Source: Lachnospiraceae bacterium (GTDB lineage: Bacteria > Bacillota > Clostridia > Lachnospirales > Lachnospiraceae). Taken from it: a DNA stretch of 57,482 nucleotides. Location of the stretch: contig JAGAQX010000151.1 of the NCBI GenBank assembly GCA_017622535.1, positions 1 through 57,482 on the forward strand, given 5' to 3'. The position numbers were made by a program, and so were the translations under genes. The notes below the pieces were generated by a model. That model saw nothing but the letters and a program-made list of their open reading frames with translations. It was not told where the DNA came from and ran no database searches. Within the stretch, counting starts at the first letter, position 1. Every line of letters starts with the position of its first letter. This document shows positions 1-57,482 of the stretch, piece by piece.

Positions 1-153
1 AACGAAACCAACTTGTTGGTTGAGTTTTAGTACTCACTGCTATAAACGTTCTCTTGAAAATCTTTTAGAATTTTCAGGGTTGTTTTGTTGTTTAATCATC
101 ATTCAGTTTTCATTGTTCTTTGTTGTTCGACCGTTTTCGGCGACAACTTCTAA

Positions 154-182
154 ATAGTAACACTTTCAGTTTGTCTTGTCAA
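154..182 (-). promoter_or_regulatory. Predicted sigma-A promoter (proximal of a tandem pair) firing leftward out of the window
   Basis: The minus strand reads TTGACA (182-177), a 17-nt spacer, then TACTAT (159-154). No ORF follows. The leader (153-1) is non-coding and runs off the window edge, as expected for an rRNA/tRNA operon leader. Confidence 0.45.
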
Positions 183-237
183 CAACTTTTTTGTTCTATT
201 TTAAAACTTTTATTTTCTGTCTTGCGACAGCTTGCTT

Positions 238-266
238 AATATACCACTCCGAAAAAACAAAGTCAA
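238..266 (-). promoter_or_regulatory. Predicted sigma-A promoter (distal of the tandem pair)
   Basis: The minus strand reads TTGACT (266-261), a 17-nt spacer, then TATATT (243-238). It lies 84 nt upstream of the proximal promoter. Confidence 0.45.
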
Positions 267-395
267 CACCTTTTTTGTATTTATTTCAATACAATAAAAA
301 TGTTCTAAATTTTATCTTTTTCATCGCATTTATACTGCAAACAAACGCTAAAACATGTATAATAGAAGTATCTCAAAGCAATATGTTTATTATAG

Positions 396-1724
396 GTGAT
401 ACTTATGAAATTTCAAATGAAAGATATTCTTTCTATTATTAAAATTATATTATGTATTATAACACTAACTATTGTAGAATGCTCTGCATTAGTTTTCGTT
501 GCAATGATACCCAAAGACAGCATCAAGCAGCATGCTAACGAGTCCGCCGATATCCTTTTGAATAATGACGTCTTTTTTTATCTAAATCAAGAAGATCATG
601 CGTCAAGAATTGATCGATATGCAGATTCAATACTATTGAACATTGCCTATTCCTACGATGAACAACATCCGTTCAAATCCATCATGCTTTCGTCATATTA
701 TTATGAAGCTACCCAAAATGAAAACTATAATTTAAAAGAAACAATCACACAGAGCAAATCACCAAATAGAGATTACATTCGTTATTGGCATGGTTCTAAT
801 CTAATCGTCAAGCCTTTATTGTTATTAACAAATATTAACGGAATTTATATGATAAACACTATTATAATCATGATACTTTTAATCGTTGTATTAAATCTTC
901 TATGGAAGCGCATAGGCAAAACAGTTGCACTTTGTATGTTGATATCCTGTGTTGCCGTTTCTCTTTGGTACGTTCCCTTCTCACTAGAGTATACTTGGAA
1001 CATCATTATCATGCTCATTGCGTTAATTCTTTCTATACATATGTATGCAAAAAAACAAACCAATTTCATATATTTTTTTATAATAATAGGAAACCTTACT
1101 GCTTACTTCGATTTTTTATCAACGGAAACCCTAACCTTTACCCTTCCATTAATTTGTATTCTACTTTTACAAAACAAAAACAATCCATTTTCTACCAAAA
1201 TGGATTATTTGAAAACCACACTACAAACAGGTATTTCCTGGCTGATTGGATATGGTTCTGCCTGGATTTCCAAATGGACGATTGCCTCAGTTGTTTTACA
1301 AACAAACGCATTCCAACTCGCTTTGCAACAGGCCAGCACGAGAATATCTGGTGAAGCAGCAAACATTTCCATTACAAAACAAACCACTGGTGCAATCACA
1401 AGAAATATTGTTTGCCTTTTTCCATTCAACTACCTGAAAGAAAACGCCCTCTTTGTTTTTATAATAACAATTAGTATTATCTTTATATTTTACTATCTAT
1501 TCAAAAAACAAAACCACACATCGCTTTCGACCATATTATGCATAATTGCATTAGTACCATATATTCGTTTCAGTGTGCTATCCAATCACTCATACTTACA
1601 TTACTTTTTTACTTACCGTGCACAGCTGGCAAGTATTTTTGCTTTTGGATTAGCAATCATTTACGGGACAGATACTACCTTATTAAAGAAAGAATGGAGT
1701 AAATTATGCAAAAAGAAAACATAG
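396..1724 (+). CDS. Polytopic integral membrane protein, possibly a GT-C-like glycosyltransferase partner of the downstream GT2
   Basis: The ORF is 442 aa with 10 or more hydrophobic helices. The track start is GTG at 396; ATG at 405 preceded by GGTGA is more likely. The 3' end overlaps the GT2 gene by 19 nt, which suggests translational coupling. No diagnostic catalytic motif was recognised. Confidence 0.65.
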   Translation: MILMKFQMKDILSIIKIILCIITLTIVECSALVFVAMIPKDSIKQHANESADILLNNDVFFYLNQEDHASRIDRYADSILLNIAYSYDEQHPFKSIMLSSYYYEATQNENYNLKETITQSKSPNRDYIRYWHGSNLIVKPLLLLTNINGIYMINTIIIMILLIVVLNLLWKRIGKTVALCMLISCVAVSLWYVPFSLEYTWNIIIMLIALILSIHMYAKKQTNFIYFFIIIGNLTAYFDFLSTETLTFTLPLICILLLQNKNNPFSTKMDYLKTTLQTGISWLIGYGSAWISKWTIASVVLQTNAFQLALQQASTRISGEAANISITKQTTGAITRNIVCLFPFNYLKENALFVFIITISIIFIFYYLFKKQNHTSLSTILCIIALVPYIRFSVLSNHSYLHYFFTYRAQLASIFAFGLAIIYGTDTTLLKKEWSKLCKKKT

Positions 1725-2398
1725 AGTTGACAATCCTCATGCCATGTCTAAACGAAGAAGAAAATATTGCTGACGCCATTCACGCAGCTAGAAATTTTTT
1801 AGAAACTAATCATGTTCTTGGAGAAATACTAATTATCGATAATGGGTGTACTGACCGCTCTCCGGCCATTGCCCGCTCCCTAAATGCTCGTGTCATTATA
1901 GAACCAAATCCTGGTTACGGAAATGCAGTCCGGTGCGGAATTAGAAATGCAAGTGGAACATATACCATTCTCAGCGATTGTGATACTACTTATAACCTTC
2001 AAGATTTAACATTGATTTTAGATGAATTACGCAAAGGATATAGCCTTGTAATAGGTAACCGTTTTGCTGGTGGTATTGAAAAAGGTGCAATGCCATTTTC
2101 TCATAGATATCTTGGTGTTCCATTTTTATCATGGCTAGGCAGAAAATGTTACAACGTTGATGTAACTGATTTTCATTGCGGACTTCGAGGATTTAATTCC
2201 TCTCAGGCGCAAAAACTCAATTTAAAAAGCGAGGGCATGGAATTTGCAACAGAATTGATCGCTTGCTTCGCTAAAGCTTCTCTTCCTATTGCAGAAGTCC
2301 CAGCAACTCTTTCTGTTAGCAAACATCCTCGCCACTCGCATTTACATACTATTCGCGACGGATTTCGACATCTTATATATATGATGTCCAAACACTAA
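1706..2398 (+). CDS. Family-2 glycosyltransferase (DPM1/GtrB-like polyprenyl-phosphate sugar transferase)
   Basis: Motifs LTILMPCLNEEENI, IIDNGCTDRS and SDCDTTY indicate a GT-A fold with a DxD-type signature. GGAG lies 6 nt upstream of the ATG. Confidence 0.8.
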   Translation: MQKENIELTILMPCLNEEENIADAIHAARNFLETNHVLGEILIIDNGCTDRSPAIARSLNARVIIEPNPGYGNAVRCGIRNASGTYTILSDCDTTYNLQDLTLILDELRKGYSLVIGNRFAGGIEKGAMPFSHRYLGVPFLSWLGRKCYNVDVTDFHCGLRGFNSSQAQKLNLKSEGMEFATELIACFAKASLPIAEVPATLSVSKHPRHSHLHTIRDGFRHLIYMMSKH

Positions 2399-4194
2399 TC
2401 ACGTTTTACACTTGTTATGGAATACACACAAACACCCTTTGTCTTTCCTTTTAATGGTATCTCTCCCAATGTGTCTGCTTCAACTCTGTCTTTCACGCGA
2501 TCATATACTTCTTGACTAATAAGAACTTGTCCCTTTTTCGCATTTGATTCCAATCGCGCTGCCGTATTAACCGTGTCACCAATGGCTGTAAAATCCATTC
2601 GGAACTCACAACCAATATTGCCAACAACTGCCTGTCCACAGTTAACTCCTACACCAAAACCGATACTTCTTCCATACTTTTCAAGTAATTCCTTTTCAAG
2701 TGCTTTACCACCTTCGACAATATCCCATGCTGCACATACTGCCCGAAATTCGTAATCATCTAGGTCGAAGGGCGAATTAAACACTGCCATTGTTGCATCA
2801 CCAACAAATTTATCCAAAGTACCCTTGTTCTTAAATATTGCTTGTGTAGTAAGATTTAAATAATGATTCAGTATTTCCACAACTTCTTCTGGTGTCAACA
2901 CCTCTGACATAGTGGTAAAGCCACGAATATCTACAAATAAAACTGCAATGTCCCGATTTTCACCACCAAGCTTTACTGAAAAATCTCCTTTTTTAGCTAT
3001 CTCGTCGACAACCTCTGGTGCAACATATTTTTTGAATGCATTTAGAACCTTCTTCCGTTTTCGACTTTCCAATATATATCGAACAGCTAAATTATACACA
3101 AAAGAAATCACCAAAACGATTGGAAAATACAACAAACTAATCGCAATTCCGTTGTTATTGAGTGTGACTCCTGCTACAATTTCCATTCCCGTTCCGAGAA
3201 TTAGTAAAATAGCCGCTAACCAAACCTTAACGTGTTTAAATATAAAATACAAAATAGCTGCTATCAATCCTAAAATTATGCCTGCTACAATTGGATTACC
3301 CGTGACTGCAAATTGGTTTTTCATTAGGGCTTGTACAATATTGGCATGAATTTCTACACCATACATTTGTTGGCTGTTTCCATTTGGTACGTTGAAATTA
3401 TCCTGCATACCATTTGCATAGGCACCTACTAACACAATGCTATCTCGAAATGCTCTGCTGTCTATTTTACCATTCAACACATCTATCATAGAAATAGCTT
3501 CGTAGTCCCCAGGTTTACCTGAAAAGTTAATCAACACCTTACCATACTTATCAGTGTTAGCTTCAAAAGATGACAAATTCATCTTTTCACAATAGGTATC
3601 ATAAACTACTTTTGAAAACAACGACATATGTTGTCCTTGATACATCTCTTCCAATTGCACTCGTCGAACAATACCATCCGAATCTTGTGCGACATTTGCA
3701 TATCCTACTTTTACATACTGAGCCAATTCATTGTATGGATTATACACTTCTTCAACCAGATAGGTAACTGTTCCGTCATGATTCATTTGTGATTTTTCGC
3801 TATACTGAAGCTGAGATGCTACTACCACATTATCACTTTCCTGACAAGCAGCAGCAAATGCTGCATCTCCACCCATAACATTATTATCATCGAAATAGCC
3901 ATTGAAAATAATATCAAAACCTATCACCGTCGGCTTTGCATCCTCATGTTCATTCAATTTATTAATTAAATCTGCATAGTATTGTCTTGACCATGTTCCA
4001 ATTGGCCCTAATTCCTCCAATGTTCTCTCGTCAATAGCAATGATTTTAATCTGACTATCAACACCTCTTGGAACCTGATATACAAAATCCTTTAACATAT
4101 AATCAGCGGAAGCAAACAAATTCGTAATTGTCAAAACAAAAACCACGATAAAAACAACTGCAGCTTCTAGTATATCTTTTATATAGCGTTTCAT
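2395..4194 (-). CDS. CHASE2 sensor / class III adenylate-guanylate cyclase
   Basis: An N-terminal TM is followed by a periplasmic domain of about 300 aa, three TM helices, and a cyclase domain (VLFVDIRGFTTMSE, GDATMAVFNSP, DFTAIGDTVNTAARLES). The likely start is the internal ATG at 4194 with GAGG 9 nt upstream; the ORF track extends to 4233. Confidence 0.85.
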   Translation of the reverse strand: MKRYIKDILEAAVVFIVVFVLTITNLFASADYMLKDFVYQVPRGVDSQIKIIAIDERTLEELGPIGTWSRQYYADLINKLNEHEDAKPTVIGFDIIFNGYFDDNNVMGGDAAFAAACQESDNVVVASQLQYSEKSQMNHDGTVTYLVEEVYNPYNELAQYVKVGYANVAQDSDGIVRRVQLEEMYQGQHMSLFSKVVYDTYCEKMNLSSFEANTDKYGKVLINFSGKPGDYEAISMIDVLNGKIDSRAFRDSIVLVGAYANGMQDNFNVPNGNSQQMYGVEIHANIVQALMKNQFAVTGNPIVAGIILGLIAAILYFIFKHVKVWLAAILLILGTGMEIVAGVTLNNNGIAISLLYFPIVLVISFVYNLAVRYILESRKRKKVLNAFKKYVAPEVVDEIAKKGDFSVKLGGENRDIAVLFVDIRGFTTMSEVLTPEEVVEILNHYLNLTTQAIFKNKGTLDKFVGDATMAVFNSPFDLDDYEFRAVCAAWDIVEGGKALEKELLEKYGRSIGFGVGVNCGQAVVGNIGCEFRMDFTAIGDTVNTAARLESNAKKGQVLISQEVYDRVKDRVEADTLGEIPLKGKTKGVCVYSITSVKRD

Positions 4195-4220
4195 GTGGAT
4201 ATTCCTCTCTTTTCTCCCAT

Positions 4221-5147
4221 TTACTCTTTCCACTGGATACTGATATCTTCAGTAATCGGTGTTGTAAAATCAAAATCCCAATCTCCAGTTGCTGCTGGCA
4301 TAAGAGTAGGGATAGTTGCAAGCTCACCTTCTGTTACAACCTGGGTTGCAAAAGTTGTATCTTTGTATATAAAAGTAACCACAAATTCATTTTGCATTTC
4401 CTCTGTATTTTGTTCTTTCTCTGTTGATGCTTCTGTAGAAGTTGTATTCATCTGAATTCCAAGCATATTTTCAAGCAGAATAATAACATTTTCCGGAAGA
4501 TTGGAATAATCAATATCTGTGACCTCTGTCAGATAATCCGTCGTTTTATCATCTTCATATATAATTACTTCCTTACCTGCAGAAACTGAAACTTCCTCAT
4601 CCGACACCGTTCCGTCCGGATACACTAACCTAGATGTAACCTCACCTTCAAACACAGAAACCTTAGTATAGCATACACCGGCTTCATCGTAATACGTAGA
4701 AACTCGAAACACTGTTCCACGCACTGCCATTGTAGAATTCGGTGTATTCACTTCATAAGATGCATCACTATTCAACTTATTCTGTATCTCATGGGTGATA
4801 GCGCCTTTATTTATGGTTATGGTTGTCTTACTGTTCTCACTATTACCCTCTGCTCGAATGGCAAACTCTGTTTTTTCTTCCACATAAGCATATTTGTCCT
4901 CATCCATTTTCAAAGTCATGTTTCCAGAATCAAGATACACGTTGTCGCCAGATTCTAATATCATATTATTATACGGCTCTAGCTCCCCCGCATCTGGCCG
5001 TTTAACCGTAGCAACACCTTCTAGCTCATATACTTTAATAATTCGATAACTGTCCTCTCTGCCCAACAAAACCATGAACAAAACAGCTAGCAGAACAATA
5101 ATAGCAATCGCAATTATTATTACTATATTCTTTTTATTATTTGCCAT
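4221..5147 (-). CDS. FecR-domain membrane-anchored protein
   Basis: There is an N-terminal TM (IVIIIAIAIIVLLAVLFMVLL) and a FecR-like beta-rich core (YLDSGNMTLKMDE, NSTMAVRGTVFRV). The C-terminus resembles a Listeria-Bacteroides repeat. Confidence 0.7.
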   Translation of the reverse strand: MANNKKNIVIIIAIAIIVLLAVLFMVLLGREDSYRIIKVYELEGVATVKRPDAGELEPYNNMILESGDNVYLDSGNMTLKMDEDKYAYVEEKTEFAIRAEGNSENSKTTITINKGAITHEIQNKLNSDASYEVNTPNSTMAVRGTVFRVSTYYDEAGVCYTKVSVFEGEVTSRLVYPDGTVSDEEVSVSAGKEVIIYEDDKTTDYLTEVTDIDYSNLPENVIILLENMLGIQMNTTSTEASTEKEQNTEEMQNEFVVTFIYKDTTFATQVVTEGELATIPTLMPAATGDWDFDFTTPITEDISIQWKE

Positions 5148-5173
5148 AATTGTCTCCTCACATCAGCTAAATA

Positions 5174-7168
5174 CTACTCTGCCCCAAATGTGTATTCCCC
5201 GCCAGAACGTACATAAACACTTTGACCACCAACATACTGGGTAGTATCACCTGCAACCTTCCACATTCCTGTGTCCAACTTGTACGCCGTGTTGGTTGAT
5301 AGACGTATCAATTTGTTTGCGGGTATAACACCTGTTCTCAACCATTCATCTGCAACAGTAATAGCTATTTGCTTACTATTGCCCGCCAAATCTTTTGCAT
5401 AAATACTATAATAATTAGATCCTTTATTGGACTCCAAAATTAATTGAGCTTTTCCATCCTTCAAATCTACTTTCGCACTGTTACAAGTGACTGTACTAAG
5501 ATTAGCATCGCTGATATCTACTGTAAGGGTTTCACCATAATACGTCTCTCCATGGGTGGCACTCATGGTCGGAAGTGTAATATCAATCTTAATATTTGGC
5601 AACTTTTGTCCTTTTGTCTTCTCTCCAGTTTCATTTTTGATATAAAAAGCTTTTATTGAATCCTGTGTGGAGGTAAATATCAGCTTTTTCTTATATGTAC
5701 CATCTAATTGCTTCGCAACAGAATATCCATCTCGCGGAATTATCTCTACCTTCGATATATAAAAACCATTTTCTCCTTTATTACCCTTAATAACATACGC
5801 TTTATCCGGAATAGGTAAATATGTAATATCAAAATCCACTATAGCTGTACACGAAGTGTATAAATCATTCTCTGCAAAAGTAGCCCTTGCTGTGTATGAA
5901 CCCACTTCTTTGGGTTTGTCTGTGCGATATTCACTATTTGGTGCTCCTTTTGTCTTGTATTCAATCTTTGCATCTTGAATATCATTAGTGTCGGATTTAA
6001 GAATTACTTCTACATCTGCACCATAATGAATATCTGAAATTTCAATGGTACCAACACCCTGCTCTTTGGGTTTCAAACTTGCAGATGTGACTGTAATTGT
6101 AATATCCTTTGTCTCCTTCTCTGCCAAAGTATAATCAATAGTCACTTTTGTATCATTTACACGGGTTACAGTCATACTTCCTGCACCATCCACAGTCACA
6201 TTGTCACTGTAATTCTCCGGAAAATAATATCCGTCATTTGCATCTAATATAATCTGGGTAATGGAATCACCAGGAAGATATATAATATTGTCATCGATAC
6301 CGCTAGTAGTCAAATGACTATTATCTGAAACAGCCACATTAACTTTTCTACCATAGGAATCTACAATGGTTCCATTTGAACCTGCAGCCATGATGTACTC
6401 TTTATCATTGTAATATACCGAGTACCCAACACCACCTGAAACATCAATTATGGTAGACTTTTGCACAATAATTTTTGTATTCTCTATACCATTTGTTGCT
6501 TTCACATAATCTGTAACATCTATTGTAGCTGTTCCATCTGAAGTAATTCCAGCAGTAGTAAGACTTGTAGCCTGAATTGCTCCACTTACATTAAGTGTTG
6601 AGTTTGTTGATACTGTTCCTACTGTACATCCTGATAAGGAAATATAGGAACCAGAAATATCATTAATTGTGCCTACACTACCTCCTGCGACCTCCAAATC
6701 ACCGCCTTCCATGGTGATACTCGATATTGATCCAGTACTGTAAAGTCTGCTTCCTGTCGCCAGATTAAATGAACCACTAGAAATCGTGCCATAATTGTTA
6801 ATTTGTGCCGCTGACTCATCCATACTGATGTTACCTGTAATAACCCCATTATTCGTAATCGTTGCAGCCGACTGACCTATTTTAATATTACCTGAAATGG
6901 TACCATTGTTCATTAATGTATTGGCCTTATCTGATGAATCTTGTGAAAAATCCACATCGCCAGATAGGGTTATCCCTTCATTAACAATAAGAGATTTCGC
7001 AGCACCACTAAAATAAATATAATCATCACCACTATCTGTATCGATGGTAACGTCAGCATCAAAATAATTCTCCGCCGCCAACAAAATCAATACATCACTT
7101 CCCAAAGACTGACAAATCAACAATGTTACTAATAAATATACTAGCAATCTTTTCACTCTACGTTTCAT
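5174..7168 (-). CDS. Secreted repeat protein (N-terminal beta-helix-like G-[ST]-I-S/T-G-N repeats plus Ig-like modules)
   Basis: The protein has a signal peptide and repeated NGTISGNIKIG / NGVITGNISMD / YGTISSGSF segments. It is the first gene of the FecR-CHASE2 cyclase operon, separated by a 26-nt gap. Confidence 0.6.
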   Translation of the reverse strand: MKRRVKRLLVYLLVTLLICQSLGSDVLILLAAENYFDADVTIDTDSGDDYIYFSGAAKSLIVNEGITLSGDVDFSQDSSDKANTLMNNGTISGNIKIGQSAATITNNGVITGNISMDESAAQINNYGTISSGSFNLATGSRLYSTGSISSITMEGGDLEVAGGSVGTINDISGSYISLSGCTVGTVSTNSTLNVSGAIQATSLTTAGITSDGTATIDVTDYVKATNGIENTKIIVQKSTIIDVSGGVGYSVYYNDKEYIMAAGSNGTIVDSYGRKVNVAVSDNSHLTTSGIDDNIIYLPGDSITQIILDANDGYYFPENYSDNVTVDGAGSMTVTRVNDTKVTIDYTLAEKETKDITITVTSASLKPKEQGVGTIEISDIHYGADVEVILKSDTNDIQDAKIEYKTKGAPNSEYRTDKPKEVGSYTARATFAENDLYTSCTAIVDFDITYLPIPDKAYVIKGNKGENGFYISKVEIIPRDGYSVAKQLDGTYKKKLIFTSTQDSIKAFYIKNETGEKTKGQKLPNIKIDITLPTMSATHGETYYGETLTVDISDANLSTVTCNSAKVDLKDGKAQLILESNKGSNYYSIYAKDLAGNSKQIAITVADEWLRTGVIPANKLIRLSTNTAYKLDTGMWKVAGDTTQYVGGQSVYVRSGGEYTFGAE

Positions 7169-7273
7169 ACCATTCCTCCTTTCCCCATTGTGGTATCACA
7201 CATTCTTTCGTATCGTAAATTGTCATATCTTTAAATGTTTGTGTCATACATCAAATAAATTTCTAAAATGATC

Positions 7274-8629
7274 CTAGAATATTTTCTCAATTGCCTCTGA
7301 TAGAGTTGATACGCATATAATCTCAATTGGTAACTTCTCCATACTCTTATCATAATTGGATTTCGGAATATAGCATTTTGAAAAACCAATCTTCACTGCT
7401 TCATTTACACGTTGTGCAATATTGGCCACACCTCGAACTTCACCAGCCAAACCGACTTCCCCTAATATAATCGTATTGGAATCCACAGGCACATTCTTAA
7501 AACTAGAAACCAATGCTACTACAATTCCCAAATCAATAGCAGTATCGTTTAGCTTCATTCCCCCCGCCAAATTCACGTACGCATCATTACCTGCAATTAA
7601 TATCCCCGCTCTTTTTTCCAAAACAGCCATCAACAGATTCACACGATTGTAATCAATACCAACAGATGTTCTTCTTGGAAGATTAAAATTCGATTGACAA
7701 ACAAGTGCCTGAATCTCTGTTAATATTGGTCTTGTTCCCTCTAGCGAGCACACTACCACCGAGCCTGCTGCATCAAGAGGTCTATCACTTAACATTACCT
7801 GTGAAGGATTCTCTACCTCGTGTAAGCCATTCTCCTTCATTTCAAACACACCGATTTCATTTGTGGAACCAAAACGATTTTTAACACCACGAAGAATTCG
7901 GTACATTGCGCTCTTTTCTCCCTCGAAATAAAGCACCGTATCCACCATGTGTTCTAAAGTCCTAGGTCCTGCAACAGTACCTTCCTTTGTAACATGCCCT
8001 ACAATAAAAATTGCAACCTCTAATTGTTTCGCAATTCTCATTAACCTACTAGTCACTTCACGAACCTGTGATACACTTCCAGCTCCACTTCCAACCTCTT
8101 CAATAAACATCGTTTGTATGGAGTCAATCACTACAACTTCTGGCTTCACTTTCGTAATTGCACCTTCTACATAATCCAAATTCGTTTCACAAAGCAATAA
8201 CATATCCTTTGTAAAACCACCCAAACGTTCTGCGCGAAGCTTAATCTGTTGTAAAGACTCCTCACCAGAAGCATATAATACTTTATGCTCCTTTACTGTT
8301 AAATTTCTACATACTTGTAATAATAATGTGGACTTTCCAATTCCAGGATCTCCACCAACTAAGGTTAACGATCCCTTTACAATACCGCCACCTAATACTC
8401 TGTCTAATTCTCTAATACCCGTGCCAATACGTGTGTCTTCCGAAGTAGTTACGTCTAAAATAGATGTAGGCGCCACAGCTTCTGCCTTTCCCAAATGCTT
8501 ACTGGCGCCTACCACTATCTTCTCTTCAACAAATGTATTCCAACACTTACATGCCGGACACTGACCTAACCACTTTGTTGATTCATTACCACACTCTTGG
8601 CAAAAAAAGATTTGTTTTGTTTTCGCCAT
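7274..8629 (-). CDS. radA: DNA repair protein RadA/Sms
   Basis: The N-terminal zinc ribbon is CQECGN..CPACKCWNT. Walker A is GDPGIGKSTLLLQ, the KNRFG motif is present, and the C-terminus is Lon-like. Confidence 0.95.
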   Translation of the reverse strand: MAKTKQIFFCQECGNESTKWLGQCPACKCWNTFVEEKIVVGASKHLGKAEAVAPTSILDVTTSEDTRIGTGIRELDRVLGGGIVKGSLTLVGGDPGIGKSTLLLQVCRNLTVKEHKVLYASGEESLQQIKLRAERLGGFTKDMLLLCETNLDYVEGAITKVKPEVVVIDSIQTMFIEEVGSGAGSVSQVREVTSRLMRIAKQLEVAIFIVGHVTKEGTVAGPRTLEHMVDTVLYFEGEKSAMYRILRGVKNRFGSTNEIGVFEMKENGLHEVENPSQVMLSDRPLDAAGSVVVCSLEGTRPILTEIQALVCQSNFNLPRRTSVGIDYNRVNLLMAVLEKRAGILIAGNDAYVNLAGGMKLNDTAIDLGIVVALVSSFKNVPVDSNTIILGEVGLAGEVRGVANIAQRVNEAVKIGFSKCYIPKSNYDKSMEKLPIEIICVSTLSEAIEKIF

Positions 8630-8767
8630 TCATGTTCCTTCCTATGTCATAAAATCATCATAAACTATCTCATATAATTTAGATTATTTATTATTGAAAT
8701 TATTTTGATTATAATTTCTTTGATTACTTCTATATATTAATTACCACATAGCAACTTTCAAAAGCAC

Positions 8768-9181
8768 CTATTGCACCTTTGCAATCTTGATAGAAGAGCT
8801 CGCACCAGGATTCAACTCCACACTTAGCGATAACTTACCGCCAAGATTTGTCTTAACTGATCCCGTCTCGTTGCCGTTAATAATTGCAACATACTCCTGT
8901 CCGGCTTCCATTTCTAATGTAATCTGAGAATCTTCCGTTCCCTCAACCTCAAACTCAACCACATCATCACTTGCTTTAAAGTTATGCACGGTTGTTCCTG
9001 GTACCGATTCATATACAAAAGAACCATTTTTCTCTAATTTGGTAATCTCATTGAACGTCTTAACCTTATATTTGTCACCCTTGAAATCAAAACCATCCAT
9101 CTTGGTTTTGGAATCCAACTCATAATTACCAAAACACAATGCTCCATTCTCTTCCTTAATAAGTTCACTAACAACTGCCAT
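8768..9181 (-). CDS. Hypothetical soluble protein
   Basis: The ORF sits between clpC and radA. The likely start is the internal ATG at 9181 (MAVVSELIKE) with GGAGG 8 nt upstream; the track ORF extends to 9253. No family was recognised. Confidence 0.6.
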   Translation of the reverse strand: MAVVSELIKEENGALCFGNYELDSKTKMDGFDFKGDKYKVKTFNEITKLEKNGSFVYESVPGTTVHNFKASDDVVEFEVEGTEDSQITLEMEAGQEYVAIINGNETGSVKTNLGGKLSLSVELNPGASSSIKIAKVQ

Positions 9182-9410
9182 TCCATTATCCTCCTGTACA
9201 TATATGCACAATATTTTCGTGCCTTTAACCACATCATATTCATTACTTCTCATTCATACAAAAGAAGTAATTACACATGTCATTAGTATACAATATATAG
9301 TGTATTTTTGCTAGTGCATTTTTACTAAAAAATCAATTTTAAATAAAATATTTTTACTATTTTCATTTTAATTATTTTTCTATCTTAATTTGCTTTATAA
9401 ATTTGTTTCT

Positions 9411-9443
9411 AAATAAAACAAAGAGCTCGAAAACGAGCTCTTT
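9411..9443 (-). terminator. Rho-independent terminator after clpC
   Basis: A perfect 10-bp stem aaagagctcg/cgagctcttt has a 4-nt loop. It is followed on the minus strand by GTTTTATTT. Confidence 0.8.
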
Positions 9444-9450
9444 GATACTA

Positions 9451-11901
9451 TTATATCACCTTGAATTTTACTCCTGATTTGAGTACTGAAACACGAACCG
9501 TCTGACCTGCTTTAATATTACCAGCTAATAATTCTTCAGCCATTTTGTCCTCAATTTCATTCTGTATTGCACGACGCAATGGTCTTGCGCCATATTTCTT
9601 ATCATATCCCTTTTCAAAAATGTAATTCTTTACAGCTTCACCATAACGAAGGTCTATGTTCATCTGTTTCTTTACACGCTTTGCAAAATTCTTAAGTAAT
9701 AAATCTGCAATTTCTTTCACTTCATCCTTAGTCAAAGCATGGAACACAATCGTATCGTCGATACGGTTCAAAAACTCTGGTTTGAAAAGTCTTTTTACTT
9801 CTTCCATCACACCGCTCTTCATATACTCATGATCCTTTTCGTCAGAAGTCTCTCCTGCAAACCCTAACTTCTTCGGTTCCATAATTCTTGCAGCACCAGC
9901 ATTACTTGTCATAATGATAATTGTGTTCTTAAAATCCACTTTTCTACCTTGAGAATCTGTCACATGACCATCATCTAAAATTTGCAACAACACATTGAAA
10001 ATATCCACATGGGCCTTTTCGATTTCGTCAAATAAAATAACAGAATAAGGATTTCGTCTCACCTGCTCACTTAACTGTCCACCTTCCTCAAATCCAACAT
10101 ATCCCGGAGGCGAACCAATCATCTTTGAAACACTGTGTTTTTCCATATATTCTGACATATCTACGCGAATCATATTCTTCTCATCGCCAAATACAGCTTC
10201 CGCCAATGCCTTTGATAATTCAGTTTTACCTACACCTGTTGGTCCAAGGAACAAGAAAGAACCTGTTGGACGATTTGGATCCTTTAATCCAACTCTGCCG
10301 CGCTTAATTGCTTTGGCCACTGCATCCACAGCTTCATTCTGTCCAATTACGCGCTTATGCAATTCATCTTCTAAATGAAGAAGTTTCTTAGATTCTTCTT
10401 CCTGCAAACGACTTACCGGAATCTTCGTCCACTCAGAAACCACAACTGCAATATCTTCTTCATTTAAAACAAAACCTTGCGCTTTGCGGTTTGTTTCCTG
10501 TTTCTTCTTCATTTTTTCAAGCTTCTCTTCCAAAACCCGAATAGCCATCTTTGTCTCATGAGCTGCCTCTAAATCATTATCCATAAAGGATTGATCCAAC
10601 TCAATATTTAAAGCTGCTAATTCCTTCTCAATTTCTTGAATCTGTGGTGTTGTCTTGAATACTGCCAGCTTCTTTTTAGCAGCTGCTTCATCCATCAAAT
10701 CAATGGCTTTATCCGGCAAAAAGCGGTCATTCAAATAACGTATCGCTAGTTCTACACAGGCAAAAACCGCTTCATCACTAATACTCAACCCATGATGATA
10801 CTCATAACATGGACGTAATCCCTGCAAGATTGCCACAGTTTCCTCTTTTGTGGGTTCTGAAACATTCACTGGTTGGAATCGTCTCTCTAGCGCAGCATCC
10901 TTTTCAATATACTTGCGATATTCAGCAGTGGTTGTTGCACCAATCATCTGAATTTCCCCTCTTGAAAGAGCAGGTTTTAAAATATTGGATGCATCAATCG
11001 CACCTTCTGCACCACCTGCACCAATTATCGTGTGCAACTCATCCACAAATAAGATTACATTGCCTGCACTAATCACCTCAGCGATTAACTTCTTAATACG
11101 TTCCTCAAACTCACCACGATATTTGGATCCAGCCACCATACCAGAAATATCCAAAGAAAGTACCCTTTTTCCGACAACGGTTTCTGGTACTTCTCCTGCC
11201 ACAATCAACTGTGCAAGTCCTTCCACAATCGCAGTCTTACCCACACCAGGTTCACCAACTAGACATGGATTATTTTTCATGCGCCGACTCAAAATCTGAA
11301 CGACACGTTGCATCTCCTCTGTTCTACCAACAACCGGATCTAACTTCCCCTCTTTTGCCAACTTGGTAAAGTCTCTAGAATACTGATCTAATGTAGGAGT
11401 TGATGACTTCCCTTTCTTCTCCTTTGCCTTTAGGCTATTAAGCTCAGTTTTAGCCGCACTAGGCTCCATTCCCATTGCAGTTAAAATATCTCCATACAGC
11501 TTAGTTACCGAAATGTTCATTGCTGTCAACAAGCGAAATGCTACACTATCCGGATGCTTAATAATTGCAATTAACAAATGCTCTGTACCAATCTGCTGTG
11601 CTTTCAGCCTTGTCGATTCCTTTGCTGCCAAATTCAGAATATCCTGACAACGCTTTGAAAATTCCGCCTTATTTGCCAAAACCACATTACTGTGCTCCAT
11701 CATCAACTGACTAGTCAGGCTCTCTAACCGATCCTCTTCTACACCATTTTTTTCTAAAACCGCGTAAGCTATACCGCTTTTCTCCTTCATGAGACCTAGC
11801 AACAAGTGCTCACTGCCCACATACTCCTGGGTCAATTGGAATGCTATTTTCTTGGCATATCGCAATGCATTGTTTGCACTTTTTGTATAATTTTGCTTCA
11901 T
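9451..11901 (-). CDS. clpC: ATP-dependent Clp protease ATP-binding subunit ClpC
   Basis: It has Clp_N repeats and two AAA+ modules ([18 protein letters not shown]) and is about 816 aa. The start is probably the ATG at 11901, with GGAG 7 nt upstream; the track start is 11907. Confidence 0.93.
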
Positions 11902-11940
11902 TAACATTCTCCAATCTATTTTATTTTAACAAAGAACTAA

Positions 11941-11970
11941 TCTATACTTGATGTTCATGCTTCACATCAA
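11941..11970 (-). promoter_or_regulatory. Candidate clpC promoter overlapped by a 7-N9-7 inverted repeat
   Basis: The minus strand reads TTGATG (11970-11965), an 18-nt spacer, then TATAGA (11946-11941). The inverted repeat ttgatgt-N9-acatcaa spans 11948-11970. No CtsR heptad (GGTCAAA) occurs in 11908-12034. Confidence 0.35.
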
Positions 11971-11974
11971 CATT

Positions 11975-12017
11975 AAGACAAAGAAGCCGCCACACTAATA
12001 TATTATTGTGTGACAGC
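11975..12017 (-). terminator. Rho-independent terminator after purD
   Basis: On the minus-strand RNA a 10-bp stem (gcugucacac / guguggcggc) with two G-U pairs and a 12-nt loop is followed by a U-rich tract (uucuuugucuu). Confidence 0.6.
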
Positions 12018-12034
12018 CTCATCATTTGTATTCT

Positions 12035-13306
12035 TTACTGTTCGTCAATCGCTTTTCCAATATCATTACGCATATACTTATTTTCAAAGTCAATCCACTT
12101 TGTCGCCTCATATGCGTTGGCTCTTGCCGTCACTAAATCATCTCCCTTAGCTGTAACACCAAGAACACGACCACCGTTAGTTACAACCTTCCCATCTGCA
12201 AGCTTCGTTCCCGCATGGAAAACATAATAACCATCCTTATCATCAAAGGTATCTAAACCTTTAATCTCAAATCCCTTTTCATATGCAACTGGATATCCAT
12301 CTGAAGCCAATACAACACACACTGCCGCATTGTCTTCAAACTCCAAATCAATCTGGTCTAGCTTTCCATCCACACAAGCTTCCATTACATCAATGATATC
12401 ATTTTTCAAACGAGGTAAAACCACCTGGGCTTCCGGATCACCAAATCTAGCATTGAACTCTAATACCTTTGTACCCTTCTCAGTAATCATCAATCCTGTA
12501 AATAACACACCTACAAAATCTCTTCCTTCCGCTTTCATAGCTGCCATCGTTTTCTTATAAACTTCTTCCTGACAGAACGCATCAATCTCATCTGTATAGA
12601 ATGGACTTGGTGAAAATGTTCCCATACCACCGGTGTTAAGTCCCTGATCTCCGTCCTTTGCTCTCTTGTGATCCTGCGCAGATGTCATAGTCTTAATTGT
12701 TGTACCATCACAAAATGCAAGAACAGACACTTCACGTCCTGTCATAAACTCTTCAATTACCATCTTGTTACCAGCATCACCAAAATGCTTATCCAACATA
12801 ATTTCTTTCACGCCAGCTTTTGCTTCCTCTAAGTTGTTACAAATCAAAACACCCTTGCCAAGTGCAAGACCATCTGCCTTTAATACAATCGGAAACTCCG
12901 CTGTTTCAAGATATGCCAATGCCTCATCTGCATTATCAAAATTCTCATAAGCAGCTGTAGGAATACCATACTTTTTCATCAAATCCTTAGAAAATGCCTT
13001 AGAGCCTTCGATGATTGCTGCATTCTTACGAGGACCAAATACCTTCATTCCTTCTTTCTCAAATGCATCTACACAACCAGCTACCAATGGATCATCTGGT
13101 CCAACGATTACAAAGTCAATGGATTTTTCCTTTGCAAAAGCCACCAATTTGTCAAAATCCATTACTGAAATATCAACACATTCTGCTAATGCTGCAATTC
13201 CTGCGTTACCTGGTGCTGCGTATATTTTCGACACTCTCTTGCTCTTTGCAACACATGTTGCAATCGCATGCTCTCTACCGCCACTTCCAATAATTAAAAC
13301 TTTCAT
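12035..13306 (-). CDS. purD: Phosphoribosylamine-glycine ligase
   Basis: The N-terminus is MKVLIIGSGGREHA and an ATP-grasp core follows. The start is set at the internal ATG 13306, preceded by GGAGGAA; the track ORF extends to 13378. Confidence 0.93.
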   Translation of the reverse strand: MKVLIIGSGGREHAIATCVAKSKRVSKIYAAPGNAGIAALAECVDISVMDFDKLVAFAKEKSIDFVIVGPDDPLVAGCVDAFEKEGMKVFGPRKNAAIIEGSKAFSKDLMKKYGIPTAAYENFDNADEALAYLETAEFPIVLKADGLALGKGVLICNNLEEAKAGVKEIMLDKHFGDAGNKMVIEEFMTGREVSVLAFCDGTTIKTMTSAQDHKRAKDGDQGLNTGGMGTFSPSPFYTDEIDAFCQEEVYKKTMAAMKAEGRDFVGVLFTGLMITEKGTKVLEFNARFGDPEAQVVLPRLKNDIIDVMEACVDGKLDQIDLEFEDNAAVCVVLASDGYPVAYEKGFEIKGLDTFDDKDGYYVFHAGTKLADGKVVTNGGRVLGVTAKGDDLVTARANAYEATKWIDFENKYMRNDIGKAIDEQ

Positions 13307-13438
13307 GTTATTCCTCCTGCAATCTAGTATATTTCTCCGCCAAACAGCTTTCTTACTTTCTACTTGTAGTAATTCCATATCATTCAGCAGAGTTCATTTT
13401 TTCAAAACAACACTTACATACCTGTACTCAATCACATA

Positions 13439-14065
13439 CTATTCTGCAATCATTGTCTTTCCATCAACAACCTTAACCCTACCATTCGCAATCATATCAA
13501 TTGCCTGTGGCAACAACAACCATTCTGCCTGTTCCATAACACGACGCTGTAATACCTCTGGTGTATCACCATTCTCGACAGAAACAGCCTTCTGTAAAAT
13601 AATAGGGCCTGTGTCCGTTCCTTTATCCACAAAATGCACAGTTGCACCTACCACCTTTACGCCTCTTTCCAAAGCCGCTTCATGAACCTTCAATCCATAA
13701 AAACCGGTGCCACAAAAAGACGGTATTAAAGATGGATGAATATTAATAATTCGATTCTCATATTTATCAATCATAGCTGGTGGTATAACAACTAAATAAC
13801 CCGCCAACACAATCAAATCAACATTTAACGAATCTACTTTCTCCACCAAAGCTTGATTAAACTGCTCTCTATCAGCATAATCCTTAGGGGAAACTACAAT
13901 CCCTTCAATTCCTGCCTGTGCTGCACGTTCCAAGGCATAAGCACCTTTGTTATTACTAATGACAGCAACTAGCTCTGTATTTGTAATTGTACCAGCCTTC
14001 ACAGCATCAATAATCGCCTGTAAATTGGTACCACCACCGGACACCATAACCGCAACTCTAAGCAT
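13439..14065 (-). CDS. purN: Phosphoribosylglycinamide formyltransferase
   Basis: Motifs VMVSGGGTNLQAIID and IINIHPSLIPSF are present, and the protein is 208 aa. Confidence 0.92.
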   Translation of the reverse strand: MLRVAVMVSGGGTNLQAIIDAVKAGTITNTELVAVISNNKGAYALERAAQAGIEGIVVSPKDYADREQFNQALVEKVDSLNVDLIVLAGYLVVIPPAMIDKYENRIINIHPSLIPSFCGTGFYGLKVHEAALERGVKVVGATVHFVDKGTDTGPIILQKAVSVENGDTPEVLQRRVMEQAEWLLLPQAIDMIANGRVKVVDGKTMIAE

Positions 14066-14178
14066 ATTATTCTCCTTATCCTACTATCTTCTACATCCAA
14101 AAGATAATAGCTAAAATATTTGCAATAGCTAATCATCTATTGTCCAAACAAATCTTTTTCACTATATATAGCTTGCAA

Positions 14179-15204
14179 TTAGCAAAGTGTAACACCTTTT
14201 TCACCAGCTTCTACAGAACCAACAACATATGCCTCTTCACCTGCAGCTTTCAAAGCTTCAATCGTCTGATCAACATCTGCTGCATCCACTGCCAACATCA
14301 TACCAATACCCATATTGTATGTGTTATACATCATTTCCTCTGCAATTTCACCCTTAGAAGCCATTAATTTGAAAATTGCTGGCACTTCATAAGAATCCTT
14401 CTTTACAACCGCACGAACTCCTTCTGGTAACATTCTAGGAATATTCTCATAGAAGCCACCACCTGTAATATGAGAACAACCCTTAATGGTAACACCCGCT
14501 TCTTTTACACTTCTAAGCGCTTTCACATAAATCTTAGTTGGTGCAAGCAACGCTTCACCAAGAGTTTTTCCTAATTCGTCATAATAAGTTTCTAAAGATT
14601 CCTTTGTCATATCAAACACCTTACGAACCAATGAGAAACCATTGCTATGAACACCACTAGATGCAATACCAACTAGCACATCGCCAGCCTTAATATTCTG
14701 TCCAGTAATCAAATCCTTCTGATCAACGATACCTACCGCAAAACCTGCCAAATCGTATTCATCTTCAGGGTAGAAGCCTGGCATCTCTGCTGTTTCACCG
14801 CCAATCAATGCTGCGTCAGACTGCGCACAACCATCTGCAACACCACTTACAATCGTAGCAATCTTCTCTGGGAAATTCTTGCCACACGCAATATAATCTA
14901 AAAAGAATAATGGTTCTCCACCTGCACATGCAATATCATTCACACACATTGCTACACAGTCGATACCGATTGTGTCATGTTTATCCATAATAAACGCCAA
15001 CTTCAACTTCGTACCAACACCATCTGTTCCTGATACTAATGTAGGATGTTCCATATTTTTAAACTTATCAAGAGAAAATGCTCCAGAGAAACCACCAATA
15101 TTTGTCAGTACCTCTTCTCTCATAGTCTTCTTAATATGCTCCTTCATAAGCTCTACTGACTTATATCCTGCTTCAATATCCACTCCGGCCTTCTTGTAAT
15201 CCAT
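14179..15204 (-). CDS. purM: Phosphoribosylformylglycinamidine cyclo-ligase (AIR synthetase)
   Basis: Motifs [11 protein letters not shown] and GTDGVGTKL are present, and the protein is 341 aa. AGGAGG RBS. Confidence 0.93.
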
Positions 15205-15427
15205 TATTCTTATCCTCCTGAATTTTTAAATAATATAACTGTCACCTAACTGTTCGAGATTGACGATAAAATCTACAACCCTCTTTGAACAAATAAAAAT
15301 GACGTTATGTATTTCGCACTATCATTGGCAAGTATCACTACATATTGGTATACTTCCACAGCGCACGCACAACGTCATTATAATAAAAAACCATATTTTT
15401 GTAAAGAGTGGGCACAGACAAAATCAC

Positions 15428-17119
15428 TTATTCTGCGTAATCCACAATTTGTGTAATATCATACTGTTTATTTTGTATTCTTTGCTCAAAATCGCCCTTC
15501 GGCATCGGCTTGTCAAACAAGAAGCCCTGCACAATATAACATTCCATATCGTGTAAAAATTCTACCTGATTCCAATTCTCGACACCCTCTGACACAACGT
15601 CCATATTCAGCTGCTTTGCCATATGAATAATATTAGATAAAACAATACGATCCGTCTCTTCGTCAGTTCCTTGATCAATGAAGGATTTATCAATCTTCAA
15701 AATCTCCACTGGGAATGTACGCAAGATATTCAATGACGAATATCCTGTTCCGAAATCATCAATGGATACTGCAATCTGGCTATCCTTCATTCGATTCACA
15801 AATGCAGAAAGTAATCCTTGTTCTTCCTCGTCCGTTGTTTCTGTCACTTCTACTTCAATGTATTTAGGGTCTATATGATACTGATTTAGTAAATTTTGAA
15901 TCTTGTTCGCAAACTCTGGATTGGACAAATGCTTGCGGGAAAAATTAACAGAAACTCGAACTGGTTCAACACCACTATCTAACCATTCTCTAAGATCCCT
16001 ACATACCTGGTCTAATACATAAAAATCCAAATTGCAAATCGAACCATCTCGCTCAATAATAGGAATAAACTCACATGGCGAAATCAGCTTGTCATTCCGA
16101 TACCAACGTACCAAAGCTTCTGCGCCTATTAAATGATATGTATCCGTCTTAACCTTAGGCTGATAATAAACTTGAAACTCTCTATCTTTTAAAGCCTGTG
16201 TAAATGAACCCAATATTTTCTTTTCGTTATTGACACGTTCATTTAATTCTGTAGTAAAATAGACATATGGTTGTTTTGTAATATTTCTAGCTATACTTAA
16301 AGCCATAGCTCCATTACTAATTACACGCTCGCAATCAGATATGGAATCATCTATTTCATAAATACCTGCTGTTGCTGACAATATCACGGTAGATTGTTGT
16401 TCACCCAACATTCCATACGTAGCAGCACCTGATAAAAAGCGAATAAACTCCTCCGTTTTTTCTTTCTTGATCAGAGCCACAAAATTATCGCCACCCAATC
16501 TACCTATATACTCATCTTTGTCGATAAAAGCAAGTAACAAGCGTGCATATCTACATATAATATCATCCGCTTCCTGTTTTCCGAACTTTCTATTAATTAG
16601 ACCAAATCGCTTTAAGTTAAAACAAAAAGAATTATATTTTGTAATATTATCTTGTTCGTAAACCTTTTCTACTCTTTTCAAAAAGCCTTGTGTATTAGGA
16701 ATTCCAGTTACAACATCCGTAAGCATACTGTTTGAAATCTGCTGAATCAAACGAAACCTTCCACAATGGAAGAACAGGATATTCAAAATCATATCTAAGT
16801 CCACTTCTTCGCTTTCGTTCCATGCCTCGCAGCCATAGCCCCGATACAAATCTACATTCACGATTCCACCTTCACCAGTAGTGTAATTCTTCTTAAAAAC
16901 AAGCTGCTCATCTGCAACCTGCCCAGGCATCGCAAAGCTCCCACCTGTATTTATTCCATCTGGTGTAAATACATTCGGTGGAACCTGAAATGTCATCTCT
17001 AATCTCGCGATCTGGTACGAATCCCATAATAGTTCTATTGCTTTTTGTACACATTCAAACGTATTCTCATGTTTGGACAAAAGATCAACATATTCAGCAA
17101 AAACTGTACTACTTTTCAT
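15428..17119 (-). CDS. Signalling protein: unknown N-terminal domain plus degenerate GGDEF (GGDNF) plus intact EAL phosphodiesterase
   Basis: EAL motifs are EALVRW, VSVNFS, EVTET, DDFGTGYSSL, KIDKSF, EGVEN and QGFLF. The GGDEF motif reads RLGGDNF. The RBS GGAGGAA overlaps the last codons of the Hsp70 gene, with an 11-nt gap between the two genes. Confidence 0.85.
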   Translation of the reverse strand: MKSSTVFAEYVDLLSKHENTFECVQKAIELLWDSYQIARLEMTFQVPPNVFTPDGINTGGSFAMPGQVADEQLVFKKNYTTGEGGIVNVDLYRGYGCEAWNESEEVDLDMILNILFFHCGRFRLIQQISNSMLTDVVTGIPNTQGFLKRVEKVYEQDNITKYNSFCFNLKRFGLINRKFGKQEADDIICRYARLLLAFIDKDEYIGRLGGDNFVALIKKEKTEEFIRFLSGAATYGMLGEQQSTVILSATAGIYEIDDSISDCERVISNGAMALSIARNITKQPYVYFTTELNERVNNEKKILGSFTQALKDREFQVYYQPKVKTDTYHLIGAEALVRWYRNDKLISPCEFIPIIERDGSICNLDFYVLDQVCRDLREWLDSGVEPVRVSVNFSRKHLSNPEFANKIQNLLNQYHIDPKYIEVEVTETTDEEEQGLLSAFVNRMKDSQIAVSIDDFGTGYSSLNILRTFPVEILKIDKSFIDQGTDEETDRIVLSNIIHMAKQLNMDVVSEGVENWNQVEFLHDMECYIVQGFLFDKPMPKGDFEQRIQNKQYDITQIVDYAE

Positions 17120-17130
17120 TTTGCTTCCTC

Positions 17131-18819
17131 CTACTCTGTGAAATCTTCTAAAAACTCTTTAAACTCTCTTCTGGCTCCTTCAATCACACTATCATCTCTG
17201 GTATCCAAAGCCTTTTCAAATGCTCGCAAGGCGTATTCAATATACATTCGTTCATCACCAATGCTTTCTTCATACAAGCGTTCCCCTCGAAGTAAAAGTA
17301 ACTTGTTCTCTTCCTTCTCCCTTGGATGAATCTTGAGATAAGCAAGCGCTTCCATACGTTCTTTCACCTCTTCGTCTGTCATATCTGTAGCATTCGTTTT
17401 AATAATTTGTTTGGTAATCTCCCCTGTGGAAATAACCTTAATTTCAACTTCCAAAATAGAATTTACATCATACGTGTAAGTGACATCTACAGCTTCCTTA
17501 CCAGCCTCACCCTTTGGCACCCGAACTCGAATCTCTCCTAGCGAAACATTGTTGGATGCAAAACGACTTTCTCCCTGTAATACCTTGCAACGAATCTGGG
17601 TTTGATTGTCGTGTACTGTATATAACCGCTCAGTTCTACTTGCCGGAATTGTAGTGTTCCGTTCAATAATTGGGCAGAAATGCCCATCTTCAAACCGACC
17701 ATTTTCCTTCTCAATAACAATCTCTGTTCCAAGAGTAAATGGACATACATCCGTAAGAATCACTTCTTTAATACTATCCTTTCGCTCCTTCATAGCGCCC
17801 TGTACTGCTGCGCCTAAAGCCACAGCTTCATCTGGGTTAATAGATGTATCTGGCAGATTATGAAATAGCTTACCTACAAATTTACGAATAAATGATAGCT
17901 TGGTTGCACCACCAACTAAAACAACACGATTAATGTCTTTTAGTCTAACATTGGCATCTGAAAGGCTACGCTTAATTGGCTGGCGAATCTTGTCTAATAA
18001 TTCATCACATTTTGCCTCATATTCATCTATAGAAAGTCGCATCTCGTATGTCTCTTCTCCTAGCTTACAGCTCATAGTTGAATAGCGTTCTCCGTTAAAT
18101 TCAAGCTTGCAATTCTCTGCCTGCTTTGTAATATGCTTTAGCTCTTTTTGTGATAATATCTCTCTATTAATATCCGGATTTTTCTCGAAAAATATATCCT
18201 CAATGACTTTCGTAAAATCCTCGCCACCTAAGAAGTTATCTCCCGCTACTGCACGCACTTCGATTATTGAATCATATAATTCCAAAATAGATACATCAAA
18301 GGTTCCGCCGCCTAAGTCAAACACAAGAAACTTTCCATTTTCTCGATTTTCATACAAACCATAGGCAATAGCAGCCGCAGTGGGTTCACTGATAATTCGC
18401 TCCACCTTAAGCCCTGCTAATTCACCAGCACGCTTTGTTGCTTTTCTTCTCTCATCATTGAAATAAGCTGGCACACTGATAACTGCTTCCGTAACCTCCT
18501 CTTGCAAATAGTACTCCGCATCCTCTTTCAATGCACGCAGGATAAGTGCAGATAGTTCTTCTGGTAAAAACTTCTTACCAGAAAGCTCGTACTCCTTCTC
18601 ACTACCCATGCTACGTTTAAATACCGCCGCAGAGCTCTTTGGATAAAGGAGCATTCTCTCCTTTGCCGTTTCTCCAATATACACTTGTCCATCCTCATCT
18701 ACACTTACCACAGACGGTGTCAAATTCTTACCGAGTCGATTCGGAATAATCTTGGGTCCCTCATCCGTATAGTAAGCCACAAGGCTGTTTGTTGTTCCTA
18801 AATCAATACCAATAATCAT
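17131..18819 (-). CDS. Hsp70-family chaperone, short HscC-like form (562 aa)
   Basis: Motifs IIGIDLGTTNS, DLGGGTFDVS and VVLVGGATK define the actin-like NBD, and an SBD-beta follows. The protein has a shortened C-terminal lid and no EEVD-type tail. Confidence 0.88.
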   Translation of the reverse strand: MIIGIDLGTTNSLVAYYTDEGPKIIPNRLGKNLTPSVVSVDEDGQVYIGETAKERMLLYPKSSAAVFKRSMGSEKEYELSGKKFLPEELSALILRALKEDAEYYLQEEVTEAVISVPAYFNDERRKATKRAGELAGLKVERIISEPTAAAIAYGLYENRENGKFLVFDLGGGTFDVSILELYDSIIEVRAVAGDNFLGGEDFTKVIEDIFFEKNPDINREILSQKELKHITKQAENCKLEFNGERYSTMSCKLGEETYEMRLSIDEYEAKCDELLDKIRQPIKRSLSDANVRLKDINRVVLVGGATKLSFIRKFVGKLFHNLPDTSINPDEAVALGAAVQGAMKERKDSIKEVILTDVCPFTLGTEIVIEKENGRFEDGHFCPIIERNTTIPASRTERLYTVHDNQTQIRCKVLQGESRFASNNVSLGEIRVRVPKGEAGKEAVDVTYTYDVNSILEVEIKVISTGEITKQIIKTNATDMTDEEVKERMEALAYLKIHPREKEENKLLLLRGERLYEESIGDERMYIEYALRAFEKALDTRDDSVIEGARREFKEFLEDFTE

Positions 18820-18835
18820 ATCTATATCCTCATAT

Positions 18836-18865
18836 ATCTAAGCAATCCTACTAATCCTTTGTCAA
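18836..18865 (-). promoter_or_regulatory. Candidate promoter for the Hsp70-EAL pair
   Basis: The minus strand reads TTGACA (18865-18860), an 18-nt spacer, then TTAGAT (18841-18836). Confidence 0.4.
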
Positions 18866-18911
18866 AACAGATATTCCGAAAATATATTATCTGTACGCAA
18901 AGTCCAACTTT

Positions 18912-18953
18912 AACTATAACACAAAGCCACGAAGATTTCAAATCTCCGTGGCT
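18912..18953 (-). terminator. Strong hairpin (terminator or attenuator) between the J-TPR gene and the Hsp70 gene
   Basis: A stem of 13-14 bp forms between agccacgaagattt and aaatctccgtggct, with one G-U pair on the minus-strand RNA. It is followed on the minus strand by TTGTGTTATAGTT. Confidence 0.6.
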
Positions 18954-19043
18954 CATTTCAACAAACTTTTCGAGTACTATTACTGCTTATGTTTTATTAT
19001 GTTGTTACATGTTCTATCACAACCTTGTTTTCTCATAGTACTT

Positions 19044-22000
19044 CTACATTTTCTCTTCCAAACATTTTAAATGTCGCCTTGCCGTATAACAGTTCTTCTT
19101 ATTCTCAATCGTCTGCTTATACATACTCATTGCTTTTTCTTTATCGCCCTCCAGCTCTGCAATTAAGCCTTCTGCAAGATAGTATTCATAACAATCCTGG
19201 TACTCACAGGTAACACATAGATGACAAGGTTTCATTTGTGCTAAATATTCCTTTGCAGTAGATATACGTCCCGCACACATGTGCATTACAACTAAAACAT
19301 ATAGAAACATACGACGATATCTTTCATCCCGTAGGATTTCTTCTTCTCCGTTATGTCTCTTTAAAAATGCTTTTAAAAATTGGTCTGCCCAATGCTTTGC
19401 ATGTTTTGCATCACCCTTTTCAAAACAAACAGTTGCTCTAACAAAATCTAAATGCTCCTTATCTTGTGTATCATGTTCATCCGAAGAGCTATGGGCTATA
19501 GAATCAAACAGTATGCGGTCTGCCTTATCCAAATCACCTTTATCACGATAGTATTCCGCCACATCAGAAATTGCTTTTGCACAAATTTGTTTTGTAATAT
19601 AATGCCCTGGTTCCACCTTAAAATAGTAGTCTTCTGCTTTCACAATATCACCCATTTGATGATAAGCTTCTGCAATATCACAATATAGCTTCTGTTCCTT
19701 CTTATCCATCTCCGTTAATTTACCAGTAATGCCAGATGATATTTTGTTTGAAATACTTCGCTCTTTTTTCTCTTTTTTCACTTCCTCTAGCATTTCCACA
19801 TAAATCTCTATCGCCTTATCATATTTTCCGGCCTTTAAATATACGTTTGCAATATCTCTTCGTAAATGTGTCGCCTTTGGTCTTATACGTATAACCTCAT
19901 AATACATCTTAACTGCCTTGTCGTATTCTCCTGCCAAAGTATAACACTCCGCCAAATTCAAATACGGTAAATGATCCTTATCTGGATCCATTGCAATCGC
20001 TTGTTCTAATGGTACAATCGCCTCTTCAATGCGACGTAGTTTTAGCAATGCACAACCAAGATTGTTGTATGCATAATATGCATCCGAATCCAAATCGATT
20101 GCCATTTTACAATCATCTACAGCTTTCTCTAACTCATATAAATCAATGTATAAGTTTCCACGTTCCACATATCCTTCTGCTGCATTTGTCACCTCAATAA
20201 ATCGTGATGCGTACTCCACTGCCGTTGCACACTGACTCAAATCATCATTTTCATTGCTCAAATAACTGTGGATATACATCATTCTACGAAGTGCCGGCGC
20301 ATATTTGGGATCAATACTTAAAATCTCTTTATAACACGCAATTGCTTTATTGGTATTATCCAATCTTTCGTAGGAATTACCCACTCTTGTTTTGGCATAA
20401 AGGTTATCTGGCTCCAATTGCACTAATCGCTCGCATATATCTAACGCTTCCTGAATGCGTTTTTCTCGATTCAATACATCTACCTTTAAATGTAACATTG
20501 TTGTATTATCTGGCTGCTTTACAAGATACTCCTCAATGATGTTAAGCGCCCTTGCGGTGTCATCCAAATCCCAATACAGAATTGCATATTCCTTTTCCAA
20601 CTCCGCCATTTCTTCTATATCTGTTTCTCGTTCCTTTGAGGAATAAATCTTATCACGCAATTGTTCCATTAACGCCAAGGCCTTTTCCGTATTTTCTTTT
20701 GAAAATGCTTTGTAATGAACACAACGAATCTCATACAAATCCAAGCTGTCACTTTCTAGTTCTAATTCTCTTGCTGCTCCAATCACTTGCTCCACATCAT
20801 CATATTGGTCAAATGCATAGAACACCTCTGCAGCCAACACATAAGGCGGTACATAAGCTGGATATATTTCAATACATGCAAAATAATCATCAATTACTTC
20901 TTTCGCATGCTTTAATTTGTAATGTGCTTTCTGCCTATGAACATAAGCTGGGAAGAATCCTCTATCCCTTTCCAAAATGGAATCACACATTTCGATACAA
21001 GCTTCATAGCGCTCTGCTTCTAAATAGAACCGTGCCAGCTGTTCCATATAAGAAAACTTAACCAATGTATTATTCTCTTCCTGAATTGCTGTCTCTATAT
21101 AATGCTTTACTCGTTCAATTATGGAATCTTTGTCATCCTTAGCTGCATTCTTAAATTCATTTTCCCAATAACAAATTCCGATAGAAAAATGCGCCAATGA
21201 CAAACGATTCTTTCTTTTTTGTGCTTCCTTTGAACCATCATCTTCGGACTGTTCAATTAGTTCTAACCATTTCTGTGCGAAAGGTAATGCTTCCCGATAA
21301 TGGTCACCTGCTAGATACAAACGACAACGAAGATTAATATAATCATACTCCTCAGAAGCTTCCAACTGATCTAATAATTGAATACCTTCCTCAAATTTCT
21401 TTTGCTGATAATAACACCAACCAAGCTTGTAGCACACGTCCGGAATCAGCTCTTTCTCTAACTCAGTCTCATATCGTTCCACCAAAACAAGATTGATTTT
21501 ATCTAATAATGTCAGACTATCTGCATCCTGAACACGGTCTTCTAAAACATCCTCAACCTGTTCCTTTGCCTCCTCTGGATTTCCTTCCAAGAACACACAA
21601 TTTGCCATACCTAACATTGCCGTATAATTCTTCTCATCTGCATCCAACAATGCCTGATAAATAGCTTTTGCATTCTCAATCTTACCATTTTCAATTAAGG
21701 TCTCTGCATAGATTCTTTCAATATACTGATTAGACGAATACTCAAAATCTAACTCTTCCATGATGGAAAGCGCAGCCTTTAGCAATTGTTTTCTTTCCTC
21801 TTCCAACTCATCTCTTTCCTGCGCATTCAAAACAGGTTCTGTCTGCTTTCCGTCATTCTCTTCCACTTTATTCAATTTCTCAGCTATCAACTCTGCTTCT
21901 AGTAGTATACAACGAGCTTCCTCTGTTTCAGTAAATGGATGCGTAACATCAAAGCGTTTCAATTCCTTCAACAACTGCTTTACCTTATCTAAGTCTCTTT

Positions 22001-22601
22001 CCTCAGAAACTGCCTTCAGCTCATATATTTTATTAATATAAGCATCTACATCCTTATCGGTTTCCCCACCGAACAATTCGTAATCGATAAATCCCGGTCT
22101 GTTAATCTGCCACTTGACAAATTCCAGATAATTTTCTGGAAACTTTTCTTTTAAATGCTCCATATTCTCTATGTATCCAAAGCGTTTGTCTACCAGCTGC
22201 CAAATACTTTGAGGCATATTGGAATGGGACATAAAATAGGCTAGTAGTTTTTCGCCAGCCTCTAATTCTGTATCGAGATTATCACATACGGAATCTTTCA
22301 AAAGTTCCTTCCATTTATCCTCCTGAATACGGGTCTTAACATCGCAATAAATGATATCTACTTTATCAATCCATAAATCTACATCATTCTTCTTACCCTT
22401 GAATTCCGGCTCTGTGCCATCAACCTCCTCTTCTGTTTCCGGACGTTTTGCATAAGCAAGTGCTTCCTCATATGCTTGACGTAGCTCCATAAAACCCTGT
22501 TGGTCATCCTCTGGATTAACAAAACGAAGCTTTTCTCGATATGCATTACGAATCACCTCTTCGTCTTTGGTTTTTTCTATCTCTAATATTTTCCAAATCA
22601 T
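19044..22601 (-). CDS. Giant J-domain / TPR-repeat protein (1185 aa) with NPE in place of the HPD motif
   Basis: The N-terminus WKILEIEKTKDEEVIRNAYREKLRFVNPEDDQQGFMELRQAYEEAL has the J-domain helix II-loop-helix III pattern. More than 15 TPR-like repeats follow. The C-terminal cysteine cluster is CHLCVTCEYQDC. Confidence 0.8.
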   Translation of the reverse strand: MIWKILEIEKTKDEEVIRNAYREKLRFVNPEDDQQGFMELRQAYEEALAYAKRPETEEEVDGTEPEFKGKKNDVDLWIDKVDIIYCDVKTRIQEDKWKELLKDSVCDNLDTELEAGEKLLAYFMSHSNMPQSIWQLVDKRFGYIENMEHLKEKFPENYLEFVKWQINRPGFIDYELFGGETDKDVDAYINKIYELKAVSEERDLDKVKQLLKELKRFDVTHPFTETEEARCILLEAELIAEKLNKVEENDGKQTEPVLNAQERDELEEERKQLLKAALSIMEELDFEYSSNQYIERIYAETLIENGKIENAKAIYQALLDADEKNYTAMLGMANCVFLEGNPEEAKEQVEDVLEDRVQDADSLTLLDKINLVLVERYETELEKELIPDVCYKLGWCYYQQKKFEEGIQLLDQLEASEEYDYINLRCRLYLAGDHYREALPFAQKWLELIEQSEDDGSKEAQKRKNRLSLAHFSIGICYWENEFKNAAKDDKDSIIERVKHYIETAIQEENNTLVKFSYMEQLARFYLEAERYEACIEMCDSILERDRGFFPAYVHRQKAHYKLKHAKEVIDDYFACIEIYPAYVPPYVLAAEVFYAFDQYDDVEQVIGAARELELESDSLDLYEIRCVHYKAFSKENTEKALALMEQLRDKIYSSKERETDIEEMAELEKEYAILYWDLDDTARALNIIEEYLVKQPDNTTMLHLKVDVLNREKRIQEALDICERLVQLEPDNLYAKTRVGNSYERLDNTNKAIACYKEILSIDPKYAPALRRMMYIHSYLSNENDDLSQCATAVEYASRFIEVTNAAEGYVERGNLYIDLYELEKAVDDCKMAIDLDSDAYYAYNNLGCALLKLRRIEEAIVPLEQAIAMDPDKDHLPYLNLAECYTLAGEYDKAVKMYYEVIRIRPKATHLRRDIANVYLKAGKYDKAIEIYVEMLEEVKKEKKERSISNKISSGITGKLTEMDKKEQKLYCDIAEAYHQMGDIVKAEDYYFKVEPGHYITKQICAKAISDVAEYYRDKGDLDKADRILFDSIAHSSSDEHDTQDKEHLDFVRATVCFEKGDAKHAKHWADQFLKAFLKRHNGEEEILRDERYRRMFLYVLVVMHMCAGRISTAKEYLAQMKPCHLCVTCEYQDCYEYYLAEGLIAELEGDKEKAMSMYKQTIENKKNCYTARRHLKCLEEKM

Positions 22602-22644
22602 ATATTGCCTCCTAACGTTGGATTCTTCACTTTTGTACTGATAT

Positions 22645-22683
22645 ATTGTACCATAAATATAAGACAGTAAAAATCTTTTTCAA
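22645..22683 (-). promoter_or_regulatory. Candidate promoter(s) for the J-TPR gene
   Basis: The minus strand reads TTGAAA (22683-22678), a 16-nt spacer, then TATATT (22661-22656). An overlapping extended -10, TGgTACAAT, ends at 22645. Confidence 0.45.
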
Positions 22684-22715
22684 CATTAATTTGATACATA
22701 CCAGAACTAGCCATA

Positions 22716-22755
22716 ATAATAACAAAAGAAGCGAAAACACACTTGTCTCCGCTTC
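22716..22755 (-). terminator. Rho-independent terminator after purE
   Basis: On the minus-strand RNA an 8-bp stem (gaagcgga/uucgcuuc, one G-U) with a 12-nt loop is followed by UUUUGUUAUUAUU. Confidence 0.55.
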
Positions 22756-22784
22756 CTTATCACCTATTACTCTAATTACGTAGC

Positions 22785-23273
22785 TTATGCAAACTTTGCA
22801 ATCACTTCTTCATTCGCTTTCATAGCCGCTTCTTCCATTTCTTTTCTCTCATCCCACAACTGATTCTTAATGGTCTCATGCTTACCAGCCATAATCTGAA
22901 GTGCGAGATAAGCTGCATTCTTACTTCCGTTAATTGCTACTGTAGCAACCGGAATTCCAGGTGGCATCTGAACGATAGACATTAGAGCATCCATTCCATC
23001 TAAATTAGAACCTGCGATTGGTACACCAATAACAGGGAGTACCGTTTGTGAAGCTACTACACCAGGTAATGCTGCGGCCATTCCCGCTGCCGCAATGATA
23101 GCCTCTGTTCCATCGTTATTGCATTCATCAATAAATGCAGATAAACCCACATGTGCTCTATGCGCTGACAAACATCTTACATTTACTTCTACTCCATATT
23201 TCTTTAATACATCTACTGCTGGTTCAACCTTTGGTAAATCGCTTGTTGAACCCATAATAATTGCAACCTTCAT
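22785..23273 (-). CDS. purE: N5-carboxyaminoimidazole ribonucleotide mutase
   Basis: Motifs MKVAIIMGSTSDLP and AGMAAALPGVVA are present, and the protein is 162 aa. Confidence 0.93.
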   Translation of the reverse strand: MKVAIIMGSTSDLPKVEPAVDVLKKYGVEVNVRCLSAHRAHVGLSAFIDECNNDGTEAIIAAAGMAAALPGVVASQTVLPVIGVPIAGSNLDGMDALMSIVQMPPGIPVATVAINGSKNAAYLALQIMAGKHETIKNQLWDERKEMEEAAMKANEEVIAKFA

Positions 23274-23376
23274 ATCATTAATCCTTTCTGCATGTTGTTT
23301 TATATGTAATGTGTCTCACCTAACAGTGCTCTTCTTCACATCAACTACATTAGTATAACAATTATCAAATCGACCG

Positions 23377-25389
23377 TCAATTATTCGCTTCTTTGTACTT
23401 CTCCTCAAACTCTTCGATTGGCATAGGCTTTGCAAAATAGTATCCCTGAATCAAGTCACAGTTCTGTGTTGCCAAGAAATCTACCTGTTCTCTGCTCTCA
23501 ATACCCTCTGCAACAATCTTCATCTCAAGCTTCTTTGCAAGCTCAATCACATTCGATACAATCTTCATTCCTCGTTCTAGTGAATCAGCACCTCGGAAGA
23601 AATCTGCATCTATCTTCAATACATCAATATGTAATTCCTTCAAGGAATTCAACGAAGAATAACCAGCACCAAAATCATCCATTGAAACAATGAAACCATG
23701 GTCTCTCAATTTCTTAACTGTATTAAGCAGCACCTGTTTGTCATCAAAAAAAGCACTTTCTGTCAGTTCTAATTCGATAACATCGTGTGGAATTTGAAAC
23801 CTATCCACAAGCCCACAGATATGTTCTGCCAAGTCCTCCCTCGTAAAATGTGCTCTTGAAACATTGACAGATATAGGAACAACCTCTTTTCCTTCTCCAA
23901 TCCATTTGGCTTGTTGCCTTGCAACCTCTTCTATCATATAATCGTCAAGTTGTAGGATAAATCCATTCTTTTCAAAAATCGGAATAAATCGATTCGGCGG
24001 AATAAAACCTTCTACTGGATGAACCCAACGTACCAATGCTTCCGCACCTGCCATTCGCTCTTCCTTTGCACTGTACTTCGGTTGCAAATACACCTTGAAT
24101 TCCTTATTCTTCAAGGCACGCTCCATCTCATCTTCCACCTTACGCTCCCAAAGCTGCTGCTTTTTCATTTCTATATCAAAAAAAGCAATTCTAATTTCTG
24201 CATCCTCATCTAATAAGGCGGTTGCTGCCATAGCATTATTGAATAATTCTTCAATATCCTGGCTACGATTTTCCACAAGACATACACCAGAACTAAAATA
24301 TAATTTGATGTTTGGAGTTATGTTATTCAGTAACTTTTCAATATTCTCAATTCGGCTCTTTAACTCCTCCACCTCATCATATTTTAATAACAAAGCAAAA
24401 TCCGCCTGTTCATAATGTGCCATGGCTTCTTTACGTCTTACTTGTTTTTTCAGCACATTGTAAAATCGTTCCAAAAGCTCTTCTCCGTCCTTCACACCAA
24501 AACAGGTACAAAAACTTCGATATTTCTCCATACGAAAATGAATTACAGCATAAAAATTGCGATTGCCATAATTTCTTTTTATTAACCTGCCACCTTTTCG
24601 TACAAAAGATAGCCAATTCTCACCACCAGTTACAATGTCTGTGTACAGCACCTTTGTTACCCTGCTTTGACTTGCAATCAAACCGATTATAGTAAAAATA
24701 TAATAAATGATAAAAATCACTAGTAATGCTGCAAACATCAAAGCAACAAATATCAATAAAACTACATCATAAGAATATACAGCAATATGGTTTAATACAT
24801 TTATCTCCATATCCTCTACCGGAAATACATACCACAGCTTTAAAGCTGCCAAAGGCACATATTTCTCTTCATTCGTTTTATCCAATTGTGATAATATAGT
24901 TTTAATATCAATTTTCTTTAGAAATCCTTTATTTACAGAATATTCATCACCTTGTTTTACAACCACATTCTGTTCATCTTCTTCAATTATTATGTCATAG
25001 TCAACATAGCCATTTTCCTCATTGAATAATTCCATATATGTTAGTCGAACACTCTGATCCGGATATCTTCCATTACTAGACCATTCTTCCTCGCCTGCAC
25101 GAACAATACTCACCGCTTCTACTTCATCGTTCAAAGCAATATCGGTTAGTATTCCCTCATAGGATTGTTCTAAGTTCTCAACATTCGGTTCCACATGTCT
25201 TCTAACAATATGACTAGACGCTTCATAACTACTGGTAATCTTATCATCAACCACATCTACTACACTAGTTACTAACACTATTAACATAAACACAAAGAAT
25301 ACGGATGCAATTAGGAAAAGACCCAAAATAGATGGCCATATTCTTTTTCGTTTTAATTTTTTAATTCTTTTATCTTTTGATTTACTCAT
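23377..25389 (-). CDS. Membrane sensor with degenerate GGDEF and intact EAL phosphodiesterase
   Basis: Two TM helices flank an extracytoplasmic domain of about 170 aa. The GGDEF position reads EQADF. EAL motifs are EALVRW, ELTES, DDFGAGYSSL, KIDADF, EGIES and QGYYF. Confidence 0.85.
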   Translation of the reverse strand: MSKSKDKRIKKLKRKRIWPSILGLFLIASVFFVFMLIVLVTSVVDVVDDKITSSYEASSHIVRRHVEPNVENLEQSYEGILTDIALNDEVEAVSIVRAGEEEWSSNGRYPDQSVRLTYMELFNEENGYVDYDIIIEEDEQNVVVKQGDEYSVNKGFLKKIDIKTILSQLDKTNEEKYVPLAALKLWYVFPVEDMEINVLNHIAVYSYDVVLLIFVALMFAALLVIFIIYYIFTIIGLIASQSRVTKVLYTDIVTGGENWLSFVRKGGRLIKRNYGNRNFYAVIHFRMEKYRSFCTCFGVKDGEELLERFYNVLKKQVRRKEAMAHYEQADFALLLKYDEVEELKSRIENIEKLLNNITPNIKLYFSSGVCLVENRSQDIEELFNNAMAATALLDEDAEIRIAFFDIEMKKQQLWERKVEDEMERALKNKEFKVYLQPKYSAKEERMAGAEALVRWVHPVEGFIPPNRFIPIFEKNGFILQLDDYMIEEVARQQAKWIGEGKEVVPISVNVSRAHFTREDLAEHICGLVDRFQIPHDVIELELTESAFFDDKQVLLNTVKKLRDHGFIVSMDDFGAGYSSLNSLKELHIDVLKIDADFFRGADSLERGMKIVSNVIELAKKLEMKIVAEGIESREQVDFLATQNCDLIQGYYFAKPMPIEEFEEKYKEANN

Positions 25390-25406
25390 ATATCCCTCAA
25401 ACTCTT

Positions 25407-26483
25407 TTAATCTTCATACACTACAACTCGATTTCTTCCTTCTGTTTTAGCTCGATACAGCGCTTTATCTGCACATTCAATTGCACTATGATAATTGCCA
25501 CCTTTGTATGCAGCTACACCGATTGAAGCAGTAATTGGGCATATCGAATTATCACTTGCCTCAATATTTACACGAAGCTTCTCGGCAATCGTTGCGCCAA
25601 TTTCAATATCACAGCCAGAAAGAATAATCAAAAATTCCTCACCGCCCCAGCGAATGATGTAATCCGTTGAACGTACCGATTGGCTTATCACTTTAACTGT
25701 ATGTTTCAACACAACATCTCCAGACTCATGACCGTATTGATCATTGACATTTTTGAAGAAATCTAAATCTACAATCAAGAAAGCTACTGGTACCTCTGAA
25801 GCTATATTCAGTTCTTCCGTAATAGGGTCACTAATCTTTTTTAACTTGTTACGATTAAACACACCTGTCAGTTGATCATGTACCACTAAAGTTTCCAACT
25901 GCTCTGTCACCAAATAGTGATCAAGATAAACCTTTTCCATTGTATAATGCATGACACAAACAGCCACAATACACGGAACATTAAACATAAGCATCATTGC
26001 TACATTGTCATATCTTATAAATATATTAGCAATTAATATATCAACTGCTAAACCACAATGTGCAATCAAGGCATATTTGTAAGGGGCGCAAAATCCAACA
26101 CATACAAATATCAAGTTCATGATAATCATGCCTTCACCTGCATATTCCCTGTCAGGCAATATATAGGTTGCCCAGTCTGTGCACCATATAATGATATGTA
26201 CCATCAGGTAGGAAGCAATTACCATTAATTTGTAGCCCTTATTCTGTTTATATAAATACATAAACGCCAACAAAGGCAAAATTACAATCAAACGTGATAA
26301 CAATGTCTCATGTGCAAATCTACCGAATATTCCACAATCGGTAAAGAAAAAAGTCAAATACGCAACGGTTGCGATAATCAAAACTCCACGGTTAAATGAT
26401 TTGTAATAATCATACTTTGATTGATAAAATTCTACTTGTTGCTCAGTCGATAACTGTTTTGCCTTTGTAATCATTTGTTCCAT
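25407..26483 (-). CDS. Membrane diguanylate cyclase (GGEEF, with RxxD I-site)
   Basis: An N-terminal domain of about 6 TM helices is followed by a GGDEF domain (RWGGEEFLIIL). RSTD lies five residues upstream of GGEEF. A 17-nt gap separates it from the downstream EAL gene. Confidence 0.88.
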   Translation of the reverse strand: MEQMITKAKQLSTEQQVEFYQSKYDYYKSFNRGVLIIATVAYLTFFFTDCGIFGRFAHETLLSRLIVILPLLAFMYLYKQNKGYKLMVIASYLMVHIIIWCTDWATYILPDREYAGEGMIIMNLIFVCVGFCAPYKYALIAHCGLAVDILIANIFIRYDNVAMMLMFNVPCIVAVCVMHYTMEKVYLDHYLVTEQLETLVVHDQLTGVFNRNKLKKISDPITEELNIASEVPVAFLIVDLDFFKNVNDQYGHESGDVVLKHTVKVISQSVRSTDYIIRWGGEEFLIILSGCDIEIGATIAEKLRVNIEASDNSICPITASIGVAAYKGGNYHSAIECADKALYRAKTEGRNRVVVYED

Positions 26484-26566
26484 CCTGCATCCCCCAATAA
26501 AATATTTGCATATTATTATACCAGTTTTCTCTATTGTGTATCAAGTGAATTCAGGAAACTCCTCCA

Positions 26567-27607
26567 TTATTCTTCTTCCTGCCAATACTCTCGGAGATTA
26601 ATTCCTGTTGTGTCCTTAATAAACGGTGTTTCAAAATGATTATAAAAATATGCATCCATCGGTGTTTCCACACCATCTTTTAGGTAGTAATATCCAACTT
26701 TGCCATCTTCGTACTCGTACCCAACAAAATCATAGGAAATTTCATAAGTAGAACCATCGACTCCCACAAAGGAATAATGGTTTTTATCGCCTTCCACTGA
26801 ATAACCTTCTCTAACCAAAACTTCATATAGCGTAGAAAAGCTCACACCATATGAAAATCGACTGGCTACTAGGTCATCATAATACTCATAAGGACCATCC
26901 TCTGATTTCGCCACCCCCAAACGGTATTTACTATTGGCAACCACTTCTTCGATTTCTTCTTCTGTAAACTCTTTCAAACAGTTTTCCAGCCCAAAATCCA
27001 ATGCGGTCAAAAGGAAGTTCTCTTCTGCTTCCTCATACATCTCTTCGACAAACTCGATAGCCGTATCTCGATAATCCCCTGAATCCATTTCATAACCTTC
27101 TACCGCATCGCGGAACGGAATATCCATCATGAAATGGACACTGACCTTCACTTTATGATCCAAATATTCATCCAAAAATGCATTGGTTTCATTAAACAGT
27201 TCCTGTAATTCTCTTCTACTACTATATTTTCCCTTAATGATAGCACGACATAATCCGTATTGCGTTTTGGTTTCTAGAGACAAACTCTCAGAATCATACT
27301 GTTCAAACGCCTGCGCTAATCGGACATCCTCATAATCACCAATCAAATTATTTCCAGGAAACAACGAATCCGCCTGAAAATCATCCAAAACACGAAACTT
27401 CATGCTATGTTTTTTGTCCGTCACTGTCCATATGTAATCTGTACTGTCATTTTCATCCTTGATTGCTTCTGGTTCCTGTTCTACCGAAACAGACTTCAAG
27501 CCATATTCAGTTTTCACATATTCCTTGATATCGTTCTTATCGTAATCTTTTCTACAACCACACAAACATATGATGCAGAGTATTACGATTAACATTATTC
27601 TTTTCAT
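26567..27607 (-). CDS. Lipoprotein of unknown function
   Basis: The likely start is ATG 27607 (MKRIMLIVILCIICLCGC lipobox), preceded by AGGAGG. The track ORF extends to 27628. Confidence 0.7.
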   Translation of the reverse strand: MKRIMLIVILCIICLCGCRKDYDKNDIKEYVKTEYGLKSVSVEQEPEAIKDENDSTDYIWTVTDKKHSMKFRVLDDFQADSLFPGNNLIGDYEDVRLAQAFEQYDSESLSLETKTQYGLCRAIIKGKYSSRRELQELFNETNAFLDEYLDHKVKVSVHFMMDIPFRDAVEGYEMDSGDYRDTAIEFVEEMYEEAEENFLLTALDFGLENCLKEFTEEEIEEVVANSKYRLGVAKSEDGPYEYYDDLVASRFSYGVSFSTLYEVLVREGYSVEGDKNHYSFVGVDGSTYEISYDFVGYEYEDGKVGYYYLKDGVETPMDAYFYNHFETPFIKDTTGINLREYWQEEE

Positions 27608-27945
27608 TTGATACCTCCTAATTACCATCCATACTTTTCTAAATCTAGTTATATATTAGTCATTGAACAATATAATTGCCCCTGGTTTCATTCGCCAATT
27701 TTCTATGTATAATGTGCTATCAAAATTTAGCACTATTTTGTAATTATATCAGATACTAAGAAAATTGTATCTAATATTTGATAAAATATGCTCTTAAGTA
27801 TTACCTTTTGAATCAAAATTGATTGCCAAAAATTGCTTACAATGTTATGGTGTATCTATTGTTATTAAATAACAACCATTCAGAGATGCCTTCAATAGTG
27901 CTTACTCTGAATAATGAACAGTACAAATGAAGAGAGGCTAGAATA

Positions 27946-29475
27946 ATGTACAAAATTATGACTTCTGACGAAGCAATCGATATTATAAAAGATGGCGACG
28001 TCATCTGTTTAAATTCATTTTTAGGAATCGAAAATCCTACTGAATTACACGAAGCGATTTATCGAAAATATAAGGCAACCGGTTCTCCAAAACACTTGAC
28101 CATGGTTTCTAGTGCTGGATTCGGTGTTTGGGACGAAAATAAAAATGCAGAACAGTACATAAAGGACGGTGCCGTAGACAAGATTATCTGCGGACATTTT
28201 GGAGCTATGTTTAGCACAAAGAGACTTGTACTAGAGGACAAGTTTGAAGCATACAATCTTCCATTGGGTTGTATTTCCCATGCGATTCGTGCACAGGCCG
28301 GTGGTATTCCAGGTGCCTTATCCAAAGTTGGCCTTGACATTTTTGTTGACCCATTGGTGGACGGACCAGGAATCAACAGTATTTCTAAAGATGATTCTCT
28401 TGTAACTCATGTGGAGGTTGACGGGGAGGAATTCTTATACTACAAACTACCAAAATTCAATGTGGCGCTCATTAAAGGTACCACTGCTGACCGCAAGGGT
28501 AACATTTCCTTTGACGACATGTATATGTCTGGTGACGCACTATCCATCTGCCAAGCAACTAAGGCAAATGGTGGTAAGGTCATTGTTCAGGTGGATCGTA
28601 TTGAAAGTACACCTTCTAGACCTCGTAATACTATTATTCCTGGATGTCTTGTAGATGCAATTGTTAAAGTTGAGCCAGAACCACGTCACGCCGCATATGA
28701 GTCATTAACCGGTAGTTTTGAAATTCCGTACTCTCAATGGCAGGATTGGAGCGACATGTTAGAGGCAAGAACATCCACCAAAAGTGTTGTCAATGTGGCA
28801 GGAAACATCATTGGTAAGCGTGCTGCTATGGAACTTCGAGAAGATGACATCGTAAATATCGGTGTGGGAATTCCCGAAACCGTTACGAAATATGCTCGTG
28901 AAACTGGTATTTTAGATAAAGTAACATTAACGGTAGAATCCGGCGGTGTAGGTGGTTTCCCTGCTTCTGGCAAGGTATTCGGTGCTGTTATCGGTGCAAA
29001 TTCCATGTACGACATGGCAAACCAATTTGACCTATACAACAACGGCGGTTTGGATATCTGTTTTATGGGTGGTATTGAAGTAGACGTGCATGGCAATGTC
29101 AATGCACACCGTGGTCCCGGAGCCTTTGCCGGGGTGGGGGGATTTGCCAACATTACTGCCAAAACCAAAACTGTGGTATTCTGTTTAACATTTAACGCAA
29201 AGGGATTAAATGTGGACGAAAAAGACGGAAAAATCACTATTGTCAACGAAGGTTCCATCCCAAAATTTGTAGATGAGGTAACAAGCATCAGCTTTTCTGC
29301 GAAACGTGCACGGGCTAACAAACAAAGAATTTTGTATGTGACGGAGCGTTGTGTATTCGAATTAGGCGAACATGGACTTAGACTCATTGAAGTATATCCA
29401 GGAGTGGATATGGAAAATGATATATTAAAGCAGTTGCCATTTAAGGTGGAAGTAGATTCACTGCTTCAATATTAA
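27946..29475 (+). CDS. Acyl-CoA:acetate/propionate CoA-transferase (Pct/YdiF family)
   Basis: The protein resembles Clostridium propionicum Pct end to end as I recall it (IKDGD, VGLDIFVDP, ALIKGTTADRKGNISF, catalytic LTVESGGVGG, ILYVTERCVF). Confidence 0.85.
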   Translation: MYKIMTSDEAIDIIKDGDVICLNSFLGIENPTELHEAIYRKYKATGSPKHLTMVSSAGFGVWDENKNAEQYIKDGAVDKIICGHFGAMFSTKRLVLEDKFEAYNLPLGCISHAIRAQAGGIPGALSKVGLDIFVDPLVDGPGINSISKDDSLVTHVEVDGEEFLYYKLPKFNVALIKGTTADRKGNISFDDMYMSGDALSICQATKANGGKVIVQVDRIESTPSRPRNTIIPGCLVDAIVKVEPEPRHAAYESLTGSFEIPYSQWQDWSDMLEARTSTKSVVNVAGNIIGKRAAMELREDDIVNIGVGIPETVTKYARETGILDKVTLTVESGGVGGFPASGKVFGAVIGANSMYDMANQFDLYNNGGLDICFMGGIEVDVHGNVNAHRGPGAFAGVGGFANITAKTKTVVFCLTFNAKGLNVDEKDGKITIVNEGSIPKFVDEVTSISFSAKRARANKQRILYVTERCVFELGEHGLRLIEVYPGVDMENDILKQLPFKVEVDSLLQY

Positions 29476-29554
29476 AGGTTCAAAAAAACGATTCACGATT
29501 CAGAAACGACTTGAAAATATATAAAATATCTATACTAAGGAGGACTCTATCTTT

Positions 29555-30361
29555 ATGAATAACGAAAAGAAAAGACATATTCGTTTATTACTTATCAGCT
29601 TATTATTTGCAGCAATATTTATAGGTGCCGCAGCCTATCTTGTAATCACACATCGTGGAACAGAGGCTGCTACAGACACGATTGTAAGTATCACTAAAAT
29701 TCTAGCGCTAATCGGTGTATTCTTTTTGGTATTGGCATTTGGACACGTCGTACCCGCCTTTGTCACCTTAAAAAAACGAGAAGACGGTAAGCCGGTAGCA
29801 GAAGGCAGCGGTATCTTCAGCGAAAAAAAGATGCAAGATGCATTAGGAAACTATATTCCAGACGGAGAGACATTACTTGCCGGTATTCATGCTGTTGGAA
29901 AAGAATCTTCTGTGACATGCGTATTCGAAAACTGTGTGCTTACGGAGGACGCATTACTTGCCAACGAGAATGGCAACACCGTGTCAGTAAGCAAATCCAA
30001 ATACTCCACATATGACCTGTACATCGGCATTACCCAGAACTGTTTCATTGTAGCCGATTGTGAAACTTACCGCTATTACTATGAATTTGACAAAGAGCCT
30101 AATACTGATACAACAGATATTCAGACTGTAACCGAAGATATTCAGTTAAGAGATATTGGCAAATGCTTCTCATTAACAGATATCCAAAGCTTCGAGATGA
30201 AGAATGGGTTTGCTGGTTCCATCAACTGTATGATCAAGTTGAAAAACGGAGGCTACTTCAAGCTTCTACTTCCAAAAATGGGGGGATTAGGCGGTGGTAT
30301 GCCACGCCATGAAGAATATAGAGATGCGATTGTGAAACGCTTGAACGAATGTAATGCATAA
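29555..30361 (+). CDS. Hypothetical two-TM membrane protein
   Basis: A GGAGG RBS precedes the start. Two N-terminal TM helices are followed by a soluble C-terminal domain. No family was recognised. Confidence 0.65.
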   Translation: MNNEKKRHIRLLLISLLFAAIFIGAAAYLVITHRGTEAATDTIVSITKILALIGVFFLVLAFGHVVPAFVTLKKREDGKPVAEGSGIFSEKKMQDALGNYIPDGETLLAGIHAVGKESSVTCVFENCVLTEDALLANENGNTVSVSKSKYSTYDLYIGITQNCFIVADCETYRYYYEFDKEPNTDTTDIQTVTEDIQLRDIGKCFSLTDIQSFEMKNGFAGSINCMIKLKNGGYFKLLLPKMGGLGGGMPRHEEYRDAIVKRLNECNA

Positions 30362-30393
30362 AAGCTCTCAAATAACCTAGATACATAATGATA

Positions 30394-30433
30394 AGCCCCA
30401 CATTTTACTCATCACAAAGTAAAATGTGGGGCT
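30394..30433. terminator. Bidirectional terminator hairpin between convergent genes
   Basis: A perfect 15-bp stem forms between agccccacattttac and gtaaaatgtggggct, with a 10-nt loop. Confidence 0.6.
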
Positions 30434-30495
30434 CTATTATTATCATTTATCCAATTGTTTGAACCAAATACATTGGTACATCAAATATACTTACC

Positions 30496-32319
30496 TTACT
30501 TCCACCATTCCTTTTCCTCTTCTTCGGAATCCAAAACTACAGTGACATTCGCCCCTAAATCTGACCCTTGGGAAATCGCATTTTGTCCGCACCACACAAT
30601 TTCGAACTGTGACAACTGCTGTAGTGGACGCAAATCTGTCACATAGTTGTTGGTAATATCTAGTTTCTTCAAATTTGGCAGGCTCTCAACAAAGGAAATA
30701 TTGATAAGCTTGTTCCCTTGCAGATACAACTCCTCAAGATTGCCAAATTTCTTTACCACATCGATGTTATCAACCAATTCCACATCATCATAATCTACAT
30801 AAGTAAATGCACCATCATACTGCACCACAATATTTTCCCAAAGGCGTAATCGATTCATATGTAATACCTTCAAGTTTGTGTGCTCAGGAATCGCATCAAA
30901 ATTCATCCCAAAGCTACAATCATTAATATTAATCTCTTCCAAGCTTGCAATCGAAAAAATAGCTTCCACATTTCCATATACAGTTATACCACTCATATCT
31001 AACACCTTAAGCTTGGACAAACTCGTTAACATATTCAAATTATCCAAATCACCATACACACTGCCAATTTGTAAATACTCTAAATTCTGCAACGAAGCAA
31101 AGACATCAAAGGTACTGCAATCCGCCCCTCTTAAATACAATTTTTTTAATTCAGTCAAAGATTGCATAAAAGAAATATCGGATACACCTGCGATAGACAA
31201 TGTATGTAACTTTGTCCAGTTATTTGCATCAGGCATTTGCGCTTTACTTCCCACTTCCAATGTCAATTCTTCTAATCCACTCAAAGAGCTTAACGCACTA
31301 TAATCAGATATTTCTCCATTATCCTGCAGGATAACCGTCTTTAATGATGTTTTCCCCTCTAATGCCGAAATATCAATTACGATGGTATTCTCCAAAGAAA
31401 GCTCTTGTAAATTAGACATCTTTTCTACAAAGGAAATATCCTTAAGCTGTTCTGTCTCGAGATGTAAATTTTCCAGTTGCTTCAAGGAATGCAAAACACC
31501 AAAATCTGTAATTGCATCACCATTTACTATCTCTAATGTTTTCAAATTGGTAAGAGCGCTAATTGCATTCAAATCTACCAAATCATAGTCATCGATATGC
31601 AGATACTCCAATTTTGTAAATGCATCCACCCCATCTAATGTTTCTGCATCAAAGCATCCGTATATCTTTAGCTTATCCGGATTTGGCAGGCTAGACGCCA
31701 AATCTTTTGGTGTATTCCGGCACCACACTTCTTCTAGCGAGTTTAATTGTTCCAATGCCACTTGAGGAATGGTCTCTGTGGCAAAATGAAGCTTTGTAAG
31801 ATTCGGGAAATTTTTCAAATCTCCCATATCACAATACAAAGAGTCTTCCAGCTGTATCTGCTTGTTTTCACCATCGTTTCTGCTGTATTCTACGACATAA
31901 CAACCATTCTCATAATAAGCATATATCGAAGTTAACTCCTCTAATTCTTCCTCTGCAACATCATCTACTGAAGTACCATAGATTTCCTGTACAAGGGTTT
32001 TAAAGAATTCAGAGCGAAACTTCTCTTCTTGTACTTCTGTCACAACTGATGAAGAACGGTTATTATTGGTTGAATAACTTTCACGAATTGACACCACTAA
32101 GAACACCAATAACAGAATTACGATGATGGCAAACACACTAGCCAACAGACAACCCTCTTGTGATGAGGAAGATGATGATTCATGTATATGAATCTCTTTA
32201 GGTTCATCTCTATCAATCAAATATATCGCATCACAATGTGGGCATCGGGCTCTTTCTCTGTCAATCTGCTCTAATGCACCACCACAATTTTCACATTCCA
32301 TTTCAATTAGTTTAATCAT
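30496..32319 (-). CDS. Zinc-ribbon / single-TM / leucine-rich-repeat (internalin-like LRR) protein
   Basis: The N-terminus is CENCGG..17..CPHCDAIY, followed by a TM helix (CLLASVFAIIVILLLVFLVV). About 15 repeats of roughly 22 aa follow (LxxLxxLxLxxNxIxDISxL). Confidence 0.75.
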   Translation of the reverse strand: MIKLIEMECENCGGALEQIDRERARCPHCDAIYLIDRDEPKEIHIHESSSSSSQEGCLLASVFAIIVILLLVFLVVSIRESYSTNNNRSSSVVTEVQEEKFRSEFFKTLVQEIYGTSVDDVAEEELEELTSIYAYYENGCYVVEYSRNDGENKQIQLEDSLYCDMGDLKNFPNLTKLHFATETIPQVALEQLNSLEEVWCRNTPKDLASSLPNPDKLKIYGCFDAETLDGVDAFTKLEYLHIDDYDLVDLNAISALTNLKTLEIVNGDAITDFGVLHSLKQLENLHLETEQLKDISFVEKMSNLQELSLENTIVIDISALEGKTSLKTVILQDNGEISDYSALSSLSGLEELTLEVGSKAQMPDANNWTKLHTLSIAGVSDISFMQSLTELKKLYLRGADCSTFDVFASLQNLEYLQIGSVYGDLDNLNMLTSLSKLKVLDMSGITVYGNVEAIFSIASLEEININDCSFGMNFDAIPEHTNLKVLHMNRLRLWENIVVQYDGAFTYVDYDDVELVDNIDVVKKFGNLEELYLQGNKLINISFVESLPNLKKLDITNNYVTDLRPLQQLSQFEIVWCGQNAISQGSDLGANVTVVLDSEEEEKEWWK

Positions 32320-32627
32320 ATATTTTTCCTCTACTTATATAATAAGTTTCTTTTTCCTTATATTATTGTCAATTTATCATTTTGAATCTATATTGTCAAT
32401 GAATGCATATATCATTGTCACCACCTAAAACAAGCGTTAAAAACATATACCGAAATGCTCAAAAACCTTATAATTCCTTGTCTTCTAGGTTGACACAATA
32501 CTAAAGAAAGTATTATTATGTTCATAGTACAGTTATTTCATTAAAAACGAATAATACGATGATTCTTTTATTAAAAACAAATTATCAACTGTTCACAAAA
32601 ACACTTTTTTAATGAGGAGGAAAGAGC

Positions 32628-34202
32628 ATGATTACATTACAAAAGAACAAACGATTAGCTGTAGGCTTATTACTAGCAATTCTATTGTTAGTTTCTGTAT
32701 GTGCAACACATCCTGTTCACGCAGCTTCTACAACAGATATCGCAGTTGGCGGCCAGCAATACTACTTAACCAGCGTAAAATATCCTGGACGAGCAGTTAA
32801 CATGTATGTCGATTCTACTGCCGCTATTACAAATAAGACTCCCGTCAATTTGTACGCATTGGACAAAAGCACAACACAGCGCTTTACTTTTGTTAAAAAC
32901 ACCAAGGGAAACTACCTAATGATTCCTTATGGCAGTAAATATACTGTTAATGTTTCTGCATTGCAAGCTGGTACAGCAGTATTTGCTTGGCAAAATAAAG
33001 CCGTTAACAATGAATACTTCATTATCGAAAAAACTAGCGACGGATATTACACCATGCGAATGGAAAATGCTACCGGACTATACTTAACAGCAGACTCTAA
33101 TTCTAAGTTGACGCTACGAGCTAAGGCTGCTGACAACTCACAGAAATTTGCATTCCATCCTTATCCTGAAACTACACCGGAAACGGATGCTGCTACAGAC
33201 ACTGCTACCGATGCTGCAAATGACGCAGCAAACGTTACATCCTTCTTCACAGAGGGAAATCAGTATTACTTCACAAGTGTTAAATATAGTGGAAGAGCCA
33301 TTAATATGTCTGTAAACAAAAATTCCGCTATCAAAAACAACACAAAGGTAAATTTATATGCCCTTGATAAAAGTGAAACTCAACGTTTCACCTTCAAAAA
33401 GAATAGTGCTGGTCAATATTTAATGGTTCCATCAGGAACATCTTATACAGTAAATGTAAACAAACTCAGCGCTGGTTGTAAGGTAATCGCCTATAAAAAC
33501 CAAGCTAAAAATAATGAGTATTTGATTGTTGAAAGAACAGCTGAAGGATATTATATGTTCCGATTAGCTAACAAGCCAAGCCTGTATTTAACAGCTACTT
33601 CAAAGAACACTCTTACATTCAAGAAAAAAACCTCAGGTACATCCCAACAATTTAAGGGTGTAGATTATTCTATCGAAAGCACAATAGTTAATATCACAAA
33701 GAACCTAGAAACATCATCTCTTACACTAGGTGTTAAGCATCTTATGCAGACTGATAAACGTTGGAAAAAAATCTCTTATGATCCTAGAGATAAAAACGCT
33801 ACTATTGGTACTTATGGCTGTCTTGTAACTAGTATGACAATGGTATACAACTATAGACACAATACTACTTATACACCAGTTACTTACGCAAAAAAGAGAA
33901 TGAAATTCGATGGCAACGGATATGCTAATGGTGGGGATTACAAAAAGCTAAAAAAAGTCACACCTTTCAGTTGTAAAACTATAAAGAAATATATTGATTC
34001 GGGTTATCCTCTCATTATATTCGGTAGAACCAAAAAGAATGCTGGTGCTACACATTATGCCGTAGTTTATGGCTACACAAATGGTGCCACAAGCGCCAAG
34101 TACTGTAAGCTTTACGATCCAGCTTCTAAAAAGAGAACAACCGTTTCACATTTCTTAAAGACATACAAACACAACGGTAAGCTTTATATTCTAAAAGATT
34201 AA
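32628..34202 (+). CDS. Secreted protein with two ricin-type beta-trefoil-like repeats and a C-terminal papain/C39-like cysteine peptidase domain
   Basis: It has a signal peptide and an internal duplication (aa ~35-180 versus ~205-345, with repeated YYLTSVKY..GRA.NM..., TQRFTF and NNEY.I.E motifs). The C-terminus carries GTYGCLVTSMTMV (Cys) and ATHYAVVYGY (His). Confidence 0.55.
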   Translation: MITLQKNKRLAVGLLLAILLLVSVCATHPVHAASTTDIAVGGQQYYLTSVKYPGRAVNMYVDSTAAITNKTPVNLYALDKSTTQRFTFVKNTKGNYLMIPYGSKYTVNVSALQAGTAVFAWQNKAVNNEYFIIEKTSDGYYTMRMENATGLYLTADSNSKLTLRAKAADNSQKFAFHPYPETTPETDAATDTATDAANDAANVTSFFTEGNQYYFTSVKYSGRAINMSVNKNSAIKNNTKVNLYALDKSETQRFTFKKNSAGQYLMVPSGTSYTVNVNKLSAGCKVIAYKNQAKNNEYLIVERTAEGYYMFRLANKPSLYLTATSKNTLTFKKKTSGTSQQFKGVDYSIESTIVNITKNLETSSLTLGVKHLMQTDKRWKKISYDPRDKNATIGTYGCLVTSMTMVYNYRHNTTYTPVTYAKKRMKFDGNGYANGGDYKKLKKVTPFSCKTIKKYIDSGYPLIIFGRTKKNAGATHYAVVYGYTNGATSAKYCKLYDPASKKRTTVSHFLKTYKHNGKLYILKD

Positions 34203-34224
34203 TACATAATAGAATATTAACTGT

Positions 34225-34266
34225 AAATAGGCAGATGTTCAAAAATTGAACATCTGCCTATTTTTT
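34225..34266 (+). terminator. Rho-independent terminator after the ricin/peptidase gene
   Basis: A perfect 17-bp stem forms between aaataggcagatgttca and tgaacatctgcctattt, followed by TTTTTT. Confidence 0.85.
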
Positions 34267-34305
34267 CATCAACTTCAATTTACCCCCACTCTTGACAAAG
34301 AGCCC

Positions 34306-34475
34306 AAAAAACTCCTCGTACATCATTACGACATACGAGGAGTTTGTTTAACTAATTGATATTCAATTCAACCGATTACGGTGTATTACTTATCATTGAT
34401 TGCAGCCTGTGTGGTCTAAAGTCGTTGGATATAAAGTTATGTAAACTTGTTTGCTATTCAAAACACTGTTACATA
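34306..34475 (-). repeat. Copy 1 (minimal form) of the ppdK-end composite element
   Basis: It comprises a terminator hairpin (34309-34345), a conserved arm aactaattgatattcaattcaaccgatta, a 7-nt filler, the 24-nt core 34386-34409, and a shared upstream arm running to about 34475. It lacks the roughly 174-nt hairpin module. Confidence 0.8.
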
Positions 34476-34555
34476 ACAAAGAATTTAAGCTATCGTAGGA
34501 TAATTATTATTCCCTACCCTGAACAACACTTTTCCCGTTTTAAGGCGGATAATAA

Positions 34556-34885
34556 TTATATAATCTGCTCTCTGCTTTGCCGATTATGTAAAAATCTACG
34601 AATCTCCATTACTTTTCCTAACTGCTCATCATTTATAACAACATAATAAACCACATAGTTTTTTACATAAATCCGATAATACGGATAACGTCTTTCTTTA
34701 ACAGAATAATATGGTTCAAATGATTCTGCATTGGGTTGACGTTCCAATATAGCACTTTCCACTCTATCTAATAAATTATTAGCTGCTTGTGGATTATTCA
34801 GCGTCTCCGCTATATATGTTGCTACATTTTCCAAATCTTCATAAAATTTAGGCAAATATCTAATCACATATGCCATATCAGCCAT
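34556..34885 (-). CDS. Type II toxin, RelE/ParE family
   Basis: The protein is 109 aa and matches the ParE-like pattern (YVIRYLPKFYEDLENVATYI, YRIYVKNYVVYYVV). It overlaps the upstream antitoxin stop. Confidence 0.75.
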   Translation of the reverse strand: MADMAYVIRYLPKFYEDLENVATYIAETLNNPQAANNLLDRVESAILERQPNAESFEPYYSVKERRYPYYRIYVKNYVVYYVVINDEQLGKVMEIRRFLHNRQSREQII

Positions 34886-35135
34886 TAATCCGCCTCCTCA
34901 AATTAGAGAATACTTCTTCATGTGTATATCTTGTAGAATCTTCTTCTGCTAATCGATCAGCTTCATCTAATGCCACTTCAACACCATCGGTCAGTTTTGA
35001 ATATGCCTCTAAACTCAACACCACCATTTTTCCATAACCATTTTTAGTAAGATAAACTGGCTGCCCTTCATCCACAAGCTTTTCAATATCCGCGAATTTA
35101 TTTCTCAAATCAGAGACTGGTTTTATTTGTATCAT
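34878..35135 (-). CDS. Type II antitoxin, Phd/YefM family
   Basis: The sequence MIQIKPVSDLRNKFADIEKLVDEGQPVYLTKNGYGKMVVLSLEAY is typical of the family. The start is set at ATG 35135, preceded by GGAG; the track ORF extends to 35153. Confidence 0.75.
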   Translation of the reverse strand: MIQIKPVSDLRNKFADIEKLVDEGQPVYLTKNGYGKMVVLSLEAYSKLTDGVEVALDEADRLAEEDSTRYTHEEVFSNLRRRING

Positions 35136-35232
35136 AGTAATCACTCCTATCATAATTTTATCAAAATTTTATCATTACAATTATTATATCCAATCACAAG
35201 ATGTATTACAAGTATAATATGTCTCCATTACA

Positions 35233-35267
35233 TAAAAAATAACAGGAACATTACTATTCCTGTTATT
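35233..35267 (-). terminator. Rho-independent terminator after the small ORF / DUF4230 operon
   Basis: A 10-bp stem forms between aataacagga and tcctgttatt, followed on the minus strand by TTTTT. Confidence 0.7.
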
Positions 35268-35274
35268 CTATATC

Positions 35275-35454
35275 CTAAAACAAACCTTTGGCTATTACTT
35301 CTTTTTGTCTCTGTTGCATGAAGAAGTTACTAATTAATTCGACAAATTCTTGTTCTTCCTCTGATTCAGCATTTAACGCTACTTCTACTGTATCTTCGAT
35401 ATCCATTTCTTTGCACACTTTATAGAATTCTTTAAATGATTCTGTAAGAGTCAT
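35275..35454 (-). CDS. Small acidic protein (59 aa), absent from the ORF track (below its length cutoff)
   Basis: The ATG at 35454 is preceded by GGAGGT 7 nt upstream. The product reads MTLTESFKEFYKVCKEMDIEDTVEVALNAESEEEQEFVELISNFFMQQRQKEVIAKGLF, with TAG at 35277-35275. A terminator follows immediately. Confidence 0.55.
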   Translation of the reverse strand: MTLTESFKEFYKVCKEMDIEDTVEVALNAESEEEQEFVELISNFFMQQRQKEVIAKGLF

Positions 35455-35488
35455 GGTGTACCTCCATTCACAAAATTAATCTTAACAT

Positions 35489-36115
35489 TTATTTTGCTTC
35501 ATCGTTTATTTTTGTTGTTTCTTCGCCATCTTCATATACCCATGTAATCTTATACTCAACACCTGAAACTTCTCCTAATCGGTCAATATAATTTTTAATC
35601 AAATCCTTTGCTCGACTCTGCGCACTCAATAGTAATGCAGAATTATTTTTTACACTCTCCTCCATTTCTTTTTGTGCATTTTCAATTGCCGCCGTTTGAT
35701 CCTCTGCAGTAATTTTATTACTATTCAACCCATCTGCCGATGATATATAAGATTCTTCATTCAAAGTTGATTCTTCCACACTAATATTCATTAATTCAGC
35801 ATCAGGAATCGAAATAATAACATTAGTCCCATCCATCTCCATGGTCACTTTTGACATATCAACTCCAACTTTGGCTACACCGGTGTACTCTATCCAAAAT
35901 TTTCTTTCTTTTTCTCCCCAATGTGCAATCCCCTCACCTGCTGTTTTTACCGATTTTGCCACATTGTGATAATAACATTCCAATGTCGCCAAATTGCATA
36001 TTGACCTAATTTGTGTTATCTCTGGTTCATTTATAACCTTTTTTTCTGCCGAACAAGAACACATAATTAATACTGTCAATAACATAATACCTATTATAAA
36101 TATTTTTTTAATCAT
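35489..36115 (-). CDS. DUF4230-like lipoprotein
   Basis: It has a signal/lipobox (LLTVLIMCSCS) and the pattern I..IRSICNLATLECYYHNV...GVAKVGVDMSKV...ISIPDAEL, which I associate with DUF4230. Confidence 0.55.
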   Translation of the reverse strand: MIKKIFIIGIMLLTVLIMCSCSAEKKVINEPEITQIRSICNLATLECYYHNVAKSVKTAGEGIAHWGEKERKFWIEYTGVAKVGVDMSKVTMEMDGTNVIISIPDAELMNISVEESTLNEESYISSADGLNSNKITAEDQTAAIENAQKEMEESVKNNSALLLSAQSRAKDLIKNYIDRLGEVSGVEYKITWVYEDGEETTKINDEAK

Positions 36116-36127
36116 TTCCTCATCCCC

Positions 36128-36739
36128 TTACTTTACTTCAACTTCGTATTCTTCATCTACTTGTTGAATCCATGGTGTAAACAAAGCTTTTACTGATTCT
36201 ATCGCGTTTGTTTTAGCCATTTTAATCAAATCAGTTTCATTCTTGACGCGATTTTCTAAATCTTGTTTGCAAGCTTTATATGCCTCTTGCGAAACCGTTT
36301 CCGTTTCATATTTGTCTTTCATAAAAATGTAATCCAATGTTCCCATATTTACATCTGTCACATGTATCTCTATTTCCGGAAGTGTTATTACAATCTTCTT
36401 TTGCTCTTCATCTGGAACAATTTTAATTTTTTTAAAATCAATTCCTGCTGTCACAACTCCTTCATATGCAACATAGTATTTTATGGTTGTCCCATCTTCG
36501 TCATAAACTTTTGTAGTAGCATTATATGTATAATCTACTGTTGACAATTCGTTAATCTCAACTATCTTTTCCAACGAAGATTTTGAAATTGTACTTACTT
36601 GTCCTTCTTTGTTATTAAATACTACCATTTTCATATAAACACCAATTGCGATAAGCAGTATTATTGCAATAAATACCGAAACTGCTATAATTTTCTTTTT
36701 GATTTTTGTTAAATTAATTTTTTTATCTTCTCTTTCCAT
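36128..36739 (-). CDS. DUF4230-like membrane-anchored protein
   Basis: The likely start is ATG 36739 (MEREDKK...), preceded by AAAGGAG; the track ORF extends to 36892. An N-terminal TM is followed by INELSTVDYTYNAT...GVVTAGIDFKKIKI...ITLPEIEI. Confidence 0.55.
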   Translation of the reverse strand: MEREDKKINLTKIKKKIIAVSVFIAIILLIAIGVYMKMVVFNNKEGQVSTISKSSLEKIVEINELSTVDYTYNATTKVYDEDGTTIKYYVAYEGVVTAGIDFKKIKIVPDEEQKKIVITLPEIEIHVTDVNMGTLDYIFMKDKYETETVSQEAYKACKQDLENRVKNETDLIKMAKTNAIESVKALFTPWIQQVDEEYEVEVK

Positions 36740-36945
36740 ATATATTTTCTTCTCCTTTGTATATCGTATAGTAGGAACACTTTTCCTCATAATATAATTC
36801 GTGTTTTTCACAAAAACAAATCTAAGAACAACGGATTTGTCATATAACCGCCAACATTTGTAACCAATATATATCCTGATTAAACATACCATATTATTCT
36901 ATCATAAATAGAATTCATTGTCATTTTTTCAGTATGATTTTTCAC

Positions 36946-36986
36946 ACACAAAAAGGAAGCTAATTGCCCTGCAAACAATTAGCTTC
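36946..36986 (-). terminator. Rho-independent terminator after the acidic lipoprotein gene
   Basis: A perfect 11-bp stem forms between gaagctaattg and caattagcttc, followed on the minus strand by CTTTTTGTG. Confidence 0.75.
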
Positions 36987-37092
36987 TCTACTCAAAAAAA
37001 GTCGAACCCTACCATATCAAAAATCCTTATATTCAAGTCATCTTTATTATTGTAGTAATTCTACATCTTGTCCTATATCGCACAAATCCATT

Positions 37093-38241
37093 TTATAAAG
37101 ATGCATCTAGAAGTTTTTTGTTTATTCTTGTCATAACTTCAAGATAATAAGCAGCCTCCTTATCGTTCATTTCATCATCTTCCATTTCTTCTAATTTCTT
37201 CATGGCTTCCGCATACTTTTCCATATAATCCAAGTAGTCCGCCATCATACTCAGTGTATCTGAGGATTCTGCATACTTCTCCATAAATGCGATATACTCG
37301 TCAAAGAATTCTTCATAACTATCCATCGCCGCCTTAAATTCTGGTCTCATTCCATCTATTAACTCATCACTTGTGCTTTCTGAGGACTCCGTACTTTCTT
37401 CTTTAGTTTCTTCCGAACTCTCAGTTTCGTCATCCTGAATCTCTTCCGTTACTTCTTTTTCATCTTCCTTATTTTCGCCCTGAATTTCTTTTATTTTCCG
37501 TTCCATAACTTCCCTTAATTTCTGTGCTACATCTTCTGCATCTTTGTTATCTGCGTAGAATTGACTAGATGCCTCTGACCAAATCACATAACACAAAGCA
37601 CTGGCATCGGACCACTCTTTATACACACTAGAAGTTGTATCCGACCACATTTCATATGCACCACCAGAAGCATCAGACCACTCTTTATACTCTAATTCTT
37701 CATACGCACCTGAAATGATACCATCGTATATGTCATCATACATATCATCCAATATACCATCATATACATCATCATAATAATGATATAAAACACCATCGTA
37801 TATCTCGTCATAATAATCATCAATGGCATCTTCCAACGCCTCCTTATCGTCTTTATGTTGTTCAAATGCTTCTTCAAAATAATTAACAGAAGATTCCGCA
37901 AGGCTCGAAAACACATCCTGTGATTCAACAACCATCTTTTCACAAAATGTATTCATTTCTTCCTTATGTTCAACATATCCATCATAAGAATTATCCATTG
38001 AGTCCACAATCGATGTATATTCTTCTTGAAATCCTATAATCATATCATAAATTGGCGTTTGCAGTTGCCCCAACTCTCCCATCTCCAATTTTTCTTCTGC
38101 TGTTTCTTCTTGTTTCGTTTTCTCCACCAAAGTCTCTGTTACATTCGATTCATTCTTGCCGACATCTGCCATTCTATTACATGCCACCATTGAAATTGAC
38201 ATACAAAATGTAATTATAATTATTGATAATTTTTTCATCAT
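37093..38241 (-). CDS. Highly acidic lipoprotein with Y-D-D-[IV]-Y-D-G and W-S-D-[AT]-S repeats
   Basis: The lipobox is ISMVAC. The central region reads YDEIYDGVLYHYYDDVYDGILDDMYDDIYDG, then YKEWSDASGGAYEMWSDTTSSVYKEWSDAS. No family was recognised. Confidence 0.65.
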   Translation of the reverse strand: MMKKLSIIIITFCMSISMVACNRMADVGKNESNVTETLVEKTKQEETAEEKLEMGELGQLQTPIYDMIIGFQEEYTSIVDSMDNSYDGYVEHKEEMNTFCEKMVVESQDVFSSLAESSVNYFEEAFEQHKDDKEALEDAIDDYYDEIYDGVLYHYYDDVYDGILDDMYDDIYDGIISGAYEELEYKEWSDASGGAYEMWSDTTSSVYKEWSDASALCYVIWSEASSQFYADNKDAEDVAQKLREVMERKIKEIQGENKEDEKEVTEEIQDDETESSEETKEESTESSESTSDELIDGMRPEFKAAMDSYEEFFDEYIAFMEKYAESSDTLSMMADYLDYMEKYAEAMKKLEEMEDDEMNDKEAAYYLEVMTRINKKLLDASL

Positions 38242-38331
38242 AAATCATCCATCCTCCTTGAATAAGTGTGTTCTCATATCTAATCTTCCGTTCTAAAACC
38301 ATCGATAAGCGCACAGTTGCTAGTTTCTTCA

Positions 38332-38661
38332 TCAAAGTTCTGCTATCATTTTTTCCACTTTAAGAATCAAATCACTGGTCTTTACATTTTTTGACTTTAA
38401 TTCATCAAGTTTTACAATTAAAGCATCCTTTTTGATATCGTTTGTAGCATCAATAATATCTTTAATTTGCCTCACACGATATCCGATATCTTGATAAAAC
38501 CGTATCTGTATCATTCGGTTCACCATATCTTCATTATAAAGCAGATATCCACGTTTCATTTTTGCTGTAGCATGCACTAACCCCTCCTTTTCATAACCTT
38601 GAATTGCTCTTCTGGAAATCCCATATTCTTCATATATTTCCCTTAACGTCCTGTTTCTCAT
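38332..38661 (-). CDS. MerR-family transcriptional regulator (109 aa)
   Basis: It has an N-terminal HTH (TLREIYEEYGISRRAIQGYEKEGLV) and a coiled-coil C-terminus. Confidence 0.75.
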   Translation of the reverse strand: MRNRTLREIYEEYGISRRAIQGYEKEGLVHATAKMKRGYLLYNEDMVNRMIQIRFYQDIGYRVRQIKDIIDATNDIKKDALIVKLDELKSKNVKTSDLILKVEKMIAEL

Positions 38662-38707
38662 TCGCTTACCTCATTTAAACAATGATTAGTTATAGCAATA
38701 TTTTGAA

Positions 38708-38729
38708 ACTGCACGTAACGTGCAGTCAA
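38708..38729 (-). promoter_or_regulatory. Perfect 8-3-8 palindrome overlapping a TTGACT -35 box upstream of merR (candidate operator)
   Basis: The palindrome is actgcacg-taa-cgtgcagt (38708-38726). On the minus strand TTGACT lies at 38729-24 and runs into the palindrome. Confidence 0.4.
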
Positions 38730-38880
38730 CACTGCTCCACTAACAACTGTCGCTATCAAAACAGGACTTGTAAATTTCGCGAATTACATTTATTCTGTTA
38801 TATTCTGGTTAGCAGAAAACCGAATCCTTATATGTACTAGTACTGAATGCAGTATTCCTGTCACCTTGTCATTTATAACA

Positions 38881-39213
38881 AAAACGCCTCGCACATCATT
38901 ACGACATACGAGGAGTTTGTTAAACTAATTGATATTCAATTCAACCGATTATCCACATCGCAAGCACAGCTTGCTCAGTGATGGACAGTCGATATATGAA
39001 AGCGCTGACGCGCATTCTCAACATAAGAGAAGGGCACGTCTCGGAAAGTAAACTTTCCGAAACGCACCCTCTTCTTATGTTACGAAAGTACTTCGTACTT
39101 TCGCATATCTCATTGTTTTCACATCTTACTTATCATTGATTGCAGCCTGTGGGATCTAAAGTCGTTGGATATAAAGTTATGTAAACTTATTTAATATCTA
39201 AAGAACTATTACA
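38881..39213 (-). repeat. Copy 2 (full form) of the ppdK-end composite element
   Basis: It comprises a terminator hairpin (38884-38920), a conserved arm, a 174-nt hairpin module (38952-39125), the 24-nt core (39126-39149), and a shared upstream arm running to about 39213. It lies directly downstream of the MCP gene. Confidence 0.85.
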
Positions 39214-41700
39214 AAAATTAATTCTACGTTCAGTTACAACCATCAAAACCATTTTTATACATTAAATCGCTCAATTAATTCCTTCAAATGGTTAAGACTT
39301 GTCTCGCTCTCACGTAAATGCTCATAACCTTCTAACGTTTTCTGAACTGCATCTTCAGATTTCTCTGCTATCATATTCACTCCACCTGCAGACTCTGTAA
39401 TTGTACGATTCACACCATCCATTGCATCCACGATTTCTACAATCTTACGATTTAATTCAGAAATTTCAGAATATATATGCTGCATTGATTCTGCATAGCT
39501 TTCCGCATCCTTCTCATAACGTTCACCTACTTGACCAAACGTACTATAATCTTCAACCACTGTTTCTTCCAAGAAACTCATAATGACCTGAATACAATCT
39601 GTCATATTAACAACAGCTTCATTGACCTCTTTTACAATTTCACTAATGCCATCTACAGTTTGGAATGTTTGATTAGCAAGTGCGCCAATTTCAGTAGCAA
39701 CTACAGCAAAACCACGACCTGCTTCCCCTGCTCTTGCAGCTTCAATGTTAGCATTCAGTGCCAGTAGATTTGTCTGAGCAGAAATATCACGAATATCATC
39801 AGTCAACTCATTGATCTTCGCAACTACTTTTGATTTTTCAATTGCTTCTTCCGTACGCGTTCTCATATCTGCATAAATAGCCATTGCTTTCTCATTAGAA
39901 GCACTTGTATTATCTCGAAGTTCTCTTGCTCTCGTCATAATTTCTCTCGACTCTTGCTGTTCACGTTCAGAAAGCTCTCGAATTTCCTCTGCATTTGTTT
40001 GGATTGCATCAATATTGCTTACAATCATAGTCGCGCTAGCGGTAGTTTCTTCCATGCCAGAGGCTAGTCCTTGGGTAGTTATAGAATTATCCTCAGAAAT
40101 AGAATTGTTTTCCCTCATTATGTCATCTAAACGCTCCATATTTCCAATCAAATCATCTTTAATACCTTCCATGTTACCTACCAACTCACGCAAAACAGAA
40201 CGCATTTCATTTACCGCCTTTGCCATAACGCCGGTCTCATCACGTTTATTCATCAATTCATCAATTCCTGCAGCTCGTTGAAAATCTAGCTGTGCAGTCT
40301 GTTTAATAATTTCTGTAATTCGTTTAATCGGTTTTGCAATCGTACTTCCTATCAAAACTCCAAGCACAATAGCAATCATCAATCCCAAGGCAAGAAACAT
40401 CAATATTTGACCAGAAAGGGCATTTGCATCAGCCGTAATTTCCTCTAATGGCGCTGTCAATACAAGCTTCATACCATTCTTCAGTTCCACATAAGCTAAG
40501 TATTTTTCCTCACCATTATAGTTATACTGCAGTGTTTTACCTTGATTAGCAGCATCCAATATAAAATCCTTAACAACTGTTAAGTCTCCATCATTATACT
40601 CTGCTAAATCAGTACCAGACTCTATATCTTTATGATACAATACATTACCTGTCGAACTAACCAAAAAGGAATATCCAGTATCAAAGGCAATCGCATCATC
40701 TGCTAAAGACGTCAACTGGCCAAAATCAATATCCATTCCTAGAATTCCTACTGATGTACCATTTTCATAAAGTGGAACCACATAAGAAATCATATAAACA
40801 TTAATATTAGCATTCAAATAAGGGTCCATCCAAAGTGGAGCTTTGTTTGCAACTGGTAGATAATACCAACCCACATGTGCTAAATCAGACGGATCATACA
40901 TACTAAAATCCGTTGGTGTCACACTGTCAAATGCAGACTCCGTATCATTACGAGTCAAAAATATACCAGAAGTTGGTTCTGTAAATTCTGGATTATAACG
41001 GATATATGCTGTAATTGCTCCGTCTGTATGCTCTGCAAAAGTATAAAAATCCTCCAAAAGTCCATTGGTATACTCGCTCACATATTCATTATTATTCTTA
41101 AATGTAGAAAATTCCAACTTTTCCATTGCAATATCGCTGATCGTGTCTACCGATTGCTCAATTCTAGAAATCAAAGCATTAATTTCTTCACCTGTATTTT
41201 CACAGGTTAGCACTAGTTCATTTTCAGCTGCAGCATTCGATAATTCTCTCGTATCAGAAATACTAAGCAAACTGATAATACATGCTGTAATTAAAGAGCA
41301 TATCACAATTGCAACTGTAATTTTCATTCGTATAGATTTCATAGTAAACCCTCCTCACTTTGACATCTTAATAATTATACCACACAATCACACATTAATA
41401 ATATCTTTTTTTTATAAAATTGCATCTTTCTGATAGCCTTTTCAAAAAATCAACCAAAAACTCCTTGCACTTCATTACGAAGCACAAGGAGCTTATTAAA
41501 CTAATTGATATTCAATTCAACCGATTATCCACATCGCAAGCACAGCTTGCTCAGTGATGGACAGTCGATATATGAATGTACTGACGTACTTTCGCCACAC
41601 ATAAAGAAAGCGTATCCAGGAATGCAAGCACTCCTGAATACGCTTCTTTTATGTGTTACGAATGCCTTCCGGCATTCGCATATCTCATTGTTTTCACATC
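39150..41700 (-). mobile_element. Putative inserted cassette B, bounded by core copies 2 and 3 (single MCP gene)
   Basis: The architecture matches cassette A: shared arm, then cargo, then structured module. It is flanked by the 24-nt direct repeats, and no recombinase is encoded. Confidence 0.35.
39255..41342 (-). CDS. Methyl-accepting chemotaxis protein with extracytoplasmic Cache-type sensor and HAMP
   Basis: Two TM helices flank a sensor domain of about 280 aa. A HAMP domain and an MA domain follow, with the tip [30 protein letters not shown]. Confidence 0.88.
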
Positions 41701-41724
41701 TTACTTATCATTGATTGCAGCCTG
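41455..41724 (-). repeat. Copy 3 (full form) of the composite element, forming the 3' end and 3' UTR of ppdK
   Basis: It comprises a terminator hairpin (41461-41491), a conserved arm, a 173-nt hairpin module (41528-41700), and the core 41701-41724. The core here encodes QAAINDK plus TAA of ppdK. Confidence 0.85.
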
Positions 41725-44334
41725 AGCAGCAGCTAATCTAGCGATAGGTACACGGAATGGAGAACATGATACATAGTTCAATCCTACCTTATGGCAGAAC
41801 TCGATTGAAGATGGATCTCCACCGTGCTCACCACAGATACCTAACTTGATATCTGGACGAGTCTTACGTCCCTTCTCTGCAGCCATCTGAACTAACTGGC
41901 CAACACCTGTCTGGTCAAGACGAGCAAATGGATCTGACTCGTAAATCTTAGCCTGGTAGTAAGAATCTAAGAACTTACCAGCATCATCACGAGAGAAACC
42001 GAATGTCATCTGTGTTAAGTCGTTAGTACCGAATGAGAAGAACTCAGCCTCTTCAGCAACCTGGTCAGCTGTAAGAGCAGCACGAGGAATCTCGATCATT
42101 GTACCGATGTGGTACTGGATATCAGAATTCTTCTCAGCCTTAACAGCCTCACAAACCTCAACTACAACATCCTTAACATACTTAAGCTCTTTCTTCTCGC
42201 CTACTAATGGGATCATGATTTCTGGAACGATGTCATAACCCTTCTCAGCCTTAACTTCGATAGCAGCTTCCATAACAGCTCTTGTCTGCATCTTAGCGAT
42301 TTCTGGATATGTTACAGCAAGACGACATCCACGGTGACCCATCATTGGGTTAAACTCATGAAGTGCATCACACTTAGCCTTAACGTCAGCAACTGTAAGA
42401 CCCATATCATCAGCTAATGCCTTGATATCAGCTTCCTCAGTTGGAACGAACTCATGAAGAGGTGGATCCAAGTAACGAACTGTCATTGGACGACCCTCTA
42501 ATGTCTCGTACATAGCCTTGAAGTCAGCCTTCTGGAACTCACCGATTGCCTTAAGAGCCTCTTCTCTAGCTTCTACTGTATCAGAAAGGATCATCTTTCT
42601 GAACTTAGGAATTCTGTCCTCACCAAAGAACATATGCTCTGTACGGCAAAGACCGATACCCTCAGCACCTAACTCAACAGCCTTAGCTGTATCAGCAGGA
42701 GTATCTGCATTTGTACGAACCATTAACTTTCTATACTTATCTGCCCAAGCCATAACACGACCGAAGTCACCACCAATTGATGGCTCTACTGTCTTGATAT
42801 CGCCCTTGTAAATCTTACCTGTTGTACCATCAAGAGAAATGTAATCTCCCTCATGGAATGTGTATCCACCTAACTCGAAGTACTTCTCTTCTTCGTTAAT
42901 CTTAATCTCACCACAACCAGATACACAACATGTACCCATACCACGAGCAACTACAGCAGCGTGTGATGTCATACCACCACGAACTGTTAAGATACCCTGT
43001 GAAGCATGCATACCTTCGATATCTTCTGGAGATGTCTCAAGACGAACTAAGATACATCTCTCGCCACGTCCACCGATACCAGCTTCCTTAGCATCATCAG
43101 CTGTAAAGTAAACCTTACCAGCAGCAGCACCTGGTGAAGCAGGAAGAGCTGAACCAATAACCTCGCCAGCTTTAAGTGCAGCAGCATCGAATGTTGGGTG
43201 AAGTAACTGATCAAGAGACTTAGCCTCGATACGGCAAACTGCCTCTTCCTCTGTAATCTGACCTTCATCTACTAAATCACAAGCAATCTTGATAGCAGCT
43301 GGAGCTGTTCTCTTACCATTACGTGTCTGTAAGAAGTATAACTTACCTTCCTCGATAGTGAACTCCATATCCTGCATATCATGGAAGTGATTCTCAAGCT
43401 TCATAGCTAACTCCATGAACTGAGCGTAGCACTCTGGCATATCCTGCTCTAACTGAGAAATTGGCTGAGGTGTACGAACACCAGCAACTACGTCCTCACC
43501 CTGAGCATTGATTAAGTACTCACCAAAGATACCCTTAGCACCTGTAGATGGGTTACGAGTAAATGCTACACCAGTACCTGATGTCTCACCCTTATTACCG
43601 AATACCATTGTCTGTACGTTAACAGCTGTTCCCCAATCACCAGGGATGTCGTTCATACGACGGTAAACGATAGCACGTGGGTTATCCCAAGAACGGAATA
43701 CAGCCTTAACAGCTCCCATTAACTGATCCTTAGGATCCTGTGGGAATTCCTCACCGTTCATAGCATCTTTGTAAATCGCCTTGAACTGATTAGCTAAATC
43801 CTTTAAGTCATCAGCAGTTAAATCTGTATCATAAGTAACGCCCTTAGCTTCCTTCATCTCATCGATCTTCTTCTCGAAGAATGACTTTGGAACCTCCATA
43901 ACTACGTCAGCGTACATCTGAATAAATCTTCTGTATGAATCGTAAGCAAATCTTGGATTACCAGTCTTCTTAGCAAATCCTTCAACAGCCACGTCATTAA
44001 GACCTAAGTTAAGGATTGTATCCATCATACCAGGCATAGATGCACGAGCACCTGAACGAACTGATACTAATAATGGATCTTCTGTATCACCAAACTTCTT
44101 ACCGTTATATTCCTCTAACCAAGCAATTGCCTCGAAAATCTGCTTCTGAATCTCCTCAGAAATCTGCTTACCCTGGTTATAGTAATCTGTACAAGCCTCT
44201 GTTGTTACTGTGAATCCCTGTGGAATTGGTAAACCTAAGCCAGTCATCTCAGCTAAGTTACATCCCTTACCACCAAGAAGGTTTCTCATTGATGCGTCGC
44301 CTTCTTTAAACAAATAAACCCATTTGTTTGCCAT
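41701..44334 (-). CDS. ppdK: Pyruvate, phosphate dikinase
   Basis: The N-terminus is MANKWVYLFKEGDASMRNLLGGKGCNLAEM and the catalytic His loop is GGMTSHAAVVARGMG. A C-terminal PEP-utilising TIM barrel follows. The start is set at ATG 44334, preceded by AGGAGG; the track ORF extends to 44409. Confidence 0.95.
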   Translation of the reverse strand: MANKWVYLFKEGDASMRNLLGGKGCNLAEMTGLGLPIPQGFTVTTEACTDYYNQGKQISEEIQKQIFEAIAWLEEYNGKKFGDTEDPLLVSVRSGARASMPGMMDTILNLGLNDVAVEGFAKKTGNPRFAYDSYRRFIQMYADVVMEVPKSFFEKKIDEMKEAKGVTYDTDLTADDLKDLANQFKAIYKDAMNGEEFPQDPKDQLMGAVKAVFRSWDNPRAIVYRRMNDIPGDWGTAVNVQTMVFGNKGETSGTGVAFTRNPSTGAKGIFGEYLINAQGEDVVAGVRTPQPISQLEQDMPECYAQFMELAMKLENHFHDMQDMEFTIEEGKLYFLQTRNGKRTAPAAIKIACDLVDEGQITEEEAVCRIEAKSLDQLLHPTFDAAALKAGEVIGSALPASPGAAAGKVYFTADDAKEAGIGGRGERCILVRLETSPEDIEGMHASQGILTVRGGMTSHAAVVARGMGTCCVSGCGEIKINEEEKYFELGGYTFHEGDYISLDGTTGKIYKGDIKTVEPSIGGDFGRVMAWADKYRKLMVRTNADTPADTAKAVELGAEGIGLCRTEHMFFGEDRIPKFRKMILSDTVEAREEALKAIGEFQKADFKAMYETLEGRPMTVRYLDPPLHEFVPTEEADIKALADDMGLTVADVKAKCDALHEFNPMMGHRGCRLAVTYPEIAKMQTRAVMEAAIEVKAEKGYDIVPEIMIPLVGEKKELKYVKDVVVEVCEAVKAEKNSDIQYHIGTMIEIPRAALTADQVAEEAEFFSFGTNDLTQMTFGFSRDDAGKFLDSYYQAKIYESDPFARLDQTGVGQLVQMAAEKGRKTRPDIKLGICGEHGGDPSSIEFCHKVGLNYVSCSPFRVPIARLAAAQAAINDK

Positions 44335-44630
44335 TTGATATATACCTCCTAAGTATTTGATAATTGTACTCGGACAGATTGGAACACCTGTCCACAGTCT
44401 GTTAACCATTATAGCATATAATATAAAAAATTCAAAACCTTTTTTCCGTTTTTTGTTAGTTTTTCTGTGTTTTTTTTAATACACTGATGTATTACATTTT
44501 TTTGCATTATCATATAAGCATCTTATCTTGCAATAAATACCTGATACCAACTTAAATAATTGTTGATATTCTTTCTCCTTGTACATAAAAATTTCGTAAT
44601 TTAATTCCTCTCTATACAAACAAAGAGCGA

Positions 44631-44664
44631 CAAAAAAACTGTCAGACATAAGGTCTGACAGTTT
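44631..44664 (-). terminator. Rho-independent terminator after the NlpC/P60 gene
   Basis: A 12-bp stem forms between aaactgtcagac and gtctgacagttt, followed on the minus strand by TTTTTTTG. Confidence 0.85.
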
Positions 44665-44689
44665 CATAACTCATAATATATTCAATTCA

Positions 44690-46051
44690 TTATTTAACGA
44701 TACGAACTGCTTTATTAATTGGCGAATAATTATAGCTAGAAATCTTAATTCCTGTCTTTGCATTACTAGCATGAACAACCTGTCCACCACCAATATAAAT
44801 GGCAACGTGTCCATAACCATGATAGAACAACAAATCACCTGGCTGTAAACTATCTACGCTCACTTGTCTTCCAGCGCCAGCCTGACTAGCTGCAGTTCTA
44901 GGTAATGAATAACCAAAATGCTTATATACCGATTGAACGAATCCGGAACAATCCGCACCATTTGTTAAGCTTGTACCACCATACACATAAGGATTACCAA
45001 CAAACTGTACTGCGTAATTAGCAATTGCTTGTCCACTTGTACTACTTGATTCCTGCTTAACTGTTTCCTTTGATGTATCTTCCTTCTCTACTTTGACATC
45101 AGTAGATGTAACAGCCTCCTGCTTAGGTGCCTCTGTTGTTGGGGCTTGTGTCGTTGGAGCCTGTGTTGTTGGAGCCTGTGTTGTTGGTGTTTGTGCCGCC
45201 TGTTGCTGAGCTGCTGCCGCCGCTGCTGCTTCTGCTGCCGCCTGTGCTTCTGCTGCTGCCTGTGCTTCTGCTGCTGCCTGTGCTTCTGCTGCTGCAATTG
45301 CCGCCTGCTCTTCTTCGATTGTTATTGCTGTTTCATATACATAATCGATATATACGTAATCACTTGATACATATCCAACCTGCTCTTCATCTAAAGCAAC
45401 TTTAACCCATCCGTTCTCATTACCAAGAATAGTAAATGTAGAACCCTCATCGGTTAATGTTAAAATATCACTCTCGGTTGACTCTTCTGCTCTTACATTC
45501 AATGTTTCTGTAGCAACCTTAGCGACCTGATCACAATTACTCTCAATGTATGCTTCTGCAGCTTCACCAAATAACAAATAATCGTTGTGAACATATCCAT
45601 AAGCATTACCAGATGCAACAACAGACCATTCGTCACCCTTCTCTATAATTGTTCCTACATTACCTCTGTAAAACTTACCTACTACTTCCGCTTCCTCTGA
45701 AGGTTCTGTTCTAATATTCAAAAAACTATCAATATTAGCAACTACTTGATTACTCTCTAACGTTGCCGCCTTCTCTTCGAGCTGACTAGCTTCCTCTTCA
45801 ACATTCTCTACAACAGCTTCTGTTGTTACTTCTGCAACATCTGTAGCTTCTGTAGCCTCTGCTGTAGGTGTAACCATAATACCTTTTGCAATATTCTTAG
45901 AATCCGCTACACTATTCTCAATCGCCTTACTAATAATAGCAGGTGTTTCACTAACCTCATCCTTAACACTAGTTGTATATGAAGTTCCTCCTAACAAAAT
46001 GGACATCATTGCCACTGCTAACATCGAACCTCTAATAATCTTCTTCTTCAT
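44690..46051 (-). CDS. Secreted cell-wall hydrolase: two SH3b domains, an Ala/Gln/Thr-Pro linker, and an NlpC/P60 domain
   Basis: It has a signal peptide and two SH3_3-like segments (LNIRTEPSEEAEVVG, LNVRAEESTESDI). The C-terminus carries DCSGFVQSVY...GHVAIYIGGGQVVHA. Confidence 0.88.
   Translation of the reverse strand: MKKKIIRGSMLAVAMMSILLGGTSYTTSVKDEVSETPAIISKAIENSVADSKNIAKGIMVTPTAEATEATDVAEVTTEAVVENVEEEASQLEEKAATLESNQVVANIDSFLNIRTEPSEEAEVVGKFYRGNVGTIIEKGDEWSVVASGNAYGYVHNDYLLFGEAAEAYIESNCDQVAKVATETLNVRAEESTESDILTLTDEGSTFTILGNENGWVKVALDEEQVGYVSSDYVYIDYVYETAITIEEEQAAIAAAEAQAAAEAQAAAEAQAAAEAAAAAAAQQQAAQTPTTQAPTTQAPTTQAPTTEAPKQEAVTSTDVKVEKEDTSKETVKQESSSTSGQAIANYAVQFVGNPYVYGGTSLTNGADCSGFVQSVYKHFGYSLPRTAASQAGAGRQVSVDSLQPGDLLFYHGYGHVAIYIGGGQVVHASNAKTGIKISSYNYSPINKAVRIVK
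45131..45190 (-). repeat. Imperfect 15-nt tandem repeat x4 (encodes the QAPTT repeats of the P60 linker)
   Basis: The units are ctctgttgttggggc / ttgtgtcgttggagc / ctgtgttgttggagc / ctgtgttgttggtgt. Confidence 0.8.
45231..45296 (-). repeat. 18-nt tandem repeat x3.6 (encodes the AEAQAA repeats of the P60 linker)
   Basis: The unit tctgctgcYgcctgtgct repeats head to tail at 45231, 45249 and 45267. A partial unit spans 45285-45296. Confidence 0.85.
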
Positions 46052-46116
46052 ATCATACCTCGTTTTATTCGTTGGTTTAATTGTTACAAAAATGTTACAA
46101 ATCCACTAACATCCTT

Positions 46117-46145
46117 ATGATAACAAAGGATATCGGTTATGTCAA
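46117..46145 (-). promoter_or_regulatory. Candidate promoter of the NlpC/P60 gene
   Basis: The minus strand reads TTGACA (46145-46140), a 17-nt spacer, then TATCAT (46122-46117). The inverted repeat atcctt-N9-aaggat overlaps the -10 box. Confidence 0.5.
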
Positions 46146-46199
46146 CCTATAATTTATACTTTTTTTGTTTACAAATTATACTTTTATACGTATATTTTA

Positions 46200-46228
46200 T
46201 TGCTTTTTCCTATTTTTTTTAGTATAAT
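46200..46228 (+). promoter_or_regulatory. Candidate promoter of the PocR-MA gene
   Basis: The plus strand reads TTGCTT (46200-05), a 17-nt spacer, then TATAAT (46223-28). It lies 65 nt upstream of the ATG. Confidence 0.5.
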
Positions 46229-46293
46229 CGAGAAAGAATTATAAATTTTATACAAATAATACTATTATTCTACAGAAAGGATGTATTATAGAC

Positions 46294-46905
46294 ATGGATA
46301 TTAAAGATTTTATTGATGGAAAACAATTAGAGCAGATTATGCAAGACTGGGCAGACTCAACAGGTCTTGCTGCAATCATAACAGACAACGACGGAGAATG
46401 TATTGCAAAATCCAACAATTATATGGATTCTTGTGATGATACCGCATCTACTCTTGACCATGATATCGTTGTAGATAATGAACAGATCGGAACCATAACT
46501 ATTATGAATTACGATGACAACTCAATTCGTTCATCACGTTCTGCAAAATCTGCAGCCAAGTTATTAGGGGATATCGTAGACATTCTGGTAAACACAAATT
46601 ATCAAAGCAATATTGATAACAACAAAATTGATGACTTAGATTCAGAAATTGAAAAAGCTGCTAGCTTAATCCGTGAAATTAATGAAAAGTCATTCCAGCT
46701 TGACAAGATTGAAAGCAAACAGAATATCCTTTCTCTTAACGCTTCTATCGAAGCTGCAAGAGCAGGCGAATTCGGGCGTGGTTTCGCAGTTGTTGCTGCC
46801 GAGGTTGGTAAATTAGCCGTTAATTCCGGAGAAATCAACAAGTCTATCAAGCAGTCATTAAAACAATTAACAGAAACTATCAAAGAATTAGAAAAGCTTA
46901 TGTAA
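46294..46905 (+). CDS. Soluble PocR-like sensor fused to a minimal methyl-accepting signalling hairpin (203 aa)
   Basis: The N-terminus [26 protein letters not shown] is PocR-like. The C-terminus carries only about 100 aa of coiled coil around the conserved MCP tip [30 protein letters not shown]. Confidence 0.7.
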
Positions 46906-46945
46906 TTTTTACATAAAGTCTGTTTCGACACAGTTACATATCTTT

Positions 46946-46990
46946 CAACAACAAAACCCTTGTTGCGATGCAACAAGGGTTTTGTTGTTG
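46946..46990. terminator. Bidirectional terminator hairpin between convergent genes
   Basis: A perfect 21-bp stem forms between caacaacaaaacccttgttgc and gcaacaagggttttgttgttg, with a 3-nt loop. Confidence 0.65.
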
Positions 46991-47002
46991 AAATCTTTAA
47001 TT

Positions 47003-48391
47003 TTAGTACTCAAACTTCTTCTCAAAATAAGCTTTCAAATCTTCGATTCTGATTCTCTCCTGCTCCATAGTATCACGATCACGAACAGTAACTGCTCCAT
47101 CCTCTTCTGACTCAAAATCATATGTTACACAGAAAGGAGTACCAATCTCATCCTGTCTTCTATAACGCTTACCAATATTACCACGATCATCGAATTCACA
47201 GTTGTAAGTCTTTGATAATTCAGCAAATATTTTCTCTGCACCTTCATTCAACTTCTTAGATAATGGAAGCACACCTATCTTAACTGGTGCCAATGCTGGA
47301 TGGAAATGAAGAACCGTTCTAGTGTCACCACCTTCTAATTCTTCCTCATCGTATGCTGCACAGAGGAACGCCAATGTCACACGGTCAGCACCAAGAGATG
47401 GTTCAACAACATATGGTACATATTTTGTCTTCTTCTCATCATCAAAATAATCCATTGGTTCACCTGAAGTATTCTGATGCTGTGTCAAATCATAGTCAGT
47501 ACGATCTGCAATACCCCAAAGCTCACCCCAACCAAATGGGAATAAATACTCAATATCTGTAGTTGCTTTACTATAGAAAGAAAGCTCTTCTGCATCATGA
47601 TCTCTATAACGCATCTCTTCTTCTGTCATACCCAAGTTTTTCAACCAATCAATACAGAACTGCTTCCAATATGCAAACCACTCAAGATCTGTATCAGGTT
47701 CACAGAAAAACTCTAACTCCATCTGTTCAAACTCTCTTGTACGGAAAGTAAAGTTACCTGGTGTAATCTCATTACGGAAAGACTTACCAATCTGTCCAAT
47801 ACCAAATGGAATTTTCTTTCTTGATGTTCTCTGAACATTCTTGAAATTAACAAAAATACCCTGAGCTGTCTCTGGTCTTAAATATACTGTATTCTTAGCA
47901 TCCTCTGTTACACCCTGGAACGTCTTAAACATCAAATTAAATTCTCTAATATCAGTAAAGTTTCTCTTACCACAGCTTGGACAGCAAATCTCATTATCAT
48001 TGATATAAGCTGTCATCTCTTCATGTGACCATGCATCTACAGAGCCCTCAATGGTAATTCCCTTCTCCATCATATAGTCTTCAATCAACTTATCAGCACG
48101 ATGTCTTTCATGACATTCTTTACAATCCATCAAAGGATCAGAGAAGCTACCTAAATGACCTGAAGCTACCCATGTCTGTGGATTCATCAAAATTGCACAA
48201 TCCACACCTACATTATAAGGATTCTCCTGAATAAATTTCTTCCACCAAGCTCTCTTCACATTATTCTTCAATTCAACACCAAGGTTACCATAGTCCCATG
48301 TATTTGCAAGACCACCATAGATTTCGGAGCCCGGATATACAAATCCTCTTGCTTTTGCTAATGCTACAATTTTCTCCATTGTCTTTTCCAT
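47003..48391 (-). CDS. glyQS: Glycine-tRNA ligase (homodimeric GlyQS type)
   Basis: Motifs [26 protein letters not shown] and a class II core are present, together with an anticodon-binding C-terminus. The protein is 462 aa. Confidence 0.93.
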
Positions 48392-48452
48392 AATTCTTTC
48401 CCTACCTTTTATTAATATATGTTCAAGACTAACAAGTCTTAATGCTCATTCA

Positions 48453-49034
48453 TTACTTAAATATTATGATTGCGTCGCCTTTACCTGTTGTAGTTGCAAC
48501 ACCATCTTTTACAGAAACTTCTTTATTGTAATATAAAATATCTCCGTTTACTACAACATCCGTCTTCTCTGACATAATCAATACAGTTGCCTTAGCTGTA
48601 TTCTCTAACTTGCCTGCTTTAACAGATTTCCCCTCTGCCGAAGTAAATGTTCCCTTCAAATCTTCTTCATCTACTTCCGTAAAATCAGCAAGTGTACATT
48701 CTAATAAATTGAATCCATTGTATGCATCAATATCCTTATATTTCAAAACAAGCTTTACTTTACTCATATCCTCGGTTATGAGGGTATCATTCTCCACAAC
48801 ATCCTTATCCTGTGAATTATTATACTCAGTAATCTGCTTCTCAATATATGCAGTCAAGTCCATATCCGTAACCGACGATTCCGAAAAATCTTCAACAGCA
48901 ATTTCCACAATAGAACCATTACCTTTGATAACAAGTGTATTCTTATCATACTCTTCTGCATAATTTGTGCATCCAGTCAGCACAGCCAACATACTTATCA
49001 TGCACAACAAAAAAATCTTTTTCATCCTTCGCAC
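48453..49034 (-). CDS. Lipoprotein of unknown function
   Basis: It has a signal/lipobox (LAVLTGC) and is 193 aa. No family was recognised. Confidence 0.65.
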   Translation of the reverse strand: MRRMKKIFLLCMISMLAVLTGCTNYAEEYDKNTLVIKGNGSIVEIAVEDFSESSVTDMDLTAYIEKQITEYNNSQDKDVVENDTLITEDMSKVKLVLKYKDIDAYNGFNLLECTLADFTEVDEEDLKGTFTSAEGKSVKAGKLENTAKATVLIMSEKTDVVVNGDILYYNKEVSVKDGVATTTGKGDAIIIFK

Positions 49035-49091
49035 CTCGAATCCCTATTCAAAATATCAACTCATACATTTTACAAGAGAATACGTAATATT

Positions 49092-49826
49092 TCAAGTTAA
49101 AGAAGAAAGAATTTCTAAAGAGTTGAACTTTTTAGGCACTTGTCTTTCAAAATATCGGCCAATCACATAGTCTATCTCATCCCAGACACTCTCTACAAGA
49201 TTAAACTTATACAATTTGTCTAAGCTCGTACTTATAATGTATTGTAATGTATATATCGCCGTTTCAGAAATATGATAATGTTCCGAGGTTCTGCATTTTT
49301 CACAAACCAAACCATTCCCAGCCAAATAAAACGCCGACACCTGTTCAGTTCCACATTTTACACAGGAAAAAGCCTCTAAGGCCTCACCATCATACACCAA
49401 CACCTTCAATTCATATATTCTACGTATTAACCTATTAGGAATATCTGTTTTCCCTAATGCTTTCAAAGTCACATACAGTAAATTAAGTATATTAGAATCA
49501 CCAATTCCTTCCACACAAAGATATTCCAAAATATCACAAAAATATGTTCCGTAACAAATTCCTTCTATATCATTCTTTACGTCAAGGAAATACTCCTTAA
49601 TCTCGCCACCAACCAAACGATAGGCATCAAATCCTTCAAGCATTATAAACTTACCAAAATTAAACGGTTCACTAATTCCTAAAAAGGGACTATTCGGTTT
49701 TCGGGCACCTTTTGCAAACGCTGTAATCTTACCACGCTCTTTTGTAAGTATTACTAAACGTTTATCGTAATCACCCACCAAAGTACTTGAAAGTACAATT
49801 CCCGTAAGTTCTATCTTATCTCTCAT
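49092..49826 (-). CDS. recO: DNA repair protein RecO
   Basis: It has an N-terminal OB fold (LTGIVLSSTLVGDYDKRLVILTKERGKITAFAKGARK) and a C-terminal Cys4 motif (CVKCGT..VCEKC). It lies downstream of era, as in Bacillus. Confidence 0.85.
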   Translation of the reverse strand: MRDKIELTGIVLSSTLVGDYDKRLVILTKERGKITAFAKGARKPNSPFLGISEPFNFGKFIMLEGFDAYRLVGGEIKEYFLDVKNDIEGICYGTYFCDILEYLCVEGIGDSNILNLLYVTLKALGKTDIPNRLIRRIYELKVLVYDGEALEAFSCVKCGTEQVSAFYLAGNGLVCEKCRTSEHYHISETAIYTLQYIISTSLDKLYKFNLVESVWDEIDYVIGRYFERQVPKKFNSLEILSSLT

Positions 49827-49995
49827 ACCTACGCTTCTTTCTTTTCATCATCTTGTTCGTTGCCACAATCTCATTTAATACTGCTGTCTTTTATTCTCTG
49901 TTTCATCTTTATGTCCTACTCTTTGATCTATCACAACGCACAAACATATAGCACATCTCGCACATTTCTATTCCTATGGCTTGATATATCTAAAT

Positions 49996-50898
49996 TTACC
50001 TTTCTTCACTTTGATATCCGTAATTTTTCAATAAGAATTCACTATCACGCCAATCCTTCTTTACCTTTACCCAAAGCTTCAAATTCACTTTTGTATCTAA
50101 AAGATTCTCCATATCAATTCTCGCCTGTGTGCCAATCTTTTTCAGCATCGCCCCTTGCTTACCAATAATAATACCTTTGTGAGAATCTCTTTCACAAATA
50201 ATCGTTGCATCAATATCCACAATATTACCACCCTCACGATCTTTCATACGGTCAATCACAACAGCAATCCCATGTGGAACCTCTTTATCTAAAGAACGTA
50301 ATGCCTTCTCTCGTATCATCTCTGCCACAATAGCACGTTCTGGCTGATCCGTGATGGTATCTTCATCATAATACTGTGGCCCCTCGTCTAAATACTGAAA
50401 AATCGTCGTTAAAAGCTCATCCGTATTCTGATTTCTTAATGCTGACACAGGTACAATCTCCTTGAAATCATACACTTCCTTATATGTATCAATCGCCTTG
50501 AAAACTTCCTCCTTTGCGACTGTGTCTACTTTATTCACTACAAGAATCACTGGTGTTTTAATACGTTGTAATTTCTCTATAATATAACGTTCTCCAGCAC
50601 CTATGAAGGTTGTTGGTTCTACCAACCATAAAATCACATCAACTTCCTTCAACGTATTCTCTGCAGCGGACAACATATATTCCCCTAGTTTGTTCTTTGC
50701 TCGATTGATTCCTGGAGTATCTAAAAATACAATCTGTCCTTGTTCTCCTGTATACACTGTTTGAATACGATTACGTGTTGTTTGTGCTTTATTACTGGTA
50801 ATTGCAATCTTTTGCCCAATCAAGTGATTCATCAAGGTAGACTTACCAACATTCGGTCTTCCAATAATTGTTACAAATCCCGACTTATATTCCTTCAT
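49996..50898 (-). CDS. era: GTPase Era
   Basis: G1 is GRPNVGKST, G3 is DTPG, and G4 is NKVD. A C-terminal KH domain is present. The start is set at ATG 50898, preceded by AAGGAG; the track ORF extends to 50919. Confidence 0.92.
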   Translation of the reverse strand: MKEYKSGFVTIIGRPNVGKSTLMNHLIGQKIAITSNKAQTTRNRIQTVYTGEQGQIVFLDTPGINRAKNKLGEYMLSAAENTLKEVDVILWLVEPTTFIGAGERYIIEKLQRIKTPVILVVNKVDTVAKEEVFKAIDTYKEVYDFKEIVPVSALRNQNTDELLTTIFQYLDEGPQYYDEDTITDQPERAIVAEMIREKALRSLDKEVPHGIAVVIDRMKDREGGNIVDIDATIICERDSHKGIIIGKQGAMLKKIGTQARIDMENLLDTKVNLKLWVKVKKDWRDSEFLLKNYGYQSEER

Positions 50899-50987
50899 AT
50901 TAACTCCTTTGCTGTACAATATTATTCATCTATGGCATTGTTCTTCTCATCACATTACTTATCATCTACAGTAACTATCAAATACTG

Positions 50988-52139
50988 TTATTGCTCCTGT
51001 GACGGTACAGTTCCTTCAGTATTATCATTTAACACTTTGGGATTGACATCATTTATCGAACTATTATTCATATTTGCAGACTCTTGATTCTGCACCATCA
51101 TCTTCTGTGCAAGTTTCTGTTGCTTTGCAAGCTGCTTCTTCATCTTCTTTTCCTTACCTCGTTTACGCAGCTTACGGATTATCTTTACAATAATGAAAAT
51201 AATAATTCCCCATACTACAAAATATGGCAAATGAATGATAATCCATTCAAGGAAACTAATCAAACCTGCTGCAACATCACGAATAGAACGTTCCAAACCT
51301 GTTATAACACGCGAAAAAAATGTGCCATTATCCACTTCTACTGTATAATTGACTTCCTCTAAACAAATATCAACCGTACTATAGCTTATCAGATCATCAT
51401 ACAGTTTAATCCTAGACTGATAATTCTCCAGCTCGTAACGAACCTCTGTCAAACGATCCTGCAACGCAATAATCGTTTCCAAACTATCTGCCTGTTCCAA
51501 CAACTTATTCAAACTTTCCTGTTCAGCCTTCAGCGATTTAATTCTACTCTCAGTATCGCTATACTGCAAGGTTACATCTTCTGCCGATTCTGATTGTCTT
51601 ACCACGGTACCAAGACTTCCCATCTCGCTAATAAATGCATCACTTTTCTCTGCCGGAATTCTAGCAGTCAAATACAAAGTACGATAATCAGTTGACGAAC
51701 CATTGCCTGTTAAATCCGAAGAAGCAATGTATCCTCCATAGGCCCCAATCTGTTTCTTCAAATACGCATATGCATCATCGAATTTCTCTGTTTCGTACCT
51801 ATAGTCATAACGCTTAATAATCTTCTGTGTTGAATTAAAATTATCAACGTCACTCTGCCCACCCATCTCAGAATCAGAAGAACTCTCTTCAGCCGTTTCT
51901 TCCGCTGCTGGGCTCTCACTTTCCTGAACACTGTTATAACTTTCTCCTGCGGCTACTTTCTTCTCTGCCGAATCATAACTCGCGCCAAAGCCGTAATCTT
52001 CACTTTGTGAATAGTTCGAGCGAACATTATCGTTTGCGCTCTCCGAGCTTCCACAACCCGTTGCAAGACACACAACCATCATAAACATCAACGTCACTGT
52101 CACTAATCTTTTGTTCATTCTCTTCATCATATTCTCCAT
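50988..52139 (-). CDS. DUF4349-like lipoprotein with coiled coil and C-terminal TM
   Basis: The lipobox is LATGC. The central region is YLTARIPAEKSDAFISEMGSLGTVV...SRIKSLKAEQESLNKLLE. A C-terminal hydrophobic helix is followed by a basic tail. The start is probably ATG 52139, with GGAG 9 nt upstream. Confidence 0.55.
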   Translation of the reverse strand: MENMMKRMNKRLVTVTLMFMMVVCLATGCGSSESANDNVRSNYSQSEDYGFGASYDSAEKKVAAGESYNSVQESESPAAEETAEESSSDSEMGGQSDVDNFNSTQKIIKRYDYRYETEKFDDAYAYLKKQIGAYGGYIASSDLTGNGSSTDYRTLYLTARIPAEKSDAFISEMGSLGTVVRQSESAEDVTLQYSDTESRIKSLKAEQESLNKLLEQADSLETIIALQDRLTEVRYELENYQSRIKLYDDLISYSTVDICLEEVNYTVEVDNGTFFSRVITGLERSIRDVAAGLISFLEWIIIHLPYFVVWGIIIFIIVKIIRKLRKRGKEKKMKKQLAKQQKLAQKMMVQNQESANMNNSSINDVNPKVLNDNTEGTVPSQEQ

Positions 52140-52155
52140 AATCACATTCTCCTTT

Positions 52156-52175
52156 TAGACATATTGATATGTCTA
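52156..52175. promoter_or_regulatory. Perfect 9-2-9 palindrome immediately upstream of the DUF4349 gene RBS
   Basis: The palindrome is tagacatat-tg-atatgtcta. It is not followed by a U-tract on either strand, so it is more likely an operator or RNA hairpin than a terminator. Confidence 0.3.
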
Positions 52176-52259
52176 TTAAGTGAAACATCTTTTCAAAAGT
52201 GTTGCATTTATTTATTAAATTCAAAATAATTAAAAATAAAAAGTGGTATTATATATCAA

Positions 52260-55169
52260 CTAATTAAAATTCTTTAATTCCTTAAATACATCTGCTTCTT
52301 TTTCGATTACATCCTCATCACCCAAGGCTGCGATACAATCATAGGATAAAATTGCTTCAATATAAGGTGCAAGCTCACGAATTCTTGTAACATCTGTAGA
52401 CAAGATTTCATCTCTATCCTGTTGTAACATCTGCTCAGACATCCCAGATAAATAGCACGCAAAACTAAATGCACCTTCTGCCGACGGTGTCATCGGAGTA
52501 TCCAGCTTCGCAATTGCACCAATAATATATTTCAACATATCCCGGTCAGATGCCTCAAAATTCTTAACATATTCTGGCGCATTCTTATACACCTCATAGG
52601 TCTTCTTAAGATTCGGATCACGATAAGATGTGAAATATCCATCACCGATACGACTAAATCCACACATACATCCATATGCACCATTCTTCACACGTACATT
52701 ATTCCAAAGATAATCATAAGAGAAAATCACCTGCAATACATTTAAGGCAGCATTATATTCCTCTCCATCCTTCAAAAAACGTCCCGCCTGTGACACATAT
52801 TGTACCTTACTAGCTGTTTTAAATCCCTCGTTCTTAACCACAATATCAAATTCTTGTTCTTCGATATCAGTTGTATCTTCATTCATATACTTCTTCAAAG
52901 AAAGAAGCGCTTTATCAAGCGTATCATGAATGTCATCCATACCCGTATAAGAAATCATTAAATTCTGTGACTTTGCAACTGCATGAAGAGCCGCCTGTAG
53001 TTTTTCGCAAATCTCATCATATTTGCTATCGAAGTTCTTAAGCAACTCATTGGCAAACTCATAGAATGTCACACCTTCTAAAAGCTCTTTTAAATATGCA
53101 CCTTTTGCAAAATACGAAAGTGCTCGATTAGCCATAGCCGTGTGCCCCGAGTCTGCAATACTCATCTTCATCTGTGAAACCATCTCTGCCAAGATTTCTT
53201 TCAAACGTTTCTTATCAGTCACATGAGAAGTAAACAAAATCTCTTCCATCAGTTCCAATGCATCCGCTAGATTCTCATATAATACCTTCGTTCTAAGAAT
53301 AAAATGCACTCTATACTCGCCAAGCTCCTTCTTCACACCCATGCTAGCGAGACCTACACCAATTCCACCAGTTTTTAAATCAATTTCATTAGAAAGCGCA
53401 CTGTAGGTTCGATTATCCGTATCTACTTCTTTATATAAAGCTGTCAACAATGACACATATGGCAATAGCGAAACAGGAACCTGCTTCAGGCTAAAGTAGT
53501 ATTCTAGATAAGCAATTCCATTGGTAAAAATATCATGCTGCACAACCGGTATATCCTGAATAGTATATTCCCTATTCTTCAGCTTTTGCGCCTCCTTACC
53601 AATATCTGAAAGCTCCAGCATCGGAATCTTCTCCAAATCTTCTTTTGTAGAAGGCTCTGACTGATATTGTTCTAGTTCCTTAGTTTGACATACAAGTTCT
53701 GCAATCTCCTCACTGCTTAAACCTTCTTTATATTTCTTAAGCTTAGCTGCTACCTTCTGTTCTAATTCCTTATTTAGTCCCTTCTTTGGTAATGCAACCA
53801 AAATAGTCTTGTGTGTATTATCAAGAATTCTCTCCTTCAAGAAACCTGTATAATAGTCCGTTCCTATTTGAGATTTCAAAAATTCAAAATCCTCATTATA
53901 CTTCAAATGCATAAACGGTTGGTCATCATCGTACAGCCAGCTATTAAATGCATTCAAACCATACATTAATCCCTTAGGATATCGTCCATAATTAGCCTCT
54001 CTATATTTGAACTCAAAATGATTAAGCGAAGCCGCCAACATCTTCTCTTCTAATCCATTCTCTATTAAATCAGATAGCGTATCTTCAATTACCTGAACAA
54101 AACGTTCCTTATCCTCGGTCTTGCATCCCTTTGCCACAATCGAATACATTGGCTGTAGCATACTGTTCTCATATGAACTAAATACATCATTACTAATACC
54201 AGCATCCACAATTGCTTTTCGAATCGGAGCACCCGGTACATCCATTAATGCATAGTCTAAAATCATCGCAGTAAAATCCGTACTACGATTCAAACGCTGA
54301 CCAATGATTACATTATAGCTGAGATAAGTGTTCTCCTCTTCCTCTTCAGCATCTGAAAGCGGATAATTCATAGTAACTTCTTTCACCTTATCAAACGTCG
54401 GTTGAGGTGAAATCTCAGAATCAACTTCCAAATAATCATACTGACTCAAATATTCGGTATCAATGAATGCAAGCTCCTTCTCTGCATCCACATCACCATA
54501 TAAATAAATGTAACTATTGGAAGGATGATAATACTTCTTGTGGAAAGCCAAAAAATCCTCATAGGTCAAATCCGGTATTGATGTTGGATTACCACCCGAA
54601 TCACATCCATATGTGGTATCCGGAAGCAGGGAAGTCTGAATGGCATCAAATAACTGTTGTTCTGCAGATGAATATGCACCTTTCATCTCGTTATATACAA
54701 CTCCATTATAGGTAATCTCATCCTTCTCATCTTCTAAATGATAATGCCAGCCCTCTTGCTTCAAAATCTTATCATTCTTATATGTGTTAGGATAAAATAC
54801 CGCATCCAAATAAACTTCCATTAAATTATGAAAATCCTTGTCATTCACTGACGCAATTGGATAAACTGTCTTATCGGGATAAGTCATAGCATTCAAAAAT
54901 GTATTTAAAGAACCCTTAGCCAACTCTACAAAAGGATCCTTTGCCGGAAACTTCTTAGAACCACAAAGTACAGAGTGTTCTGTTATATGTGCTACTCCTG
55001 TATCGTCTGCTGGCGGAGTACGGAAACCAATATTAAAAACCTTATTTTTATCTTCATTCAACACAAGCATGACTCTTGCCTTTGTCTTGTCATGTTGTAA
55101 CAAATATGCAGTTCCGTTCACCTCTGCAATCTGTTCTTCTTTCAATAATGTATAATTCTTAATATTCAT
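52260..55169 (-). CDS. M16-family insulinase-like zinc metallopeptidase (PreP-like, 969 aa)
   Basis: It has the inverted zincin motif HITEH, a downstream E, and four M16 half-domains including the M16C-associated region. Confidence 0.88.
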   Translation of the reverse strand: MNIKNYTLLKEEQIAEVNGTAYLLQHDKTKARVMLVLNEDKNKVFNIGFRTPPADDTGVAHITEHSVLCGSKKFPAKDPFVELAKGSLNTFLNAMTYPDKTVYPIASVNDKDFHNLMEVYLDAVFYPNTYKNDKILKQEGWHYHLEDEKDEITYNGVVYNEMKGAYSSAEQQLFDAIQTSLLPDTTYGCDSGGNPTSIPDLTYEDFLAFHKKYYHPSNSYIYLYGDVDAEKELAFIDTEYLSQYDYLEVDSEISPQPTFDKVKEVTMNYPLSDAEEEEENTYLSYNVIIGQRLNRSTDFTAMILDYALMDVPGAPIRKAIVDAGISNDVFSSYENSMLQPMYSIVAKGCKTEDKERFVQVIEDTLSDLIENGLEEKMLAASLNHFEFKYREANYGRYPKGLMYGLNAFNSWLYDDDQPFMHLKYNEDFEFLKSQIGTDYYTGFLKERILDNTHKTILVALPKKGLNKELEQKVAAKLKKYKEGLSSEEIAELVCQTKELEQYQSEPSTKEDLEKIPMLELSDIGKEAQKLKNREYTIQDIPVVQHDIFTNGIAYLEYYFSLKQVPVSLLPYVSLLTALYKEVDTDNRTYSALSNEIDLKTGGIGVGLASMGVKKELGEYRVHFILRTKVLYENLADALELMEEILFTSHVTDKKRLKEILAEMVSQMKMSIADSGHTAMANRALSYFAKGAYLKELLEGVTFYEFANELLKNFDSKYDEICEKLQAALHAVAKSQNLMISYTGMDDIHDTLDKALLSLKKYMNEDTTDIEEQEFDIVVKNEGFKTASKVQYVSQAGRFLKDGEEYNAALNVLQVIFSYDYLWNNVRVKNGAYGCMCGFSRIGDGYFTSYRDPNLKKTYEVYKNAPEYVKNFEASDRDMLKYIIGAIAKLDTPMTPSAEGAFSFACYLSGMSEQMLQQDRDEILSTDVTRIRELAPYIEAILSYDCIAALGDEDVIEKEADVFKELKNFN

Positions 55170-55205
55170 CTCAGTTACCTCCTACTTAGATCTATCACTT
55201 ATATT

Positions 55206-55233
55206 ATCATAATACTTTGCCAAAACATGTCAA
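55206..55233 (-). promoter_or_regulatory. Candidate promoter of the M16 peptidase gene
   Basis: The minus strand reads TTGACA (55233-28), a 16-nt spacer, then TATGAT (55211-06). Confidence 0.45.
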
Positions 55234-55331
55234 AAATGATTTTCTTATTCATAATAGTATATATTTCCAATAAAATACTATATCATTCATTGAATAAAAT
55301 GTCATTCATTTTTATCCATTAAAATAGAGTT

Positions 55332-55378
55332 AAAAAAAGCATCCACTATCATAACAATTACATTACACATAGTGATGC
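55332..55378 (-). terminator. Second (tandem) terminator downstream of the tRNA pair
   Basis: A stem of about 10 bp forms between gcatccactat and atagtgatgc, with one bulge. It is followed on the minus strand by TTTTTTT. Confidence 0.55.
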
Positions 55379-55410
55379 CGGCTAAAAATATAAATCTAAT
55401 TCATTTTCCA

Positions 55411-55456
55411 AAAAACAAAAAATAAAAACCTAGGAAAGATATATTTCCTAGGTTTT
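55411..55456 (-). terminator. Rho-independent terminator directly after tRNA-Met
   Basis: A perfect 13-bp stem forms between aaaacctaggaaa and tttcctaggtttt, followed on the minus strand by TTATTTTTTGTTTTT. Confidence 0.85.
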
Positions 55457-55461
55457 AATAG

Positions 55462-55535
55462 TAGCGGGAAAGAGATTTGAACTCCCGACACCTTGGGTAT
55501 GAACCAAGTGCTCTAGCCAACTGAGCTATCCCGCC
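55462..55535 (-). tRNA. tRNA-Met (anticodon CAT), elongator-like
   Basis: The minus strand reads GGCGGGATAGCTCAGTTGGCTAGAGCACTTGGTTCATACCCAAGGTGTCGGGAGTTCAAATCTCTTTCCCGCTA. It folds as a cloverleaf with anticodon loop TTCATAC. Pair 1-72 is G-U and the T stem has two G-U pairs. No CCA is encoded. A lysidine-modified tRNA-Ile2 cannot be excluded. Confidence 0.85.
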
Positions 55536-55539
55536 AAAA

Positions 55540-55612
55540 TGGAACCTACAGGGCTCGAACCTGTGACCCTCTGCTTGTAAGGCAGATGCTCTCCCAGCTG
55601 AGCTAAGATTCC
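55540..55612 (-). tRNA. tRNA-Val (anticodon TAC)
   Basis: The minus strand reads GGAATCTTAGCTCAGCTGGGAGAGCATCTGCCTTACAAGCAGAGGGTCACAGGTTCGAGCCCTGTAGGTTCCA. It folds as a canonical cloverleaf, and no CCA is encoded. Confidence 0.92.
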
Positions 55613-55634
55613 ATGTGCGCTTGACACGAATCAT

Positions 55635-55663
55635 AGTATATTAAAAATCCACCAACTTGTCAA
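55635..55663 (-). promoter_or_regulatory. Near-consensus sigma-A promoter of the tRNA-Val/tRNA-Met operon
   Basis: The minus strand reads TTGACA (55663-58), a 17-nt spacer, then TATACT (55640-35). It lies about 22 nt upstream of the tRNA-Val 5' end. Confidence 0.75.
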
Positions 55664-55733
55664 GCAAAAAATTTAATTTTTTAAATTTTATTTTTTATAT
55701 CCACACAAGCCCCTGAAATTAAAGGATTATGGG

Positions 55734-56288
55734 TCATCGCAAAAAATACATAATCAAATAAAGGACACCTAATATCAATAAAATTGGTATTCCCCAATGC
55801 ACCAACACCCAAAATCCTACCCGAAGTAGACCGAACACAATTAAAACAAGTAGGATGAATATCAATACATATATTACCTTTGCATACCAAGAATTAAGAT
55901 CGAAGACAAAGGGTTGCTTTTCTCGTTTCTTCTGTTCCCTTTCTGCTTGTTTCTGCTCTCTTCTAGCCTGTTCTTCTGCTTTCTCAGCTTCACTTTTTGC
56001 CCCAAAGAAATTACCTTGTGCAAATGGATTATCCTTTACCCGACGCGTCTTTCCATCCTCGGTATATATCTCATCTGCCTCGCGCTCACCTGTATGTGCT
56101 GCAATAATGGAACGTGCAATTAATGCTGGTCTTCCCAATTCTGCTACCACTTGTGACTCACTTTTTCCGTTACGTATCTCATCTTCTATATAAGTAGAAT
56201 AATATCTATAGGAATCCATTACAGCCTCTGATGAAACTTCACCAGATAATGATTGTCTCAATTCATCCAAAAATTCCTGTTTCGTCAT
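55734..56288 (-). CDS. DUF1700-like membrane protein
   Basis: The N-terminus is MTKQEFLDELRQSLSGEVSSEAVMDSYRYYSTYIEDEIRNGKSESQVVAELGRPALIA. It has a lysine/glutamate-rich linker and two C-terminal TM helices. Confidence 0.6.
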   Translation of the reverse strand: MTKQEFLDELRQSLSGEVSSEAVMDSYRYYSTYIEDEIRNGKSESQVVAELGRPALIARSIIAAHTGEREADEIYTEDGKTRRVKDNPFAQGNFFGAKSEAEKAEEQARREQKQAEREQKKREKQPFVFDLNSWYAKVIYVLIFILLVLIVFGLLRVGFWVLVHWGIPILLILGVLYLIMYFLR

Positions 56289-56297
56289 ATTGTCCTC

Positions 56298-57407
56298 CTA
56301 TTCTGCCTGCAATACAAGTACATGAAATTCACCCGCGCGAAAGGTTTGCCAGTTTACACTCCGAAAAATGTTGTTATCCTCGAAAATGAATTGCATTTCG
56401 TCCTCATTTTCTTCGTAGGAACGCATTGCAGCTTCATAATAATTCTGACCTTCTTCCACCATTTTTTCATACGCGTAATATTTATACTCATTAAAATCTC
56501 TAAAATACAAATTATTATATACATAATAATTACAACTCATACCAAATGCCTCTGGATATGAGCTTTTATCCCATTCATGCGTTTCACTAATGACCTCATC
56601 CGGTACATTGAAATAAGAATGCACCACCATGTCACCTCTATCTGGAACCGGATCATTCCAGGTTGCGTCTAAATGATACCATACACCCTCCAGCTTCACC
56701 AGATTCCAAGCGTGCTCTATCCCATCGGCCTTTCCGATAATAAACTGCGATTCAAGTCCTGCACAGGTAAACAGTACCTGCAGCGCTTCTGCATATCCAT
56801 TACAAACCGCATCTTGATTCACCAAAGCTCCATATGCTCTATAAATATCACTCCCTGCTGGCTGATCAACATTTGCACTATATCGACAATTCTTCACCAA
56901 ATAATCATGTAATGCAACTTCCTTTTCAAAATCACTCATACCTTCTTTGATACATTCAGACATAATGAAATCAATTCTCTCATAGAGCTGCTTTGCCTTT
57001 TGTTCGGTATCCGGAATCGGTTCACTCTCCATATACGCTTTTAGAGCATAGTAATTCGTCGTTCTCTTAATTGTAATGGACACCTTTTTATATGTATTAC
57101 CAATCGTTCCCAACTGCTGATAGGTTGCACCACTTCCAAATACACCATCTAAAGATTCATTAATATCATCAATCGCCTCCACATCCATGTCCTTCAAATA
57201 GACAATAAATGATTGCGATCCATTCAAAATCTCCGCTGATAAACGTTTTGATAAGCTATCTAAATCCGAATAAATATTTTCTTCCGAAAAATTCTCTTCC
57301 GTATAAGAAGCAACCTTCTCTTGAAGCTTGGGATTCGTCATATACGAATACACTCCAAAGACTGCCATTATTAAAATGATTACAAATACTATAATTTGTT
57401 TTTTCAT
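56298..57407 (-). CDS. Membrane-anchored transglutaminase-like (Cys-His-Asp) protein
   Basis: It has an N-terminal TM. The core reads AVCNGYAEALQVLF...EHAWNLVKLEGVWYHLDATWND. The start is probably ATG 57407, with GAGGG 5 nt upstream; the track ORF extends to 57425. Confidence 0.75.
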   Translation of the reverse strand: MKKQIIVFVIILIMAVFGVYSYMTNPKLQEKVASYTEENFSEENIYSDLDSLSKRLSAEILNGSQSFIVYLKDMDVEAIDDINESLDGVFGSGATYQQLGTIGNTYKKVSITIKRTTNYYALKAYMESEPIPDTEQKAKQLYERIDFIMSECIKEGMSDFEKEVALHDYLVKNCRYSANVDQPAGSDIYRAYGALVNQDAVCNGYAEALQVLFTCAGLESQFIIGKADGIEHAWNLVKLEGVWYHLDATWNDPVPDRGDMVVHSYFNVPDEVISETHEWDKSSYPEAFGMSCNYYVYNNLYFRDFNEYKYYAYEKMVEEGQNYYEAAMRSYEENEDEMQFIFEDNNIFRSVNWQTFRAGEFHVLVLQAE

Positions 57408-57482
57408 GTAATCCCTCATTCTCATACAAACATATTACAAAAGATGTTTTTGATTGTATCATTGATACCAATTTCTTGCAAT

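Follow-up and report, generated by a model that had tools for sequence, protein, structure and literature searches.

An HscC-type Hsp70 and a TPR-bearing relative of DjlB/DjlC as a probable two-gene chaperone unit in Lachnospiraceae

Of the three types of bacterial Hsp70, HscC is the one least understood, and the only known phenotypes connected with it in E. coli are sensitivities to Cd2+ and to UV (PMC8215388, PMC13580251). Its traits are a length of 550-580 amino acids with a short C-terminal tail, a deletion in lobe I of the nucleotide-binding domain (about residues 76-101 of DnaK), a small deletion by D211 of DnaK, an insertion in loop L1,2 of SBD-beta, and a deletion in helix B of the lid (Mayer 2021, PMC8215388). 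The ATPase of HscC is stimulated by DjlC only (PMC8215388), and stimulation is described as exclusive to the cognate J-protein of the DjlB/DjlC type and independent of GrpE (Kluck et al. 2002, via PMC8215388); the residues that contact GrpE are not conserved (PMC8215388). HscA and HscB are another case of a specialised bacterial Hsp70 with a dedicated and exclusive J-protein, again with no need of GrpE (PMC8215388).

I consider here three genes from a Lachnospiraceae bacterium, lying in a window (the whole stretch of DNA that was analysed) of 57,482 nucleotides. They encode a protein with a J-domain and TPR-like repeats (J-TPR), an Hsp70, and a protein with GGDNF and EAL domains. I propose that the conserved functional unit is probably the HscC-type Hsp70 together with a dedicated co-chaperone of the DjlB/DjlC family, and that the EAL gene is an accessory, not a defining component. 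The proposal builds on what can be observed directly: homology, shared indels, adjacency statistics, the pattern of presence and absence of the EAL gene, and sequence signals.

Layout of the locus and its signals

The three genes all lie on the minus strand (Table 1). An earlier note on this DNA had described them as co-directional, with products of 1185 and 562 aa for the first two and an 11-nt junction between the second and the third, and the open reading frames agree. It had also placed the ribosome-binding site of the EAL gene inside the stop region of the Hsp70 gene, where AGGAGG does overlap the TAG.

The same note took the three genes for one compact unit, and there it went too far. 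The J-TPR gene is separated from hscC by 224 nt, a spacer that holds a hairpin and a promoter-like site, both conserved in relatives: at least 12 related loci have a hairpin equivalent to this one, and the string TTTTGTGTTATAGT/TTTTGTGTTATAAT, belonging to the promoter-like site of hscC, is kept 3' of the hairpin. Because a strong hairpin and a promoter with an extended -10 stand between the J-TPR gene and hscC, the three genes probably do not form a single transcription unit. The prediction for this organism is that the J-TPR gene would be transcribed from its own promoter as far as the hairpin, and that hscC would start from the second promoter, most likely to be co-transcribed and translationally linked with the GGDNF-EAL gene. 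No terminator was found between these two.

The earlier note gave the region a promoter of its own and terminators on both flanks. A promoter-like site does precede the J-TPR gene, and a terminator hairpin does lie upstream, but no convincing terminator was found 3' of the EAL gene, where the structure is weak (z = -1.1) and sits downstream of purM's own conserved promoter. Relatives keep that promoter whether or not they have the EAL gene: it comes directly after the EAL gene where there is one, and directly after hscC otherwise. The upstream hairpin is that of purE and marks the upstream limit of the region.

Table 1. Features of the locus, with positions in the window
Feature	Position	Strand	Basis or remark
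purE terminator hairpin	22725..22758	-	15-pair stem then T-run; dG -21.8 kcal/mol, z -6.3
J-TPR promoter-like site TTGAAA-16-TATATT	22656..22683	-	10/12 consensus matches; consensus match only
J-TPR gene	22601..19044	-	ORF, 1185 aa; Pfam
J-domain, aa 1-55, helices I-III	22437..22601	-	DjlC/DjlB identity; profile; AF2
NPE triad, N29 P30 E31	22509..22517	-	aligns with H33-P34-D35 of DnaJ
All-helical second domain, about aa 73-250 (Pfam DjlB_C_2nd)	21852..22385	-	PF27158, hhalign, AF2
TPR or TPR-like helical repeat region, about aa 290-1185	19047..21734	-	Pfam TPR families in fragments
Most conserved block of the repeat region, aa 551-602	20796..20951	-	mean top-residue frequency 0.71
C-terminal Cys cluster, C1126-x2-C1129-x2-C1132-x4-C1137-x-E1139	19185..19226	-	conservation in homologues
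Hairpin between J-TPR gene and hscC, terminator-like or attenuator	18924..18954	-	14-bp stem, dG -20.4, z -5.1
hscC promoter-like site TTGAAA-17-TATAGT, TG-extended -10	18913..18941	-	overlaps the intergenic hairpin
hscC-type Hsp70 gene	18819..17131	-	ORF, 562 aa; Pfam HSP70 5e-127
hscC stop (TAG), overlapping AGGAGG ribosome-binding site and spacer before EAL gene	17120..17133	-	sequence read directly
GGDNF-EAL gene, predicted c-di-GMP phosphodiesterase	17119..15428	-	ORF, 563 aa; lineage-specific accessory
EAL-protein N-terminal domain, aa 1-125, small alpha/beta fold, GAF- or LuxR-ligand-domain-like	16745..17119	-	AF2, Foldseek
Degenerate GGDEF active-site motif GGDNF, aa 209-213	16481..16495	-	Pfam GGDEF weak, 1.3e-14
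EAL domain, aa 306-538	15506..16204	-	Pfam EAL 3.8e-63; all catalytic motifs
purM promoter TTTACA-17-TATAAT	15377..15405	-	11/12 matches; downstream limit of region

The Hsp70 and its putative J-protein

The second gene was thought to encode a short, HscC-like Hsp70 with a reduced lid, and this is correct. Its product is 41-42% identical to E. coli HscC over the full length (557 aa, E 1e-150) and 37-38% identical to DnaK. Since that margin is small, the assignment to HscC rests mainly on shared indels. The alignment stops about 45 residues short of the C-terminus of DnaK, so that there is no DnaK-type tail. The deletion at about DnaK 80-104 is common to this Hsp70 and E. coli HscC, as is one of 4 aa beside D211, where DnaK residues 208-211 are absent in 63 of 63 relatives. 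Loop L1,2 of SBD-beta carries a 9-aa insertion (the VIEKENGRFED region) and lid helix B lacks 12 alignment columns, each at the position found in E. coli HscC. Homologues 89-91% identical to the protein are named 'molecular chaperone HscC' by NCBI, and identity among related loci is 69-93%.

The product of the first gene begins with a J-domain that shares 56-58% of its residues with the J-domains of DjlC and DjlB from E. coli (over 52 aa; E 2e-13 and 4e-14). Solved J-domains of DnaJ are the top structure matches of the family profile (1BQZ, E 5e-4), which finds about 25 solved J-domains, 5NRO_B included. The AF2 model of the N-terminal part (pLDDT 93) places the helices of the J-domain at 2-6, 14-25 and 34-52, with pLDDT above 90; helix IV is not evident in it, and a Foldseek search with the whole 290-aa N-terminal model gave no significant fold match in PDB. 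Pfam DnaJ (PF00226) matches residues 3-45 below threshold (21.4 bits against a gathering cut-off of 27.8), but the experimentally validated DjlC and DjlB likewise fall short (19.3 and 21.1 bits). The J-like domain of the earlier note is thus a J-domain by homology, but the canonical HPD tripeptide between helices II and III is absent, and NPE stands in its place. NPE is found in 25 of 25 aligned relatives, is at least 95% conserved among 67 homologues, and accounts for about 133 of the 150 best family representatives, the other 17 (about 11%) having HPE.

The all-helical domain that follows, modelled at pLDDT 95-98, is the second domain of the DjlB/DjlC family. The assignment comes from a precomputed PF27158 match (E <= 1e-5) to the 1185-aa protein of two near-identical contigs. 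An hhalign comparison with DjlB gives a probability of 98.5% over 161 columns (query 4-171).

More than 15 TPR repeats had been claimed for the rest of the protein. The many Pfam TPR matches bear out the type of repeat but not the number, with units at about aa 281-490 and 640-1030, and none matched in the fragments aa 551-670 and 1001-1185. The most conserved block of the repeat region has 14 positions that are at least 95% conserved: P551, A552, R556, Q557, V569, D571, D572, Y573, P586, Y587, A590, F594, Q599 and D602. The C-terminal Cys cluster reported earlier is present in all four of its cysteines, and among 67 homologues C1129, C1132 and C1137 are invariant, E1139 is at least 95% conserved, and C1126 is conserved in 72%. 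The C-terminus is hydrophilic (...HLKCLEEKM), and about 900 aa of TPR-like repeats stand where DjlB and DjlC have a tail anchor. The protein is therefore predicted to be soluble, with no tail-anchor transmembrane segment. It would appear, from sequence, to be a soluble member of the DjlB/DjlC family that has kept the J-domain and second domain and in which TPR-like repeats and a Cys cluster replace the anchor.

The two genes are rarely found apart. The sample of neighbourhoods comprised 80 related loci from species-representative genomes, 77 of them assessable for adjacency of the pair, and the J-TPR gene adjoins hscC on its upstream side in 72 of the 77; hscC stands with no adjacent J-TPR gene in 5. 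The gap between the two does not exceed 12 nt in 28 of 70 loci, and in 21 loci they overlap by 4 nt. The surroundings vary, most of the neighbours being housekeeping genes (pur genes, RluA, RsmB, NrdD, DinB). Position is stable within clades. More distant members of the J-TPR family, those with HPE, have an Hsp70 gene adjacent in 3 of 5 cases. The N-terminal module of J-domain and DjlB_C_2nd is found in at least 265 clusters at 50% identity (E <= 1e-30), and nearly all of the 150 best representatives are 1000-1200 aa long. The only annotation that such proteins carry is 'tetratricopeptide repeat protein', and surveys of J-proteins based on the DnaJ model or on HPD probably miss the family.

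A probable accessory phosphodiesterase and other readings of the locus

The third protein was described as an N-terminal domain of unrecognised type, an inactive GGDNF domain and an intact EAL domain, and Pfam and the motifs concur. Its first 125 aa have no Pfam match; the AF2 model (pLDDT 93.6, topology a-a-b4-a) is weakly matched by Foldseek to the ligand domains of SdiA and CepR2 and to GAF domains (E 2e-3 to 6e-3, TM 0.54-0.62). No active diguanylate cyclase site (GG[DE]EF) was found, GGDNF being present here and in 118 of 123 members of the family. The catalytic motifs of the EAL domain (EAL, N, ExxE, DDFGTG, K, EGVE, QG) are all present and nearly invariant in 60 relatives, which fits the predicted phosphodiesterase. 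The protein is, to judge by its relatives, one of a common family of stand-alone phosphodiesterases of Lachnospiraceae with a small sensor-like N-domain.

The EAL gene follows hscC in 9 of the 80 related loci, in two subclades of one genus-level clade, that in which the pair sits between purE and purM. In 21 sister species hscC is followed directly by the purM promoter and there is no EAL gene, and in the 46 loci of the other clade no GGDEF or EAL gene lies beside the pair. Conversely, the EAL protein has four relatives along its full length (47-50% identical, N-domain and GGDNF included) whose genes stand in unrelated neighbourhoods, with no Hsp70 or TPR gene nearby. The earlier note had envisaged a chaperone/c-di-GMP module, for which an EAL or GGDEF gene ought to be conserved downstream of the pair; largely, it is not. 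Because the gene is restricted to a clade and its relatives stand elsewhere, such a module is not a conserved system. The EAL gene is, on this distribution, a lineage-specific accessory, apparently acquired or retained in part of one genus-level clade. To call it a mere passenger may nonetheless understate the matter: the gap to hscC stays at 9-60 nt in all 9 loci although the EAL proteins are only 37-63% identical, and within the two subclades it has been kept despite divergence to 45% identity, which hints at selection for co-expression.

How might the pair work? Going by HscC/DjlC and other Hsp70 systems, the J-domain would dock on the nucleotide-binding domain of HscC and trigger ATP hydrolysis, while the TPR array would select and present a limited range of client proteins or complexes and may in addition hold the acidic-hydrophobic C-terminal tail of HscC. 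An exchange factor of the GrpE type would not be needed, as with HscC/DjlC. The EAL gene would share expression with hscC and yet form no defining part of the chaperone system.

The weak point in this scheme is the triad. The QPD and HPN variants abolish the function of DnaJ, and HPE was considered the sole replacement tolerated (PMC13254874). Because the His of the triad is Asn in J-TPR and the QPD and HPN variants are inactive, stimulation of the ATPase is not assured. It could be that the NPE J-domain is unable to trigger hydrolysis and that J-TPR serves as a 'type IV' J-like protein, a scaffold or tether by which HscC is recruited or retained, or as a competitor of another J-protein, a reading to which the sub-threshold Pfam score also lends itself. 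But the bona fide DjlC and DjlB score below the threshold as well; NPEDD, being invariant, must be under strong selection; HPE and NPE versions occur within one family, with a common architecture and a common HscC partner; and in 63 of 63 NPE partners the HscC residues equivalent to R167, E171, T173, E206, E217 and V218 of DnaK are intact, as is the linker. I regard an inactive J-domain as rather unlikely. That the NPE J-domain works in full as the trigger for a co-evolved HscC I would put forward tentatively, as a real possibility still short of an even chance.

Other readings concern what the pair is for. One sees in the EAL protein a client of HscC/J-TPR, or a partner under its regulation, perhaps bound at the N-domain by the TPR array, so that in this lineage the three genes would be one module of chaperone-gated c-di-GMP signalling. 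The 11-nt junction with its ribosome-binding site over the hscC stop, the lack of a terminator there, and the tight spacing kept in 9 related species despite divergence of the EAL protein all speak for it. Yet 21 sister species and all 46 loci of the other clade have the pair with no EAL gene, the same type of EAL protein occurs alone elsewhere, and its N-domain resembles (weakly) a ligand-sensor fold rather than a peptide that a TPR would bind. Furthermore, an adjacent c-di-GMP gene is not unusual here, since two more lie within 10 kb of the locus. I judge this reading improbable. A service to purine biosynthesis is suggested by the order purE - (purC) - J-TPR - hscC - purM - purN - purD, seen in 29 related loci, but across the 46 loci of the other clade (about 70% Hsp70 identity) the pair occurs in several unrelated contexts, and purE is closed by a terminator of its own, as purM starts from its own conserved promoter; there is very little to be expected from this idea. 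Some conflict systems do contain TPR arrays and Hsp70-like ATPases, and the earlier note had entertained a conflict system here, with TPR for recognition. Such a system, anti-phage or other, would have the Hsp70 as its ATPase. Two distant HPE-type J-TPR genes, the two with no adjacent Hsp70, do adjoin SUKH/SMI1 or PIN7 genes. Against this, the PADLOC matches are marginal (E 1.3e-3 and 2.2e-3) and cover short stretches, the pair contains no effector domain, and the Hsp70 is highly conserved in a stable position among mostly housekeeping neighbours, which makes a conflict system scarcely credible.

I return, then, to the two-gene chaperone unit. If its NPE J-domain proves a full trigger, then a large family of co-chaperones of about 1100 aa breaks the rule that the His of the J-domain is indispensable, this would be a major soluble HscC system of gut Clostridia, and its clients in some lineages might include the co-expressed phosphodiesterase. 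The coexistence of NPE and HPE in one family is a natural experiment on the strictness of the HPD rule. What Lachnospiraceae offer is an HscC system in the form of a tightly linked pair, with a soluble, TPR-fused relative of DjlB/DjlC overlooked as a J-protein by current annotation, and the TPR array, used as bait, is a handle for finding the clients of HscC. For c-di-GMP biology the outcome is mostly negative: a lineage-specific adjacency, not a new signalling architecture.

Comparison with described systems

The EAL protein is of the type of DibA, DosP/PdeO and PdeA in its tandem of degenerate GGDEF and EAL domains with the full EAL set. Among NCBIfam models it comes closest to those of DibA, GepA and DosP, with all scores far below the equivalog cut-offs, and it differs in its unannotated 125-aa N-domain, weakly similar to GAF and LuxR-ligand domains.

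In the eukaryotic J-proteins DNAJC7 (TPR2) and DNAJC3 (p58IPK), one polypeptide carries both a J-domain driving an Hsp70 and a TPR array to which clients or the tails of chaperones bind. Within class C, 'DnaJ-TPR' is an established architecture (PMC10410713). The J-domain of DNAJC7 and DNAJC3 stands at the C-terminus with HPD, that of J-TPR at the N-terminus with NPE. Apart from generic similarity in TPR and J regions, the sequences showed no relationship, and p58IPK appeared in Foldseek with the J-TPR model as an insignificant match only; the likeness is one of analogy, not of family membership. HscA/HscB resembles the pair as a specialised bacterial Hsp70 with a dedicated J-protein, but HscA is of another Hsp70 subfamily (the NCBIfam HscA models score the present protein far below their cut-offs), and there is no IscU or Fe-S gene context here.

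The closest system is the one that the earlier note named, E. coli HscC with DjlC (YbeV) and DjlB (YbeS), and the resemblance holds up in the Hsp70 (identity and indels), the J-domain, the second domain (PF27158, hhalign) and the proximity of the genes. In both, the triad of the J-domain ends in Glu, not Asp, but it is HPE there and NPE here. DjlB and DjlC end in a tail-anchor transmembrane segment, J-TPR in its long repeat region and Cys cluster. The DUF1266 genes (YbeR/YbeU) and separate Sel1-repeat genes (YbeQ/YbeT) of the E. coli locus are absent nearby here. Finally, djlC and hscC converge in E. coli, whereas here the J-TPR gene immediately precedes hscC in the same orientation and, in relatives, is often translationally coupled to it.

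An HscC-type Hsp70 and its J-protein neighbor

The three open reading frames described in the earlier note can be read in the window as it said, all on the minus strand (see the table), and its likening of the second product to HscC and of the first to DjlB/DjlC stands as well. The genes lie between purE (23273..22785) on one side and purM-purN-purD (15204..12035) on the other, in DNA of about 37% G+C whose nearest relatives are uncultured gut Lachnospiraceae. Pfam finds numerous TPR families in the first product (the J-TPR protein) plus a sub-threshold DnaJ match at residues 3-45, HSP70 in the second (5e-127), and GGDEF (1.3e-14) and EAL (3.8e-63) in the third.

Table. Features of the window, by forward-strand coordinates
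Feature	Position	Strand	Remarks
Membrane GGDEF*-EAL protein gene	23377-25389		670 aa
GGEEF diguanylate cyclase gene	25407-26483		358 aa; same strand as GGDEF*-EAL gene, 17 nt away
purE terminator hairpin	22758..22725	-	dG -21.8, z -6.3
Promoter-like site after purE terminator	22683..22656	-	consensus match
J-TPR gene	22601..19044	-	ORF, 1185 aa
NPE triad	22509-22517	-	aa 29-31 of J-TPR protein; replaces HPD/HPE
Motif C-x2-C-x4-C-x-E	19185-19226	-	aa 1126-1139, near C-terminus of J-TPR protein
Hairpin between J-TPR gene and hscC	18954..18924	-	14-bp stem, dG -20.4, z -5.1; overlaps hscC promoter-like site
hscC	18819..17131	-	ORF, 562 aa
EAL gene	17119..15428	-	ORF, 563 aa
purM promoter, TTTACA-17-TATAAT	15405..15377	-	conserved in relatives with and without EAL gene

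Over 557 residues the Hsp70 and E. coli HscC share 41% identity (E 1e-150); identity to DnaK is 37-38%. Alignment with those two proteins finds in it all the insertions and deletions that the review by Mayer gives as typical of HscCs (PMC8215388): a region corresponding to about DnaK 80-104 is missing, there is a small deletion beside DnaK D211, an insertion in loop L1,2 of SBD-beta and a deletion in lid helix B, and the long C-terminal tail is absent. Homologues 89-91% identical to it bear the NCBI name 'molecular chaperone HscC'.

DjlC and DjlB are the known partners of HscC in E. coli. The first 52 residues of the J-TPR protein are 56% identical to the J-domain of DjlC and 58% to that of DjlB, and profile comparison with DjlB extends the homology over 161 columns (probability 98.5%). 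Precomputed annotation of near-identical contigs gives the same 1185-aa protein a strong match to Pfam PF27158, 'DjlB_C_2nd'. The best PDB matches of the N-terminal profile are solved J-domains (DnaJ 1BQZ at E 5e-4; 5NRO_B), in an alignment that places N29-P30-E31 onto H-P-D. In the AlphaFold model of residues 1-290 (pLDDT 93), an acidic, disordered linker (53-72) joins three J-type helices to a second domain that is entirely helical; a Foldseek search of the PDB with this model returned nothing significant (all E > 0.9), and identification of the J-domain rests on the sequence profile, not on a fold search. From about residue 290 onward the protein is TPR-like, with Pfam repeats at about 290-490 and 640-1030 and none at 551-670 or 1001-1185. 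Conservation within the repeat region, and outside the J-domain generally, is highest at residues 551-602 (window 20796-20951), where Pfam has no TPR match. Taken together, the identity of the J-domain, the homology across DjlB, the PF27158 match and the TPR-like remainder mark the protein as a DjlB/DjlC relative with what is predicted to be a soluble repeat array in place of the membrane tail anchor. Near its end, C1129, C1132 and C1137 are invariant in relatives and may constitute a metal site. Any metal binding there would be of interest given the Cd2+ sensitivity of E. coli hscC mutants (PMC8215388, PMC13580251).

When each species was represented by a single genome, 80 loci encoding close relatives of the Hsp70 (69-93% identity) came to light; these loci were then searched with the window's proteins and all their ORFs were clustered. 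The J-TPR gene is strongly coupled to hscC: it sits immediately 5' of it in 72 of 77 assessable loci, no more than 12 nt separate the two in 28 of 70, and in 21 loci they overlap by 4 nt (ATGA). All other neighbors vary. One clade (29 loci and the window) has the pair between purE/purC and purM, while in the other (46 loci, including Hungatella hathewayi DSM 13479) the neighbors are diverse and chiefly housekeeping (RluA, RsmB, YitT, DacA, DinB, NrdD, PspA and others). A role in the purine pathway is rejected in view of those other contexts and of the purE terminator and purM promoter that set the genes apart. A defense system is likewise rejected: PADLOC gave no meaningful matches in the window, and the neighbors are mostly housekeeping. 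The literature searched gave no paper that ties HscC to TPR-fused J-proteins in defense.

Several features of the surroundings may be recorded here. Three loci (L011, L018, L019) have copies of hscC, 86-89% identical to the window's, with no adjoining J-TPR gene (in L018 one lies 6 kb upstream); their hscC is followed by genes for a 308-aa TPR protein and HflX. In seven loci of one Hungatella subclade (L046:11693-11968 and six others), a highly acidic 91-aa ORF comes straight after hscC on the same strand. Past purD in the window (7274-11907) come two genes. One specifies an 818-aa double AAA+ protein resembling ClpC and is syntenic in every locus of the pur clade; the other specifies a RadA-like protein of 451 aa. 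A plus-strand stretch at 27946-34202, with reversed GC skew at 28-30 kb, encodes a CoA-transferase; adjoining it are a minus-strand gene for a leucine-rich-repeat protein of 607 aa and a plus-strand gene for a ricin-lectin/C39-like peptidase protein.

The NPE triad and what it may mean

Residues 1-240 of the J-TPR protein, used in an exhaustive search, match 2538 clusters (50% identity) at E <= 1e-3, 265 of them at E <= 1e-30. The best 150 representatives (P0121-P0270) are nearly all 1000-1200 aa long, and they have NPE in about 133 cases and HPE in about 17. Among the 67 closest relatives, N29, P30, E31, D32 and D33 each reach at least 95% conservation, and a subset of 25 sequences shows no variation at any of the five. 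The J-TPR/HscC pair with the NPE triad is widespread and mis-annotated: a 58% identical homologue of the J-TPR protein is called 'tetratricopeptide repeat protein' and nothing more. Five HPE-type members were inspected; three have an HscC-type gene immediately downstream and two do not. The latter genes (L090:844-5333 and L093:1932-6654) have no adjoining Hsp70 gene, one coming after a SUKH_5/SMI1_KNR4 gene and the other before a PIN7-domain gene.

Large surveys of J-proteins have retained only sequences with HPD and regarded HPE as an uncommon variant, with DjlB/DjlC as its type examples (PMC10410713), and a 2026 review holds that HPE 'seems to be' the sole tolerated replacement, QPD and HPN being inactive (PMC13254874). 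Against that background one would not expect asparagine to be invariant at the histidine position of a protein coupled so closely to its Hsp70. No paper on NPE J-domains was found; the bacterial survey of Barriot et al. 2020 (J-domain proteins in bacteria and their viruses), in which the TPR-fused architecture may already be described, was outside the literature covered.

Comparison of sequences establishes the homology of the pair to HscC and DjlB/DjlC. From the established Hsp70 cycle and the biochemistry of HscC and DjlC (PMC8215388), I propose as most likely that the N-terminal J-domain would dock onto HscC and trigger ATP hydrolysis, that the repeat array would deliver particular clients, and that nucleotide exchange on HscC would be spontaneous. 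The main rival view has the J-TPR protein serving as a scaffold, its NPE triad unable to activate HscC. I consider this unlikely, at perhaps one chance in a few. HscC was also examined for changes that would compensate for NPE. The 63 HscCs paired with NPE proteins and the four paired with HPE proteins do not differ at the canonical J-interface, having the same residues at the equivalents of DnaK R167, E171, T173, E206, E217 and V218 and in the interdomain linker; only K347 and D479 separate the two groups, a comparison that has just four HPE partners and is phylogenetically confounded.

Across 74 loci, HscC ends in a conserved acidic-hydrophobic FLE[E/D/M][F/M][T/E]E (window 17131-17154). In eukaryotes, TPR clamps grip EEVD tails, and one may speculate by analogy that a TPR clamp holds the HscC tail in the same way.

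The EAL gene and the transcription units

The earlier note had proposed a module joining the chaperones to c-di-GMP signaling. Its reading of the third gene is borne out: the GGDEF domain is degenerate (GGDNF), and the EAL domain of this predicted phosphodiesterase carries every catalytic motif. The module itself fared badly: comparison of gene neighborhoods largely gave the outcome that the note had named as refuting it. The EAL gene follows hscC in only 9 of the 80 loci (L001, L003, L004, L015, L017, L020, L022, L024, L025), always 9-60 nt away, and in the Hsp70 tree these make up two subclades within the pur-embedded clade. In 21 sister loci hscC runs directly into the purM promoter with no EAL gene, and searches of the 46-locus clade with the window's proteins found no GGDEF/EAL gene beside the pair in any locus. 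The EAL protein has diverged quickly, to 37-63% identity against 84-93% for the Hsp70. GGDNF occurs in 8 of the 9 loci (none by motif search in L025) and in 118 of 123 relatives gathered with the full-length query; the best 120 full-length relatives listed go down to 45-50% identity at 97-99% coverage. Four relatives on long contigs were inspected, and all four lie in unrelated neighborhoods with no Hsp70 or TPR gene. The EAL gene is therefore an accessory, and the link to c-di-GMP is a lineage-specific operon arrangement that does not belong to the chaperone system as such. The literature searched likewise gave no paper connecting HscC with c-di-GMP.

The 125-aa N-domain of the EAL protein has no Pfam match. 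It is modeled confidently as a small alpha/beta domain (pLDDT 93.6) with weak resemblance to GAF and LuxR-type ligand-binding domains (E ~2e-3 to 6e-3, TM 0.54-0.62); as a query by itself in a word index it gave 7 candidates and 1 match. Two further c-di-GMP genes lie within 10 kb, just upstream of purE (see the table), both syntenic in the nearest relatives.

The note's picture of one compact unit with flanking terminators survives in part. The upstream hairpin and promoter-like site are there, and hscC and the EAL gene are indeed 11 nt apart, with AGGAGG overlapping the TAG stop codon. Against it, the 224-nt spacer between the J-TPR gene and hscC contains a promoter-like site for hscC (TTGAAA-17-TG-TATAGT) overlapped by a hairpin, and no convincing terminator was found 3' of the EAL gene. 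The spacer hairpin, followed by the string TTTTGTGTTATAGT/TTTTGTGTTATAAT (T-run and TG-extended -10), is conserved in at least 12 related loci (equivalents of 18913-18954 in L003, L004, L006, L008, L010, L014, L016, L017, L020, L022, L024, L071). With this hairpin and promoter and with purM's own promoter, the predicted transcription units are therefore J-TPR, hscC-EAL and purM onward. One bovine gut metatranscriptome gave two 151-nt contigs, both within hscC and neither spanning a gene junction. At window 15295-15405, purM's promoter leads into a long, imperfect hairpin and a U-run in the leader, a fold no better than shuffles (z -1.1). Rfam recognized only two tRNAs in the whole window, and between the EAL gene and purM it had no match with the cut-off relaxed to E <= 1.

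Comparison with known chaperone systems

The closest known system is HscC-DjlB/DjlC of E. coli; no paper on HscC in clostridia was found. The window's locus shares with it the traits of HscC and the first two domains of DjlB/DjlC, but its J-TPR protein has neither the HPE/HPD triad nor the tail anchor. In the way it would work, the J-TPR protein may be likened to DNAJC7 and DNAJC3, eukaryotic TPR-J proteins to which it is unrelated. In the hscC locus of E. coli K-12 (L081, 675570-683393), the genes beside djlB and djlC encode two Sel1-repeat (TPR-like) proteins, YbeQ with YbeT, as well as two DUF1266 proteins, YbeR with YbeU. Profile comparison of the J-TPR protein found no match with DUF1266 (YbeU); its likeness to YbeQ is no more than that of repeats in general (31% probability). 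Repeat proteins accompany HscC in both organisms, as separate genes in E. coli but fused to the J-protein in the window.

Follow-up and report, generated by a model that had tools for sequence, protein, structure and literature searches.

Recombinase-less gene cassettes stacked at the 3′ end of ppdK in a Lachnospiraceae genome

Why does the tail of ppdK, the gene for pyruvate, phosphate dikinase, recur twice downstream of the gene itself, and have the genes enclosed between the copies moved? The question was addressed in the whole 57,482-nt stretch of DNA that contains the locus (the window) and in related loci.

The repeated ppdK tail and the modules around it

An exact search for TTACTTATCATTGATTGCAGCCTG, the 24-nt ppdK tail, returned three copies in the window (0 expected), all on the + strand and mutually 100% identical. 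No match was obtained in 100 shuffles, and no further copy was present in the window even when up to three mismatches were allowed. The claim of the earlier note, a directly oriented string occurring three times, was thus borne out, and translation confirmed that ppdK ends in copy 3, which supplies its final seven codons and its stop (Table 1). The note placed an in-frame TAG three codons ahead of copy 2; this is correct, and copy 1 has the same TAG.

Table 1. Features of the ppdK array in the window, in the direction of ppdK transcription
Feature	Position	Strand	Remarks
ppdK, pyruvate, phosphate dikinase, 877 aa	41701..44334	−	Pfam PPDK_N, PEP-utilizers, PEP-utilizers_C; translation; near-identical 877-aa proteins; start most likely at 44334 rather than that of the 902-aa ORF
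Core copy 3	41701..41724	−	TTACTTATCATTGATTGCAGCCTG matched on + strand; final 24 nt of ppdK, codons QAAINDK + TAA (...AAQAAINDK*)
U3, structured block, ~173 nt	41528..41700	−	hairpins h1–h4, between core 3 and terminator block; RNA fold
T3	41455..41527	−	invariant 29-nt TAATCGGTTGAATTGAATATCAATTAGTT + intrinsic terminator hairpin
Cassette B cargo: methyl-accepting chemotaxis protein (MCP), 695 aa	39255..41342	−	Pfam MCPsignal, dCache_1, HAMP
Arm A of cassette B	39150..39216	−	P-arm-like, not ppdK sequence
dif-like 28-mer in arm A	39160..39187	+	AGTCGTTGGAT-ATAAAG-TTATGTAAACT; XerD-type arm perfect, XerC-type arm degenerate
Core copy 2	39126..39149	−	TTACTTATCATTGATTGCAGCCTG matched on + strand; non-coding
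U2, second allele of structured block	38952..39125	−	three hairpins differ from U3 via compensatory changes
T2 terminator block	38879..38951	−	terminator-like site at 38913-38887
Cassette A cargo (whole)	34556..38661	−	Pfam
MerR-like	38332-38661	−	cassette A
DUF6591 protein	37093-38241	−	cassette A
DUF4230 proteins, two	36128-36892; 35489-36115	−	cassette A
Acidic 59-aa ORF	35275-35454	−	cassette A
Phd	34878-35153	−	cassette A
ParE	34556-34885	−	cassette A
Arm A of cassette A	34410..34476	−	dif-like 28-mer at 34420-34447 (+)
Core copy 1	34386..34409	−	TTACTTATCATTGATTGCAGCCTG matched on + strand; non-coding; sequence match
S (7 nt, TACACCG) + T1	34307..34385	−	native short ppdK 3′ flank, terminator
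Solo ISL3 terminal inverted repeat	34279..34304	−	adjoins T1; marks outer edge of array

The 24-nt core stood as a repeat, but the repeated unit is larger and comprises arm, core, 7 nt or a 170-nt hairpin block, and terminator. Copies 3 (41455–41724) and 2 (38879–39149) can be aligned over ~270 nt with 83% identity, and copy 1 has the core, then 7 nt, then the final 72 nt (terminator block 34307–34378, 86–96% identical). Alignment confirmed that homologous sequence ending in a terminator hairpin follows every core, and in each case the terminator is of the ppdK type. T3 is the allele closest to the native ppdK terminator of relatives and lies directly behind core + 7 nt in L082, L089, L081 and L126. 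What had been described as a minimal terminator behind core 1 is indeed a terminator, but it is the native one of ppdK: the core-S-T arrangement is found directly 3′ of ppdK in L127, L128, L126, L082 and L081, and L100 has its orthologous form.

Behind the other two cores, the ~170-nt hairpin block forms a structured element in its own right, and its shuffling is independent of that of the cassettes. The sense strand of U3 folds at −115.7 kcal/mol (z = −10.5), the antisense strand at −85.3, and 18 of 80 pairs in the U block are compensatory across five variants. The solo ISL3 repeat is identical to the end of a full ISL3 copy inserted in U3 in L083–L085, L088 and L090.

Ahead of cores 1 and 2 lies a shared arm (arm A) that, as the earlier note held, is not ppdK sequence; the two arms are 88% identical. 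A ~45-nt block of it is kept in six arm variants from different cassette contexts. Arm A is found before cores only; it is not a generic dispersed repeat.

Pfam matches confirmed the cargo (the MCP in cassette B, merR to phd-parE in cassette A) and its common orientation with ppdK. A direct Pfam run detected no recombinase or transposase in the 7.4 kb or in any scanned ORF of the window, so that the absence noted earlier extends to 57 kb, and an ad hoc HMM for tyrosine recombinases gave no match among all ORFs of at least 120 aa. The related loci were read from precomputed Pfam matches for identical or orthologous genes. Across five lineages, ~12 cassettes contained no recombinase gene and no fragment of integrase, relaxase, replication or phage genes; they are small (0.9–7 kb, 1–8 genes) and nearly all are co-oriented with ppdK.

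Empty sites, exchanged cargo and transfer between species

Relatives were searched for empty sites and for different cargo between cores, and both were found. In the congener L127, ppdK is followed by the core, S, T, and then by MatE and the shared backbone; in L100, a more distant species, an identical 24-nt core leads into the orthologous short terminator. The congener L128 carries a single cassette (ppdK-core-S-T, then SMI1, 43-aa and 59-aa products and a zeta-like toxin, then arm-core-S-T and the native flank), which from its sequence is bounded by clean putative attL and attR sites. The same cores and arms hold two extra cassettes in L081 and a second merR-type one in L092. Other boundaries differ: the RhuM cassette of L081 is bounded by a 35-nt repeat of hairpin h4 and the L126 cassette by an 83-nt repeat of T, neither by the core; L092 has a core/h4 hybrid junction, and the two cassettes of L011 have no arm in common.

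The MCP gene is identical at 2088 of 2088 nt in L081 and L083, where core genes are 79–88% identical. In L081 the segment from T3 through the MCP gene to arm A is 99.87% identical, compared with 87.6% for GlyRS and 79.0% for NlpC/P60; in L083 cassettes A and B are 98–100% identical (A, 98%) and the CoA-transferase 83.8%. An MCP cassette 99.9–100% identical beside core genes at 79–88% indicates horizontal transfer. Elsewhere in the same variable region, L128 encodes an MCP ortholog with 86% identity, so cassette B may have been recruited from a resident gene.

These polymorphisms bear on a reading without mobile DNA, in which a regulatory or stabilising RNA of the ppdK 3′-UTR and its terminator were duplicated locally and reused by neighbouring genes. 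The strong structure of the block, its sense-strand G-U pairs and covariation would fit, as would the fact that cassettes lack a terminator of their own and each end in T, and that a related hairpin element sits upstream of ppdK in congeners. Empty sites, the L128 cassette, presence/absence polymorphism and 100% identical cassettes in diverged genomes largely refute it; moreover, the repeat includes the coding tail of ppdK, with a boundary common across lineages. We regard this reading as highly improbable.

A common boundary and a proposed route of insertion

In four independent Bacillota lineages (79 loci tested) the left edge of the duplication falls on the Gln codon of the AAQAA motif, at −24 in the window, −20 in L017, −27 in L016 and −31/−27 in L011. 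This edge of core copy 3 is proposed, from the sequence, to be the crossover side of an attB. In Bacteroidota, PvCTn-like conjugative transposons use a 20-bp attB, GYSGCNCARGCKGCHRTHGA, at the ppdK 3′ end, which encodes AAQAA(I/V)(D/E); their integration gives imperfect direct repeats and a regenerated stop codon (PMC11005914, Front Microbiol 2024), and ppdK is thereby left intact. The duplication edge in the window coincides with these published attB codons.

With moderate confidence, we read the ppdK end as an attB for tyrosine-recombinase-type insertion of cassettes mobilised in trans and later shuffled by homologous recombination. Under this proposal (i) each cassette would carry an attP-like module made of arm A, the ppdK tail from Gln codon to stop (the core) and a ppdK-type terminator; (ii) integration would occur at the conserved Ala-Ala-Gln-Ala-Ala codons, with the crossover at the core's left edge or close to it; (iii) the cassette-borne copy would then complete and terminate ppdK, and the displaced native tail (core copy 1) and terminator would end up behind the cassette, after arm A; and (iv) repeated rounds would stack cassette B ahead of cassette A. 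Since no cassette holds a recombinase, the enzyme would be supplied in trans, by an integrase-bearing element using the same attB or by a host recombinase.

Insertion into the 3′ end of a conserved gene, as the earlier note suggested, is supported by the empty sites, the variable cargo, the near-identity of cassettes in diverged genomes and the common boundary, all of them direct observations, as are the repeats themselves and the lack of recombinase genes. We infer the recombinase type, the crossover position and mobilisation in trans. The note had offered trans mobilisation or an unfamiliar mechanism; the first stays inferential and the second is not needed, because recombinase-less, att-flanked CIMEs and a ppdK attB are already known. 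The Bacillota loci yielded no recombinase that acts on the ppdK site, nor any excised circle or attP junction.

The cassettes might instead be CIMEs in the strict sense, each having started out at the ppdK attB as a complete, integrase-encoding ICE, IME or prophage and now being only passively mobile. Tandem arrays at the 3′ ends of genes are known to arise by such decay (PMC5704250), integrase-bearing elements do use a ppdK attB in Bacteroidota, and an older arm-core copy in L126 is decayed, unlike the conserved arms elsewhere, which indicates that sites erode over time. The small size and near-uniform orientation of the ~12 cassettes and their lack of gene remnants argue against decay, and the 100% identity of cores, the conserved arms and the cassettes 100% identical across species point to recent movement rather than old debris. 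We consider this origin unlikely.

Hybrid terminators and mosaic hairpin alleles indicate recombination between modules. In the favoured scheme of trans-mobilised insertion, later homologous recombination or gene conversion would swap the 7-nt and 170-nt blocks and the terminator alleles, and would carry cassettes between strains and species. Could homologous recombination alone suffice? Tail and terminator modules would then serve as portable homology, with cassettes looping out as circles and re-entering by a single crossover, or with double-crossover swaps after DNA uptake, and with no site-specific enzyme. The mosaic hairpin alleles, the hybrid terminator of L086, the shuffling of U and S relative to cassettes, duplications of unequal extent (24, 35, 83, 103 and 270 nt) and a cassette B identity tract in L081 that stops inside modules are in keeping with it. 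Left unexplained are the same Gln-codon arm-core junction in four unrelated lineages, its coincidence with a proven integrase attB, and the conservation of a non-ppdK arm between unrelated cassettes, and we find this account decidedly unlikely. Recombination through the repeated modules (24–270 nt) could in principle move all of the variation, and site-specific mobility in the present day is therefore a candidate only.

The trans-acting enzyme could be the host Xer system or an Xer-like paralogue, with arm A dif-like and the cassettes similar to IMEX or pdif modules. The 11-nt XerD arm within arm A is the same as in the dif sites of staphylococci and B. subtilis (ACTTCCTAGAATATATATTATGTAAACT; PMC3025954). 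All six arm variants examined, L128 included, keep this half-site unchanged, and outside arm A the window has no exact copy of its 11-mer. Xer-family genes are found immediately 5′ of ppdK in six further Bacillota MAGs, and one of these six, L017, carries a cassette. Two positions of the 6-nt spacer vary, and in L128 the opposite arm (ATCCAACGA) differs by 2 nt. Against an Xer site, no more than 4–5 of the 11 positions agree in the XerC-side arm, where the inner ATAA is missing, and the dif-like site lies 33 nt from the duplicated core and thus not at the duplication boundary. Uniformly negative GC skew places the locus away from the replication terminus, the arms of L011, L016 and L017 have no such motif, and the motif was recognised post hoc. 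An Xer enzyme as the agent appears quite improbable.

Comparison with known systems

The ssrA islands of Dehalococcoides encode their own integrases, unlike the ppdK cassettes. They resemble them in that direct repeats of a conserved gene's 3′ end flank each successive island of the tandem series; site-specific mobilisation at ssrA is described for them (PMC3146451).

Like CIMEs, the cassettes appear to be flanked by attL and attR, lack genes for integration and transfer, and lie in tandem at the duplicated 3′ end of a glycolytic gene. Tandem accretion of this kind is exemplified by the ICESt1/ICESt3 family at fda of Streptococcus thermophilus. CIMEs are by definition what remains of decayed ICEs or IMEs, and their movement in cis depends on an ICE that integrates beside them (PMC5704250), whereas the ppdK array has neither decay remnants nor a partner ICE at the examined loci.

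With integron arrays, including CALINs, the locus shares small, co-oriented, recombinase-less cassettes that are separated by structured sites whose ends are conserved and whose hairpins vary and covary, and a cargo in which toxin-antitoxin and defence-type genes abound (Phd/ParE, MNT/HepT, zeta-like toxin, RhuM/PDC-S05). It differs in that no intI lies beside the array, the boundaries lack the attC R″/R′ consensus and contain a duplicated host-gene tail, and the cassettes appear, from consensus-like −10 elements recognised by eye, to have their own promoters. No integrons are known from Firmicutes. The cassettes resemble IMEX and pdif modules in having no recombinase of their own, so that a host enzyme would move them, in the perfect XerD-type half-site of arm A and in arms that form direct repeats along the array; unlike those modules, they sit away from dif and the terminus, their second half-site is degenerate, and the duplicated part is the ppdK tail rather than the dif-like site.

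The PvCTn-like elements share the target gene and the codons, a likeness drawn from those codons and the published description. They are large, self-transmissible elements of another phylum that encode a tyrosine integrase and a type IV secretion system of their own, whereas the inserts here are stacked cassettes of 1–8 genes that lack integrase and transfer genes and bring a full replacement tail and terminator. The ppdK end in this gut or rumen Lachnospiraceae bacterium would thus be a docking site at which small recombinase-less cassettes are stacked and exchanged between species, a cassette-style Firmicutes counterpart of the site of integration described for Bacteroidota.

Repeated modules downstream of ppdK

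The 24-mer TTACTTATCATTGATTGCAGCCTG was found exactly three times in the window, as the earlier note had claimed (positions are listed in the table below); no further match was detected at ≤3 mismatches, and shuffled sequence gave 0 matches in 100 shuffles. Translation of copy 3 yielded QAAINDK followed by TAA on the minus strand, the end of ppdK. The gene most likely starts at 44334, giving 877 aa. Many 877-aa proteins near-identical to this ppdK product were found, and exact-protein look-ups with the 902-aa and 877-aa versions and with the LRR protein returned no match.

The core is exact, but the repeated unit extends beyond the 24 nt first described. Copies 3 and 2 could be aligned across ~270 nt with 83% identity, and copy 1 consisted of the core, then TACACCG (7 nt), then the final 72 nt of the repeat. 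The arm noted ahead of cores 1 and 2 was recovered as ~67 nt with 88% identity that does not derive from ppdK, and an in-frame TAG lies three codons before the core in both copies. Five modules make up the repeats: the 24-nt core is called C, the 7-mer TACACCG is S, the ~170-nt hairpin block is U and the arm is A, and T comprises an intrinsic terminator together with the invariant 29-mer TAATCGGTTGAATTGAATATCAATTAGTT. In the transcription direction, the window reads ppdK-C-U3-T3 / MCP / A-C-U2-T2 / merR...parE / A-C-S-T1 / solo ISL3 end. Cassettes B (MCP) and A (merR to parE), whose annotated cargo was reproduced with Pfam, have no terminator of their own, and both end in T. The repeat behind ppdK that the earlier note described is real.

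Module T contains a perfect 15-bp palindrome, AATTGAATATCAATT, which reads AATTAAATATTAATT in a different species (L100). Its symmetry is retained by paired G>A and C>T changes, and its appearance suggests a site bound by protein rather than a stable RNA hairpin.

Coordinates of the features discussed in the text
Feature	Contig	Positions	Remark
Core copy 1	window	34386-34409	
Core copy 2	window	39126-39149	
Core copy 3	window	41701-41724	end of ppdK
ppdK	window	41701-44334	minus strand
15-bp palindrome of T	window	34350-34364, 38923-38937, 41499-41513	
15-bp palindrome of T	L100	~519-533	different species
Acidic 59-aa ORF	window	35275-35454	
Acidic 59-aa ORF	L081	21382-21561	
Acidic 59-aa ORF	L126	22494-22634	
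Acidic 59-aa ORF	L128	13643-13822	
Imperfect 12-nt tandem repeats	window	37720-37821	DUF6591 protein gene
Site of integrative mobilizable element	window	35606-35627	3′ end of second DUF4230 gene
Solo ISL3 terminal inverted repeat	window	34279-34304	adjoins T1
Full ISL3 transposase copy	L083	~3559-4946	inside big hairpin of U3
Compact U relative	L128	9690-9800	upstream of ppdK promoter
Variable stretch	window	23274-34278	between cassette array and purE

Empty and filled sites among relatives

About 50 same-genus contigs from rumen and gut assemblies were gathered via exact-protein look-ups (MCP, DUF4230, MerR, the 59-aa ORF and close ppdK variants). The 3′ UTR was common to no GTDB representative, where ppdK is ≤90% identical and too distant. 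Viral contigs scanned with the core, T, both ends of U and the arm gave 0 matches, blastn of the whole module against plasmids and phages found nothing, and a metagenome scan with the core returned only two contigs of a single related species.

Empty sites were found in two relatives. In the congener L127, with a ppdK 97% identical to that of the window and flanks at ~80-89%, MatE and the shared backbone come directly after ppdK-C-S-T, and there is no additional core. In L100, a more distant species, an identical core is followed by the orthologous 7 nt and terminator, and then by a convergent gene. Since both empty sites carry C-S-T directly behind ppdK, C-S-T is the native ppdK 3′ flank. The minimal terminator previously described after core 1 is this native flank.

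Filled sites differed in cargo between the cores (L081, L092 and L128). A single clean insertion was found in the congener L128, which reads ppdK-C-S-T / SMI1_KNR4, 43 aa, 59 aa, zeta-like toxin / A-C-S-T / LRR remnant. Locus L081 reads ppdK-C-S-T / MCP / A-C-U / HTH, 94 aa, 696 aa / A-C-U, and the second A-C-U is followed by 229 aa, 65 aa, RhuM (PADLOC PDC-S05) / h4-T / a second merR-type cassette. This merR2 cassette, bearing an MNT/HepT pair, comes after cassette A in L092. In L126, a single 268-aa cassette has an 83-nt T repeat on either side, with a decayed A-C before the second T. The ppdK tail was intact in all filled sites, whatever module came next. Furthermore, ppdK adjoins purE directly in a relative with a 96%-identical protein, and ~18.4 kb separates the two genes in the window.

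The stretch between the array and purE (RicinB/C39-like 524-aa protein, LRR protein, 268-aa protein, CoA-transferase and GGDEF/EAL genes) is also variable: DUF4304 replaces the 524-aa gene in L083, MatE is present in L127 and nothing in L118. No core repeats bounded these differences among the relatives.

The T3-MCP-A segment of the window was 99.87% identical to that of L081 over 2378 nt (MCP gene, 2088/2088), and the L081 core genes were 87.6% (GlyRS), 79.0% (NlpC/P60) and 97.3% (ppdK) identical. Cassettes A and B were 98-100% identical between the window and L083, with the CoA-transferase gene at 83.8%. These identities indicate that at least two cassettes crossed species boundaries recently by horizontal transfer. 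The ppdK gene itself shares 96-97% DNA identity with L081, L126, L127 and L128, with neighbouring core genes at 79-89%; strong constraint on a highly expressed gene, or cross-species recombination at the locus, could account for this.

The U block is predicted to fold into four hairpins, with a folding energy of -115.7 kcal/mol (z = -10.5) for the sense strand and -85.3 for the antisense strand, and 18/80 predicted pairs were kept via double changes in five U variants. The sense-strand energy and the preserved pairs indicate that selection acts on U in folded, single-stranded form with the sense of ppdK, RNA being the simplest form. U matched no family in Rfam 15 at gathering and E-value thresholds; only tRNAs reached the gathering score, and sub-threshold matches were plant miRNA hairpins and similar. 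An invertible switch, considered since h1 and h3 are seemingly swapped between alleles, was discarded: direct alignments were always better than reverse-complement ones.

U and S are not bound to a particular cassette. At the 3′ side of ppdK, U3 is found in the window, S in L081, L082 and L089, and a third allele in L083; at the 3′ side of MCP, U2 is found in the window and U3 in L083. Hairpin alleles of U reassort, and a hybrid terminator is present in L086. The modules are clearly subject to homologous recombination or gene conversion with one another. A shorter relative of U, with the h2 loop in common and h4 covarying, lies upstream of ppdK in L128-L130. This relative and the shuffling of U and S among cassettes show U to be a separate small structured element. 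The compact form occupies equivalent sites in L129 and L130 and is absent there in the window; its h2 loop is ATGCTTGCAT, as in U, its h4 hairpin carries a compensatory A/T swap, and it is flanked by repeated TTAACAATGAGCCAA.

Some junctions depart from the cores. A 35-nt stretch of hairpin h4 is repeated on both sides of the RhuM cassette of L081, CAGGCT of the core is fused to h4 in L092, and the first cassette behind MCP in L081 comes after U, without T. Hairpin h4 resembles the core (CTGTCCATCACTGAGCAAG vs. CTG-CAATCAATGA-TAAG), and could be a secondary site, or the h4 junctions could be illegitimate events. A solo ISL3 terminal inverted repeat (GGCTCTTTGTCAAGAGTGGGGGTAAA) adjoins terminator T1, and a full transposase copy with the same end was found within the big hairpin of U3 in L083, and also in L084, L085, L088 and L090. 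Such hairpins and terminators appear to be targets of ISL3.

The insertion boundary and the search for a recombinase

We tested 79 ppdK loci of other species for duplication of the ppdK tail. Three tail copies surround two one-gene cassettes in L011, L016 carries one cassette (303 aa), and in L017 a 150-nt repeat (95%) surrounds eight genes of nucleotide-metabolism type, clustered over 7 kb. All of these cassettes lack a recombinase. The left edge of the duplication is the Gln codon of AAQAA within ~4 nt (offsets -24 in the window, -20 in L017, -27 in L016 and -31 in L011), with C-terminal tails of varying length; the window core begins at this CAG codon, a boundary common to L011, L016 and L017. 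The direct repeats derive from the AAQAA(I/V) codons with which ppdK approaches its 3′ end. The window ppdK agrees with the published degenerate attB motif at 18/20 positions, counted by hand. Insertion of PvCTn-like elements at the same ppdK codons leaves direct repeats that are imperfect, and the stop codon is restored (PMC11005914).

Homologous recombination alone would be insufficient here, because the boundary is common to unrelated lineages and a conserved arm that is not ppdK sequence occurs in unrelated cassettes. The proposal of the earlier note, insertion into the 3′ end of ppdK, is supported by the empty and filled alleles, the cargo polymorphism, the inter-species identity and the boundary at the published attB.

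We infer a mechanism in which crossover would occur at the left edge of the identity block, and the incoming element would bring a replacement for all that lies downstream of it, namely ppdK tail and terminator. The cassette copy would complete ppdK after integration, the native copy would be displaced behind arm A, and the array would result from successive insertions. The same logic is known for elements that target tRNA genes. The core repeats, or att-like sites, would be the recombinase substrates. The enzyme would act in trans, because no recombinase is encoded in ~12 cassettes.

The absence of a recombinase from the 7.4 kb, stated earlier, was confirmed and extends to the scanned parts of the 57-kb window, the remainder of which consists of housekeeping genes (e.g., RadA, ClpC, pur genes, GlyRS, RecO, Era). 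No tyrosine integrase was found in any cassette or in the window, and no conjugation (T4SS) or mobilisation genes in the cassettes. Searches with Pfam, PHROGs, NCBIfam and PADLOC found no integrase, relaxase, replication or phage fragments, a result still compatible with an old origin.

Candidates for accessory factors were discarded. The MerR-like protein resembles an ordinary MerR regulator rather than an excisionase. The 59-aa ORF, considered for the same role, encodes an acidic protein partnered by a zeta-like toxin in L128. Its DNA is 86-94% identical across otherwise unrelated cassettes and species, and since it adjoins the zeta-toxin-like gene in L128, it may be an antitoxin module that remains at the right end of cassettes. 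Imperfect 12-nt tandem repeats (ACCATCGTATAT-like units) were noted in the gene for the DUF6591 protein, in its N-terminal half. For the array behind ppdK, a diversity-generating retroelement (VR/TR) was rejected, as reverse transcriptase is absent and the repeats of the array are exact, not adenine-mutated. In some strains, the second DUF4230 gene has an integrative mobilizable element in its 3′ end and is shortened from 208 to 183 aa (left end of the element in L101/L103, right end in L111/L112/L116). The element bears a tyrosine integrase, NikA/MobC, relaxase and TnpV, with CTD11/MC7/DUF2326, a Schlafen-like ATPase, a NUDIX-HTH protein and an acetyltransferase at the far end. As mobiliser, this integrase and relaxase element (L082/L101/L103) was dismissed: it is inserted in the DUF4230 gene, not at a core, and has no relation to the cores of ppdK.

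Arm A contains AGTCGTTGGAT-ATAAAG-TTATGTAAACT, and the last 11 nt of this 28-mer are identical, at 11/11 positions, to the XerD arm of B. subtilis and staphylococcal dif (B. subtilis sequence from PMC3025954). All six arm variants examined share this 11-mer unchanged, the AT-rich 6-nt spacer varies, and no other occurrence of the 11-mer was found in the window. Xer proteins might be the enzyme acting in trans, but we consider this quite unlikely: the XerC arm matches at only 4-5/11 positions, the dif-like site is 33 nt away from the core, the motif is absent in the other lineages, and the locus lies away from the replication terminus, GC skew being negative throughout the window with no switch. 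The flat, negative skew also led us to reject a terminus or true dif at the array. In six Bacillota MAGs with small genomes (L012, L014, L017, L030, L052, L077), a recombinase gene of the XerC/XerD family (~300 aa) is either the next gene upstream of ppdK or separated from it by one gene; among the six is L017 with its recombinase-less 7-kb cassette; this proximity may be coincidental.

Comparison with known systems

A cis-mobilizable element (CIME) is defined functionally as keeping attL/attR and lacking integration genes (PMC5704250). The ppdK cassettes are alike in that core repeats bracket each of them, L128 presents a clean putative attL/attR pair and L127 a putative empty attB, and integration and transfer genes are absent. 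Unlike CIMEs, they show no decay remnants of ICE/IME mobility modules. CIMEs are mobilised in cis by a tandemly integrated ICE; no ICE was seen at the ppdK site among the ~50 same-genus contigs. Being small and nearly all co-oriented, free of mobility remnants, with exact cores, conserved arms and recent movement, they look more like dedicated cassettes than debris. In Xer-dependent IMEX and pdif modules, the dif-like site has 28 bp, with XerC and XerD arms flanking a 6-bp centre; the values for arm A are those given above. Unlike IMEX, the array is not at the chromosomal dif or terminus.

As in integrons and CALINs, the cassettes are recombinase-less and co-oriented, except for an HTH gene on the opposite strand in L081 and L130. 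In contrast, no intI lies beside the array: the gene upstream of ppdK encodes an NlpC/P60 protein. Sites of the attC type are imperfect palindromes with consensus R″ RYYYAAC and R′ GTTRRRY; by eye, the h2 hairpin bases GTAACA...ATGTTGAGA or ATGTGTGGC do not fit R′, and an attC reading of the big hairpin was rejected for want of fit to the conserved R″/R′ motifs. To our knowledge, integrons are not known in Firmicutes (Bacillota). It is conceivable, although we consider it improbable, that in Bacillota the ppdK tail receives the inserts of a specialised system that captures cassettes much as integrons do. Small cassettes with promoters would each terminate in a conserved recombination module, formed by arm A with its XerD-type half-site and the core, and a recombinase encoded at another locus (possibly host Xer-type) would carry out their insertion, excision and exchange. 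On this reading, the system arose or spread in several lineages of Clostridia and Bacilli (the window's genus, L011, L016 and L017). If a trans-acting recombinase is responsible, the site would be a cassette platform in a phylum without known integrons, and defence and accessory genes would have a further means of dissemination among Lachnospiraceae of the gut and rumen. Even on the conservative reading, the attB of the locus is well defined, its attP-like arm is conserved and both empty and filled alleles occur naturally, so that the question can be tested directly.

Like PvCTn-type elements, the cassettes have repeats from the AAQAA codons and restore the ppdK frame and stop in filled sites; unlike them, they carry no tyrosine integrase, T4SS or mobilisation genes of their own. 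Integration at the ppdK 3′ end was previously described only for these large self-transmissible elements in Bacteroidota, and we found no other report of ppdK as an integration site in the literature. Here, insertion boundaries fall at these codons in at least four lineages of Bacillota, and the accumulating inserts are small recombinase-less cassettes whose genes are of toxin-antitoxin, candidate defence, sensory and envelope types. The novelty lies in the phylum, in inserts that are cassette-like and lack a recombinase, in their conserved arm and in the recurrence in several lineages.

Follow-up and report, generated by a model that had tools for sequence, protein, structure and literature searches.

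An optional hairpin module behind ppdK in a Lachnospiraceae lineage keeps its pairing on the gene's sense strand

The stretch of DNA we analyzed, referred to below as the window, is the 57,482-nt contig JAGAQX010000151.1 of a Lachnospiraceae bacterium. It carries ppdK on the minus strand together with three copies of the ppdK tail, each part of a longer repeat unit (Table 1). Read in the direction of ppdK, every copy is made up of the final 24 nt of the coding sequence (CAGGCTGCAATCAATGATAAGTAA), either a module of three hairpins or a short filler, a further hairpin that we call the B hairpin, and an intrinsic terminator. The actual ppdK end is copy 3, in which the module stands directly 3′ of the true stop codon (41701-41703). 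The other two copies are relics, and about 65 nt in front of each are conserved between them. A single MCP gene is enclosed between copies 3 and 2, while the interval from copy 2 to copy 1 holds genes for MerR, DUF6591, two DUF4230 proteins and Phd/ParE, the MerR-family gene being the next one after unit U2. The content of these cassettes varies among strains. We looked for integrase, transposase and recombinase genes between the repeats and in the rest of the 57-kb window and found none. The integrase present in loci L005 and L009 is part of a separate element that has inserted in a DUF4230 gene.

Table 1. Features of the ppdK region, in positions of the window
Feature	Position	Strand	Description or basis
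ppdK, 877 aa	41701-44334	minus	3′ end (41711-41730) matches the published attB motif at 18/20
Repeat unit U3	41456-41724	minus	last 24 nt of ppdK CDS, module A, B hairpin, intrinsic terminator
Repeat unit U2	38880-39216	minus	~65-nt conserved cassette end, relic (39126-39149), module B, B hairpin, terminator
Repeat unit U1 (empty)	34307-34476	minus	cassette end, relic (34386-34409), TACACCG, B hairpin, terminator
Module copy 3 (allele A), 171 nt	41530-41700	minus	covariance-model score 199.9 bits, sequence, fold
Module copy 2 (allele B), 172 nt	38954-39125	minus	covariance-model score 186.4 bits, sequence, fold
Module conserved 5′ end, sense GAUGUGAAAACAAUGAGAUAUG	copy 2 39104-39125; copy 3 41679-41700	minus	alignment A2, consensus fold
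Hairpin c	copy 2 39083-39103; copy 3 41659-41678	minus	consensus fold, covariation
Hairpin b	copy 2 39020-39081; copy 3 41597-41656	minus	fold, consensus, covariation
Hairpin a	copy 2 38998-39017; copy 3 41574-41593	minus	conserved GUCA loop and conserved U.U or A.A mismatch
Module conserved 3′ end	copy 2 38954-38997; copy 3 41530-41573	minus	invariant in alignment A2

The 3′ end of ppdK is a published attachment site. Conjugative transposons of Bacteroidota (PvCTn) use an attB located there, 5′-GYSGCNCARGCKGCHRTHGA, and their integration is reported to leave imperfect direct repeats and a regenerated stop codon, with transcription readthrough across attL and attR (PMC11005914). The repeat units of the window, as opposed to the module, start in the homologous AAQAAI codons of ppdK, at 18/20 identity to attB. 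The relic copies match the motif only from CAGGCTGCAATCAA on, each followed by TGATAAGTAA, with the break in homology inside the motif. The units therefore display the attB motif, the imperfect direct repeats and the regenerated stop codon of ppdK-targeting elements, but the inserted blocks encode no site-specific integrase. They differ from PvCTn att sites in their host, which belongs to the Bacillota, in the size of the inserted blocks (2-4.5 kb, without integrase) and in the extent of the shared segment, which covers ~100-270 nt through UTR and terminator vs ~20 bp in the PvCTn sites (PMC11005914). No hairpin module is known to be described for PvCTn (PMC11005914). Judging from their sequences, the three units are best read as putative att-type scars of two successive insertions at the ppdK tail, by blocks that now have no integrase. 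Each of the two integrase-less cassettes has a repeat of the entire ppdK tail as its att-like boundary, which is why the module is duplicated, and copy 2 lies downstream of the MCP gene because a ppdK-tail relic, here of 24 nt and directly preceding the module, is repeated there as a cassette boundary. An earlier note on this DNA had proposed a transcript of about 250 nt made as the 3′UTR of ppdK and of the MCP gene. The data do not support a fixed element behind ppdK and an independent one behind the MCP gene, as the MCP-side copy is part of a ppdK-tail relic and the module is optional behind ppdK itself.

The evidence for optional presence is direct. At the place of the module, copy 1 of the window carries the 7-nt sequence TACACCG (ppdK sense). 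Among the loci we compared, the module follows the true ppdK stop codon in the window and in L002, L004, L006, L008, L011, L014, L027, L030 and L031; the same position is occupied by the empty TACACCG allele in L005, L025, L026, L028, L029, L033 and L034, and by a different short filler in L032. Since the filled locus L031 and the empty loci L033 and L025 have a common downstream cassette and terminator, they represent a near-isogenic filled/empty pair. A sister species, with 96% identity of the ppdK protein, has no module, a short unrelated UTR and purE 130 nt further on; in the window purE is 18 kb away. Given the empty copy in the window, the empty strains and the sister species, the module is an optional, lineage-restricted insertion of ~172 nt that replaces 7 nt and is no fixed part of ppdK. 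Its known range is narrow, comprising one species-level clade, and any role it has is accessory, because it is dispensable in many strains.

To find further copies we ran an exact search of 185,579 species genomes with a 20-mer from the conserved flank, a probe that divergent members such as the mini-element described below would escape. Four matches were obtained, one of which (L001) is due to chance. The other three are real loci of Lachnospiraceae MAGs; none of them has more than two copies, and every copy is next to ppdK. About 35 further loci came from exact-protein look-ups of the MerR, MCP and near-identical ppdK products; the window's own ppdK product, looked up exactly with either start codon, gave no match. 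A 19-mer scan of JGI metagenome contigs returned only three chance matches in unrelated GC-rich DNA, and the module was not found in the viral contigs, PLSDB plasmids and GenBank phages searched. The covariance model R1 recovered both copies of the window at the scores of Table 1 and detected no additional one in the 57-kb window or the sister species.

Copies 2 and 3 have the organization that had been proposed for them, and at the same coordinates: flanks of 47 nt and 22 nt that show no differences between the two in a three-copy alignment and, between these, three hairpins whose sequences have diverged while their pairing was kept. An allele identical to copy 2 is also present in 10 other contigs. 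In the sense orientation, the 3′ end of the module reads CAUAUAUCGACUGUCCAUCAC-UGA-GCAAGC-UGU-GCUUGC-GAU-GUG. It contains a small hairpin, whose UGA/GAU internal loop is symmetric, and one side of a predicted closing helix, P1. The 5′ end contains the second P1 side and a predicted long-range pairing to UGU..UCAC. The loop and the position of the mismatch in hairpin a, said to be the same in the two copies, are conserved across alleles, and in L030 its stem has undergone the compensatory change GUAC/GUAC to GUGC/GCAC. Hairpin b of copy 2 is a stem of ~29 bp with a 1x1 internal loop; across alleles, 12 of its 27 pairs have changed on both sides. No Rfam 15 family matched the module at gathering threshold, two tRNAs being the only gathering-level matches of the window, in agreement with the earlier note, which had recognized no named RNA family in it. 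Under permissive settings the long hairpin drew matches of the miRNA-precursor type, all of them below threshold; the match to MIR1120, for instance, scored 33.7 bits vs a gathering threshold of 86.

Folded as minus-sense RNA, the two module-bearing units of ~290 nt reached -115.7 and -120.3 kcal/mol (z = -9.4 and -9.8 against dinucleotide shuffles, with 0/200 shuffles folding as well). We recounted the long stem by a symmetric arm-vs-arm comparison in which wobble on either strand is treated alike. Stem b has 24 Watson-Crick pairs, 4 sense G-U pairs and 1 A-C in copy 2, and 24, 3 and 1, respectively, in copy 3, where RNAfold pairs 27 positions and not the 25 bp originally reported. The pair counts made by hand in the earlier note were thus right in the direction of the asymmetry and slightly off in the exact numbers. 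In both copies the A-C is one half of the tandem non-canonical pair that had been noticed at stem positions 10-11.

Moreover, we compared 10 distinct full module alleles from related Lachnospiraceae contigs in an almost gap-free alignment (A2), which represents only about three independent lineages (A, B and C) plus recombinants. The RNAalifold consensus consists of the closing helix P1 (GAUAU/AUAUC), which holds hairpins c, b and a as a four-way junction, the long-range pairing of the 5′ end with UGU..UCAC, and the small 3′ hairpin. Of 610 cells in paired columns 99.0% are paired, vs 92.2% in shuffles, none of which (0/500) scored as high, and sliding the partners by 1-3 columns lowers pairing to 31-54%. 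Sixteen pairs carry compensatory changes on both sides, all of this covariation being confined to hairpins a, b and c, as the outer helices are invariant among module alleles. The claim of wholesale covariation between the copies holds in part: pairing is kept and compensated, but much of the covariation reflects alleles that have diverged, recombine and are exchanged horizontally, and that now stand side by side, and not compensatory evolution in situ. Mosaic alleles illustrate this exchange, as L031 has its hairpin c from lineage A and its hairpins b and a from lineage B, and L034 has a hybrid hairpin a. Reassortment is likewise frequent among whole units, where beside the same MCP cassette the first unit may be A, C or empty and the second B, or A carrying an IS, and hybrid terminators among the units point to recombination.

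The non-Watson-Crick cells of the helices in A2 are strongly one-sided, with sense G-U in 47 cells at 14 sites vs A-C in 1 cell at 1 site. This agrees with the reported bias of G-U pairs toward the minus strand. Sense folds were better than antisense folds by 6-22 kcal/mol in 10/10 alleles, and within lineages most single-arm polymorphisms can be accommodated by sense-strand wobble. One-sided wobble like that of the module, with no A-C, is also seen in the B hairpin and in five variants of the terminator, which act as RNA. As a control we polarized synonymous transitions in ppdK and found 25 of the G-U-making kind vs 74 of the opposite kind, a comparison limited by codon selection and a distant outgroup; as this background runs in the opposite direction, mutation bias does not explain the asymmetry. 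The data support a structure kept on the minus (ppdK-sense) strand. As had been argued against a DNA cruciform, it is not kept as a symmetric palindrome.

A relative of the module is found on the other side of the gene. L025, L026, L027 and L031 carry a mini-element of ~90 nt, oriented like the module, in the interval that separates the ppdK promoter from the terminator of the NlpC/P60 gene upstream. It has a module-like 5′ end (GUGUUAACAAUGAG), a homologous 3′ end and a single hairpin, whose tip (AUGCUUGCAU) matches the tip of hairpin b in lineages A and C, and it aligns to model R1 from end to end at 51-53 bits. We looked for a clean empty site of the mini-element and found none. As this one-hairpin version exists upstream of ppdK in other strains, the module is one member of a small family of mosaic hairpin elements. 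The model alignment shows that a compensatory change from GAUAU/AUAUC to GCCAA/UUGGC preserves P1 in the mini-element. The small 3′ hairpin changes from GCAAGC/GCUUGC to GCAUGC/GCAUGC, an A-U to U-A exchange, and its UGA/GAU internal loop is unchanged. P1, as a predicted helix, draws its support from this comparison only. The comparison also suggests that the internal loop, which may form tandem G.A pairs, could be a recognized feature. The mini-element follows a terminator and precedes the ppdK promoter, a location where transcription is less certain.

Our best explanation is that the module is an undescribed RNA element of the sense strand that probably acts in mRNA 3′-end stability or processing. 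With both the transcript and any processing read from its position, we regard this explanation as an even call. The module lies between the ppdK stop codon and the ancestral UTR hairpin with its intrinsic terminator, so it should be transcribed within the 3′UTR. In the proposed architecture, the conserved 5′ end (GUGAAAACAAUGAG) and the conserved 3′ end would bracket P1, which would carry hairpins c, b and a as a four-way junction in which the arm sequences are free and pairing is kept. The loop of hairpin a and one mismatch in it would be retained while the stems vary, and 3′ of P1 would follow the small conserved hairpin GCAAGC-NNN-GCUUGC, whose UGA/GAU loop is able to form tandem G.A pairs. 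The stack of stable hairpins could stop 3′ exonucleases, or hairpin b, with its ~29 bp, could be a processing site of the RNase III type. Either route would set the fate of the ppdK/cassette transcript and the readthrough into the cassette. Under an attB × attP scheme, the repeat farthest from ppdK (U1, empty) would be the original chromosomal tail and the module-bearing repeats (U2, U3) would derive from incoming elements. In the window, as in L006, L025, L031 and L033, it is the ppdK-farthest unit that is empty. A broader version of this explanation, which we consider rather unlikely, is that small ppdK-targeting integrative elements bring along their own RNA module and replace the 3′UTR of the host on integration, the module being a new RNA family that controls cargo readthrough and the mRNA decay or processing of the host gene, which is very highly expressed.

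Nevertheless, the hairpins matter as DNA too. In L004, L037, L039 and L040, an ISL3-family element (392-aa transposase, ~8-bp duplication) is inserted in an arm of hairpin b, L003 has an ISL3-family element in a similar position, and a solo end of the same ISL3 IS abuts copy 1 of the window (34280-34304). A partial second unit of the module is present in tandem in L002, joined through an inverted-duplication junction, and L003 and L007 have a truncated unit. In L034 three adjacent bases have changed together, which makes the small hairpin a perfect palindrome. These events keep alive the alternative that the structure is selected on single-stranded DNA, as a small non-autonomous mobile or recombinogenic element, REP/BIME-like or IS200/IS605-like, that would fold into hairpins on the lagging-strand template and be the substrate of an enzyme encoded in trans. 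The IS inside hairpin b and the template-switch-like changes in L034 and L002 fit such an element, as do the presence/absence polymorphism at a single site, the related mini-element at a second locus and the mosaic alleles. Furthermore, the minus strand is G-rich across the whole window, so the ppdK-sense sequence is also lagging-strand template sequence (G-rich leading-strand sequence). We nonetheless consider this alternative unlikely. The window contains no HUH, RAYT or other transposase gene and no recombinase gene, only two copies occur in its 57 kb and at most two per MAG by exact 20-mer, there are no terminal inverted repeats and no target-site duplication, and the two loci have no target sequence in common. 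Bona fide terminators show the same strand asymmetry, and a conserved G.A-type internal loop next to a covarying stem is typical of RNA motifs. For comparison, non-autonomous elements derived from IS200/IS605 have subterminal hairpins at both ends, insert 3′ of a fixed 4-5-nt target and have a cognate TnpA; here one conserved terminal hairpin is present, the target differs between loci (AAGTAA| vs TTTTGT|), and the 57-kb window, the part of the genome covered, holds no TnpA.

The changes in L034, made in one step and creating a perfect palindrome of the small hairpin, and the junction in L002 are also what would be expected of functionless DNA palindromes whose pairing is kept mechanically, by intrastrand template switching (quasipalindrome correction) and gene conversion between units, and the hybrid terminators and mosaic alleles do attest to frequent recombination. 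Template switching predicts perfect complementarity without strand bias, however, and we observed 14 sense G-U sites vs 1, together with single-arm polymorphisms that within a lineage are mostly compatible with sense wobble. Loop, mismatch and internal loop are all conserved, and the flanks are identical although the stems have diverged. A purely mechanical origin of the pairing is, in our view, quite improbable.

We find it very improbable that the module is a recombination site for cassette integration, either a folded site like attC or an attP arm bound by integrase or excisionase. It is true that the module is found in every module-bearing att-like repeat, on the predicted side of the incoming element, that hairpins a and c resemble paired inverted binding sites, and that a MerR-family gene follows U2. 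Empty units, though, bound cassettes equally well (U1 in the window), and in L025 and L033 both bounding units are empty; since cassettes exist with only empty boundary units, the module is not needed for recombination. By sequence reading the RYYYAAC/GTTRRRY core sites are absent, binding sites on double-stranded DNA would have no strand asymmetry, and no integrase is nearby.

Other identities were rejected on specific grounds. The module is not a MITE, as its ends GATGTGAAAACAATG and GCTTGCGATGTG are not inverted repeats and the empty site (TACACCG) shows no duplication. It resembles an integron attC in its imperfect inverted repeats at cassette 3′ ends, which vary in sequence and keep their structure, and in its strand-specific folding, but it has three hairpins and a closing helix where attC has a single bulged hairpin, no R''(RYYYAAC)/R'(GTTRRRY) cores flank the stems, there is no integron integrase, and many cassette boundaries are without the module. 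A consensus scan flags the inner part of hairpin b as an intrinsic terminator, but the stretch that would be its tail (CUCUUAUGUU or CUUUAUGUGU) contains few U residues and itself takes part in the outer stem; the real terminators are ~70 nt downstream. A retron msr-msd was discarded because the downstream genes encode MCP and MerR and there is no reverse transcriptase, and an sso-type origin because its defining features are absent. The only ATG frame of the module encodes MRYANAGRHS in allele A and MRYAKVRSTFVT in allele B, each followed by a stop, and it has no ribosome-binding site and is not conserved. A hammerhead-like core near CUGAG...GAU has C, not G, at position 8 and no GAAA. Alleles A and B look as if their a and c stems had been swapped by a c-b-a inversion, yet the GUCA loop and the mismatch stay at a, so a simple inversion does not fit. 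Pairing of the 5′ arm of c with the 3′ arm of a would give another conformer, which fits A and B, in effect its two supporting alleles, and is broken in the recombinants L031 and L034. Finally, the 7-nt complementarity of the module sequence CUGUCCA to a hairpin of the ppdK leader is at chance level.

Among known systems, the closest in kind are the mosaic intergenic hairpin elements of the REP/BIME type. REP/BIME, as well as BOX and Correia elements, have a plausible role as 3′ mRNA stabilizers, the same that we propose for the module. Like them, the module is built of imperfect hairpins with conserved linkers and is modular, with one or three hairpins between the same ends. As with REP/BIME, it occupies a transcribed intergenic or 3′ location, which for the module we infer, and it is polymorphic in its presence and a hot spot for IS insertion. 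In contrast, the hairpins of the module are longer (29 bp) and hypervariable, where REP is a conserved palindrome of 20-40 nt, and all three have one orientation within one closing helix, enclosed as a four-way junction, where REP/BIME alternate; a RAYT or Y1/HUH transposase is absent from the window. REP/BIME usually exceed 100 copies per genome (PMC2817692); of the module, the 57-kb window has two copies, and an exact 20-mer, which divergent members would escape, detects no more than two in any of three MAGs. The module is also comparable to structured 3′UTR elements and 3′UTR-derived small RNAs of bacteria in lying between stop codon and terminator, in being sense-specific and, as in those small RNAs, in having a conserved segment upstream of the terminator. 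It differs from the known ones in being optional and horizontally exchanged and in having no Rfam family.

If the module acts as RNA, uncultured Lachnospiraceae of gut and rumen would have yielded a structured motif not described before, and strains would differ naturally, solely in whether they have a 3′UTR structure and in which allele, behind a central and highly expressed metabolic gene. An effect on mRNA fate can be tested directly with the matched filled and empty alleles (L031 vs L033). If the module was brought by the elements, it would represent a swap of the host 3′UTR driven by mobile elements. The genomic context is no less useful than the module itself. Besides being an attachment site in Bacteroidota, the 3′ end of ppdK seems to be a hot spot of insertion in a Bacillota lineage as well, and in this lineage the site accumulates small integrase-less cassettes, which include toxin-antitoxin genes and genes from families known as immunity proteins.

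In the window, purE (22785-23273) is separated from ppdK by approximately 18 kb of accessory DNA (23274-41700), and the genes of this stretch vary among strains in which ppdK is 96-99% identical at the nucleotide level. In the sister species, whose ppdK protein is 96% identical, ppdK is followed by purE with a gap of 130 nt. The 3′ end of ppdK (41711-41730, minus strand) agrees at 18 of 20 positions with the published attB motif of PvCTn-like conjugative transposons of Bacteroidota (PMC11005914), and it is within this motif that the relic copies, the 24-nt repeats of the ppdK tail, diverge from ppdK. A second phylum besides the Bacteroidota thus seems to offer this attachment site to inserting elements.

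At the end of each block in the cassette array downstream of ppdK stand a conserved sequence of about 40-65 nt and a repeated ppdK tail with its UTR and terminator; the array contains no integrase. The cargo of the blocks across strains includes an MCP gene, a set comprising MerR, DUF6591, DUF4230 and Phd-ParE genes (the MerR cassette), SMI1_KNR4 with a zeta-toxin-like protein, DUF4304, CyanoTRADDas_TM and other genes. Since SMI1_KNR4 and DUF4304 are families typical of the immunity proteins of polymorphic toxin systems, the array looks like an island of immunity or toxin-antitoxin genes. A complete ISL3-family IS lies within hairpin b, the long stem of the structured module, in the related loci L004, L037, L039 and L040, and at a similar position in L003. 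In some strains (L005, L009) an integrative mobilisable element has inserted into the second of the two DUF4230 genes in the MerR cassette and truncated it.

Features of the window and of related loci (L numbers)
Feature	Location	Strand	Remarks
Cassette-array boundary units	window 34307-34476, 38880-39216, 41456-41724	minus	arrays also in L025, L031, L033, L034, L007
Phd/YefM-ParE type II toxin-antitoxin pair	window 34556-35153	minus	distal end of second cassette
ppdK leader with hairpin (GGACAG...CUGUCC)	window 44335-44420	minus	also L018, L025-L034
ISL3-family IS, solo right inverted repeat (TTACCCCCACTCTTGACAAAGAGCC)	window 34280-34304		adjoins copy 1 terminator
ISL3-family IS, complete	L004 2791-4172		within hairpin b
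Integrative mobilisable element	L005 9976-14486; L009 6343-8192		tyrosine integrase, NikA-like protein, TnpV, MobC, relaxase
Two adjacent tRNA genes	window 55462-55612	minus	Rfam, gathering score reached

At the other end of ppdK, the GGACAG...CUGUCC hairpin, which is kept even in the sister species and has a TTGAAT/TATAAT promoter immediately 5′ of it, is a possible leader element for the gene. The intergenic DNA 5′ of ppdK (44420-44690, minus strand) is hypervariable too when compared with L025, L028, L030, L034 and L002, and both the terminators of the NlpC/P60 gene and the hairpin-bearing inserts that it holds differ among strains.

The only Rfam matches in the window that reached the gathering score were the two tRNA genes. 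Short tandem coding repeats occur at 37720-37821 and 45206-45304, within the DUF6591 gene and the NlpC/P60 gene, and are taken to be putative low-complexity segments of these proteins.
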